Notes under the pieces: generated by a model
What the model saw: the letters and a program-made list of their open reading frames with translations, nothing else
Told to the model about the DNA's origin: nothing
Database searches by the model: none
Source of the DNA: Macrostomum lignano
Taxonomy: Eukaryota
Direction: 5' to 3'
NCBI GenBank assembly: GCA_002269645.1
Contig: NIVC01000061.1
Span: 620,001-684,000, forward strand
DNA length: 64,000 bases
Position numbers and translations under genes: made by a program
Shown: in pieces, positions 1-64,000 of the stretch
Numbering within the stretch: the stretch's first letter is position 1
How the letters are laid out: every line of letters starts with the position of its first letter

Positions 1-18
1 TTCGATACACCTCTACAG

Positions 19-3000
19 TGCTGACTAGCACCATTGCATTTCAGACTGAGCGAATGTTGAAGAATCAGACACAGGTGGGCACCGTCTCCGATACTATAAT
101 TTTGTCGCTGATGTTCTGCTCAAAGTTGTCTATTTTTGGTAGCCAGAGTAATTATTTTTTGCTTCAAAACTTGTTTATTAGCTAATCCAGTTACTTTATT
201 TTCTACAGCTTGTCATTCAGCCACGCCCAAACCTCCGCACTTTACTTTTCTACCCCTCACTATTTCCCACCCCATGCCCACCCCTCCGCACTCTAGGCTA
301 ATTTCCTACCCCTGCCGGTCCCCACCCCACCTCACGCCCGCCCCTCCGCACTCTAGTCTACTTTCCTACCCCTGCCGGTCCCCCACCCCACGCCCTGCCC
401 CTTCGCACTCTACGCTACTTTCCTCCCCACGCCCTGCCCCTTCGCACTCTACGCTACTTTCCTACCCTGCCAGTCCCCCACCCCACGCCCCGCCCCTCCG
501 CTCTCTAGGCTACTTTCCTACCCCTGCCAGTCTCAAACCCCACGCCCTGCCCCTCCACAGTCCAAGCCTTGCTACACATCCTCCAAATCAAGCTCTATTC
601 GTCATCCAACTAAGAGGAAATGGAATAATTAAAGTTTCTAACTTTCCATTCCAAACTGCAGGCTCTGCTTCAGGTAGCGCAAAATATATTTCGCAAACTG
701 GACGATTTAACAGTTTTACTGCGCGAAATTATGGCCGAGGCCAGAAATCTTACTCAGGCGGAACGGTGAGACATAGCTTTTTATCTTTCATACAGGCGCC
801 AGGTTAAAATCTACTGTATGATCGCATAACTGTCATCCTCCAGGTGTTCGGTGTTCCTGTTGGACAAGGAGACAAACGAACTCGTAGCCAAGGTGTTCGA
901 CGGACTGCCAACAACTTCAAATGAAAAAGAGGTGAGCAGCGCTTTGCGCTCAAATTTGCTGAAAACAATCAACTTTTATGTTTTAAGGTCGACTTTTATT
1001 TTTTCTGCATCTTTTATTTCGTTACTTGTGGCATGAATCAGTAGCGTCAGCTGGGTGTCAGGAGAAGTGTCAGAAGCGTCACTTGGGTGTCAGGAGAAGT
1101 GTCAGAAGCGTCAGCTGGGTGTCAGGAGAAGTGTCAGAAGCGTCAGCTGGGTGTCAGGAGAAGTGTCAAAAGCGTCAGCTGGGTGTCAGGAGAAGTGTCA
1201 GAAGCGCCACTTGGGTGTCAGGAGAAGTATCAGAGGCGCCAGTTGGGTGTCGTGAGGTGTCATGAGCGCCAGTTAGGTGTCAGGAGGTGTCAAAAGCGCC
1301 AATTGGGTGTCAGGAAGTGTCAAAAGCATCAATTGGATGACAGGAGATGTCAGAGGCACCAGTTGGGTGTCAGGGGGTGTCAGAAGCACCATTTTGGTGT
1401 CAGCAAGTTGGGTATCAAAGGGGCACCCGGGTGAGCGACTTTTGACATTCTAACTGACACTTCTGACACCTCCTCTTAACACCCATTCGCACTCTCTACG
1501 TTCTTGCCTGCAAATTTGACAACTCAGATACATGAAGATATTTAAGACTATTGTTTGCACCTTGTCAAAACGAGCACCTGGCACTAACTTGATTAACCCG
1601 AAGCCATCTAACCTCCGCTATTTTTTATCACAAGAGCTGAGAGCTTAATTCCAAATTGAATTCAATTTTGTACTGAATTTTTATTTTATTTTTAATAGTA
1701 GCTCAGACCTCACTTTACCTATTTATAAGTTTGTAATAAATGTAAAAGCAAGAACTTGTGTTTTCACAGCAGAAATTTTTTTAATTAGCTTTCTCGAATT
1801 GTTCTACATATTATTGTGTGTAGAACGCGGTAAAGTACGCTCGTACTCGTAGGATCCCTTGTACACCCTGCCTATGGATCAGAAAACCCAATTCTAAGAG
1901 TGGACACCCCGAATCTTAGAGTGGACACCCCAAATCTTAGAATGGACACCCCAATCTTAGAGTGGACGCCCCCAATCTCTAAATGGACACCCAGCAATAA
2001 ATGCGGCTTTATTTAGCCTCACAAAATTTATTCTCAGAAATAATCAGACCTTTCTGACAATTTCATACTTTCACACTCAATTCAGGTTTTGCAGAGAAAG
2101 TTGATTCTGTCAGACGGCACAGAAATCGAGGTTAATACTCTCCGCAGTTTATAATTCTCGAATATCTTAACTGTATCGCGATACGCGCAAAGCTTGCAAG
2201 ATGTGATCCCCGCGACATTCTGCCGAATTAGTCCAGTGTCGCTCTGATTTTCTTTGCTTCGCTTTAGGATATCTTTGTGTCAATCCGCCCTATCCATCGG
2301 TTGCCTACTTGCAGTAGCCAGTATAGCTTATTTATTCGAAGTTAATTAAATCTGCGTTAAATTTTATTGTAGTGTATTTTAATCATATGTAATCTCCTAG
2401 TAGCCAATAGTTTATTTGGAGCTTGCGTGTCCGAAAATTGGCCCTGGGGGGGGTTGTCGTGCGATTCACAAGCCACGAGGGCCAGCCCCAAGGCGCACGG
2501 AGTGTGCACTTAGGAGTCAGTGGAATGGGCAGACTTGCCTCAATGCTGGTTGTGGCACAATGTCCCCAAAGACGTTGCGTCAGGGTGCCCGCAGCCTCTA
2601 AAAGTAAAGTTGTCTCTAAAATTAAATAATTAAAGAAACAAAAAATGGAAATAATATTGACTTTCATGTTGTCATACCGAGTGAACCTTCTGAGTTGGTA
2701 TAATTCCGAAAAGAAAGAATATTTCGAAAAGAGCCCCAATTCAGTAAAACAAAAATTTCCGGTGTTCAGCATTCTCGACTAGTGATGTACGTGCAATAGT
2801 TAGATACAACTGTTGAAGGAGTTGCTCCCCAGCGTGACTCATATCTATTCTTGATATTGTCGCTTCACTATCAATGCTTTTTAATAGCTGGAATTATTAA
2901 TTTAGTACATCGTGTACTTTCAAAGTGTCTGTGAATTTGTGTGTCTCTGTTTTCAACCGCCACCCTTTCGCAAATGGTTTCTGTCTTCAGTGTTTGAAAG

Positions 3001-5359
3001 CACTTTGATCTCAACTACTCGAGAAAAGTTTTTATTAATATTTACAGCAACCGGTGGAAATTCGAATTCCGGCCAATCACGGCATCGCTGGCTACGTGGC
3101 AACTAAAGGTAAAAATTGCAGTTTAACGGAATACTCACATGCACTCGAACAGGTGATTCTAAAGATGCAAAAAATTTTTTTAAATTTTCCAGGTGAAATG
3201 CTCAACATCAAGGATGCTTACTCGCACCCGCTGTTCTACAGCAAGGTTGACGAGGACACCGGATTCAGAACCAGGTTAGGAATTTTAGCTCTCAAGCATT
3301 ATTGCGGCTGAGCAATGGCTCCCATGGCCCGTCTGAACCATTTTTCAGAAACATTCTGTGCTTCCCAATACAAGACGAAAGCGGAACCATTGTTGGAGTT
3401 GCTCAGCTCTGCAACAAAATCAACGCCGCCCACTTCTCAAACTTTGATGAGGACATTGCCAGGGCCTTCTCAGTGTACTGTTGCATCAGCATTATTCATG
3501 TGAGACCTGGGTGCTGATTGGCTGCCTGGCAACTCATGCTTTGATGCTCAGTCTCTGTGATATCACACCTGAGGATACTCAGTCTCTAGGATATCACACC
3601 TGAGGATGCTCAGTCTCTGGGATATCACACCTGAGGATGCTCAGTCTCTGGGATATCACACCTCAGGATGCTCAGTCTCTGGAATATCACACCTGAGGAT
3701 GCTCAGTCTCTGGAATATCACACCTGAGGATGCTCAGTCTCTGTGATATCACACCTGAGGATACTCAGTCTCTGGAATATCACACCTGAGGATACTCAGT
3801 CTCTGGAATATCACACCTGAGGATGCTCAGTCTCTGTGATATCACACCTGAGGATACTCAGTCTCTGGAATATCACACCTGAGGATGCTCAGTCTCTGTG
3901 ATATCACACCTGAAAATACTTAGTCTCTGAGATATCACACCTGAGGATGCTCAGTCTCTGGGATATCACACCTCAGGATGCTCAGTCTCTGGGATATCAC
4001 ACTTGAGGATGCCCAGTCTCTAGGTCTAGGATATCACACTTGAGGATACTCAGTCTCTGGGATATCACACTTGAGGATACTCAGTCTCTGGGATATCACA
4101 CCTGAGAATGCTCAGTCTCTGGGATATCACACCTGAGGATGCTCAGTCTCTGGGATATCACACCTGAGGATGCTCAGTCTCTGGGATATCACACCTGAGG
4201 ATGCTCAGTCTCTGGAATATCACACCTGAGGATGCTCAGTCTCTGTGATATCACACCTGAAAATACTTAGTCTCTGAGATATCACACCTGAGGATGCTCA
4301 GTCTCTGGGATATCACACCTCAGGATGCTCAGTCTCTGGGATATCACACTTGAGGATGCTCAGTCTCTAGGTCTAGGATATCACACTTGAGGATACTCAG
4401 TCTCTGGGATATCACACTTGAGGATACTCAGTCTCTGGGATATCACACCTGAGAATGCTCAGTCTCTGGGATATCACACCTGAGGATGCTCAGTCTCTGG
4501 GATATCACACCTGAGGATGCTCAGTCTCTGGGATATCACACCTGAGAATGCTCAGTCTCTGGGATATCACACCTGAGGATGCTCAGTCTCTGGAATATCA
4601 CACCTGAGGATGCTCAGTCTCTGGAATATCACACCTGAGGATGCTCAGTCTCTAGGATATCACACCTGAGGATGCTCAGTCTCTAGGATATCACACCTGA
4701 GGATGCTCAGTCTCTGGAATATCACCATCCCCGCCCTCTCACAGTCGCTGATGTACAAGAAGGTGCAGGCAGCGCAGGCGCGGCACCAGCTAGCCACCGA
4801 GCTGATGACCTACCACATGCACGTGCCGGACCGCGGCATCGAAGAGCTGACGTCGGCCCCCACCAAGCGCATGGAGGACTTCTGCCCCAACTTCGACAGC
4901 TTCGTCTCAGTGCCGCGCCATGTGGCCGACTCGGACACCTGCCAAGCCGTCATGTTCATGTTCGATGACCTCAGCCTGACCAAGCAGTACCGGATCCACC
5001 GGACCACGCTGGCCCGCTTCGTCCTGCTGGCGCGCAAGGGCTACAGGGACCCTCCCTATCACAACTGGTCTCACGCCTTCTCAGTGGCTCACTTCACCTA
5101 CCTCTGTCTGAAGAATTTGCGACTAGAAAACTACCTGACTCCGCTTGAGTACTTCTCGTTTCTGGTGGCCTCGCTCTGTCACGACATTGACCATCGAGGC
5201 ACCAACAACTCGTTTGAGAACTCCAGCGGCTCGGCTCTGTCCGGCCTGTACAGCTCGGAGGGCTCCGTGCTGGAGCGGCACCACTTCTCACAGACCGTCT
5301 GCATCCTCAACAGGGAGGGCTGCAATGTGTTCGAGAATCTGTCTGAGAAGGTGAGCGCC

Positions 5360-5395
<36 letters not shown>

Positions 5396-7392
5396 GCAAC
5401 CATCTATTGCCAGGACCTGCACCGGAGCGGTTACGAAAATTAGATTTCTCGGTAGTTGCTCGCACTCTTTTGCACTACTTGAGTAGTCTGATTTTCGTTC
5501 GGCATGGCTGGTTCCAGTAGGTAGTTCCTCTGGATAAAAGCGCTTACCGCGCCCATTGGCTTTCCAGCTGCCTTAATCGTTTCCGGTGATCTTGTGTGCG
5601 TGCTTTCAGCGTGATTGGCTGCGGCAAGATCTATCTATCTATCTATCTATCTATCTGTTTATGAATCCATAAATCAATAAACTAACCAATCAATCCCGCT
5701 CAGGAGTACTCGGCAGTCCTGGACATCATTCGCGACATCATTCTGGCCACCGACTTGGCCCATCATCTCAAAATTCGCAAAGACATCGAAGCCATGGTCA
5801 GCCAGAAGAAGTTTGACGTTCATAATCAGCAGCACCGCTACCTGCTGCTCTGCCTGCTGATGACCGCCTCGGACCTCAGCGACCAGACCAAGGTGTGGAA
5901 GAACACCAGGCAGGTGGCCAAGCTCATCTATCAGGAGTTCTTCAGCCTTGGCGACAAGGAGAAATCGCTGGGCAAGCAGCCGGCGGAGGGCATGGACAGG
6001 GACAAGGCGGACATCCCGCAGCTGCAGGTCAACTTCCTCAACATCATCGCTGCGCCCGTGTACAAGTGAGCCGCGTCAGACATTTGCATGCATGATTCAA
6101 TCTCATTTGCCTCACCTCAGTCTGAGATTTCAAATCTCTCACCTTTAGAAGTGAGAGGTGAGATGTTAGATCTCAAATATATCACCTCTGAGATCTTAAA
6201 TCTATCCCATTTGAGATCTTAAATCTCTCACCTCTGAGAACTCAAATATATCACCTCTGAGATCTCAAATATATCACCTCTGAGATCTCGAATCTCTCAC
6301 CTCTGAAATCTCAAATCTTTCAAATCTGAGATCTCGAATCTCTCACCTCTGAGATCTCGAATCTCTCACCTCTGAGATCTCAAATTTGTCATCTCTGAGA
6401 TCTCAAATCTCTCACCTCTGAGATCTCAAATCTCTCACCTCTGAGATCTCGAATCTCTCACCTCTGAAATCTCAAATCTTTCAAATCTGAGATCTCGAAT
6501 CTCTCACCTCTGAGATCTCAAATTTGTCATCTCTGAGATCTCAAATCTCTCACCTCTGAGATCTCGAATCTCTCACCTCTGAAATCTCAAATCTTTCACC
6601 ACTGAGATCTCAAATCTTTCATCTCTGAGATCTCAAATCTCTCACCTCTGAGATCTCAAATCTCTTACCTCTGAGATCTCAAATATATCACCTCTGAGAT
6701 ATCGAATTTGTCATCTTTGAGATCTCAAATATATCACCTCTGAGATCTCGAATCTCTCACCTCTGAGATCTCAAATCTCTTACCCCTGAGATCTCAAATA
6801 TATCACCTTTGAGATCTCAAATCTCTCACCTCTGAGATCTCAAATCTCTCACCTCTGAGATCTCAAATATATCACCTCTGAGATATCAAATTTGTCATCT
6901 CTGAGATCTCAAATCTCTCACCTCTGAGATCTCAAATCTCTCACCTCTGAAATCTCGAATCTCTCACCTCTGAGATCTCAAATCTCTCACCTCTGAGATC
7001 TCAAGTCTCTCACCTCTGAGATCTCAAATCTTTCACCTCTGAGATCTCGAATCTCTCACCTCTGAGATCTCAAATCTCTCACCTCTGAGATCTCAAATCT
7101 CTTACCTCTGAGATCTCAAATCTCTCACCTCTGAGATCTCAAATCTCCCACCTCTGAGATCTTATCTGTATTCTCTATGAAGCAAATTTCCCAGCTCCAG
7201 CAAGGCAAGTCCCACCATCACTCCCTCAGAGCCATGGAGCAGATCTGGCCCAACGAGTGCGGCGTTCTCTGCAAGCAGATCGAGCGCAACATCAGCAACT
7301 GGAAGACGATCCGACAAAAACTTGAGAACAAGGAAGTTGAGAAGACAGACAGGACCATCTTTGAAGAGTGCCTGGTATCTGACGATGAATGA
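19..7392 (+). CDS. PDE2: cGMP-stimulated cyclic nucleotide phosphodiesterase PDE2-like (GAF-B + catalytic HD domain), 5' part outside window
   Basis: Exons 19-74, 662-765, 844-931, 3048-3108, 3193-3274, 3349-3499, 4745-5350, 5704-6065, 7230-7392, all GT-AG and phase-consistent. Translation [55 protein letters not shown] (GAF), then [46 protein letters not shown]; closely follows PDE2A as I recall it. Confidence 0.95.
235..560. repeat. Degenerate C-rich tandem repeat (about 45-50 bp) in PDE2 intron
   Basis: Recurrent CCCTCCGCACTCTA..TTTCCTACCCC. Confidence 0.8.
1043..1430. repeat. 32-bp minisatellite decaying 3'
   Basis: AGCGTCAGCTGGGTGTCAGGAGAAGTGTCAGA. Confidence 0.9.
1890..1993. repeat. 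About 21-bp repeat, about 5 copies
   Basis: TCTTAGAGTGGACACCCC. Confidence 0.8.
3543..4725. repeat. 31-bp minisatellite in PDE2 intron
   Basis: GGATGCTCAGTCTCTGGGATATCACACCTGA. Confidence 0.95.
5361..5655. repeat. Two short (ATCT)n microsatellites near the ends of a PDE2 intron
   Basis: About 5361-5394 and 5628-5655. Confidence 0.85.
6120..7162. repeat. 23-bp minisatellite in last PDE2 intron
   Basis: TGAGATCTCAAATCTCTCACCTC. Confidence 0.95.
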
Positions 7393-9179
7393 TGACTGAA
7401 AATATTAGCGCAGCTGCACAAGCTTTGCTCATGAAATATTCACCAATTTAGATCTATTTTATGTGATCAATTTCCAATGAGTTTTTGTCATGACGCAGCC
7501 GAACTCCCCAGCCAGCCATTGATGGAGAGTTTCTGATCTCCCTTATTTTTTCTGCTTTTTCGTATTAAATTTGAATAGTTCATCGATTTTGGAAAATTTT
7601 AAAATGTTCTTCTTGAGACAGCTGCTTCTAATAGTACTTTTATGTGTAGTTTATTGTATCATCCACTGTTAGAGTCCGTTACGATAGATGTCAATTATAG
7701 AACCGTTCTGCATATCAGCGCATCGTGACAACCCTGCTCTCAGAAATTCTCTATTTTGTTTTGAATTCTATCGCCACGGATTTGTAGTTCCCAAGTAGCT
7801 CAGCTGGCGGCGGCATTTCCCTTTGAACTCGAGTCTGTCTTCTTGGTGGATTTAACATTTGCTTTTTAAATGTTTTTATTTGCCAGCTTTCAATCAATCA
7901 GTCTGCTTCTCATGCTCATCTTCATCTTCGGGATGAGTTTAATTGGTCGAGGAGATTTCTCGGGAACATCTGTTCACCTCACTCTCACCTCACCCTCACC
8001 ATCAGCATGACGCTAAATGCAGATTTATCTCAAATAGGAAATACCTGAAATAGGGGAATCACTAACTACAGTAGCAAGAGTAGAATGTGAAGCAAATTTA
8101 TTACAGTCTGTGTTAATACAGTTTCAAAATGACAGTAAAAAACACTTATAATAAACACTGTGTGGAGTTTGAGGGTTTAAGCTTGGAGCCAAAAGAAGCC
8201 TTGGTCTTTAAAAATACATTAAAATGCTTCAGTTTAACTTACTACTGAACTGAAAGTAGCTTGCACGCAAATGTGCTGAGTGGCCCAATCTGGTTATTCT
8301 ACAAGTATTGAACAGTAGCTGTGGTCACCAGCGACCAGTTTCACTTTCTCTTGGGGAGCACCCTCTGGCAAAATGACTAGTAAAATTTTACTTAATCGCG
8401 AATTTTTTCGTCAACTCGAAAACTATATTTTTTGCTCACGGTTGCAGCTCTGTTTTGTTCGCGATGTGTTTAGTATTACTGAGCAACTCATTCATGTAGT
8501 TTCCGATATTGCCTGAAAGAGCAACTTGAGAAGGAGGACCGGAAACTGCGTTTCTTAGAGGCAGGTTTTCCCGAGCGAAAAAATACATTACAGTGAATGA
8601 AGTTTGCCATATTTTCAGCACCGCATTTACAACAAATGAGACAAAGTTGAGTAGGCTTGGCTTTTGTTATAATAAATATGGCATTTCAATTAGTATATTA
8701 TTAAAGCCTTTTATTCTAAACAAAAAGAAAGGCAAGTAATATCAAAAGATATACTCTGGGTCTGCCTCCTATCAAAATCAATTAAAAATTTAGTTCTGTA
8801 AAAGTGAAGTAATTCTGCTTCAGGTAAAACCTGCCTCCTTAAAATTTCCAAGAAACGGTGTTTCCAGTCCTTCTACTTGAGTAGTCCTTGACTGCCTGAC
8901 TCCGGCTACTCAATAACATTGCTAATTTGACTCGCGCGCTTGCTAGTAGCAAATTCTTACTTATTAATTTGAAAAATAATCATTTCTCTGCTGCGAATCT
9001 CGGCTGTTTCAATCGCATGTTCAAGTGCATGGCTGAAAAACTATGGCAAAATCGCTTTACATTCGACTGAAAAAAACATTTCACAATTCGGATTTGCTTT
9101 GCCTTTTTGGACTCATTTTTATTGGCCCAACGACATCAGCCCAGCCAATCAGGTCTCACTGACCAAATTTACGAGTAAT

Positions 9180-9980
9180 ACTCAGCCACACTGGATCAGC
9201 CAATCCAATCGGAGTTTTACAACCCAGCCACACTGGCTCAGTCAATCCAATTGGAGTTTTACAACCCAACCACACTGGCTCAGTCAATCCAATTGGAGTT
9301 TTACAACCCAACCACACTGGCTCAGTCAATCCAATTGGAGTTTTACAACCCAACCACACTGGCTCAGTCAATCCAATTGGAGTTTTACAACCCAACCACA
9401 CTGGCTCAGTCAATCCAATTGGAGTTTTACAACCCAACCACACTGGCTCAGTCAATCCAATTGGAGTTTTACAACCCAACCACACTGGCTCAGTCAATCC
9501 AATTGGAGTTTTACAACCCAGCCACACTGGCTCAGCCAATCCAATTGGAGTTTTACAACCCAACCACACTGGCTCAGTCAATCCAATTGGAGTTTTACAA
9601 CCCAACCACACTGGCTCAGTCAATCCAATTGGAGTTTTACAACCCAACCACACTGGCTCAGTCAATCCAATTGGAGTTTTACAGCCCAGCCTCACTGGCT
9701 CAGCCAATCCAATTGTAGTTTTACAACCCAACCACACTGGCTCAGTCAATCCAATTGGAGTTTTACAGCCCAGCCTCACTGGCTCAGCCAATCCAATTGT
9801 AGTTTTACAACCCAGCCTCACTGGCTCAGCCAATCCAATCGGAGTTTTACAACCCAGCCTCACTGGCTCAGCCAATCCAATTGTAGTTTTACAACCCAGC
9901 CTCACTGGCTCTGCCAATCCAATCGAAGTTTTACAACCCAGCCACACTGGCTCAGCCAATCTAATCGAAGTTTTACAATC
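9180..9980. repeat. 42-bp minisatellite upstream of lipase gene
   Basis: CCCAACCACACTGGCTCAGTCAATCCAATTGGAGTTTTACAA. Confidence 0.95.
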
Positions 9981-10335
9981 AAACCATGCTCATTACAGGC
10001 ACACTTTGTATAATCGACCTAAATGTAGTTGATTAAGACTTTCCCAAATAAGTGCATGATATTTACTAAATCTTATAGTTTGAACTTGGAATTCTCAAGG
10101 CATTTGCTGCAGAGCTCTAGAAACTTATCTATGCACTGATTAAGGTGGTACATGACCGCCTATATCTTATCAATCTAGTGCAATAAAAGCAGAAAAGATA
10201 TGCAGACAATTCACAGTTGATACCGAGAAAGTTTAAAACGGTAGGTGCAAACTCGAGGTCAGAAAAAGCGATTCGAAAGCAAAATATTTTTCTGCACAGA
10301 TTTGTTTTTCAGTAGCAAAACAGGCCCGCGGCGGG

Positions 10336-13300
10336 ATGAGCCAAGGCGCTCCGTTTTCGGCTCCAGTCTTCTGGTTCGTTTCATTGCTGCTTTTAGCAGC
10401 ATGCTGCCAGGGGTCTGACAGCCAAGAAAGAACCCCAGTCATCTTGGGTGAGATGCGGATTATTTTGATGGATCTGTGTACCTAACAAACCCAGTTGGGC
10501 CATAGACTACTGAGGGCTGGCTCAATGCATTTGTAGCCATAGACTACTGAGGGCTGGCTGAATGCATTTGTAGCCATAGACTACTGAGGGCTGGCTGAAT
10601 GCATTTGTAGCCATAGACTACTGAGGGCTGGCTCAATGCATTTGTAGCCATAGACTACTGAGGGCTGGCTCAATGCATTTGTAGCCATAGACTACTGAGG
10701 GTTGGCTCAATGCATTTGTAGCCATAGACTACTGAGGGCTGGCTCAATGCATTTGTAGCCATAGACTACCGAGGGCTGGCTCAATGCATTTGTAGCCATA
10801 GACTACTGAGGGCTGGCTCAATGCATTTGTAGCCATAGACTACTGAGGTCTGCATGGCTCAATGCATTTGTAACCATAGACTACTGAGGGTTGGCTCAGT
10901 GCATTTGTAACCATAGACTACTGAGGGTTGCTCAATGCATTTGTAACCATAGACTACTGAGGGTTGACTCAGTGCATTTGTAACCATAGACTACTGAGGG
11001 TTGGCTCAATGCATTTGTAACCATAGACTACTGAGGGTTGGTTCAGTGCATTTGGAACCATAGACTACTGAGGGTTGGCTTAGTGCATTTGGAACCATAG
11101 ACTACTGAGGGTTGGCTCAATGCATTTGTAGCCATAGACTACTGAGGGCTGGCTCAATGCATTTGTAGCCATAGACTACTGAGGGTTGGCTCAGTGCATT
11201 TGGAACCATAGACTACTGAGGGTTGGCTCAGTGCATTTGGAACCATAGACTACTGAGGGTTGGCTCAGTTCATTTGGAACCATAGACTACTGAGGGTTGG
11301 CTCAGTTCATTTGGAACCATAGACTACTGAGGGTTGGCTCAATGCATTTGGAACCATAGACTACTGAGGGTTGGCTCAGTGCATTTGGAACCATAGACTA
11401 CTGAGGGTTGGCTCAATGTATTTGGAACCATAGACTACTGAGGGTTGGCTCAGTGCATTTGGAACCATAGACTACTGAGGGTTGGCTCAGTTCATTTGGA
11501 ACCATAGACTACTGAGGGTTGGCTCAGTTCATTTGGAACCATAGACTACTGAGGGTTGGCTCAATGCATTTGGAACCATAGACTACTGAGGGTTGGCTCA
11601 GTTCATTTGGAACCATAGACTACTGGAGGGTTGGCTCAGTTCATTTGGAACCATAGACTACTGGAGGTTTGGCTCAGTTCATATGGAACCATAGACTACT
11701 GAGGGTTGGCTCAATGCATTTGGAACCATAGACTACTGAGGGCTGAACTGAGGAATTAACTTCAAATGCTGGTGTATTGCGGACAGTTCAGCTACCTAAC
11801 CAGGAAAGATACTCGTGACAATATCAGACTCTTTTCGAAAACAACCATTGCAGTGCCAGGAAACGGTGGCAGCCAGCTGTGGGCCCACCTGAACGGCGCT
11901 GAGAGTCCCTGGTACTGCCGACGGAGGTCCCCCGAGGGCAGGCCGCAACAGCTGTGGCTGGAGATGAGCAGCCTGCTCTATCCAGCTGTAAACTGCATGG
12001 CCTACAACCTAGTGTGAGCTAAAATCCTCATTTTATTACGCTGGGGAAGTTTTCTCTTGCTGCAGAAGTCAGTTTTTTTTGACAATTATGAATGATTTCA
12101 AGATATTTCAATGCTGATTATTAACAAACTTTATACCGATAAAAGCGAGTGATTAAGGAAAGAATTACAACCTCTAGTTAATTTAACGGACTCGTTCGTT
12201 ATGAGATTATTAATTTGTATAAAACTACGTATATATTTTGAAAACGATACGAAACAAACTCAAAATCGTTCAGACTGCTATCAATAAATCTAACCAATGT
12301 ACCCAATTGCAAACTAGTATCTTAGATAGCTCCGCATGCATTCAACGGCGACGCCGGTACCCCTTGGATGGATACTTTTCGTTGCCGTAGCCGTTGCCGT
12401 TGTCCTTGGCATCCTCATTGCCGTTGTAGATGTAGCTTCCGTACTCAGAACCTGCACTGTAGTCGTGGCGTCCAGTTCCGTAGCCTTTATGGCTCTCATC
12501 GCCGTGGCCTCCGTAGCCTTCATAGCCCTCATCGCCGTGGCCTCCGTAGCCTTTAGTGCCGTAGCCGCCGTAGTAGCCTCTAGAGCCGCGGCCTCCATAG
12601 CCACCGCCGTAGCTATCGTAGAGATCAGAGCTGCCATGGCCTCCAGCGTGAGCAGCTGCAACTGCGATCAGAGCGGCGGACACGATCAGAAGCTTCATAC
12701 TGGATATTGCTAGTTGTCCCAAGTTGAAAGTTGATCAATCGAGTTTATCGATACTGCTGGTGTAGGTAATAGATTATAATAGTGATAAGTGGCTCTATTT
12801 ATGGTGCCTGGCCTGGGTTTGGGGTGGACATGACATTTACAGTCCAGTGCGGTTTATTCCAGTTCTTAACCATACAGGGAAGCCTGAAAAATGTACATAC
12901 ATAGTAGACGCGCACAAAATTTACTGGCTATTTTGTTTCAACCAATCAGCTTCAAGACAGGGGTTAGGGTTTAGGGGGTGCGAGATTTCCCCTCGCGTTC
13001 ACTTAATGTGAGCGGTGAAACCCACCACACCCCAATTCTGAGCCGGGCAAGTCTCGCGGACCGTTAAAATCACAGCGCAATCCCACCTCGCTCAACCAGC
13101 CACAACTGGTTTAATTGAATTGTTTTTTTCATGCTTAATGATATTAATTAGATAGCGTTTAAAGAATAATTAGTTGGACAAGACATTTGCAAATGGACCA
13201 TATAAACAGTTCAGTTCCGACTGTTCCGACAATTCATTTGCAATGGGTCAGATCCGCGGATTTATTATTTTTTTATTTTAAATAAAAAACGCGAAAACAG

Positions 13301-13747
13301 CAGCTTGCACCTTGATCATAATTCTTAATCACAGGCTAAAGACTCAGCCGGAAAGCTTTCTAACCGCGGCATCGACTCACGACAATGTCGGAGTGCAAAC
13401 TTTCGTGCCCGGCTTTGGAATCGTCGACACTGTGCTGTGGCTCTCTAACTGGCAGACAAAGTACAGTGAGTACTTCGTGGATTATGAGCACTGGCGTTAG
13501 TTTATTTGATTAGATATTTCATTGACACATTCACCAAACTATCAACTTAGTATTTTATTGATACCATAAAAATTTATTATTGTAATATGCATGTAGTATT
13601 CAGAACGATTCTTAACAGCTTCTTAAAATTTTCCTTCCAGCCGCCTACTACTCAAGCATTGTTGCTCACCTAGAGGAGAAGCTCAACTACACAAAAAATA
13701 TCGACATCAAAGCCGCCCCGTACGACTTCCGGAAGGCGCCAGGTTGG

Positions 13748-13805
<58 letters not shown>

Positions 13806-13808
13806 CAA

Positions 13809-13893
<85 letters not shown>

Positions 13894-13937
13894 CAAAGAC
13901 AGACAGACAGACACAAAGACAGACAGACAAACAGACC

Positions 13938-13969
<32 letters not shown>

Positions 13970-13985
13970 GGCAGGCGGGCGGGCA

Positions 13986-14083
<98 letters not shown>

Positions 14084-15565
14084 TCATGGGGCAGGTGAGC
14101 AGGAAATAGCAATTAAAGTTGAGTCATGTCTATCTCAATAAATTCTGTCCGCAGACGAACTCGGGGATTATTTCCAGTCCCTGAAGACTCTCATCGAGGA
14201 CTCTTTCCATCGAGCTTCGGGTCGCAAGGTAGTTCTCGTAGCGCACAGCCTCGGTGGCAAACTCATGCTTCACTTTCTGCACTCCCAGCCGCAGCATTGG
14301 AAGGATCAGTACATCGGGCACTTTGTAGCAATCGGTGGCGCATTCGGCGGTGTCACTGTCTCACTCCTGGCCATGCTTTCAGGTATGGAAGCATGGAATT
14401 TTCCATACCATGAGATTCCTGTGTTATTCCAGGTCACAACCTACAAATAGGAATTCCCCTTTCTACATCTATAAATAGACTTCCACCAATGTAATGACTG
14501 CTGACTTTCGTATCGCATTCTGTATAGATGACTTTGGCAATTCACCAATCCAAGTTACTTTGTACAATCAAACAACTGACAACTGACAACTGTATCATAT
14601 CAGACAATGAGATTTTCCTATTATATATAGCTCGACATTCTAGGCTTTCATGTACATGTACATGTACATGTACATGAAAGCCTAGAATGTCGAGTGAAAT
14701 CCCAAGGTTGCGCCCAAGCATGATTTCACTCTACAATGTGGGAATTCCCTACTATAGATAGCATCACACTCAAGGCTACAATCCGGGTTTCCAACTATAA
14801 ATAGCCACCACATTCGAGGCTATAATCCGGGAATCCCCTACTATAAATAGCCACCACATTCAAGGCTACAGCCCCGGGAATCCCCTACTATAAATAGCCA
14901 CCACATTCAAGGCTACATTCCCGGGAGTTCCCTACTATAAATAGCCACCCAATTCAAAGCTACATTCCCGGGAATTCCCTACTCTAAATAGCCACTGCAT
15001 TCCAGGCTACAACCTCGGAATTCCCACCATCAATCCGCTGCAATTCCGCACGGTTCAGCGGTCCTGGCCAAGCACGCACTACCTGCTGCCCGATGCCATC
15101 CTATTCGGGTCTGACCGGCCCCTGGTGAAGTCGAAGAGGGCTCCGCCATCGCCGCCAGACGCCGTGTACACCACGGCCAACTTGTCCGCCCTGTTCGCCA
15201 AGGCTAGCTTCGCGAAAGGCTACGCCGAGGGCCGGGCCAGGTACGGCGAGCTCACGGACGTCGGCAAGCCGCCCGGAGTGACCACCACTTGCGTTTTTGG
15301 CGACGGCCTGCCGACTCTGGCCAGCATCGCCTGGCCGAAGGTTGGCGACAAAGTGGCTGATGCCGACGAGCACGAGAACGGCGACGGCACTGTGGCGGCG
15401 TCCACGGCGCGCCTCTGTCGCGACTGGTCGGCGAAACAGGCGGCGCCGGTGCGGGTGACGCGGCTGGCCAAGGCGCAGCACGTGGCGATTCTGTCAGACG
15501 ACCGACTGCTGGAGCTGGTGGCCGACGTTGTCCGGAAAGGTGGAAAAACTGAAACTGACAACTGA
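10336..15565 (+). CDS. LCAT / lysosomal phospholipase A2 (group XV)-like secreted lipase, about 430 aa
   Basis: Exons 10336-10447, 11854-12013, 13335-13465, 13641-13742, 14155-14382, 15006-15565 (1293 nt, in frame). Signal peptide, [24 protein letters not shown], catalytic AHSLG (Ser), NGDGTV (Asp), QHVAIL (His). PLA2G15 versus LCAT orthology not resolvable by eye. Confidence 0.92.
10499..11744. repeat. 37-bp minisatellite filling lipase intron 1
   Basis: CCATAGACTACTGAGGGTTGGCTCAATGCATTTGTAG, with a gradient to ..TTTGGAA. Confidence 0.95.
12342..12698 (-). CDS. Intronless secreted Gly/Tyr-rich protein (118 aa), nested antisense in lipase intron 2
   Basis: [18 protein letters not shown] signal peptide followed by a 100-aa Cys-free mature part with about 32 Gly and 17 Tyr, GYGGHGDE twice, ending RRRR. 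TATA-like CATAAATAG on the minus strand near 12796-12804. Confidence 0.8.
   Translation of the reverse strand: MKLLIVSAALIAVAAAHAGGHGSSDLYDSYGGGYGGRGSRGYYGGYGTKGYGGHGDEGYEGYGGHGDESHKGYGTGRHDYSAGSEYGSYIYNGNEDAKDNGNGYGNEKYPSKGYRRRR
13749..14084. repeat. Compound (GACA)n-(GGCA)n microsatellite in lipase intron 4
   Basis: Direct reading. Confidence 0.95.
14720..15030. repeat. About 47-bp repeat whose last copy contains the lipase exon-6 acceptor and exon start
   Basis: CAAGGCTACATTCCCGGGAATTCCCTACTATAAATAGCCACCACATT vs real CCAG|GCTACAACCTCGGAATTCCC. Confidence 0.85.
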
Positions 15566-15677
15566 CTGCCCACTGGGCTCATCCACACTTCCCACAACTT
15601 CTTATAACTTATACGTAGAAGCGCTCGTATACAACTTTAAAGTGATTAATCTGACGGGTTTCAGCCTTCTTTAGAAA

Positions 15678-16264
<587 letters not shown>

Positions 16265-16754
16265 CGAGCGCAACCCTGCCCCCCATCTGACCTGCTAACC
16301 CAGCACGCAAGCCTACCCGTTAATTCATAGGAGCACCAAAGCACCAACATACGCGATTTAGTTTTTAAAAATTGAATCTACAGAGTGGGGGGGGGGTAAA
16401 AATCTTTTACGGTGTAATTTTTCCATCTTACTAAAGAAAAGTTTATGGCAAAAAGAAGGTTTTCATTTGGACTGTTTCGCTCATAAATCTTTGTTCGCTA
16501 TCGAAAAAATCACATATCAAAACGTTTCGCGCTGTCGAAAGGTTTTCGTAAAGTAGAATGCATCTATATAAAATCCATGAAATTTAAAACCCTCTACATG
16601 AAAGTCAACTTTTCTGCAGAAATTTCGCACCGAGTTCAACGTGGTCGCTGTGTAAAAATTAATTGCGGCATTTTAAAATCTTCAAAATAGGGGAGTTTTT
16701 GACGATGCAAAACTTCCAAATTGCGTATGCGAGGCGTCTGATTTGAACTCAGAC

Positions 16755-17198
16755 ACCTTGAGGATACTTTGAGGACACCTTGAGGATACCTTAAGGACAC
16801 CTTGAGGATACCTTGAGGACACTTTGAGGATACCTTGAGGACACCTTGAGGATACCTTGAGGACACTTTGAGGATACCTTGAGGACACCTTGAGGATACC
16901 TTAAGGGCCTTGAGGATACCTTGAGGACACTTGAGGATACCTTGAGGATACCTTGAGGACACCTTGAGGATACCTTGAGGACACCTTGAGGATACCTTGA
17001 GGACACCTTGAGGATACCTTGAGGACACTTGAGGATATACGTATCAGATTAAACATGCCTTTTGAGGGAGTTATTTGTATAAATCACGAGGGCCTATGGA
17101 TTATTCACTTCTATGGATTATTCACTTCTATGGATTATTCACTTCTATGGATTATTCACTTCTATGGATTATTCACTTCTATGGATTATTCACTTATA
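16755..17198. repeat. 11-bp CCTTGAGGA(T/C)A array (about 16755-17036) and 17-bp CTATGGATTATTCACTT array (about 17094-17198)
   Basis: Direct reading. Confidence 0.9.
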
Positions 17199-18952
17199 GT
17201 GGATACCTTGAAATGAAATTTGGCAGAGATTCAAACTGAGATATTGACTTACCAAAAATGAATAAATTTATTTTAAGTAGCTCGTATTTGTTCTGTCTAT
17301 GGTAATTTAATATTTTTGAAAACGTTCTTCAAGTGACTAGCCCAAGGAATTCTACTCTTAAATCTGGAATTCCTTGGCTAGCTAGATTAAGCGATGATTG
17401 TTTCAAAAACGAAAAAAACTGGGCAATCACGAATGGAGGAATCTAGCACGCTGACGAGTGCGTCAATGACTGAAACACGAGTGCGTAGCGCACGAGGGTT
17501 TTTACCATAGACGCACAAGTCAAAGTGCCTGATTCCCATTCTTATTTGATCCAACATGTGTGGCTAAAGTAGACTAGGGTGGAGCTGGGGTGTGGAGTTA
17601 GACTTGAACCATAGACAAAATATGCGCGAGCTAGTCTGGACATTCTTGCACGATGGAAAGAAGATTATGCTTGTAGTCTATGGCTGTTATGCTAGCTCGT
17701 AAATATAGAAACATCGCGCATTACATTCTTGCACGATTGACATTCCTCCTGCACGGAGTGCACATGTAAATTCAAGGTGCTTTTACCATAGACACTTGCA
17801 TTTCTGCACGCATTTGGCGACTTCCAAAGCATTCTTGCACGCTGGATCAAATAAGAATATGCACTCTTAGGAAAGTGTTTAGTTATTTACTGGAATTTAT
17901 TGACTTTTGCTCCATCAATGTTTCAGCTTGCATTCTTGCTTCATAATTCTTTTCAACGCCTTGCACAAAAGTGCGGCTATGGAGGGATCCTCTTAGGAAC
18001 CCTAATTGTAACTCTATGGAAAACCATAGCAGAATTCAGTGCTGGGTTTGCGCCGGCCTTTCTGAAAGCGTCTGCTGCAGGGCGAGATTCGTTGTTGGAA
18101 CTGGCCCTTAATGCCAGGCATTCATACCTTACTGCTTTAGGCTCTGCATACGCGTGGCTCGAACTTTGCTTCCACTTTCGTGCGCTCTGCCCCCCTGGAC
18201 TGCCCCGTCTGCGCAGCCTCTGACGCATCGCAGCCCTGTCTGTCTGTTCCAAGCAGATGCGACACGACGAATTTCTTTTGCCGATTCCCACACCAACCTC
18301 TGCCATGTGATGTACACCAGGTAGAATTAGTTCATTATTGCGTACGCCGCCCGAATACATGCTGCAGAAGTTTTGTCACTTCTGGGGAGGGATCGGGATG
18401 GACGACGTTCTTAGGTGGATAGGAAAATGCCATCATTCCAGCCGTATTTTACCTTGGCCTTCTGCAGCCCAGTGGATCGGGGCTGCTTCAGCTGCAGTAA
18501 AAATGCGCAATCGATTCGAAGGGGCCGAGTGCGGCCCAGTGCGACCTCTCTTCCCTCTCTCCCTCTCTGTTCTTCCCACCTCCTCATGCAGCCTCTCTCT
18601 GGCATTCGCTTGCTGCAGATGAAAACTTGCTTTTGTCTCCCAGAATTCTGCGTGGATCCTTGAAAGAGTGGGCGGGTGGCGTTCGAATGGGGTAGCGGAT
18701 GGGATCAGGGACGGCAGCGAGGGTCAGGGCGGGGTACGTGGGATCAGCTCCTAGTTAAATGTCGCTGCGCCCGCTGCAAAATTGCCCTCCTCCTTCCTGC
18801 TCGCCGCCGGCCCTATTCCTCCTTCATTCTACTGCAGAGCCTTCATCTTTTCTGCGGTCAACTTGCAACCCACTTCGCTAGGCTTTTCGCTGCTATCGTC
18901 GGTTTTCTTTTCTGTCGCTAAGTTTCTGTGCTGTTGTCAACCAAAATTTAGC

Positions 18953-21900
18953 ATGGACGCCATCAAGAAGAAGATGCTGGTGATGAAGCACGAGCGTGAG
19001 AGTGCTGGAGAAAAGTAAGTTTGCATGATGAACCAGAAAATTGCACTTGAGTTTGATATTTGAATGATATTTAAATTATAATGAGGAATTTGCTTTCATC
19101 ACTGATTGCTTTCATGGGTTTTCAAATAAATTTTGAGTATGATTGCGATGCTGAACGAATACCAGCTCAGAATTCGACACAATTCGAATTCAAATTTGCA
19201 AGCATCGTTTAAGATGTCGATAAAGCCCCACTCACCAATGGATTCAACTCAAAAATTTTAGAGCTACCCAGCTGGAAGAAAAGCTAAAGGAAAAGGAAGC
19301 TGAAATGAACAAGAAGGAAGAAGAGATGGGCGAGTTTCAGAATAAATTAAAGCAATTGCAAATTAATGTTGACGAAGCGCAGGATACATTAGCTGCAGCT
19401 ACCACCAATTTGGACGAGACCGAAAAGCGAGCTAGCAACGTAAGTTTCCTATTTTATGTATTTTAGTGCAGCTGAAATCCTGCAAAAAATATCTAATAAA
19501 TGTATCTATTTGTTTATTTCGAAAGGAGGCATTTAAATTTTGATAAAATATGCGTTTCATAGAAACCATCGAATTTGCGAATAAGCTAACGACTTAATAG
19601 TAAATTTATATAACCTTTACACTTGTCTTAGTGCCTTTGTTTGAGCTCATTTACACTGGATTTAAATAACTTTTTCCTAAGAACTAGGCCTATTTAGAAA
19701 TTTTAATACAGTGTTAACTGATTTGATTATGTCTTCGAATAAGGACCAGGGTCAAGGCCAGAACATTTTGGCAACACTTAAAAACAAGATGACAAGTTTG
19801 AGAAATGAGCTCGATAAAGTTACAGAGGAGCTTTTTAAAAAAGAGGCTGCATTGAAGGAAGAAGTTCATTTGCGAGCACAGGTATGCTTTTACTTAGTCA
19901 AAGCTTCAGAATATTAATTATGAAGATAAGAAATCTAACTAAATAATTATAGAAGTAAACCTTAATAAGCCATAATAAGCCAATAGCCATACATTTGCAA
20001 ATGCAACCTTTGAAATTACATCAGCCATGCAGCTTGGTTTTGACTTAAAATGTAACTTGGCCCAACTTATCCAGAATTAAGTTATAAAAATCTTTAATTT
20101 GTTTGTTTTCTAATTTTGTCAAAAGTCAAATGGTGGCTTATGTTGCTAGGCCTAAGTGGATGCACACAAATTCGGCAACAGAGTTAACACAGACAAATTT
20201 GGTAAAAGCAAATTCTGCAATTGGCAACAATTTAGGCAAATTTGGCCACAAGTCATTTTTAAGTCTGATTTATTGACTGCGACCAAGGCTTCAGATATAA
20301 GCCATCTGCTGTCTGACCAGACCAACTCCACCCCCTTTGTTAATAGTACAACACATGGCTTTAACTTAAGGACATATGACTACAAGGTATACATAGTTAG
20401 CTAAGTGTACTGTAAAAAAATATATATCAGAATAGAAATATTATCAATTGATATAATTACTGTACATGTATACTGTTTATGTTTATAAATTTAGATTTCT
20501 GTGGCAAGTGCCTTAAGACTCTAGCCACTAAACTCTTGTATGTATGACCTTTGATAGAAAATATTGTATCAAAGGCATTGTGCATCTTTTTAAGAATAGG
20601 GTCTAAACTAACATTTTTTGGTAAGCATATTTAAATTAAATTTTGGGATAAATAATCGATAAACCAAACTCAATTTAAAAAGAAAGCTAATATGCATGAT
20701 CTATCCCATTTTAAAAAGGTCATTTATTATTCAATACCAGCATATTTTTTAACAAATTGCATGCACTAATTTTTTTGGTGTGCATTTGTAATTATTCAAT
20801 TTTTGTCCAGGCGTGCACCTAGCATGATCCAGACTATAGGTTAGCACCGAGTTACATTATTATTCTGGTCTACCAAAATTTAAGGGCCATTTTTTTTAAG
20901 AATTATCAAATTGATAGGCTTTATTACCTAGGGGTTGGACGTGATCACGATTTTGTGAATTCACAACCATATTTTCATGATCGTGATTTCCTTGAAACCC
21001 GTTCACAACAGTCGTGAATTTCCACTTTATTACATTTTTATTAGAAGTATAACTTTTCTTCTTGGTTTACCAAAATATATGAACACAAATGTGTAAAAGA
21101 GTAATAAATTTTACATTTGTTGACTTGACAGCATTACCGAGTAGCTATTATCAATTTATAAATATTTGTTTTCTTGTTTTGTTATTTTCAACACTTGTAA
21201 CTACGAGCTCAAATACGTGTATGCAAATATAAATTCACAATCACGATCATGCCCAACTTTGAAAATTTCATGAAATTTCACGCCCGACCAAAATTTTCTG
21301 CTCGTCCGACCTCTATTATTAACTATAGTTGAATATGAGTCCTAATCTTAGGATCATTTACATATTAATATCAATTCTATTTGATAGAAACTCAACTTGA
21401 TTAAAGTATCAGCAATTGAACTAACTTTTGCATTGTTAAGTTGCAAGAAATTATTTATGAGTTAGAGTTGAGTCCTGGCCTTTCCTAACCTTTTCCATTG
21501 AGTTGAACAGCCTTAGCAGCGTTATGGAAGTGACACAATTCAAGCAATAGTTTTATCTATTAATCCACTATGTAATTTTACCACCTCAGGCCGAGGCTGA
21601 GGTGCAGGCTCTGACCAGGCGAATCCGACTGCTAGAGGAGGACCTGGAGCAGACCGAGAGCAGGCGGCAGGAGGTCACATCAAAGCTTGAGCAGGCCAGC
21701 AAACTGGCTGATGAGAGCGAGCGGTGAGAGCTTGGCCATTGCTTTTGAGCTCTGAATGCTATAGTTTGGCACGATAGGGCAGATAGAGTTGCTCACAGCA
21801 GTAGCTTTGGCGCCCCTCCCTATCAGCAGCTTTGGCGCCCCCTCCCTATCAGCAGCTTTGGCGCCCCCTCCCTATCAGCAGCTTTGGCGCCCCTCCCTAT

Positions 21901-24900
21901 CAGCAGCTTTGGCGCCCCTCCCTATCAGCAGCTTTGGCGCCCCTCCCTATCAGCAGCTTTGGCCTTGGCGCCCCCCCCCCACAGCAGCTTTGGCGCCCCC
22001 TCCCTATCAGCAGCTTTGGCGCCCCTCCCTATCAGCAGCTTTGGCGCCCCTCCCTATCAGCAGCTTTGGCCTTGGCGCCCCCCCCACAGCAGCTTTGGCG
22101 CCCCCTCCCTATCAGCAGCTTTGGCCTTGGCGCCCCCCCTCCACAGCAGCTTTGGCGCCCCCTCTCTATCAGCAGCTTTGGCCTTGGCGCCCCCCCTCCA
22201 CAGCAGCTTTGGCGCCCCCTCTCTATCAGCGGCTTTGGCCTTGGCGCCCCCCCACAGCAACTTTGGCGCCCCTAGTAACTGTAAGGACAAGTTTTTGCTT
22301 TGCAATTTTATCTGCCTGTGCTGATCCATATGGAGCCTGGCAAAGAGTTGGCAGACAAACTGGTTAAAGATTGAAAAGAAGATTTAGGAAACACTACTTT
22401 GTATGCAACGTTTAGCATTTTCTAATTATAGTAAAATTAATAACAACACCTAGTCCTACTAGTTTTAGTCGAACCTGTTTACCTCTTATTTCGTGAATAA
22501 TCTTGTTTTTCATTGCATCTCGTTATGAATTTAACTTTTTAGATTTTGTATAGGAGTCGAAGTTGCTTTCGTTTACAAAAATATAGTGCCTTGTGCACTT
22601 TAGTGCCTTTTGCATGCGCGCATGCTTCTCCCCGAAGCATTTTGAACCCCTATTGAACAATGTGGGCAAAAATTGAGCCCAACATGAGTAAATTTTAGCA
22701 TTTTGCCACCATCATTGTCGTCAAGGTCTCGCAAGGTGATGGAGACCAATCTCAGCAAGGTGGAGGTAGAAGCGGCCGAGCACGAGCAGCGGTACCGGGA
22801 CTCAATGCAGGCCGCCGCCGAGGCCGAACGGAAATTTGAGGAGGTAGCGGCCGCCAATTGTTTGTTCGATAATTTTCCACCCCGACTCGAGGTTTTCAGT
22901 AGGCGTTCTTTTAAGGCTAATTTTACTTTTTTCGCTGTCTTGGGGTCGTTTGATTTAAGCGTTGCTGATTTTTTTCTCATTTTGTCCAAGTGACGCTTGA
23001 ATGACTGCGAGTCGCATTGAACTGAAAAAATTGGCTGACTGACTGATTCAAATCAAACTGACTGTTCAGCGCCCGCAAGCTGCTGGAGACCGCCTCTTTC
23101 GCTACCGATGAGCGGCTCAGCTCGCTCGAAGAGCAGCTGAAAGAGGCCAAGTTCATCGCCGAGGATGCCGACAGAAAGTACGACGAGGCCGCCCGCAGGC
23201 TGGCCATCTCCGAGGTTGACCTTGGTCGGGTCGACTCTCGGCTGGAGACTGCCGAAAGGTTTTTTAGACAGGAAATTGCGATGAGACTGAATTGGATTGA
23301 AGAAGGCTGTGCGACTTTGTCTCATGGCATTGATTACCTGCATGATTTTGCTGTGTTGGCATGCTAGAAATTTGGCTGTTATTGATTCAGTGAGGTTGGG
23401 CTTGTAGGGGTTGTAAAATTGAGGGGTGGCTGTTCAATGGGGAGCGAGGTGGGGGCTGAGGAGGGGTAGGAAAATTAAGATATGGTTGTTAAGTTTGGAG
23501 TGAGGTGGGGGCTGGGGAGGGGTAGGAAAATTGAGGGTCGCTGTCCAGTTCGGAGTGAGGTGAGGCTGGGGAGGGGTAGGAAAATTGAGGGTCGCTGTTC
23601 AGTTTGGAGTGAGGTGGGGGCTGGGGAGGGGTAGGAAAATTTAGGGTTGCTGTTCAGTGTGGAGTGAGGTGGGGGCTGGAGAGGGGTAGGAAAATTGGTG
23701 GTCGCTGTCCAGTTCGGAGTGAGGTGGGGCTGGGGAGGGGTAGGAAAATTGATGGTCGCTGTCCAGTTCGGAGTGAGGTGGGGCTGGGGAGGGGTAGGAA
23801 AATTTAGGGTTGCTGTTCAGTGTGGAGTGAGGTGGGGGCTGGAGAGGGGTAGGTTTCATTGCTAAATTTAGATAACGAAGGTTTTAGATCAATTGTGACA
23901 CGCAGTAGACAGGTCTAGTTGGATCTTAAATCGCCTATGCTAAATGCTTTATTTAAAGGATGTTTTCGGTCTAATAGCGTGGTCGCCAATCAAGCAGTAA
24001 CTTGAACGTACGGAAATAGAATTTCGCTAGAATTTCTCATGTATTAACATCAGCCAGAGCCTGCGTGCCAGTGAAAGTTTGGGTTCTGGTCCAAGATGCG
24101 GGCCAGTGAAGGGGGCGGGCGGGGTGTCAGCGTGTGCGCTGCGCAGTTTCCCGCCTTGCTGGCAACACAGTCGGGCCTTCTGGTCTGGCGCGACTGCTAT
24201 TGATACTAACTTGTGCGTCTGCATTTTCTCCGTTGTGTTTTGGTATGCGGCTTGCGTTGTAGTTGTGTGCAGCGCGAATGCTAATGCTGTGTATATTTGG
24301 TGTGTATCTCTTGGCACTCTGCGCTTAAAGTTGGTGAAGTCAACTGGAGACTAGTTATTGTTGATCTAGCAAGTCCAATTTAAATGGGTTTTGTAGTTAA
24401 TTTTGGCCACTTCTGGTTGCTAGATTTCTAAAGTTGACTTAAGAAGTCTGGCTTAGATAACAAAAGTACTGTCGATGACCACTAGTTGTTAGATACAAAT
24501 GTTTTGAAGGCTCAATTTTGTTCAGTAATGCATTCGCGAGATAAAATTTTCATATTAGTAGAAAATATTAGTAGAAAAAAAATTAGTAGAAAATATTCAT
24601 AAACTGAATATTCCATTAATTTGTCTGAATATTTTGACCTAATAACCTATTGACTCTATGAACTTGTGACCCAATTACTCCGTGACCTTATGACCAAATG
24701 ATTCCATGAAATTTTAATCCAATGGCTCCATGAGTTTATGACCCAATGACCCCGTGTCCTTATGACCCAATGACCCCCGTGTCCTTATGACCTTTTGACT
24801 CCATGAACTTATGACCCAACCCAATGACTCCTTGTCCTTATGAGTATGACCTACTGACTCAGTGACCTTATGACCTTATGACTGACTCCATGATCTTATG

Positions 24901-27900
24901 ACCCGTGACCTTATGACCCAATTACCGGTATTCCATGACCTTATCACTTTATTGTATTATGACCTAATGACTCTATGACCTTGTGACCCTAATGAACCTA
25001 CGATCTTAAAGTCCCTTTGACCGTATGACCTTATCACTGCACGACCTCAAGCTACCTGCTCTATCGCGGCAGGGTTAATTAGAACCCAGCTTATTAACTC
25101 AGTGGCTGCCTTTGATTGCGAGTAACGCAAGCCTTCTCAGCTGCGAACTAACCGCGGCTAAGGCTGCTTAACTTACGTTATTGACCAACAATTGTGCTGC
25201 ACAGACTCCGCTTGTTCGCAAGCCATCGAGTCTCGCGCTGCTGTGTAGCAAAACTGAGCCTTCAATGAAATTTACTCTAATTAGCACATTGACTCCCTGA
25301 GTAACGAAATGCTCGAACCACATCCGGTTCCGGCGTCAGGTGAGCCGTAAGCAGCGCATGACGGAGTCCGAGCTCGAGCGCGCCGAATCCCGCGCCGAGG
25401 CTAGCGAGCGGCGCGCCAAGGAGCTGCAGGAGGAGCTGCAGCGCCTTGGCCACAGCCTCCGATCGCTGGAGGCCAGCGAGGCCCAGGTGAACAGAAATAT
25501 GGATATGATCTAATTCTAGACGGTCTACTACTATGAGTAGCGTTGATCTTATCTAGTTCTACTATTACGAGCGTATACTCGTATAGTTTAGGAAGCATTT
25601 ATTATAATCTTAGGTGAAAAAAATCGACGCAACCCTATGGACGCACTGTCAAAACTTATTGATGAGTATGATTGGTTCTTATTTGTTTACTAAAATTTAC
25701 TCACCTGTCAGCATGCGCGCGTTTTCTTTTTCGCTTGTCCCCGGCACTTTGCATTTTCTGGGATTTGTGCCCTTTTTTGCTGTTCTCGCTTCTCTTTGGT
25801 GTATTTTTTTTATTGCTGTTGCTTACATGTGCGTGTTAGCATTGCGTGAAATCATTTCACCCTATCACCTTATGATCTCAGGGCCTTATGACCCATGAAC
25901 CTATGACCCTATGAACCTATGACCCTATAGCCTTTTGACCCTATTATATTATGACCCCGTAACCTTATGAGCCTATACCCTATGACCTTATGAACCCATG
26001 CCCATGATTATTTGACCATATGACCCCACTTTCTTGTGACCACATGACCTATGATTTTGAATTTATGACCTACGTCGCCCTTCAACCTGGGGCTACCCTT
26101 ATGATTCACTTGAACCTTGTGGTCTAAGTTACTCCTATGATCTACGTAACCCATTGACCTTCATTGACCTTCTCGAGGTCCCGCTTACCCACCTGCCCAG
26201 TCCCGTCGCATCCATGCATAATAACCCGTCAGCCAGCAACGCTAAAAGCAGCAAACCGACAACTGTAGCAAAATTCTGGAGCTGGAGGAGGAGCTGCGCG
26301 TTGTCGGCAGCAACATGAAGTCGCTCGAGGTCTCCGAGCAGGAGGCGGCCCAGCGCGAGGAGTCCTACGAGGAGACCATCCGGGAGCTCACAGACCGGCT
26401 CAAGGCTGTAAGCGGCCGGGCCGTCGGGCCTGTGGCTTATGCAGTTCATTGTGTACTTTTAGTGTGGCAGTGGCGGATCCAGGAGCTGCTGGCTCTCCAA
26501 CTCCTATGGGCAATGTTGCACTAGAGAAATTTTACTCTATAAAAGTAGTTTTAAAGTCCAGTAGAAAGAATACCTAAAAGGCCTTACAAAACCTGAAGCA
26601 TCTAAAGAGTTAACCGAAAGGACCTAAAGTGTACAAACCTTGGACTTGAAGCGTAGCGTACAGACCTGAAGGGTAGACCTGAAGCGTACAAACCTGAAGG
26701 GTAAACCTGAAGGACCTGTAGCGTACAGACCTGAAGGGTAAACCTGAAGCGTACAGACCTGAAATGTAAACCTAAAGGACCTGAAGCGTACAGACCTGAA
26801 GGATAAACCTGAAGGACCTGTAGCATACAGACCTGAAGGTTATACCTGAAGGAACTTATAGATACATCTAAAGGACCTGCAGGGTAAACCTTATTGAAAT
26901 AACTTATTGACCCGAATGGCAAACATGGTCTGAGAGCTAAGCCTGATGAACCAATGGTCTTGGAATTTTCAAAAAAAATTTCCTATCAGCTGATCTGAAT
27001 CCGTCACTGCCAATTAGTCGTACAGAAACTGAACTTTTCATATTACAATATCAATGGCTATTGAGTTTCTACTGCTGAAATTTGATTCATTCCTGCTGTC
27101 TATTCAATCAAGACAATTTCTGTTCACTCTGCTGTCAGCTCATCTTGCATCGAGTTTTTTCCTGTCGCTTCTTTTGCCTGCGTAAATTTCCCGAGCTTGC
27201 TTGCAACCCGCATGCTGACAGGTTGGTGTGAAATTTTTTATTAAAAATACGAAAGCAGATTTTGTTAGTGCCAGTCTGCGCCAGTCCGGTTGCTGAGAAT
27301 CTCCGCTTGAGCACGTGCCTCCTCTGCAACCCGCATCGTTCGTTTGTTTCTTGCAGTCAGTTGACAGAGAGGAGTCCTACGAAATCCAGATGAGAAACCT
27401 CACGGACAGGCTGAAACAGGTAAAATAACTGCATTTATCACTTTTTCTCTTACAAGATCTACGATATAATTTATGAATTGTAGCAACATGTATTGTTTCA
27501 GCGTAGCTAATGACTGCGAATTTGCCTGCGCATGCCTGTTTACTTTGTTTTGGCGTACATGTAGCTTGACCTTTGACCTCGCTTGGCTTGACCCTAGGCC
27601 TACACAGTGCATGACCCTGGTTTGAACTCTTGATCCCTGACCTGACTTTTGACCTTTGACTTCACCCAGCTTGACCTTTTATTGACCTTTGACCTCACCC
27701 AGCTTGACCTTTTATTGACCTTTGACCTCAACTAGCTTGACCTTCAATTGATCTTTAACCTTAACCAATTTGACCTTTTATTGAACTCTTGACCTTGACC
27801 TAGCTTGACAGCATCTTTCTATCTACGTGTTTCTATCTTTCTTCGTTCCCTTGCCATCATATCGTTCTGTATTCTGTTCTCTTACTGGCCTGACGCTAGA

Positions 27901-30900
27901 TTCTGTCTGTCTCTGACCTATCTTGTGCCCCCCCTTGACCCCGGTGACCCAGGCGGAGCAGAGGGCCCAGGAGGCGGAGCGCCAGGTGTCGAAGCTGCAG
28001 AGCGAAGTGGACCGTCTCGAGGGTACGCGGTTGAGCCTGACTGAGCCTGTGTGCCTGAAATCAATGTTTTATTGTCTGTGTAGTACTTTGACTATGATTT
28101 ATGATGCTCACAGAATCCCAGTCGTCTGTCTATATTTTCAGTATTACAGTAGTTTGTATATTTAATATTCGCCGTCGGTGACGCAGCGTATCCAGGATGT
28201 TTTGCTTGCTGGTTTGCCGTGCTGTCCTCAATTCATGCGAATTTGTTTATTTTTTGGCTCTGCCAGGCCACCGAGAGAGCTGAAAATGTTGAACGGGAGG
28301 CGGCCAAACGCCAGAAAGAATTGGAGAAGGTGGAAGGTAAAATGCAGTAGAAACGCAGTAGTTACTACTCATTAGTAATATTCAATGTTGTGTTGTAGCC
28401 ACGGCACTTTTAATTCCTTTAATAACCAACACTATTGCCGATTTAGTTAATCAACACAATTTATAATGATTCTTTCGATCTAAATTAGCTGCAATAATTA
28501 CCTGCTTAATCTTAATCATCATTAATGCCTATCAATCGAAGTGATGATTTTAATGGCTTATTATTTCAAGTGCGTATTTCGTATGGAGCAAGCGGAACGA
28601 GAGTTGCTCGTGATGAGGCGCGAAAGAGACTTGGCGGAAGGTTGCTAAATTATATATATATAGTAGTTTGCTTTAGTGTCGGTGTCAGTTTTAGATTTTA
28701 GTATTCATTTTTGTCTGCCATGAGAAACCGGTGATCCTAAGCACTTTTAATTTGCCATCGGCTAAAACTATTATTTTTTAACACTGCTCTGTGGTTTGCA
28801 TGTTGGCGGTAAAAATTTTCTGTTACTAACTTGCATTTTTATATGGCTTCCGGTTTTTCATTGTACCCCAGTTCCAGGCGGCGGTATGGGGTTCCCTACG
28901 TTATATGGTTTTTGGGCTCTAAGCGTCCTTTATGGGTTGTGGGCTACCTACGAATTTTATGCTTTATGGTGCAACCCACACCTTTCAGTTTCTGGGGGGT
29001 TGCGATTTTTGTGAGTGCTCGGGGCATTCTGGGGCTCCCTACGTCATGTGGTTTTTGGGCTCTGTACGTCCCTTGCGGGTTTTGGGGCTAGCTACGTATA
29101 TTATGGCCTATGGGGCTACCACAACCCTAATAGTTTCTGGGGCTCTCTACGTCCCTTTTAGGTTCTGGACTCAGGTATCTTATGGGATCCAGTTTGTGGC
29201 TCCCTTATTCCATTGTGAGTTCTGGTCTGCGTTTTTAACGCACTATGTGCAGTTCTGAAGGATTCCCACCGTGCTGACCCTAATTTGATTTTTAGGGCTC
29301 TTTATTACCACTCAGCCGATTCGATGTCAATTATGGGGCTCTCTACGGCCATGCGATTCGGGGCTTCCTAACACCCGCTTGGTTTTATTGTAGCAGTTTG
29401 GTGGCTCCCCACCACACTGTTCGAATTTCTGGGTGTCAAATAAGAATGAAAAGGCCGGACAGCTTGAGACGCATGCTTGAATAATTTTGACGTGACTTGG
29501 CCCCAAACTAAAACATTCGCTCTCCTTGCCTGCGCCCCCGCTTGCAGAGAAGTTGATCGAGGAGAAGCAGCGCACCTCGGCTCTCAAGCAAGAGATGGAC
29601 GCCATGCTGACAGAATTTCAGCAGCTCTGAAGCTCCTGAAAAATATCCTGTCGCTGAAGCTGATAGAGATTCTCAATTACCCATCTGAGCACGGACTTTT
29701 GACGTTTGTTTTGCTCTCCCATAGTTTTGTGGCAATATAATAATTCCCTGCAGCTACTGAAAGTAGCCATTTGTGCAAATTTCCAGCCTGTAAGGCATTC
29801 TAGGAAAGGAGCTTTTTCAATAACACGTTGCTTATCGTGTATGAGTAGCCTTTAACAGTAGTATGCGGTGTCGGTCTGCTGCCTTGGTCTGTTTTTGCTA
29901 TTCCCGAAATTGCTGACATTGGTACGGCATGCATTGCGCGAACTCCAGCTGAACTCCCGTCTAATAACCCAGTGCTGAATCACTGCGGCCTTGTGCATTG
30001 CATTGCTAGCAAACTAATTTTTCAATTTGTTCAAATTCACCTATAATTTCTATTGGTATTAATCATGTATGCCTGTTTTTTCGTTTCGTATCAATTCATT
30101 TTTATTTAGTCACTAAGCAACACTAATTACGATTAGAATTTTTAAAAACAAATTAGCAGTTTTTATAGTTCTGTTTTTTAATTCAATATTCTGCCAAAAT
30201 GTTAAAAAGGTTATTATCTGTCGTTGGTTTAAATGCTAGGGTTTAGCAGAAGTTTTTAAATGTGCTATGTCACATCTGGACTTAAGGTCTGGTGGAAAGG
30301 AGCCTGGCTTAAGAATTATACACTCCTAAACAGTCCAGTTTCAACCCCTCCCCTCAATGTACACCCTCCCGACCAACCCAGTTTCAACTTCAACCCATCT
30401 AAATGTACACTCTCTCTCGACCAGCCCAGTTTTAACTTCACCCCCCTCAATGTACACTCTCTCCCGACCAGCCCAGTTTCAACTTCAACCCATCTAAATG
30501 TACACTCTCTCGACTAGCCCAGTTTCAACCTCCAATCTACACTCACTCCTGACCAGTTCAGTTTCAACCCCACCCCCAATGTACAGTCACTCTCGACCAG
30601 CCCAGTTTTTCGACCCCCCTCCCCCTCAAATGTACACTATATCTTTGAAACTGTTTTACTAAGCTCCGAACCTATTTAACAGATCAATGTGTTTCAGTCT
30701 TTTGTGATCAGTAAATCTGATTGATTTCTCCCAGTTTGCTAGTAGCTCCAGCTGCTTGAACTAGTTGATGATTTAAGAGACAGAGGTTTCTAAAGCTTAT
30801 TTTGATGTTTTTGATTGCTAGTATTACGCAAATCGCTCTGCCAGCTGTACCTATATTAACCCAACAATAGTATTCACATTTATTATTTACTCGCATGTAC

Positions 30901-32383
30901 TCCCCAACTTTTATTTACTTCTCCGTTCCGCACTTGACATGAGTAGCCAAGCTCAGTCTGAGGTATTTTTTATTGCCCAACCAAAGTAGTTTTTTTCAAC
31001 AAACGAAGTTCATTCATTGGAATAGACCTTTTCCTACTCACCTGGCCTACCTAGCTTTCGTATCGATTGTGTTTGCTCTACGTTTTTTACGAGCTCTAGG
31101 CATAAGTTGTATAATTAATATGGACTTTAGATAACACTATTAATAATAAAGCATGAAGCTTAGTCGCTCGCTTTGACCTTCACGCGTTAGCAAAGCAAAT
31201 GCTTGAGACTGAGTAATAAATGATGAGCATGTGCTGCATCTCCTGCATGGCTCTGATGTGTTTTGCTAAATGCATTAAGAATTCCTGGAACCAGTTGGAC
31301 TAGCTGTGTCACCGAGGGTAACAAAGGTTATTCCCGTTATAAATGTAATAAATTTGCTTGCAACGAAATCCCGAAATGTTGTCCCCCACAAGGACTTAAG
31401 TACGAGAGGAAACCTCGTTTCTTCGAAAAAATTTGAGGCTGGTTCTACCCGAGAAATTCTAAGAAGATCTAGAATTCTATGAATTCTAAGAAAGGAGGTT
31501 TCCTGTCCTACCTAAGTCCTGGACTGAAGCTCAGTCTCTGGAAATATTTGGAAATTAAATTGAAATCAAAGCATTCAACACCAACATATTGATCGGTTTC
31601 TTTGAGAATACAAGTAAATGTAGTTGGAATAAAGAAGTTTGATCAAAAAGCCTAAAAATTGTCATATTTCAAAAATCCACCGTAATTGTGAGGAAGTCTA
31701 TGAACTTGTTAAAACCACAGATACTAGAATAACTCGTAGATGGGCTGGGCCACTCAGCACATTTGCGTGTAAGCTACTTTCAGTTCAGTAGTATGTTAAA
31801 CAGAAGCATTTTAATGTATTCTAAACCCAAGGCTCATTTTTAATTATCGACTCTTACCCCAGCCTAAATCCTCCAACCGCGCCTTTCCAAGTGTTTCCAC
31901 ACCAATTAGTTGTTTATTCCTGCAAGCTTGGGCTTCTAAGCTTATCAAAGTCATTATTTATTATAAAATAACGTGTATATATTTCTTCTTTGCTACTGAA
32001 CTGAAAGTTGAAAGCTGTTTTACTAAGTATATATGCCCGAGTGGCCCAGTTACTTTAGAATCTGTGGTTAAAATTGGCTCAGATGAACATGTACTACTCA
32101 TAGTACCTGTTAGACCAACTTTATACATCACACTCGATATACATGTATTCGTACATATATGTATGCACCTACTGATAGTTACACAACTTTAAATTTATAG
32201 ACGTGGACGCCTTTTTAGTTGTGTTAAAGTACATGTATTAGTATTCGTGTACGATTAATTGTACAAGTCACTGAATGATCTCAAACAAACAACTCTGCAG
32301 ACGATCTGCTCTCGGAGAAGGAGCGCTACAAGGGCATCAGCGACGAGCTCGACACCACCTTCGCCGAGCTCACCGGCTATTAG
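18953..32383 (+). CDS. TPM: Tropomyosin, long muscle-type isoform (284 aa)
   Basis: join(18953-19014, 19262-19439, 21590-21723, 23070-23258, 26269-26407, 27953-28022, 32301-32383) = 855 nt. MDAIKKKM start, [39 protein letters not shown] end. Confidence 0.95.
19729..29630 (+). CDS. TPM: Tropomyosin, short non-muscle-type isoform (about 255 aa) using the divergent exon track
   Basis: join(19729-19881, 21590-21723, 22726-22843, 25340-25486, 27357-27419, 28267-28336, 29548-29630) = 768 nt in frame; exon sizes match canonical tropomyosin exon modules (134, 118, 71+76, 63, 70, 83). The exact combination is inferred, not observed. Confidence 0.8.
20929..21315. mobile_element. hAT-like MITE (387 bp) in tropomyosin intron
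   Basis: TIR TAGGGGTTGGACGTG / rc TAGAGGTCGGACGAG (12/15); flanking 8-bp TSD TTATTACC / TTATTAAC (7/8); subterminal inverted CACGAT/ATCGTG motifs. Confidence 0.65.
21808..22273. repeat. About 24-26-bp minisatellite in tropomyosin intron 3
   Basis: CAGCTTTGGCGCCCCTCCCTATCAG. Confidence 0.9.
23440..23855. repeat. G-rich about 55-60-bp repeat
   Basis: GGAGTGAGGTGGGGCTGGGGAGGGGTAGGAAAATT. Confidence 0.9.
24645..25030. repeat. Degenerate ATGACC-rich low-complexity tract
   Basis: TATGACCC/TGACCTTA motifs; similar tracts at about 25865-26165 and 27560-27810. Confidence 0.75.
26620..26885. repeat. Degenerate ACCTGAAG repeat
   Basis: AGCGTACAGACCTGAAGGGTAAACCTGA. Confidence 0.8.
28571..28640 (+). 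CDS. Putative third tropomyosin exon-8 variant
   Basis: ttcaag|70 nt|gttgct, phase 0 to phase 1 like the other exon-8 copies. [23 protein letters not shown] aligns with [23 protein letters not shown]. Confidence 0.5.
28850..29370. repeat. Highly degenerate TGGGGCT(C/A)CCTAC repeat
   Basis: Recurrent TTCTGGGGCTCCCTAC-like words. Confidence 0.65.
30330..30635. repeat. Degenerate repeat CCAGTTTCAAC..AATGTACACTCTC
   Basis: About 6 diverged copies. Confidence 0.75.
31391..31520. mobile_element. Small MITE-like hairpin element (130 bp)
   Basis: 33-bp inverted termini AGGACTTAAGTACGAGAGGAAACCTCGTTTCTT vs rc AGGACTTAGGTAGGACAGGAAACCTCCTTTCTT; no clear TSD. Confidence 0.5.
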
Positions 32384-33437
32384 CGGCCCTAGCAACAGCA
32401 GCTGCGGCCCTGACTACGTATTCTCCGCTGACCACCTTATTTTCACCTTCGCTATTAATTTTTATATTTTGAAGGAAAACATTTTCGTCGAACTTTACTG
32501 TTGGAATCTGACGGCTCCCCGCTTTATTCAACATCTCTTGCGTGTTTTTTTCTGTTCTCTCAAACCAGCCGCTTTTACCTTTTTATTTAATTTCAGCATC
32601 CACCACTGCCTGGCCTTCCCTCTAAACGGAACTTATCGCACCTTTGCTGTTGTGTTCATTTTAGTCAAGCCTGAAGTTTAGCAAGCAGCTTAACCCTAGT
32701 TGCCTTAGTAACTAACTGTATGATTGCCGCATCACCGATATCCAACACGAGCGTACGAGCGTATTTATGATTAATAAATTCTGCTTTAATTAAAGTGCTT
32801 TACTATCTAGAATATTGACTAATGATAATAAAATCTGAAGGTTACACAATTAATAAATTTGTGTTTGCTATCAAAAATTGGTCCTGCCCTTTAACACATT
32901 CTAAGGCTACTACTTTAGCGAGTAGCATGCAGAGCATTATGCCACGCAGATGAAATTAAAAAGAAGAAATCGCCAAGTATTTTAGTGAATCAGCAAGGCA
33001 CTCAAGTAGTAAATTATGCGCAAAACCTAATTATAATAAATCATATTTTGTTATTGTAAAATGTAGGAAAATGGAATTGATAAAATCCTGGGAGTCAATA
33101 TAGTGCGATCTTGCATGGTTACAAATAGGATTTGGTAAAAAGGCAGACAGGTTAGACAATCAAAACGAGTGATTTGGCTCGGAGTTGTAATTGGAAGCAC
33201 ACACAAAACTCTGGAAAAAGGTAAACAGTTTAAAATAATGGGAATGTCGGTTTTTTAACTAAAAGTACACACAGCAGCGTACACACACTGTGGTGGAAGC
33301 GCGAGATTCGATAATGTTACTGAGCAGAAAGCAAAGCATTGGCCGCATTGGTCCAGTAAAAACAGCAATATTGGAAAAACGGCTATGATTATAATAAGAA
33401 AATGAGTCTAGCATTTCCAACTGAGATCGATCGGATA

Positions 33438-34957
33438 ATACACCATTTTACCCTCGATCCCGAACAAGGAGAACTTCGAAACTGACAAACTCCTCTTCAA
33501 TATTGACACTCTATGGTCGGGCACTCAAAATCCACAATCAATATTGACAGATCAAGCTTCAATTTTGACAAACTCTGGTTCAATTTTGACAATGCACGTT
33601 TAGTCAACTTCTCCTGGGAGAATTCGGTAACAAAGTAATCCAATGAAAGCCTGAACGGGGCTGAAGTGAGCTGTGCAAAATCAGCTTATTCTGACTTTGC
33701 TTTTTGGATCTACAAGTATTGATAAAATTTATTTTTCTCCATCCTTTAGACACACAGACTAAAATAGCCTGACTGGTTGGGGTGCAAAGTCTGATTCTAT
33801 TTTGACAGAGTTGCTTCAAAACTGACACTCTATGGTTTGTGTACCCAAAAAGTCCGCTTCATTTTTGACAACTCCGAATCAATATTGAACAGTTAACAAT
33901 CGATTTTGACTAAGACATTTTTTGAAATAGATTTTAACAATTTTTACTAAGATTTCTCTCTTGAGGGGGGTACTTGCTATTTGGGAGAAGGGGTACTGGC
34001 TGCATGTATCCACGAGTACATGTATGGGAACATTTTTATCCAGGGATGCTTGCTATCTGGGTGGATGTTTGCTACCTGGATGATGCTTGCTATCTGGGTG
34101 GATGTTTGCTATCTGGGTGGATGCTTGCTATCTGGATGGATGTTTGCTATCTGGGTGGATGCTTGCTATCTGGGTGGATGCTTGCTATCTGGGTGGATGT
34201 TTGCTATCTGGGTGGATGCTTGCTATCTGGGTGGATGCTTGCTATCTGGGTGGATGCTTGCTATCTGGGTGGATGCTTGCTGTCTTGGGATGTTAAATGA
34301 CCGGCCTTTTGCTAGAGTCCCTTGAGAGAGCAGGGACTCTAGCAAGCATCCCTGGATAGAAACACTCCCATACATGTACTCGTAGATACATGCAGCCAGT
34401 ACCCCTTCTCCCAAATAGCAAGCACCCCCCTCAAGAGAGAAATCCTAGTAAAAATTGTTAAAATCCATTTCAAAAAATGTCTTAGTCAAAATCGATTGTT
34501 AACTGTTCAATATTGATTCGGAGTTGTCAAAAATGAAGCGGACTTTTTGGGTACACAAACCATAGAGTGTCAGTTTTGAAGCAACTCTGTCAAAATAGAA
34601 TCAGACTTTGCACCCCAACCAGTCAGGCTATTTTAGTCTGTGTGTCTAAAGGATGGAGAAAAATAAATTTTATCAATACTTGTAGATCCAAAAAGCAAAG
34701 TCAGAATAAGCTGATTTTGCACAGCTCACTTCAGCCCCGTTCAGGCTTTCATTGGATTACTTTGTTACCGAATTCTCCCAGGAGAAGTTGACTAAACGTG
34801 CATTGTCAAAATTGAACCAGAGTTTGTCAAAATTGAAGCTTGATCTGTCAATATTGATTGTAGATTTTGAGTGCCCGACCATAGAGTGTCAATATTGAAG
34901 AGGAGTTTGTCAGTTTCGAAGTTCTCCCCGCTCAAAATCGAGGGTAAAATGGTGTAT
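33438..34957. mobile_element. Foldback / non-autonomous DNA transposon with 618-bp inverted arms
   Basis: Arms 33438-34055 and 34340-34957 are near-perfect reverse complements (ORFs 33604-33828 minus and 34567-34791 plus are identical). Termini TA-CACC...GGTG-TA; internal A(T/A)TTTGAC/ATTGAC subrepeats; no transposase. Confidence 0.8.
34056..34275. repeat. 19-bp minisatellite in foldback spacer
   Basis: TCTGGGTGGATGCTTGCTA. Confidence 0.9.
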
Positions 34958-34973
34958 CAGATTAAATAAACGT

Positions 34974-35300
34974 AGAAGGGGTAAGTTGACCTTCAAGTGT
35001 CCAGAAGGGTAAGTTGACCTTCAAGTGTGCAGAAGGGGTCAGTTAACATTTAAGAGTCCATAAGGGTCAGTTGACCTTTAAGTGTCCAGAAGGGGTAAGT
35101 TGACCTTCAAGTGTCTAGAAAGGGTCAGTTAACCTTTAAGTGTCCATAAGGGTCAGTTGACCTTTAAGTGTCCAGAAGGGGTAAGTTGACCTTCAAGTGT
35201 CCAGAAGGGGACAGTTGACCATTAAGTGTCCATAAGGGTCAGTTGACCTTGAAGTGCCCATGCCCAGAAGGGGTCAGTAGACCTACAATGATTATCCAGG
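34974..35300. repeat. 29-bp minisatellite
   Basis: GAAGGGGTAAGTTGACCTTCAAGTGTCCA. Confidence 0.9.
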
Positions 35301-35492
35301 TGACCTTCAGTTGTATCGAGCGGGTTAGTTGACCTCAAAACAAATCGTACTTCTAACGCGTCAAAATCTTGAACTAAATAAATTTATAAATAACAATAGT
35401 AGAGTTACTAAAAAATCACAAAAACAGTGCACACGAATGGCTGAGCAGACGGGGCAGTTGCTAAGCCGGTCAGCCAGACTGGCCAGCCATCC

Positions 35493-38400
35493 TTATCGCA
35501 CAGGCGGAGGCCGCGTGGCAAACTGCAGCAGGCTGTTGGGCGTCGGCCTGGGCGGTCCGTAGCACAAATCCACGCCCTCGTTGCCGCAGAAGATGTTGAA
35601 CATGATGCCGGCCGTCATTAGCAGGACGTAGAGCACCAGGAAGATCCAGAACATCACTCTCTCCCATTGCTTCACGTCTATGTTGCGGAGTAGCGGGACT
35701 CCGATTAATAGGCCTGTTGGAAAGGCGGGGGAAGAGATCTCATTCAAAGTCTTTGTGCAACACGATAACTGATACTGAGTTGTAGTCGTTTAAATACAAA
35801 TACAAACTGAATTTGAATGGTCTTTGTTGATCTTTGTTGGCCACAACCAGTACAGGTAGCTAATAGCTGACAAAGACTAACCGGCCCCAACCAGTACAGG
35901 TAGCTAATAGCTGACAAAGACTAACCGGCCACAACCAGTACAGGTAGCTAATATCTGACAAAGACTAACCGGCCACAACCAGTACAGGTAGGTAGCTAAT
36001 AGCCAACAAAGACTAACCGGCTACAACCAGTACAGGTAGCTAATATCTGACAAAGACTAACCGGCCACAACCAGTACAGGTAGGTAGCTAATAGCCAACA
36101 AAGACTAACCGGCCACAACCAGTACAGGTAGCTAATAGCCAACAAAGACTAACCGGCCACAACCAGTACAGGTAGCTAATAGCTGACAAAGACTAACCGG
36201 CCACAAAGCCGCCACCATGAGCGGCAAAGCTGGTCTGCGAGCGGGTGTCAATGAAGAAGCGGTTGTACACGGCCAGGCCGGTGTCGCCCCCGGCTAGCAG
36301 CAGCAGCACGATCAGGCGGAACACGCCGCTGCCGAAGAAACTGACGGGATTCTTCAGCCAGTCGTGCTGCATCTCCTCCCAGTTCAGCAGCACGTTGGCA
36401 AAATGCGCGCCAATCAAAGCGTAGCAGCCGCCCGAGGCGCCAACCAGAGCGATGCGCGGATCGAAGCAGGAGCTGGCGAGCGAACCCGCGACCACACCGA
36501 GCAGGTACACGGGGCCGACGCGCCAGAGTTTGTGCACCAGCTCTAGCAGGACACCGAGGATGAGCTGCACCAGGCAGTTGAAGATCAGGTGGATGTAGCT
36601 GCAAGGGTTAAGGAAGATGTTCAGGGCGATTTAGAGGATGGGGTTTAGGGTGATTCAGAGGATGGGTTTAGGGCGATTCTGAGGATGGGGTTCAGGGCGA
36701 TTAAAAGGACGGGGTTCAGGGCGATTCAGAGGATGGGGTTTAGGGCGATTCAGAGGATGGGGTTTAGGGCGATTCAGAGGATGGGGTTCAGGGTGATTCA
36801 GAGGATGGGTTTAGGGCGATTCTGAGGATGGGGTTCAGGGCGATTCAAAGGACGGGGTTCAGGGCGATTCAGAGGATGGGGTTTAGGGCGATTCAGAGGA
36901 TGGGGTTTAGGGCGATTCAGAGGATGGGGTTTAGGGCGATTCAGAGGATGGGGTTCAGGGCGATTCTGAGGATGGGGTTCAGGGCGATTCAGATTCAGAG
37001 GATGGGGTTCAGGGCGATTCAGAGGATGGGGTTCAGGGCGATTCAGAGGATGGGGTTCAGGGCGATTTAGAGGATGGGGTTCAGGGCGATTCAGAGGATG
37101 GGGCTCAGGGCGATTCTGAGGATGGGGTTCAGGGCGATTCAGAGGATGGGGTTCAGGGCGATTCTGAGGATGGGGTTCAGGGAGAGTCAGAGGACGGGGT
37201 TCAGGGCGATTCAGAGGATGGGGTTCAGGGCGATTCAGAGGATGGGGTTCAGGGCGATTCAGATGATGGGTTTCAGGGCGATTCAGAAAATTATTAGGGT
37301 TCAGGGGCGATTCAGAGGATGGGGTTCAGGGCGATTCAGAGGATGGGGTTCAGGGCGATTCAGAGGATGGGGTTCAGGGCGATTCAGATGATGGGTTTCA
37401 GGGCGATTCAGAAAATTATTAGGGTTCAGGGCGATTCAGAGGATGGGGCTCAGGGCGATTCTGAGGATGGGGTTCAGGGCGATTCAGATGATGGGGTTCA
37501 GGGCGATTCTGAGGATGGTGTTCAGGGAGAGTCAGAGGACGGGGTTCAGGGCGATTCAGAGGATGGGGTTCAGGGCGATTCAGAGGATGGGGTTCAGGGC
37601 GATTCAGAAAATTATTAGGGTTCAGGGGCGATTCAGAGGATGGGGTTCAGGGCGATTCAGAGGATGGGGTTCAGGGCGATTCAGAGGATGGGGTTTAGGG
37701 CGACTCTGAGGATGGGGTTCAGGGCGATTCAGAGGATGGGGTTCAGGGGCGATTCAGATGATGGGGTTCAGGGCGATTCAGATGATGGGTTTCAGGGCGA
37801 TTCAGAAAATTATTAGGGTTCAGGGGCGATTCAGAGGATGGGGTTCAGGGCGATTCAGATGATGGGGTTCAGGGCGATTCAGATGATGGGTTTCAGGGCG
37901 ATTCAGATGATGGGTTTCAGGGCGATTCAGAAAATTATTAGGGTTCAGGGGCGATTCAGATGATGGGGTTCAGGGCGATTCAGATGATGGGTTTCAGGGC
38001 GATTCAGATGATGGGTTTCAGGGCGATTCAGAAAATTATTAGGGTTCAGGGGCGATTCAGATGATGGGGTTCAGGGCGATTCAGATGATGGGTTTCAGGG
38101 CGATTCAGATGATGGGTTTCAGGGCGATTCAGAAAATTATTAGGGTTCAGGGGCGATTCAGATGATGGGGTTCAGGGCGATTCAGATGATGGGTTTCAGG
38201 GCGATTCAGAAAATTATTAGGGTTCAGGGGCGATTCAGAGGATGGGGTTCAGGGCGATTCCGGGAATTTAATCTGGACTCCGGGTGATAAGGGGTGATAT
38301 TAAGCAGACGTTTCCTTGGCTACTCCAAGGATGGCGATTCTGCGCTGTACAAATATATAAACAAATCAAACTAGATTTCTGCACGCTTGTAGCATTTGTT

Positions 38401-41064
38401 AATTGTGCAACCGACTAGGCAGACCTTCGCGGGTTTGAAACAAGGTGCACAATCTACAAGCCCCACTCGCTCAGCGACGCTCACCCGTTATGCAGCAGCA
38501 TGTAGCTCAGAAAGCGCCACGCCTCCCAGCGCTTTTTCGGATGGTACAGCAGCGGCGAGTCCATCGGGCAGCCGGAGCTGGCGGTCACTGGCCACTTGGC
38601 CCGGCTGGCCGGCTCCAGGGCGTAGTAGAGAAACACGGCGATCTCGGCCGCGGTGATCAGCGGGATGAAGATCGGCGGCGGCCGGCAGTCGTAGGCGTCG
38701 CTGAAGGACTCCATCTCGGCCTGCTCACCCCAGGGCGAGAATGTGTCCGGCGAGTCCACGGTGCGCGGCCGGTGTCCGGGCACGGCCGTGAGCACCGCCC
38801 GGTTGATGAAGCGCTTGCCGATGCCCATCCGGCGTCTTGTGTCGTCGTCCGCCCTGGTCATCTCGACAACGAACTCGCCGTAGGTGATTCTGTTGTTGGC
38901 GTCGGCGTCAGCGCGGCGTAGCATGGCGTTGATGCGCATCCGGGGCAGCGTGCTGGACTCCAGCAGCCGCTCCGACAGCTGCGCCATCGGCACCCCCTCC
39001 GCGTTGCTCGGGTCCGCTTCGTACTGCGGGGGGGGGTCAATGGTGCGGGAGAGGGGTCAATGGTGCGGGAGAGGGGTCGAAGGTGCGGGAGAGGGGGTCA
39101 ATGGTGAGGGAGAGGAGGTCAATGGTGAGGGAGAGGGGGTCAATGGTGCGGGAGAGGGGTCAATGGTGAGGGAGAGTGGGCTAATGGTGCGGAATAGGGG
39201 GTCAATGTGCGGGATAGGGGGTCAATGATGAGGGAACGGGGGTTCTGCAGAGTGCTTTATAACCCACCATGGCAGAGCAGCTGTTAAATCATTGTGTAAG
39301 AATCAGCCTTAAACAGCTTATAATGTTTTCTTTGTAACAATTGCCCTAAATGAATATTACTAACAATCACCCTGAATATTGCTAACAATTGCACTGAATA
39401 TTACTAACAATTGCCCTGAATATTACTAACGATTGTCCTGAATATTAACAATCACCCCAAGTAAAGTATTGCAACAAGTCACTGAACTACTGATATTACC
39501 AGATTAGTCATCCAAAAAAGTAATTTAAAATTAAACTTACCCTTTCAAACAGAGGCCGAAAGGACTAAAATGAGAAGTTGTAAAGAAAAATTCTATTAAA
39601 TACAAGTATCTGGACCTTTCAATATATTAGGCTTCAAAATAGATTAGACTTTTAGCAAACTATAAGGTTTATATATAATATCTAAATGATATAACTTTAT
39701 TTACTATAAGTTTAATTGGACATGCAGTAGTCACTATATATGATTACTCATTACTGAACACATGATCACTATATGTTCAAGAAAAATTTGCATAGAAAAT
39801 GTTATACTTCCTAGACTTTTATTTGCTTATTTTTAGAACTAAAACATTTTTGAACTTTGACTTTTTAGCCTTGTTGACTTGAACCAATTCATGACCTTAA
39901 ATAGTATTTGAGAATTTTTATTATTATATGATTATTCACTCATATTATCTTTACTTTGATTAATTAATGCATTTGGTATTATCAGTCAAAATTTTTACCA
40001 TGAAAATACTTAGGGTTTTTTATGGTATTTTAATCTGAAGCATTTTTATTTACTAATTAAAGTATACTAGGCCTAATTAAATAATTATTGATACCAATTG
40101 TTAGTATTAGGTCTATTATTAATTACTAATTATTTGAAATTTAACATACTAGTTGTTAGAGTATACTAACTATACACAGAATTGAAGTAGGCCTACTAAT
40201 TAAAGCAGCAATTATTGATAATTTTTTATACAGTAAGCTCACAATCTTTTAGAATCATTCACTAAACTTGAATTCATGTAATGTCATTTTTAATGGCAAA
40301 ACATGACTAAAAATGAACTAATAAACTATGAATAAGTTAAGTCTAATAACTTACTTGCTTGCACCTAGGTCTATTCAGGGATAATAGACAGCACCCAATC
40401 CAATACATGATATTGGCAAACACAGTTTATGGGCACATCTTATACCAGAGGAATTCTTAAAGAAATGACTCAAATATTGCAGTACCTTTGCCATGCATAA
40501 TGCAAAAACAAGCTTGGCATGAGCCCAATGTGCCTTCAATAAGATTTGTATAAATTGTCACATCTTGCAAGTTCACAAAGTGCAACCAAAGGGTTCATAA
40601 CACCTTGGTTAGGCTGCTAGTTGTTTGTATGCTTGCCAGCCATTAGTCAAGATGTAACTTGTAAGTGCTTGGAAAATATGCCAAATGATAATTGGCAGCA
40701 AGGTTGAGATAGGCCTATATAATTTGATCTTTAACTGGTACTATCATGCATTTCTAAGTGCTATGCTTTACACATTGGCCAGACTAGTGTGCACCCTAAT
40801 AAAATTTTGGTGCATGAAATAGGACTCTATTTTGACCTATTGACCAGGGCCTACCAGTTTGATTAGATGATCAATGAGTACTTAGGCATAGTACAACAGT
40901 TAAATTACTGGGTGCTAGCAGCAGTTATACCTACAATTTGGCCATTAGAGATAATATTATATTTAGGCCTAGCACACCTGGAAATTGTAAACAACTGTCC
41001 TAAACACTTGGCTTACCTCATCAATTTCCCTTCGAATCTGTCGCTCTTTGGTTGTTTGGGCCAT
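35493..41064 (-). CDS. Rhomboid intramembrane serine protease with N-terminal EF-hand (RHBDL1/3, rho-4-like), about 410 aa
   Basis: Exons (transcript order) 41064-41017, 39564-39541 (24-nt micro-exon), 39023-38485, 36598-36198, 35713-35493 = 1233 nt. EF loop DADANNRITYGEF, WRFLSYMLLH, HLIFN, catalytic GASGG and AAHGGG. Confidence 0.93.
35838..36206. repeat. 44-bp repeat containing the rhomboid exon-4 end and donor site
   Basis: Minus-strand unit TTGTGGCCG|GTTAGTCTTTGTCAGCTATTAGCTACCTGTACTGG. Confidence 0.9.
36610..38262. repeat. 24-bp minisatellite filling rhomboid intron 3
   Basis: GGGGTTCAGGGCGATTCAGAGGAT with recurring GAAAATTATTAGGG variant. Confidence 0.95.
39024..39235. repeat. 20-21-bp repeat that is a copy of the rhomboid exon-3 acceptor region
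   Basis: Minus-strand unit CCATTGACCCCTCTCCCGCA(C) vs real CCATTGACCCCCCCCCGCAG|. Confidence 0.85.
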
Positions 41065-43717
41065 ATTGAAATTTTATAAAATCAATAATAAAAAGAAAGA
41101 ATTAATTATAGTTCTGCCGAAATACAACTGCTTTTGCTTACTAAAATAAAACTCTACAGCTTGTATACCTCCGCTAACTTTCCTAGCTTTATAATTCAAT
41201 TTTAGTAATACTCTATCTCACCATGAACAACCGTCATCGTCGCGGCCCGCCCGACTAACTAAATTTCCGAGTTAAAATTAAATCGAAATGTACCGTATTG
41301 GGGCTTGTGTAAACTGACTTAGGCAAAAACTTCAAAAAGAGTCTACGAACCTTAATAAATATTTGATTTGATCTTCTTACCGATAATACTGTATAAGTAG
41401 AGTTAATGTTTGTTAAGCCACTTACTAAACTATTTCCGGTAAAGCAGAAAAGTACTGGTCCGTGCGTCTACCGTTGGCTCCAGCAATACTAATCCCAGGT
41501 GGCAGGTGCGCACTCATCTTTACCATCTCCGATCACCTAACCCTCAACAGTTTTAAATAACAGTTTTGATTGATACAATTGACTCCTTGCGCGTGTGTGG
41601 GATGAATCGACGGGAGCTCAAGCACGAAATCATTCCGATTCGTATCAATGCATTATTATGTCGCAAAAATAGCAGGTGGCATTTAGTGGCTATAGGACAA
41701 CGCAACAGATAACAAAAGAACTATAGACTTACATGTACAATTAGTACAGTATGATACGTAAAACATGTAGTTTTCTACTTCCTGCTGTGCTGTAATGTAG
41801 CTACATGTACATGTAGCTATGTAGGAGAATACCCTCTGCATATGCATATCATGTAATCTGTTAAAAGCAGCTGAAATACTCGTACTTTGACCACACTACA
41901 ATATAGGTCACACTAGCCTGAATGAACATTACATATACATGTACATATAATAGGGTGATGCAACACGTAGACGCTGAATATGTACATGTACATGTACATG
42001 TAAATAAATATATAATGTTTTTGTTGTGCCTGCGTTGTATAACGTACAAAGTGTATGATACACGTGTGTCCGCTGAGTCATGCAAACCTTTATAGACTCG
42101 CTCTGTCAGTTTGTACCCGCGTTTCCCCACTTCCCCATTATGTAACCCCAAAATACGGACATGTACTCCAAGAAACCCCATCCGCCCACACCATAATCGT
42201 GCTGCAAGAGGACCATGCAGGAAGCGACGGCAGCAGGTCACGGCCAGGCCCAGCGGGACTGTCAGCTCGTCGGGAAACGGTGGCTCTAGCTGCCAACGCC
42301 CGAGCCGCGGGAACGATGCGAGAGCGACGCTGTACGTGATCGTGCTGGCCAAGTCAAGCACCACGCTGTCATGGTGAATGCTCCCGTCCCGGTTGACATC
42401 CGGAGTGGATATTTTTATATACTTGTAAATATATTTGTAGACCTCTAAAATCTTTGCAATAATAATGTTATACTCGGATATTAAAGAGCACAGATACAAG
42501 TATTCTACTAATTTTGCACTTTCTACTTCTGAGAAAAGATTCTATTCTTGAAAGTTTTGAGGTTCCTCTTTTTGGATGTTGTATTTGATACCCAAATTAT
42601 TCCACAACAACAAAACTTTGTCATAATAATTTGTATTCAGCTACAGCCTAACTAACCGATTCTTGTAATAGACGGAGCTTCTGACATTATAATTTGGGAC
42701 CCATTGAGAAGTCTTACCTCGGGTGAGTACACGAGTGTGGAGAAAGCGTCCGTTGTGCCTATATTCTTTTGTGCTGCATTGCATTGGGTTTTTTACTTTA
42801 TTGAGCTTTGCTTAAAAGTATATTCCACAATGCATAAAAAGTTCTATATATTGTGCTTATAGGACAGCTAATACTAAAGCATTCTTTGCTGAAAAATCCT
42901 CACAGCATGCAGTATCCCGCCGCCTCCAATTGCCTTATTCAGAAAGCCCAGCTGAAGTTTTCCAGTTAACGGCAGGCTGTTAACAACAGCCCAGCGCTCC
43001 TCTATGAAGTATTCACGCAATTAAAAATTCAGCGCTGGCTGCTTGTTGGAAAAGCAGCTTTTTCATAAAATTGGCTGCAAATTTTGCAGAATGAATTATT
43101 AGCTTTCTCGCAGGAGTAGAATTGCGCAGAGGAAAATTCCCAACAGAGGGATTTGCGCTAATTAACTAAACTACATGCAGTGTTTGCCTGAGCTTGAAGC
43201 TGGCACTACCAAATTTGCAGAAACTGTAGAATGCTCTCTCAGAATGTCTTACTAGACTAAAATGTACAGCATACAAAACCTCAGGAGGGGCAGAGCATGC
43301 TGTCAAACGCGTCTTGCTGTGGTTCGATTGTGGACAAAATTTGACGGCGGGTGTCGTGAGATTCACAGCAGCCATGAGGGCCGACCCAAAGGCACAGAGT
43401 GTGCACGTCTATAGCCACACAAGACAATCAAAAACTTCGACATTCGTGAGAAGAAATATTTTAGAGGCGTATACGGTAACTTTCTGAATCACTCATTTTA
43501 GTGAGCGCTAAAATGGAGGAACCTTAATTCACTCATTACAGAAGACATCTTCAATAGGGCCCTTAGTGTACGCGCTACTAGCATACGGTAAGAGAATCAG
43601 CATTTCCAGCCAATAGAAAGCCGTTAAGCCAATTGGCTAACAGTGGGCAAAGCAACGCATTAAAATCGACAAAGATGCTGTAAACACCATGCAAAATTCC
43701 TAACTCTCTTGCAGGAA

Positions 43718-44789
43718 ATGGCACCAGGTAAAATTTATACTTTTTAATATTCACATGGAGCTTTTCTAAGCTGTACAGGAATCGCCAATTATCATTTTAG
43801 AAAATGCAATTTTCCTTGTCCTACTACTGCTGGGCTATCTGACATGCAGCCTGTGCAGGTCCGGAGACACCTGGACTCAGATGCAGGTGCGGTGCCTGTC
43901 TGAGGCCGCCGCGATTTACCGAGCGCAGGCGAGCAGCGATGTGCACTGCTCTGTGATCGCGTCCAACAAGCAGAAAGTCGGAATCATTGTGGCCCAGTTC
44001 GAGCTGGTCTCTCTCCGCTGCAGTCTCTTCCGCTACCAGTCCGTGTGTCGCGACCTTTTCTCTAGCGGTGCGAGCAGCGACTGCCGAGTGCTCATCCGGT
44101 TTCCGATCAAATATCCGGCTCAACTCAACCCGAAGCTCACAAACGTGTGGCTCGGAGACGACATGTCTGCATTTGAGAATGTCGTGTGCCAGGCTGACGA
44201 AGAGACCAACCGAATTTATCCGGTCGGAGTCCAGTGGACAAAGGAGGGCGCCGCGTTCGATGGGAGCAGCTCGTTTCTGGCCATGAACAAGAGCGACATC
44301 GGGTTCGGCACAGGCGTCACGGTGCTGCTCAGGATGAAGCGACAGCCGAAGGTGCATGCCTTCTTTGAGTTCCTTGATTGCTCGAACTTTGCTACCGGTC
44401 GGTTTTATAGCCACATTTGGGAACACAACGAAGCTTTAAAACCGTACGCCCTGGTGAAGACTCAAGCCAGCAGCGTTGCACAGAGGTTCATGGCCTCAAA
44501 TTATCCAATGACTTCGAACGCCAGTGAGTGGGTGAACCTGGGTTTCACATCAACGCCTTCAGCCGACTCTTGGGGAATGTTCCTGGGAAGCGGCTTCCTG
44601 CCTCCGTCCACTGTTTCTGTCACTTCGTCAACCGATTTCGCTTTTATCTCACCGAGCTGCTTCCGGTTCGGCAAGCGACTAAACGATGATGCCCATGTGT
44701 TTAAAGGAACAGTGCGCGCCATTGCAATGGCCACGAGCTTCATGACTGAGGCCGAGATCCGAGAGTTCTTCGCGCTTGTGTCCACTTAG
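43718..44789 (+). CDS. Secreted protein with Cys-containing PAN/apple-like region and LamG/ConA-like domain (332 aa)
   Basis: join(43718-43727, 43801-44789) = 999 nt. Signal MAPENAIFLVLLLLGYLTC. LamG3-like motifs FDGSSSFL, VTVLLRMK, WVNLGFT, FRFG, FKGTVRAIAM..MTEAEIREFF. The PAN-like call is weaker. Confidence 0.75.
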
Positions 44790-45253
44790 TGGCTGCAGCG
44801 CTTTTGTGGAGTGGGAATGAATTGAAGAAATATGAAATCCTCGTACGTTGGTAATCAGAGTTTTAATATCAGAAGAGACTATCGAGTAATCGGAAATCTT
44901 TTGCTTGTGTTTAAATAGCTTACGAAAACATTCTGATGATCTATACTTACCTTTAATCGTACTTACACCTCTCTATGTTATTTTGGCTTATACATGTATT
45001 TATACCAGAAAACTACTGTTTAGAACAACCGAAGGTATAAATTACAGTTGTCTAACTGTCTGATTGGTTGAAGAAATGACTAAAATGATGTTCTTGATTA
45101 TATTTTTCTCTACTCGGAACAAATTATTAGCGTCAGAGCGTATACTTGTATTAGCGTATGTAAACAGAATTTAGTTAAGCCATTAGAAATAATACTTAGA
45201 AATAAACTTTTGTGCAAGAGATAAAGCATATTATTGGCTCCGAAAATTGCGAA

Positions 45254-47333
45254 TTATAATAGTTGATAGAGAAAATTAGTTTTTTTTTCCTGCTGCCGCA
45301 ATCGCTCAGCCCCAGAATATTCAATGTAGTGCTGCGGTATCACTCAGGGAGATCCGATGGTGCCACAGGGAGATCCGATGGTGCTACAGGGAGATCTGAT
45401 GGTGCCACAGGGAGATCCGATGGTGCCACAGGGAGATCCGATGGTGCCACAGGGAGATCCGATGGTGCCACAGGGAGATCCGATGGTGCCACAGGGAGAT
45501 CCGATGGTGCTACAGGGAGATCCGATGGTGCCACAGGGAGATCCGATGGTGCCACAGGGAGATCCGATGGTGCCACAGGGAGATCCGATGGTGCCACAGG
45601 GAGATCCGATGGTGCCACAGGGAGATCCGATGGTGCCACAGGGAGATCGATGGTGCTACAGGGAGATCCGATGGTGCCACAGGGAGATCCGATGGTGCTA
45701 CAGGGAGATCCGATGGTGCCACAGGGAGATCCGATGGTGCCACAGGGAGATCCGATGGTGCCACAGGGAGATCCGATGGTGCCACAGGGAGATCCGATGG
45801 TGCTACAGGGAGATCCGATGGTGCCACAGGGAGATCCGATGGTGCCACAGGGAGATCCGATGGTGCCACAGGGAGATCGATGGTGCCACAGGGAGATCCG
45901 ATGGTGCCACAGGGAGATCCGATGGTGCTACAGGGAGATCCGATGGTGCCACAGGGAGATCCGATGGTGCCACAGGGAGATCCGATGGTGCCACAGGGAG
46001 ATCCGATGGTGCCACAGGGAGATCCGATGGTGCCACAGGGAGATCCGATGGTGCCACAGGGAGATCCGATGGTGCTACAGGGAGATCCGATGGTGCCACA
46101 GGGAGATCCGATGGTGCTACAGGGAGATCCGATGGTGCCACAGGGAGATCCGATGGTGCCACAGGGAGATCCGATGGTGCCACAGGGAGATCCGATGGTG
46201 CCACAGGGAGATCCGATGGTGCCACAGGGAGATCCGATGGTGCCACAGGGAGATCCGATGGTGCCACAGGGAGATCGATGGTGCTACAGGGAGATCCGAT
46301 GGTGCCACAGGGAGATCCGATGGTGCCACAGGGAGATCCGATGGTGCCACAGGGAGATCCGATGGTGCCACAGGGAGATCCGATGGTGCCACAGGGAGAT
46401 CCGATGGTGCCACAGGGAGATCCGATGGTGCCACAGGGAGATCCGATGGTGCCACAGGGAGATCCGATGGTGCCACAGGGAGATCCGATGGTGCCACAGG
46501 GAGATCCGATGGTGCCACAGGGAGATCCGATGGTGCCACAGGGAGATCCGATGGTGCCACAGGGAGATCCGATGGTGCTACAGGGAGATCCGATGGTGCC
46601 ACAGGGAGATCCGATGGTGCCAGGACTTCCTCACCTCCGGAGAGTCCAGGAGGTGGATTGTCGTTCGCCCGGCAGCCCTTAGGTAGCGGACGAGCTGGCA
46701 GAGATTCTCGGGCCTGAAAACGTCCGAGAGGTCCGGGTTTGGGCCGAAGTTCATGTACGCTCGTAAGGTAAGCCTGTCCCGAGTAAGGCTCGGCATTCAC
46801 AGATGAAGTGCTCCGCATTCTCAAAACTTGAGGCAGAATTGGCATTACTCACTGTGCGTTTTTTTGCCTGGAGGTAGAGTCGATGCTCATAAAACAGACG
46901 AAACAGCCAGAAACCTCAGCGAAAAATAGCTTGAATCGTAAAAAAAATCAAAATTTGGACGAAGATTCCTAGCAAAAATCAGTAGTTTGAATCAAAATTT
47001 GAGCTGGCGGGGTTGATGTAAAAATTCCAGTAATTTTGTTTTCAATATTCACTTGTCAGCGAAAAAAAGAACGATTGTTACATGATCTTTCTGGAATTGT
47101 TGAATTTCGACTAATTTAATGTTATTTTAGTACTGACACGAAACAGCTAGGTAATTTCTGAATCACTTTTTAAAAGTGATTTTTAGACTCGGAGATACGT
47201 CGCATTCGAAGACTCTTTTTGCACAAGCTATACGATAAATGCGTTCTCTTAGAAAGCGACAGTCGGCTTCAATGACTTCGAAAACCAATTCTGGTGGGTC
47301 TGAAGCTGCGTTACACAAACCACAGCAGGTGAC
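45254..47333 (-). CDS. Uncharacterised small spliced protein-coding gene
   Basis: Phase-consistent exons 46929-46853, 46773-46635 (strong GC3 bias: [31 protein letters not shown]), 45331-45254 (stop). Candidate upstream exon 47333-47199 has a weak donor. No recognisable domain. Confidence 0.5.
45345..46621. repeat. 21-bp minisatellite, highly homogeneous
   Basis: CAGGGAGATCCGATGGTGCCA; three 1-nt deletion variants shift the apparent ORFs. Confidence 0.95.
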
Positions 47334-47504
47334 CTGGGAGGCTGTTCGTGAACCTCACCTTCTTGTCGAGGGTTCCATCACGTTATCTGCTCATCCTCAC
47401 TAGGGGAGCTTTTTGCTTGATTAGCTGACGCTGGATGCCCAAAGCTCTTTGTTATTTACTCGTAATTTATTCTGACTGGGCAGGACGTCGCGATTAGAGG
47501 ACCC

Positions 47505-47830
47505 TATCAAAGCAAAAACAACAACAAACTACCCAGCCCCGCATGCAAGTCACAGTGAGAGCAGCGCCCGTCAGATGGCGCGCCGCAGAGCCTGGGAGCG
47601 CACGAATTCCACCCCGTTGGCAGTGTCGGGCGGGCTTGGGCCTGACCCTGCCTGAAGCAGCAGGACGTCCTGAACAGGTTGGGGGCAGTAGCCCTCGGCC
47701 CGGATCACGTGGCCCGCCAGTTGAAGTCGCCGCCGGCGCAGGATGGTGGACGGTGCTGCAGCTTGGCCCGATCGTACAGGGCCTCTGTCCCGACGCTCTC
47801 GGCATTCTATCGCAACCTCAAGCTGTAAAC
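47505..47830 (-). mobile_element. 5'-truncated, frameshifted RTE-like non-LTR retrotransposon 3' fragment
   Basis: Minus translation GTEALYDRAKLQ/PSTILRRRRLQLAGHVIRAEGYCPQPVQDVLL..ALRRAI* matches the RRRLxxAGHVxR C-terminal motif of RTE-type ORF2; 1-nt frameshift near 47750; (TTG)n-like tail. Confidence 0.7.
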
Positions 47831-48094
47831 GTCAGGACAGGCACAACATATCAAAATATTTGTAATTTTTCGGCGGAGACCAGCGTCAAGATCTACAGAT
47901 GTACATTTCTATGTTTCTAATCAATGCCGATCGTGTGCACTGATTATTTATTGAACCTAATATATTTTTATACTGCCATTTACATGTACATACGAGCATA
48001 TGTAAGATACAGTACACACGCATAACACATGTACATGCATGTACATGAAACTGTAACTATCAAGTTCACATAGGTAACACTTAAACTAGTGGAA

Positions 48095-51000
48095 TTATTT
48101 CCTAATCGAATCTGCATGAGCTGCAGCAGCACAGCAGCACAGGTTGCGAGCCAGTTTAGCCATTCGCCATTGTCGCCAATATTTCACGGCTGCTGCACTT
48201 CCGGTTGTGGCAATCACACGGCCTACTGCTGCATCAGCATCAGCTGCCGGACTGCATAAATTTGCTTTCTGGGAATCTCGTCCTTCATCTGCCGCGCATG
48301 CGGTTTTGCAGTCGCATTGCCGGCACAGGCCGAGCAGCTGTGCGCTAGCCGTGTCGGAATCGACGGTCGCTCCGCAGACGTCGCATCTGGCGCAGCTGCG
48401 GTGCCAGACAGTGCGCCACAGGTGAACAGCCGCTGCCGGATGGTCTGGCACCGCTGAGCCTGCGATTTTGTCATCAGAACGGCGAGTGACTTTGTAAACC
48501 TTTGACGGGAACTGCACTTTTGGTAGTCGTTAGTCTCTACAGTCTACACACTCTACCCAATCAGAACCCACTCTACCCAATCAGAACCCACTCTACTCTA
48601 TCAGAACCCACTCTACCCAATCAGAACCCACTCTACTCTATCAGAACCCACTCTACCCAATTAAAACCTACTCTACCCAATCAGAACCCACTCTACCCAA
48701 TCAGAACCCACTCTACCCAATCAGAACCTGCTCTACCCAATTAAAACCTGCTCTATCCAATCAGAACCTGCTCTACCCAATCAGAACCCACTCTACCCAA
48801 TCAGAACCCACTCTACCCAATCAGAACCCACTCTACCCAATCAGAACCTGCTCTACCCAATCAGAACCCACTCTACCCAATCAGAACCCACTCTACCCAA
48901 TCGAAACCTACTCTACCCAATCAGAACCCACTCTACCCAATCGAAACCTACTCTACCCAATCAGAACCCACTCTACCCAATCAGAACCCACTACCTAATC
49001 GGAACCCACTGTACCCAATCAGAACCCACTACCTAATCGGAACCCACTCTACCCAATCAGAACCTGCTCTACCCAATCAGAACCCACTCTACCCACTCAG
49101 AACCCACTCTACCCAATCAGAACCCACTACCCAATCAGAACCCACTCTACCCAATCAGAACCCACTCTACCCAATCAGAACCCACTCTACCCAATCAGAA
49201 CCCACTCTACCCAATCAGAACCCACTCTACCCAATCAGAACCCACTCTACCCAATCAGAACCCACTCTACCCAATCAGAACCCACTCTACCCAATCAGAA
49301 CCCACTCTACCCAATCGAAACCTACTCTACCCAATCAGAACCCACTCTACCCAATCAGAACCCACTACCTAATCGGAACCCACTGTACCCAATCAGAACC
49401 TGCTCTACCCAATCAGAACCCACTACCTAATCGGAACCCACTCTACCCAATCAGAACCTGCTCTACCCAATCAGAACCCACTCTACCCACTCAGAACCCA
49501 CTCTACCCAATCAGAACCCACTCTACCCAATCAGAACCTGCTCTACCCAATCAGAACCCACTCTACCCACTCAGAACCCACTCTACCCAATCAGAACCCA
49601 CTCTACCCAATCAGAACCCACTCTACCCAATCAGAACCCACTCTACCCAATCAAAACCCACTCTACCCAATCAGAACCCACTCTACCCAATCAGAACCCA
49701 CTCTACCCAATCAGAACCCACTCTACCCAATCAGAACCCACTCTACCCACTCAGAACCCACTCTACCCAATCAGAACCCACTCTACCCAATCAGAACCCA
49801 CTCTACCCAATCAGAACCCACTCTACCCAATCAAAACCCACTCTACCCAATCAGAACCCACTCTACCCAATCAGAACCCACTCTACCCAATCAGAACCCA
49901 CTCTACCCAATCAGAACCCACTCTACCCAATCAGAACCCACTACCTAATCGGAACCCACTTTACCCAATCAGAAGCCACTCTATCCAATCGAAACCTACT
50001 CTTCCTAATCAGAACCTACTACCTAATCGGAACCCACTCTACCCAATTGGAACCCACTACCTAATCGGAACCCACTCTATGACAGCAGCTTCTATAAATC
50101 GTTGGCCACACCAAAGAGTACAACTGAATGGCAACAGTACCCGTATACTGTGTAAAAGTACAAATGCACTTATCTCACCGCATCTGCTACAGCAGAAAGA
50201 TTTAAACAATTTTGCGTAGTCGTAACTGCAATATCGAAAGCCGTCAACCTGAAAATATACGCGACAAATGCTTAAGTTTTCAATGAACTGATAACACATT
50301 TGACCTTTTTCATTTGCGCAATCAATGATTATGTAGGAGCAGTTCTACCTCGATATAATTGTTTTCGTCCAACGGCTGAAGACACCGGCTGCATCTGCGG
50401 GTGGTTTCGGTGAAACACAATAAGTTAGCTCGTAATGTTTATGACTGATGAAGATCTAAGATGTTTGGGGAAGAGCTGGGGTCTGAGGTGGGGGAAATGA
50501 GGTAGTTAGGAAATGTTGTGGTTTTGCTAGGTCTTATGTTTGGTGGGCTATAGGTAGGTGTAGGGTCTCAGATGAGAGAGAATGAAGTACGAGTAGAATA
50601 TGGGTTAGGTGTGGGGTCTCAGGTGGGAGGATAAGGTGGGATATTGGTTAGGTGTGGGGTCTCAGATGGGAGGATAAGGTAGGAAAATGGGTTGGTGTGG
50701 GATCTCAGGTGAGAGAGGATTAAGTGGGATATGGGTTAGGTGTGGCGTCTCAGGTGGGAGGATAAGGTGGGGTATGGGTTAGGTGTGGGGTCTCAGGTGA
50801 GAGGGGATTAAGTGGGACATTGGTTAGGTGTGGGGTCTCAGATGGGAGGATAAGGTAGGAAAATGGGTTGGTGTGAGATCTCAGGTGAGAGAGAATGAAG
50901 AGAGATAAAGATTAGGTGTAAGCAATGCAACAGGTTAGATATACAGATCTGCGAAAGCAGTTGCCAGCAATTTTGTTTGCAAAAGCAGAGAACAATGTTG

Positions 51001-54000
51001 CTTCTGCATCATCAGATCCGCCAATCGGAAACTCACGCAAAGCAGCCCGCATGGTAGCGGCGCCCCTTGCAGACCGGCGTGGTCTCCAGGGCGTCCACGA
51101 TTCTCTCGTCGCAGTGGGCGCAGAAGGCGGAAAAGTCGCTGCATTGAAGAGGCGGGGGAATTTTGTAACTTTTGCCAGCATTAGCAACAGCCATTCGCTG
51201 AGAGGGCACTTGTGATTGCATTGAATTTCATTAAGTGGAGGCCATGCAGCAATGAAGGCGCGCTGATGTTGAAGAGCGACAAGAATTTGTGGATTTTTCA
51301 CCTGGCTGGGCTCTGCTTATTTAATCAGAAAAAATGAGGTGCATTGTCTTCAGTCTTGCATTCTTCTCGTGTCTTCCAGGTGACAAAAACTTTACCACTT
51401 GCCAAACAGAGTTGAAGAGAAGCAGAGCAGCTACATTTTATACTGATCCCACCTAAACTCTACCTAAACCTAAGCGTCTATCCAATTCCTCCTTAACTAA
51501 ACAATAAAATAACCCCATCTGCACCCACCTCACTCCGCACCCACCTCACTCCGCACCCACCTCACTCCGCACCCACCTCACTCCGCACCCACCTCACTCC
51601 GCACCCACCTCACTCCGCACCCACCTCACTCCGCACCCACCTCACTCCGCACCCACCACACTCCGCACCCACCTCACTCCGCACCCACCTCACTCCGCAC
51701 CCACCTCACTCCGCACCCACCTCACTCCGCACCCACCTCACTCCGCACCCACCTCACTCCGCACCCACCTCACTCCGCACCCACCTCACTCCGCACCCAC
51801 CTCACTCCGCACCCACCTCACTCCGCACCCACCTCACTCCGCACCCACCTCACTCCGCACCCACCTCACTCCGCACCCACCTCACTCCGCACCCACCTCA
51901 CTCCGCACCCACCTCACTCCGCACCCACCTCACTCCGCACCCACCTCACTCCGCACCCACCTCACTCCGCACCCGCCCCCTCCTCCATCCTAGCCAATAT
52001 CAAGATTAGTCAATATTTCGAATCTCACAAATGCTGACTAGCCGCGTCGGGATGGGAGCCGGACTGGGCTCGAGCACAAAACCACGGCTGCCGCAGGAGC
52101 TCCAGTTGCCCCCGGCGGCATGTAGGACTGCCAGCTGACACAGAATTCGAGCTGGGGGAGCAGAAAAAAGGGAGTTGCTAAAAGATGTTCTGGCAGTGCA
52201 TGGCACTGGTTAGGCAGAAGATGTTAAAAGCAGACGCAGATACCGCGGGTCTTGTCGCTTTCCATTAACTGCTTCGGCTAGGGAAGCTAAAAGCGGGTTA
52301 TTTGTGTAAGCGAGATAGCAGGCGCGCACAGGCGGGCCCATGCAAATGTTAAAGTACATTTTGGCAGCTCCGGGGCAAACTGCTGATTGAATGAAATCTT
52401 GATATTACATGTACCTGAATTCATTGATATAACAAGAATATGGTTCTGATATTACATACTGTACCACCCTACCCTCATTGCATCCGGTGCTCTTTTTTGA
52501 CCCAAGACTCAATACTCAATGCCTCAGACCTCCCTGACACGCACATTCCCTCGTTGACTGGGCGCGAGCAACTGACTCACGCACTCCATTCTCCTGACTC
52601 ACGCAATTCTCCTGACTCACACACTCCTTCCCTGACTCACACATTCTCCATTGACTCACACATTCTCCACTGACTCACACACTCCTTCCCTGACTCACAC
52701 ATTCTCCACTGACTCACACACTCCTTCCCTGACTCACACATTCTCCACTGACTCACACACTCCTTCCCTGACTCACACATTCTCCACTGACTCACACACT
52801 CCTTCCCTGACTCACACATTCTCCACTGACTCACACACTCCTTCCCTGACTCACACATTCTCCACTGACTCACACACTCCTTCCCTGACTCACACATTCT
52901 CCACTGACTCACACACTCCTTCCCTGACTCACACATTCTCCGCTGAACTCACATTCTGTTCTCATTCATTCTCTTTAAAATCTCCTTCTCAGTTCCATTC
53001 CCAATCCTCCCAGGGCCAGCGCATTCGCAAGCGCCATCTTAGGCGGCAAAGTCAAATACGCAGTGCCAACACTCAACACATCCTGCAGCGATGCAACTCT
53101 GTTGACAAAACCCGAATCACCCCGGCTTGTCCTTAGCAGACCCAGCATTTTGCGGGGATCTACACGTGGTTTGCACTTTCCAGCCGGTGTGTTGAATATT
53201 GCAGCCTGCTGAGCACACAAGCTTGAGGCATTGGGAAGGGAAACGGTAAACACCAACTCTTTGCCTCTCTACCAGCTCAGCATCTCTTTTGGTTCACCAT
53301 CAGCATCCAGATTAACCAATTGCTATTCGGTTTTTATCTAGAGTTTATACTAAGCTGGGCAAAGGATTGAGAAAATTTGAAGATAAAAATAACCTCATAG
53401 CAACCGTGTCTTGACTAGATGTACTTTCTTTTGTTGCTGTCTGGTGAGGTTGGCTCTACTCCGTCACGAATTTTGGAGGAGACCGAAGGTTAAAGTTACA
53501 GAGAGCTGCAGTGAAGTTGGCTTGTTTTTCTAAGTTAAATGCATTTTTGTGTACCTCTATAAGATCAAGTTAGCTACATATGTATGCAAGGACCACTGCA
53601 GTCCACTGTAGTGGTCCTTGCATGTATGCTGAACATACATGTAAATATTAAGTTAAAAATTTAGTATATAGGATCGAAAGAACTTTAATAAAAATATTCT
53701 AAAGGATTGCTAATCTAGCCAATAGCTGTAGATGAAAGAGTAGAATGGATTGCTAATCTAGCCAATAGCTGTAGATAAAAGAGTAGAATGGATTGCTAAT
53801 CTAGCCAATAGCTGTAGATAAAAGAGTAGAATGGATTGCTAATCTATCCAATAGCTGTAGATGAAAGAGTAGAATGGATTGCTAATCTATCCAATAGCTG
53901 TAGATGAAAGAGTAGAATGGATTGCTAATCTAGCCAATAGCTGTAGATAAAAGAGTAGAATGGATTGCTAATCTATCCAATAGCTGTAGATAAAAGAGTA

Positions 54001-57000
54001 GAATGGATTGCTAATCTAGCCAATAGCTGTAGATAAAAGAGTAGAATGGATTGCTAATCTAGCCAATAGCTGTAGATGAAAGAGTAGAATGGATTGCTAA
54101 TCTAGCCAACTGCTGCTGTAGATGAAAGAGTAGAATGGATTGCTAATCTAGCCAACTGCTGCTGTAGATGAAAGAGTAGAATGGATTGCTAATCTAGCCA
54201 ATAGCTGTAGATGAAAGAGTAGAATGGATTGCTAATCTAGCCAATAGCTGTAGATAAAAGAGTAGAATGGATTGCTAATCTAGCCAATAGCTGTAGATAA
54301 AAGAGTAGAATGGATTGCTAATCTATCCAATAGCTGTAGATCCATTCTACTCCAAAAGAGTAGAATGGATTGCTAATCTAGCCAATAGCTGTAGATAAAA
54401 GAGTTAGAATGGATTGCTAATCTAGCCAATAGCTGTAGATAAAAGAGTAGAATGGATTGCTAATCTATCCAATAGCTGTAGATAAAAGAGTAGAATGGAT
54501 TGCTAATCTAGCCAACTGCTGCTGTAGATAAAAGAGTAGAATGGATTGCTAATCTAGCCAATAGCTGTAGATAAAAGAGTAGAATGGATTGCTAATCTAG
54601 CCAACTGCTGCTGTAGATGAAAGAGTAGAATGGATTGCTAATCTAGCCAACTGCTGCTGTAGATAAAAGAGTAGAATGGATTGCTAATCTAGCCAACTGC
54701 TGCTGTAGATAAAAGAGTAGAATGGATTGCTAATCTAGCCAATAGCTGTAGATAAAAGAGTAGAATGGATTGCTAATCTAGCCAACTGCTGCTGTAGATA
54801 AAAGAGTAGAATGGATTGCTAATCTAGCCAACTGCTGCTGTAGATAAAAGAGTAGAATGGATTGCTAATCTAGCCAACTGCTGCTGTAGATGAAAGAGTA
54901 GAATGGATTGCTAATCTAGCCAACTGCTGCTGTAGATAAAAGAGTAGAATGGATTGCTAATCTAGCCAACTGCTGCTGTAGATAAAAGAGTAGAATGGAT
55001 TGCTAATCTAGCCAACTGCTGCTGTAGGTAGATAAAAGAGTAGAATGGATTGCTAATCTAGCCAATAGCTGTAGATAAAAGAGTAGAATGGATTGCTAAT
55101 CTAGCCAACTGCTGCTGTAGATGAAAGAGTAGAATGGATTGCTAATCTAGCCAACTGCTGCTGTAGATAAAAGAGTAGAATGGATTGCTAATCTAGCCAA
55201 CTGCTGCTGTAGATAAAAGAGTAGAATGGATTGCTAATCTAGCCAACTGCTGCTGTAGATAAAAGAGTAGAATGGATTGCTAATCTAGCCAATAGCTGTA
55301 GATAAAAGAGTAGAATGGATTGCTAATCTAGCCAACTGCTGCTGTAGATGAAAGAGTAGAATGGATTGCTAATCAAGCCAATAGCTGTAGATAAAAGAGT
55401 AGAATGGATTGCTAATCTAGCCAACTGCTGCTGTAGATAAAAGAGTAGTATGGATTGCTAATCTAGCCAATAGCTGTAGATAAAAGAGTAGAATGGATTG
55501 CTAATCTAGCCAACTGCTGCTGTAGATGAAAGAGTAGAGTGGATTGCTAATCTAGCCAACTGCTGCTGTAGATAAAAGAGTAGAATGGATTGCTAATCTA
55601 GCCAACTGCTGCTGTAGATAAAAGAGTAGAATGGATTGCTAATCTATCCAATAGCTGTAGATAAAAGAGTAGAATGGATTGCTAATCTATCCAATAGCTG
55701 TAGATAAAAGAGTAGAATGGATTGCTAATCTAGCCAATAGCTGTAGATGAAAGAGTAGAATGGATTGCTAATCTGTCCAATAGCTGTAGATAAAAGAGTA
55801 GAATGGATTGCTAATCTAGCCAATAGCTGTAGATAAAAGAGTAGAATGGATTGCTAATCTAGCCAATAGCTGTAGATAAAAGAGTAGAATGGATTGCTAA
55901 TCTAGCCAATAGCTGTAGATAAAAGAGTAGAATGGATTGCTAATCTATCCAAAAGCTGTAGATGAAAGAGTAGAATGGATTGCTAATCTAGCCAATAGCT
56001 GTAGATAAAAGAGTAGAATGGATTGCTAATCTAGCCAATAGCTGTAGATAAAAGAGTAGAATGGATTGCTAATCTAGCCAATAGCTGTAGATAAAAGAGT
56101 AGAATGGATTGCTAATCTAGCCAACTGCTGCTGTAGATGAAAGAGTAGAATGGATTGCTAATCTAGCCAACTGATGCTGTAGATAAAAGAGTAGAATGGA
56201 TTGCTAATCTAGCCAACTGCTGCTGTAGATGAAAGAGTAGAATGGATTGCTAATCTATCCAATAGCTGTAGATAAAAGAGTAGAATGGATTGCTAATCTA
56301 TCCAATAGCTGTAGATAAAAGAGTAGAATGGATTGCTAATCTAGCCAACTGCTGCTGTAGATGAAAGAGTAGAATGGATTGCTAATCTAGCCAATAGCTG
56401 TAGATAAAAGAGTAGAATGGATTGCTAATCTATCCAATAGCTGTAGATAAAAGAGTAGAATGGATTGCTAATCTAGCCAACTGCTGCTGTAGATGAAAGA
56501 GTAGAATGGATTGCTAATCTAGCCAATAGCTGTAGATAAAAGAGTAGAATGGATTGCTAATCTAGCCAATAGCTGTAGATAAAAGAGTAGAATGGATTGC
56601 TAATCTAGCCAACTGCTGCTGTAGATAAAAGAGTAGAATGTATTGCTAATCTAGCCAACTGCTGCTGTAGATGAAAGAGTAGAATGGATTGCTAATCTAG
56701 CCAACTGCTGCTGTAGATAAAAGAGTAGAATGGATTGCTAATCTAGCCAACTGCTGCTGTAGATAAAAGAGTAGAATGGATTGCTAATCTAGCCAACTGC
56801 TGCTGTAGATAAAAGAGTAGAATGGATTGCTAATCTAGCCAACTGCTGCTGTAGATGAAAGAGTAGAGTGGATTGCTAATCTAGCCAACTGCTGCTGTAG
56901 ATAAAAGAGTAGAATGGATTGCTAATCTAGCCAACTGCTGCTGTAGATAAAAGAGTAGAATGGATTGCTAATCTATCCAATAGCTGTAGATAAAAGAGTA

Positions 57001-60000
57001 GAATGGATTGCTAATCTATCCAATAGCTGTAGATAAAAGAGTAGAATGGATTGCTAATCTAGCCAATAGCTGTAGATGAAAGAGTAGAATGGATTGCTAA
57101 TCTGTCCAATAGCTGTAGATAAAAGAGTAGAATGGATTGCTAATCTAGCCAATAGCTGTAGATAAAAGAGTAGAATGGATTGCTAATCTAGCCAATAGCT
57201 GTAGATAAAAGAGTAGAATGGATTGCTAATCTAGCCAATAGCTGTAGATAAAAGAGTAGAATGGATTGCTAATCTATCCAAAAGCTGTAGATGAAAGAGT
57301 AGAATGGATTGCTAATCTAGCCAATAGCTGTAGATAAAAGAGTAGAATGGATTGCTAATCTAGCCAATAGCTGTAGATAAAAGAGTAGAATGGATTGCTA
57401 ATCTAGCCAATAGCTGTAGATAAAAGAGTAGAATGGATTGCTAATCTAGCCAACTGCTGCTGTAGATGAAAGAGTAGAATGGATTGCTAATCTAGCCAAC
57501 TGATGCTGTAGATAAAAGAGTAGAATGGATTGCTAATCTAGCCAACTGCTGCTGTAGATGAAAGAGTAGAATGGATTGCTAATCTATCCAATAGCTGTAG
57601 ATAAAAGAGTAGAATGGATTGCTAATCTATCCAATAGCTGTAGATAAAAGAGTAGAATGGATTGCTAATCTAGCCAACTGCTGCTGTAGATGAAAGAGTA
57701 GAATGGATTGCTAATCTAGCCAATAGCTGTAGATAAAAGAGTAGAATGGATTGCTAATCTATCCAATAGCTGTAGATAAAAGAGTAGAATGGATTGCTAA
57801 TCTAGCCAACTGCTGCTGTAGATGAAAGAGTAGAATGGATTGCTAATCTAGCCAATAGCTGTAGATAAAAGAGTAGAATGGATTGCTAATCTAGCCAATA
57901 GCTGTAGATAAAAGAGTAGAATGGATTGCTAATCTAGCCAACTGCTGCTGTAGATAAAAGAGTAGAATGTATTGCTAATCTAGCCAACTGCTGCTGTAGA
58001 TGAAAGAGTAGAATGGATTGCTAATCTAGCCAACTGCTGCTGTAGATAAAAGAGTAGAATGGATTGCTAATCTAGCCAACTGCTGCTGTAGATAAAAGAG
58101 TAGAATGGATTGCTAATCTAGCCAACTGCTGCTGTAGATGAAAGAGTAGAATGGATTGCTAATCTAGCCAACTGCTGCTGTAGATGAAAGAGTAGAATGG
58201 ATTGCTAATCTAGCCAACTGCTGCTGTAGATAAAAGAGTAGAATGGATTGCTAATCTAGCCAACTGCTGCTGTAGATAAAAGAGTAGAATGGATTGCTAA
58301 TCTAGCCAACTGCTGCTGTAGGTAGATAAAAGAGTAGAATGGATTGCTAATCTAGCCAATAGCTGTAGATAAAAGAGTAGAATGGATTGCTAATCTAGCC
58401 AACTGCTGCTGTAGATGAAAGAGTAGAATGGATTGCTAATCTAGCCAACTGCTGCTGTAGATAAAAGAGTAGAATGGATTGCTAATCTAGCCAATAGCTG
58501 TAGATAAAAGAGTAGAATGGATTGCTAATCTATCCAATAGCTGTAGATAAAAGAGTAGAATGGATTGCTAATCTAGCCAATAGCTGTAGATAAAAGAGTA
58601 GAATGGATTGCTAATCTAGCCAATAGCTGTAGATAAAAGAGTAGAATGGATTGCTAATCTAGCCAACTGCTGCTGTAGATAAAAGAGTAGAATGGATTGC
58701 TAATCTAGCCAACTGCTGCTGTAGATAAAAGAGTAGAATGGATTGCTAATCTAGCCAATAGCTGTAGATAAAAGAGTAGAATGGATTGCTAATCTAGCCA
58801 ACTGCTGCTGTAGATGAAAGAGTAGAATGGATTGCTAATCTAGCCAACTGATGCTGTAGATAAAAGAGTAGAGTGGATTGCTAATCTAGCCAACTGCTGC
58901 TGTAGATAAAAGAGTAGAATGGATTGCTAATCTAGCCAACTGCTGTAGATAAAAGAGTAGAATGGATTGCTAATCTAGCCAACTGCTGCTGTAGATGAAA
59001 GAGTAGAATGGATTGCTAATCTAGCCAATAGCTGTAGATGAAAGAGTAGAATGGATTGCTAATCTAGCCAATAGCTGTAGATAAAAGAGTAGAATGGATT
59101 GCTAATCTAGCCAACTGCTGCTGTAGATAAAAGAGTAGAATGGATTACTAATCTAGCCAATAGCTGTAGATAAAAGAATAGAATGGATTGCTAATCTAGC
59201 CAACTGCTGCTGTAGATAAAAGAGTAGAATGGATTGCTAATCTAGCCAATAGCTGTAGATAAAAGAGTAGAATGGATTGCTAATCTAGCCAACTGCTGCT
59301 GTAGATGAAAGAGTAGAATGGATTGCTAATCTAGCCAACTGCTGCTGTAGATAAAAGAGTAGAATGGATTGCTAATCTATCCAATAGCTGTAGATAAAAG
59401 AGTAGAATGGATTGCTAATCTAGCCAATAGCTGTAGATAAAAGAGTAGAATGGATTGCTAATCTATAAAATAGCTGTAGATGAAAGAGTAGAATGGATTG
59501 CTAATCTAGCCAATAGCTGTAGATAAAAGAGTTAGAATGGATTGCTAATCTAGCCAATAGCTGTAGATAAAAGAGTAGAATGGATTGCTAATCTATCCAA
59601 TAGCTGTAGATGAAAGAGTAGAATGGATTGCTAATCTAGCCAATAGCTGTAGATAAAAGAGTAGAATGGATTGCTAATCTATCCAATAGCTGTAGATCCA
59701 TTCTACTCCAAAAGAGTAGAATGGATTGCTAATCTAGCCAATAGCTGTAGATAAAAGAGTTAGAATGGATTGCTAATCTAGCCAATAGCTGTAGATAAAA
59801 GAGTAGAATGGATTGCTAATCTAGCCAATAGCTGTAGATAAAAGAGTAGAATGGATTGCTAATCTAGCCAATAGCTGTAGATAAAAGAGTAGAATGGATT
59901 GCTAATCTATCCCCTCACAGATCTAAGCTCAACTCGTTTTTGGCTACCCTCTTTTTAGCAGGCAAAACACTCGGCCGTAAAGAAATTTGATTTACTCATG

Positions 60001-60511
60001 CATGCAATTACCTGTAGCTGTCAAGATGGAGTCGAAGATTGTGTTTCACAGGCCGCTGTGCAGGACTCGGCTGCTGCTGCTGCTCAGTTCTTGAACAATC
60101 CTCCATCGATTTTCGGCAAACTGGATCGCTTCGAAGCGACTTTGTAGCGACTCTGCTTTCCCCTCCTGTGTTCTCTATGTGGATAAAATAAAAGCCAAGC
60201 CAGCATGCAGTGTCAGGGGAGAGAGAGAGATCAGAGGGGAGGTGCGTGGGGGCGACAGGGAAAGGCCTGGGAGCCAATGAGAAACCGCGGGCAGAGGGAG
60301 GGTGAGAAGAGAAATCGCAGTGGAAGGTGTTCTGTCTAGAGAGAGAAGATTCTCTCCGTCTCCTCCTCAGCTGATCTGCGTGAGCTCAAATCTTTACTCA
60401 CGGCCGCTTCCGCTGCTCTGCATCCGCAGTTTAGGATTTGGAGTTTCGCTTTTCTTCCTGCGTATTTTATTCTCTTCTGCAAGCAGAGCCAAGACGCTGC
60501 CAACAGCTGCT
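48095..60511 (-). CDS. LIM-domain protein (two C-terminal LIM domains); 5' end unresolved
   Basis: Exons 60511-60402, 60174-60012, 52151-52029, 51138-51037, 50394-50349, 50248-50179, 48459-48095, phase-consistent. LIM1 CAHC..HAGCFACSRC..YCSYDY; LIM2 [21 protein letters not shown] possible further exon ends at 62673. Confidence 0.8.
48548..50088. repeat. 20-bp minisatellite in last LIM intron
   Basis: CCACTCTACCCAATCAGAAC. Confidence 0.95.
50470..50895. repeat. G-rich about 43-bp degenerate repeat
   Basis: GGTTAGGTGTGGGGTCTCAGGTGGGAGGATAAGG. Confidence 0.85.
51520..51974. repeat. 16-bp minisatellite
   Basis: GCACCCACCTCACTCC. Confidence 0.95.
52572..52940. repeat. 39-bp dimeric minisatellite (20+19 bp)
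   Basis: CTGACTCACACACTCCTTCC-CTGACTCACACATTCTCCA. Confidence 0.95.
53704..59912. repeat. 6.2-kb satellite of 43-bp and 46-bp monomers inside LIM intron
   Basis: GGATTGCTAATCTAGCCAATAGCTGTAGATAAAAGAGTAGAAT and ..CCAACTGCTGCTGTAG.. variant. Confidence 0.97.
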
Positions 60512-60737
60512 CTGTCGAAAAGATGGGAAGGAAAAACTTCTCTAAAAAGAGACTTGGAGAAAAGGTAAAAAAATGTATGCCGGAGCCAGGTGAGAGGAAT
60601 CAGGAACTGAACGGAGACGAAGGCTTTTGGCGAACAATGGGGGATTCTAACTGAGTCTGCTGGGAATGAAAAGTTACGTATGAATAAGTAAATTTTGGAG
60701 AAAAATATACAGAAAAGTGAAAATGAGATAGAGATGG

Positions 60738-62460
60738 GAAGGGAGAGGGTGAGGGAGAGGGTGAGGGAGAGGGTGAGGGAGAGGGTGAGGGAGAGGGTGA
60801 GGGAGAGGGTGAGGGAGAGGGTGAGGGAGAGGGTGAGGGAGAGGGTGAGGGAGAGGGTGAGGGAGAGGGTGAGGGAGAGGGTAAGGGAGAAGATGAGGGA
60901 GAAGATGAGGGAGAGAATGAGTGAGAGAATGAGGGAGAGGGTGAGCAAGAGGGTGATGGAGAGAGTAATGGAGAGGGTGAGGGAGAGGGTGAGGGAGAGG
61001 GTGAGGGAGAGGGTGATGGAGAGAGTAATGGAGAGGGTGAGGGAGAGGCAGAGGGAGAGGCTGAGGGAGAGAGAGAGGGAGAGGGTGAGGGAGAGGGTGG
61101 GGAGAGAATGAGGGAGAAGGAGAGGGAGAGGGTGAGGAAGAGGGAGAGGGAGAGGGAGAGGGAGAGGGTGAGGGAGAGGGAGAGGGAGAGGGTGAGGGAG
61201 AGGGTGGGGAGAGAATGAGGGAGAAGGAGAGGGAGAGGGTGAGGAAGAGGGAGAGGGAGAGGGAGAGGGAGAGGGTGAGGGAGAGGGAGAGGGAGAGGGT
61301 GAGGGAGAGGGTGAGGGAGAGGCTGAGGGAGAGGGTGAGGGAGAGGGAGAGGGAGAGGGTGAGGGAGAGGGTGAGGGAGAGGGTGAGGGAGAAGATGAGG
61401 GAGAGAATGAGTGAGAGAATGAGGGAGAGGGTGAGCAAGAGGGTGAGGGAGAGGGTGGGGAGAGAATGAGGGAGAAGGAGAGGGAGAGGGTGAGGGAGAG
61501 GGAGAGGGAGAGGGTGAGGGAGAGGGTGAGGGAGAGGCTGAGGGAGAAGGAGAGGGAGAGGGTGAGGGAGAGGGTGAGGGAGAGGCTGAGGGAGAGGGTG
61601 AGGGAGAGGGAGAAGGAGAGGGTGAGGGAGAGGGTGAGGGAGAGGGTGAGGGAGAAGATGAGGGAGAGAATGAGTGAGAGAATGAGGGAGAGGGTGAGCA
61701 AGAGGGTGAGGGAGAGGGTGGGGAGAGAATGAGGGAGAAGGAGAGGGAGAGGGTGAGGGAGAGGGAGAGGGAGAGGGTGAGGGAGAGGGTGGGGAGAGAA
61801 TGAGGGAGAAGGAGAGGGAGAGGGTGAGGGAGAGGGTGAGGGAGAGGGTGATGGAGAGAGTAATGGAGAGGGTGAGGGAGAGGCAGAGGGAGAGGCTGAG
61901 GGAGAGAGAGAGGGAGAGGGTGAGGGAGAGGGTGGGGAGAGAATGAGGGAGAAGGAGAGGGAGAGGGTGAGGAAGAGGGAGAGGGAGAGGGAGAGGGAGA
62001 GGGTGAGGGAGAGGGAGAGGGAGAGGGTGAGGGAGAGGGTGGGGAGAGAATGAGGGAGAAGGAGAGGGAGAGGGTGAGGAAGAGGGAGAGGGAGAGGGAG
62101 AGGGAGAGGGTGAGGGAGAGGGAGAGGGAGAGGGTGAGGGAGAGGGTGAGGGAGAGGCTGAGGAGAGGGTGAGGGAGAGGCTGAGGGAGAGGGTGAGGGA
62201 GAGGGTGAGGGAGAGGGTGAGGGAGAGGGTGAGGGAGAAGATGAGGGAGAGAATGAGTGAGAGAATGAGGGAGAGGGTGAGCAAGAGGGTGAGGGAGAGG
62301 GTGGGGAGAGAATGAGGGAGAAGGAGAGGGAGAGGGTGAGGGAGAAGGAGAGGGAGAGGGTGAGGGAGAGGGTGAGGGAGAGGGTGGGGAGAGAATGAGG
62401 GAGAAGGTGAGGGAGAGGGAGAGGGTGAGGGAGAGGGAGAGGGTGAGGGAGAGGGTGAGA
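60738..62460. repeat. 1.7-kb GA-rich polypurine tract
   Basis: (GAGAGGGTGAGG)n with variants. Confidence 0.95.
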
Positions 62461-63039
62461 ATGGGTTGAGAGTTTGAGAGTAAGGAGAGTCCAGTTTGAG
62501 GGAGAGCCAGACAGTACAATCAGAATGACAAAAACCACATTAAAATAGAAAGAGACTTTCATCCTGCTCTCTCTACCCCCATTTACTTGATTAATCTTTT
62601 CAACTTTATTTTTTCTACTCTTTAATGCCCACGCTCTCCCATATGAGTTTATTTTCTGGCATCCTGTCTCACTGCGGCTTCGCGACCTCAAGTGAACTCT
62701 GCAGACTGGACTGACCAAACTGAATGACTCATCTTCCAATTCATTCTGAGCTCATTGCTTCCTTTTTTAAAGACAGAAAAATTTTGAGCTGTCTGCAGCC
62801 GCGGCATCAATATGTGCAGAGTGGGGATCCGCCCCGCCCACACTGGCCTGTATCCCCTGCCCGTCTCGTTACCAACTCGTTACTCACGGCATGGCCACTC
62901 AATTATCGATCCGAGCCAATAGCCAAGCAAGTTGCCCAGCAAGCCTGGCGGCCTGGCGTCTCTTCTCATGATACTCAAGCAGCTTTTTTGTACTTTTGAG
63001 TTCGCCTGCACCGGCCCTGACCTTAGAGGCAGCTTCTCA

Positions 63040-63912
63040 GGAATTTCATCAGAACTGATGAGGTGTCCCGGAGGAATCTGATGAGGTGTCCCAGAGGAAT
63101 TTGATGAGGTGTCCCGGAGGAATCTGATGAGGTGTCCCGGAGGAATCTGATGAGGTGTCCCGGAGGAATCTGATGAGGTGTCCCAGAGGAATTTGATGAG
63201 GTGTCCCGGAGGAATCTGATGAGGTGTCCCGGAGGAATCTGATGAGGTGTCCCGGAGGAATCTGATGAGGTGTCCCGGAGGAATCTGATGAGGTGTCCCG
63301 GAGGAATCTGATGAGGTGTCCCAGAGGAATTTGATGAGGTGTCCCGGAGGAATCTGATGAGGTGTCCCGGAGGAATCTGATGAGGTGTCCCGGAGGAATC
63401 TGATGAGGTGTCCCGGAGGAATCTGATGAGGTGTCCCGGAGGAATCTGATGAGGTGTCCCGGAGGAATTTGATGAGGTGTCCCGGAGGAATCTGATGAGG
63501 TGTCCCAGAGGAATTTGATGAGGTGTCCCGGAGGAATCTGATGAGGTGTCCCAGAGGAATTTGATGAGGTGTCCCGGAGGAATTTGATGAGGTGTCCCAG
63601 AGGAATTTGATGAGGTGTCCCAGAGGAATTTGATAAGGTGTCCCGGAGGAATCTGATGAGGTGTCCCAGAGGAATTTGATGAGGTGTCCCGGAGGAATCT
63701 GACGGGGTATCTTGGAGGAATCTGATGAGGTGTCCTGGAGGAATCTGACGGGGTATCTTGGAGGAATCTGATGAGGTGTCTTGGAGGAATGTCATAGGGT
63801 ATCTTGGAGGAATCTGATGAGGTGTCTTGGAGGAATGTCATAGGGTATCTTGGAGGAATCTGATGGGTGAAACTGGAGGAATGTCATAGGGTATCTTGGA
63901 GGAATCTGATGG
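63040..63912. repeat. 23-bp minisatellite
   Basis: CTGATGAGGTGTCCCGGAGGAAT. Confidence 0.95.
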
Positions 63913-64000
63913 TTTAACTGATCCGAATTCCCTCTAAGATTTTATTTTATAATGTTTTTTTTAAACAACTCGATAGTTACAAGCCGTAAGAAGCTACTCA

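Follow-up and report, generated by a model that had tools for sequence, protein, structure and literature searches.

A tropomyosin gene of Macrostomum lignano with two interleaved exon tracks and staggered, fused exons

The window analyzed here, a stretch of 64,000 nucleotides of Macrostomum lignano contig NIVC01000061.1, contains a tropomyosin gene on the forward strand, with two alternative exon tracks, A and B. The high-molecular-weight (HMW, muscle-type) isoform starts at exon 1a (18953..19014, 62 nt), which was located by tblastn with human TPM1 and has the donor GTAAGT, and continues into exon 2 (19262..19439, 178 nt; AG/GT), whose frame runs on from 1a and into exon 3 and which is identical in a second copy of the gene; exons 1a and 2 together comprise 240 nt and encode canonical residues 1-80. 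An alternative first exon of the low-molecular-weight (LMW) type, 1b (19729..19881), provides 153 nt of coding sequence (MSSNKDQ...HLRAQ) as an open reading frame that begins with ATG and stops at a phase-0 GT donor; it joins exon 3 in frame and resembles the LMW N-termini of parasitic flatworms in type. Exon 3 (21590..21723, 134 nt) is the sole coding exon common to all isoforms and corresponds to "common exon E" of S. mansoni TpmII (PMC4026961).

Two sets of exons lie downstream of exon 3. Set B consists of a fused exon 4B5B (23070..23258, 189 nt), a fused exon 6B7B (26269..26407, 139 nt), 8B and 9B; set A consists of 4A (22726..22843, 118 nt; 1/118 nt mismatched in the second copy), a fused exon 5A6A (25340..25486, 147 nt; 0/147 mismatches), 7A (27357..27419, 63 nt), 8A and 9A. 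Exons 4A and 7A have canonical lengths, and those of the fused exons are sums of canonical ones (189 = 118 + 71, 147 = 71 + 76 and 139 = 76 + 63), which places the ghost junctions between 23187 and 23188 (4B/5B), between 25410 and 25411 (5A/6A) and between 26344 and 26345 (6B/7B). For exons 3, 4A, 4B5B, 5A6A, 6B7B and 7A, the coordinates and lengths given in a first-pass annotation of this DNA proved exact, with AG/GT borders and an open tropomyosin frame.

Three exons of 70 nt and 23 residues follow: the canonical-type 8B (27953..28022), of which 20-21 of the 23 residues match parasite 8B; 8A (28267..28336), which has AG/GT borders and the length and phase of an exon 8 and which the transcript-derived GenBank models P0199 and P0209 join to 9A; and a tentative third exon 8, the candidate 8c (28571..28640), with the same borders, length and phase, a retained heptad register (0.86 hydrophobic at a/d) and 0/70 mismatches with the second copy (p = 0.077). 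Both terminal exons encode 27 residues; 9A (29548..29630) is recognizable as an ortholog of trematode 9A (tblastn, E = 3e-5) and its stop coincides with the end of an annotated 75-aa model, and the annotated CDS ranges for 340-aa and 284-aa products end at the stop of the canonical-type 9B (32301..32383). The first-pass annotation had placed the duplication at exons 4-7 and taken exon 8 onward as shared; exons 4-7 are indeed present twice, but the duplication continues through exons 8 and 9. Because 8B/8A, the candidate 8c and 9A/9B are thus also duplicated, and an alternative first exon 1b is present, the tracks span exon 4 to the stop codon and are probably paired with two promoters.

In the long form, both tracks yield 284 aa with an unbroken heptad coiled coil. 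Against the PF00261 profile (cutoff 38.6 bits), the HMW-B isoform scores 269.6 bits, the LMW-A isoform 173.2 and the A-only segment 4A-9A 112.1. Over residues 126-284 in the canonical register, the hydrophobic fraction at positions a/d is 0.74 for A and 0.83 for B, and ≤ 0.49 in other registers; for track A alone, the comparison is 74% versus ≤ 47%. Identity between the tracks is 39% over exons 4-8. The second M. lignano copy (L007) preserves all exons, splice sites and fusions; mismatches between the two copies amount to 5/634 (0.8%) in A exons, 3/659 (0.5%) in B exons and 511/11360 (4.5%) in introns, and gap columns to 2085 in introns and 0 in exons. Given the profile matches, the heptad register of track A and a second copy with every exon, splice site and fusion intact, the tropomyosin structure is not due to chance. 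The 8A/9A junction, which transcript-derived GenBank models show for both copies, is the sole RNA-supported link in M. lignano, and a full-length A isoform was not found among the protein collections searched.

The exon phases agree with those first assigned: phase 0 at the ends of 4A and 5A6A, and 2 extra bases at the end of 4B5B. When all 32 ordered subsets of the five exons covering exons 4-7 were enumerated, only 4A+5A6A+7A and 4B5B+6B7B gave 328 nt and the 284-aa product, so that the in-frame full-length choices for residues 126-234 fall from 16 to 2. All four cross-track joins that had been predicted to shift the frame do so: 4A-4B5B leads to a stop at codon 178 and 4B5B-5A6A to a stop at codon 189, and 4A-6B7B and 5A6A-6B7B are likewise out of frame. 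Wrong combinations in exons 4-7 shift the frame, with premature stops upstream of later junctions. The phase lock proposed on this basis is nevertheless not absolute, as six other subsets keep the frame (4A; 6B7B; 4A+5A6A; 4A+7A; 6B7B+7A; 4B5B+6B7B+7A), each at the cost of a deletion or duplication within the coiled coil; with 4B5B+6B7B+7A, for example, the product is 21 aa longer, and with 4A+5A6A but no 7A it is 21 aa shorter. Moreover, the lock is limited to exons 4-7 because the 7-to-8 and 8-to-9 joins stay in frame between tracks. The ghost junctions have no GT donor, and those at 4B/5B and 6B/7B keep an AG; these AGs may serve as cryptic acceptors that yield in-frame cross-track products, although the sequence before them is purine-rich.

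For comparison, the tropomyosin loci of four parasitic flatworms, Paragonimus, S. japonicum, E. granulosus and Hymenolepis, were mapped. The order 4A 4B, 5B 5A, 6A 6B, 7B 7A, 8B 8A, 9A 9B is common to the M. lignano window and the first three parasites, and Hymenolepis matches for 4A and exons 5-8, its 4B not being recovered by the scan and its exon 9 not recovered or checked; with these exceptions, both copies of exons 4-9 follow a single exon 3 at all five loci. The parasite genes, which also have an alternative LMW first exon, differ from that of M. lignano in their introns: they retain the canonical introns 4/5, 5/6 and 6/7 in both tracks (Hymenolepis 4B was not recovered), with separate 4B (118 nt) and 5B (71), 5A (71) and 6A (76), and 6B (76) and 7B (63), and no fused-length exon was found in the four loci scanned. 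Any A/B mixture is therefore in frame in the parasites, whereas M. lignano, without introns 4B/5B, 5A/6A and 6B/7B, has staggered boundaries and frame-shifting cross-track joins in exons 4-7. Vertebrate TPM exons also measure 118, 71, 76, 63 and 70 nt. Because the parasites keep these introns in both tracks and the exon lengths equal those of vertebrate TPM, we take the fused state to be derived, and the change would have been one of intron loss, in line with the complementary intron loss proposed at first; since the parasite loci combine the same order with all canonical introns, exactly three introns would have been lost, each between adjoining same-track exons.

Deposited parasite cDNAs are either all-A or all-B, which implies that a mature mRNA holds one member of each exon pair. 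Proteins derived from cDNA that combine 1b with an all-A sequence are available from S. japonicum (clone ZZZ89, P0121), E. granulosus (LMW isoform, P0123), M. corti (Tpm1 LMW isoform, P0124) and Schistocephalus (P0126). In S. mansoni TpmII.7, B exons follow an LMW start, which indicates that the coupling between promoter and track is not strict. In S. mansoni TpmII, common exon E is followed by the pairs F/G, H/I, J/K, L/M, N/O and P/Q, which undergo mutually exclusive splicing (Silas et al. 2014, PMC4026961), and tandem-duplicated exon pairs in the tpm genes of E. granulosus and M. corti are attributed to Alvite & Esteves 2009 and Koziol et al. 2011 in PMC4015340. Cestode HMW isoforms are muscle-specific (PMC4015340).

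We consider it probable that M. lignano inherited two complete exon sets from an ancestral flatworm arrangement and then lost three same-set introns, and that the track is picked by splicing, with the reading frame as a fail-safe. The ancestor would have had the order shared with the parasites and every canonical intron, an order that already places the same-set exons 4B-5B, 5A-6A, 6B-7B and 8A-9A side by side. Three of the four introns between these neighbors (4B/5B, 5A/6A and 6B/7B) would then have been lost precisely in the M. lignano lineage; no other kind of intron in the region could disappear without merging an A with a B exon, and from the three losses the staggered boundaries and the frame-incompatible cross-set joins would follow automatically. 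In parasitic flatworms, set A supplies the short cytoskeletal isoform starting at 1b and set B is the conserved muscle-type sequence, and by analogy A would be the short isoform and B the muscle isoform in M. lignano. Splicing regulation, probably linked to promoter or tissue, would choose the track in three or four skipping steps. Whereas the first-pass annotation proposed that one choice at exon 4 commits the middle third of the coiled coil, the reading frame would act as an error filter only: mis-joined RNAs are predicted to carry premature stops and would be removed by nonsense-mediated decay (NMD).

Rather than being neutral losses at the sole permissible sites, the same intron losses could have been selected, as an adaptive lock that hard-wires the coupling of isoform-specific exons and blocks chimeric tropomyosins, an explanation we regard as unlikely. 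In its favor, just one of the four losable introns is left, whereas 1a/2, 2/3 and all introns separating A from B exons remain; the surviving same-track intron, 8A/9A, holds the candidate exon 8c, whose position there would explain why this intron was retained; and cross-track products are in frame in the parasites but out of frame in M. lignano. However, there is no sign that chimeric isoforms are harmful or made in the parasites, whose cDNAs are already all-A or all-B although no lock exists there; the number of losable introns, four, is too small to distinguish selection from a generally high rate of intron loss; and the 7-to-8 and 8-to-9 joins were left free. It is just as doubtful that a selected staggered fusion was the hard-wiring step that turns alternative exon sets into true paralogues within one gene. 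If that were true, precise loss of introns at each permissible same-track junction would have abolished chimeric isoforms for the central third of the rod, M. lignano would represent a natural halfway stage from combinatorial alternative splicing to gene duplication, and intron loss could work as an isoform-coupling mechanism.

The A exons 4-8 of M. lignano are 39-44% identical to B exons versus 24-30% to parasite A exons, so the orthology of the A sets rests on 9A and the conserved order and not on sequence trees. A separate origin, by lineage-specific duplications that made the A and B sets, or with fused exons as the ancestral state and intron regain in Neodermata, would render the likeness to parasites convergent. 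Among bilaterians, many independent duplications of tropomyosin exons have occurred (PMC3342872), the M. lignano A exons 4-8 are no closer to parasite A than to B exons, and the annelid Dimorphilus has a different pattern (3a 3b 4a 4b, then exons 5-9 fused). Yet the A/B order is identical in all six pairs (approximately 1 in 32 by chance), 9A is specifically similar to trematode 9A, tandem duplication hardly yields staggered fused exons, and it is implausible that introns were regained at exactly those positions that set the exon lengths of vertebrates; we judge a separate origin highly improbable. Least credible of all is that track A consists of pseudo-exons, a relic in decay or out of use, in a gene that in effect makes the B isoform alone: the strong divergence of A from canonical tropomyosin and the absence of a full-length A isoform from the protein collections searched would fit, but open frames, AG/GT sites and correct heptad register are kept throughout the A exons, the A-only segment matches PF00261, conservation between the copies is 5.7-fold higher in the A exons, which have no indels, than in introns (p = 1.7e-7), 8A-9A is spliced in transcript-derived models, and four parasites have orthologous all-A cDNAs.

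The term MATEs denotes mutually exclusive alternatively spliced tandemly duplicated exon sets. In tropomyosin, duplicated exons "assigned" to long or short isoforms under alternative promoters have been described as internal paralogy (Irimia et al. 2010, Mol Biol Evol 27:1504, as summarized in PMC3342872), that is, two paralogue-like proteins from one gene, as is proposed for M. lignano. The first-pass view of two paralogues sharing one locus fits the all-A and all-B parasite cDNAs, but as a concept it had been published in this form; unlike the M. lignano case, the account in that summary includes neither fusion of same-set exons by intron loss nor the resulting frame incompatibility. A frame shift with NMD as a safeguard against wrong combinations is known for mutually exclusive exons, of which interleaved clusters exist, such as CUX1 (Hatje et al. 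2017, PMC5740500). There, too, wrong combinations give a frame shift and a premature stop codon, but the frame penalizes joint inclusion or joint skipping within one pair, whereas in M. lignano it penalizes switching between two multi-exon tracks because exon boundaries differ between the tracks. Vertebrate TPM1-4 and C. elegans lev-11 likewise use alternative promoters for long and short forms and mutually exclusive homologous exons in mid-gene and at the 3' end (PMC5921574, PMC10512467); their alternatives, unlike those of M. lignano, have identical boundaries and combine fairly freely, without staggered fused exons. Thus, on the question of whether the architecture had been described, the duplicated pairs had been published for S. 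mansoni TpmII (PMC4026961), as had exon sets per isoform and frame-shift safeguards, and the staggered fusion alone appears to be undescribed. The M. lignano arrangement is a neat but modest departure from the known flatworm layout.

The deposited M. lignano models, as far as visible, comprise one full-length product per gene copy and a 75-aa fragment; the annotation of the locus should hold at least the 284-aa muscle-type isoform and a 255-aa all-A short isoform. Because transgenesis and RNAi work in M. lignano and public RNA-seq is abundant, the need for tropomyosin exon coupling and its policing by NMD are directly testable in this model. The locus would offer a clean and datable example of alternative splicing constraining intron loss, the lost introns being flanked by same-isoform exons only, and, conversely, suggests that intron loss is able to rewire alternative splicing, here from 16 in-frame combinations of exons 4-7 to 2.

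The duplication in this tropomyosin gene spans exon 4 through the stop codon, and exon 3 (21590-21723, 134 nt) is the sole coding exon common to the diverged exon set (track A) and the muscle-type set (track B). Exons 4A (22726-22843, 118 nt), 4B5B (23070-23258, 189 nt), 5A6A (25340-25486, 147 nt), 6B7B (26269-26407, 139 nt) and 7A (27357-27419, 63 nt), three of them fused, correspond to the canonical tropomyosin lengths of 118, 118+71, 71+76, 76+63 and 63 nt. When the region was read and exon 3 and each of these exons was translated, the coordinates, lengths, AG/GT splice dinucleotides and phases assigned in the first-pass annotation all proved correct. The rest of the gene model was obtained by tblastn of human TPM1 against the window and by reading the flanks: exons 1a (18953-19014) and 2 (19262-19439), which provide the high-molecular-weight start; the alternative first exon 1b (19729-19881, MSSNKDQ...), which provides the low-molecular-weight start; exon 8B (27953-28022); a second exon 8, 8A (28267-28336); and the terminal exon 9B (32301-32383). 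With the C-terminal exons of parasites as queries, a permissive search recovered a second terminal exon, 9A (29548-29630; E = 3e-5 to its trematode counterpart). The first pass had ended its interval at 28022 and taken exon 8 onward to be common to both tracks, which the second exon 8 and the second terminal exon contradict.

A scan for hidden exons, covering all AG/GT-bounded open frames of canonical length and phase, yielded nothing further except a 70-nt candidate at 28571-28640, termed 8c. This segment, a possible third version of exon 8, keeps the heptad register and has no mismatch (0 of 70 nt) with the second genomic copy of the gene; it is also loosely similar to exon 1a. Neither a second exon 1 nor an alternative exon 9 was accepted for 28573-28630, because the phases are wrong; the length and phase are those of exon 8 instead.

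The five exons between exons 3 and 8 were spliced in silico in each of their 32 ordered subsets, and only 4A+5A6A+7A and 4B5B+6B7B gave a segment of 328 nt and a protein of 284 residues. All four of the joins previously listed as frame-shifting (4A-6B7B, 4B5B-5A6A, 4A-4B5B and 5A6A-6B7B) did shift the frame, with a premature stop at codon 178 in 4A-4B5B and at codon 189 in 4B5B-5A6A. This lock, that is, the frame incompatibility of cross-track joins among exons 4-7, is incomplete: six other subsets (4A; 6B7B; 4A+5A6A; 4A+7A; 6B7B+7A; 4B5B+6B7B+7A) are in frame. Every one of these loses or doubles some coiled coil; 4B5B+6B7B+7A gains 21 residues, and 4A+5A6A without 7A loses 21.

The predicted isoforms score 269.6 and 173.2 bits against PF00261, and the A-only segment scores 112.1 bits (Pfam cutoff, 38.6). 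In the canonical register, the a/d positions of track A are 74% hydrophobic, no other register exceeding 47%, and the coiled coil of the track is thus in register across every junction. Of two deposited contigs, one (L006) is identical to window 18192-39630, and the other (L007) holds a collinear second gene copy on a different contig of the same assembly, GCA_002269645.1, which is the Macrostomum lignano assembly Mlig_3_7 (PMC5730564). Such a copy is expected, because M. lignano is a neopolyploid (PMC10733133). In this second copy, all exons have the same length, are open and are bounded by AG/GT, and the three fusions are all present. Between the copies, 5 of 634 nt are mismatched in the A exons and 3 of 659 in the B exons, both with 0 gap columns, compared with 511 of 11360 nt and 2085 gap columns in the introns (Fisher test against introns, p = 1.7e-7 for A and p = 1.2e-9 for B). 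Judged by this alignment, purifying selection is similar on tracks A and B.

The Mlig_3_7 gene models derive from RNA-seq and a de novo transcriptome alone, their ORFs having been called by TransDecoder (PMC5730564). In an index-free protein scan, two GenBank models of 75 residues each (P0199 and P0209) matched 8A+9A at 98% and 96%; the 75-residue model comprises retained intron sequence, then the 8A-9A join at the predicted junction, and ends at the predicted stop. Because 8A-9A is present in transcript-derived models of both copies, the 3' end of track A has RNA support, which covers that join. Word-indexed and HMMER scans of protein collections yielded the 75-residue 8A-9A fragments but no M. 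lignano tropomyosin of full length, and 20 exact-sequence look-ups that spanned the predicted full-length products (promoter x track x exon 8 x exon 9, with or without a 56-codon upstream extension) gave no match. The annotated full-length products have 284 and 340 residues. The one deposited for the window locus, of 340 residues, consists of the 284 codons with that extension (18785-18952) added ahead of the MDAIKKKM start. It lacks an initiator Met and seems to be an annotation artefact, a 5'-partial ORF that TransDecoder carried through the 5' UTR.

Minisatellites with periods of 24-109 nt are present in nearly all tropomyosin introns (arrays at 21799-22272, 23406-23853, 24651-24819, 25887-25996, 26653-26866, 27649-27809 and 30331-30569), and an ATGACC-rich unit recurs, equally oriented, in the arrays of both introns beside 5A6A; the arrays of the second copy differ chiefly in copy number. 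Just downstream of the tropomyosin 3' end lies a 618-bp inverted duplication (33438-34055 and 34340-34957), possibly a foldback or a structure derived from a transposon. Its arms, about 285 bp apart, are 97.6% identical, and one short ORF fragment recurs in both. The upstream neighbour (4703-5443, plus strand) is an exon with a cyclic-nucleotide phosphodiesterase catalytic motif (HNWSHAF...). The downstream neighbour (about 35493-39630, minus strand) is a rhomboid-family gene, with PF01694 in the deposited model, that carries a long tandem array of ~24-nt periodicity at about 36619-38260 and also adjoins the second tropomyosin copy. Very long, near-perfect, short-period tandem arrays at 9099-10013, 13687-16350, 45263-46845, 52651-53136 and 60394-63841 give rise, on both strands, to spurious ORFs 140-780 codons long and are a trap for ORF-based gene calling in the M. 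lignano genome.

The best protein matches are cestode and trematode tropomyosins, several of which are over-long gene predictions running through the alternative exons. Loci of Paragonimus, S. japonicum, E. granulosus and Hymenolepis were subjected to the same AG/GT exon scan as the window. Three of the four carry exons 4-8 each twice at canonical length, with terminal exons 9A and then 9B, in the order 4A 4B, 5B 5A, 6A 6B, 7B 7A, 8B 8A, 9A 9B; Hymenolepis, compared over exons 4-8, agrees in order for 4A and exons 5-8, its 4B having escaped the scan. A fused-length exon was found in none of the four. Same-track neighbours in this order are 4B-5B, 5A-6A, 6B-7B and 8A-9A, and the M. lignano arrangement is the parasite order minus the introns 4B/5B, 5A/6A and 6B/7B, removed precisely, with protein alignments free of gaps across each of the three fused junctions. 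The 8A/9A intron, the sole same-track intron not lost, houses the candidate 8c. Every intron between an A exon and a B exon is retained, which is expected given that losing one would destroy both isoforms. Since the parasite exon lengths equal those of vertebrate TPM genes (118/71/76/63/70 nt), the introns are, on this comparison, ancestral and the fusions derived; the mapping of related flatworms proposed in the first pass hence upheld its idea of intron loss. Orthology of the A exons could not be decided by sequence, the identity of 24-30% being too low, and exon 9A and exon order were used instead. The only non-flatworm comparison locus, from the annelid Dimorphilus gyrociliatus (L004, 7417-8813), reads 3a 3b 4a 4b, with the canonical copy first and the diverged copy second, followed by exons 5-9 as one exon. 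Its intron loss is independent of that in M. lignano and more extreme, and other exons are doubled.

A protein search for cDNA-derived matches, with an all-A composite of S. japonicum as the query, returned four parasite proteins that combine the 1b start with the A copy of each later exon covered: an S. japonicum mRNA clone and a Schistocephalus transcript, both incomplete at the 3' end, and the E. granulosus 'low molecular weight isoform' and the M. corti 'Tropomyosin 1 low molecular weight isoform', both complete through 9A. The B exons are used by muscle-type 284-residue forms. We favour the explanation that the fusions are the neutral result of intron loss at the sole permissible sites, since in the parasites, which have no lock, the cDNAs are unmixed already. 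The alternative is that fusion was selected as a lock.

The frame is unable to select a track and does no more than render wrong joins unproductive. Three or four exon-skipping steps have to be coordinated for each isoform, so that regulation of splicing across the whole set is required. The acceptor pyrimidine fractions are 0.73, 0.55, 0.73, 0.77 and 0.77 for the A exons (22726, 25340, 27357, 28267 and 29548), and 0.50, 0.32 and 0.50 for the B exons (23070, 26269 and 32301), 8B (0.73) being the exception. In so tiny a sample, these values hint weakly that the two exon sets differ in basal splice-site strength, a contrast compatible with default splicing of A and activation-dependent splicing of B. 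Regarding docking/selector-type RNA structures, six intronic inverted repeats of 17-32 nt were found, none positioned to favour a correct join; as their number is no higher than expected for 8 kb, they were rejected as evidence of competing structures. No former exon boundary inside a fused exon has a GT donor, and the two that keep an AG through codon conservation (4B/5B and 6B/7B), with purine-rich sequence upstream, are unlikely to serve as cryptic acceptors.

Duplicated exon pairs in flatworm tropomyosin have already been published (PMC4026961), and the allotment of duplicated tropomyosin exons to long and short isoforms appears as 'internal paralogy' in the summary of Irimia 2010 given in PMC3342872. 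Also on record are the protection of mutually exclusive exons by frame shift and NMD and, as a separate matter, interleaved exon clusters (PMC5740500). The earlier interpretation is partly supported: it is sound as to frames and intron loss, too narrow in extent, a hypothesis as to what the lock does, and largely anticipated in concept. No account was found in which intron loss joins exons of one set and leaves the two sets with staggered boundaries, and this arrangement appears undescribed when set against a literature in which Irimia 2010, Alvite & Esteves 2009 and Koziol 2011 count via the papers citing them.

Mutually exclusive splicing of the pairs F/G to P/Q, which follow the common exon E, is documented for S. 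mansoni TpmII, whose short clones include TpmII.3, with heavy exon substitution, and TpmII.7, with B-type exons (PMC4026961); cestode high-molecular-weight isoforms are muscle-specific (PMC4015340). By homology, the predicted M. lignano muscle isoform of 284 residues is most likely 1a-2-3-4B5B-6B7B-8B-9B, and the predicted cytoskeletal isoform of 255 residues is most likely 1b-3-4A-5A6A-7A-8A-9A.
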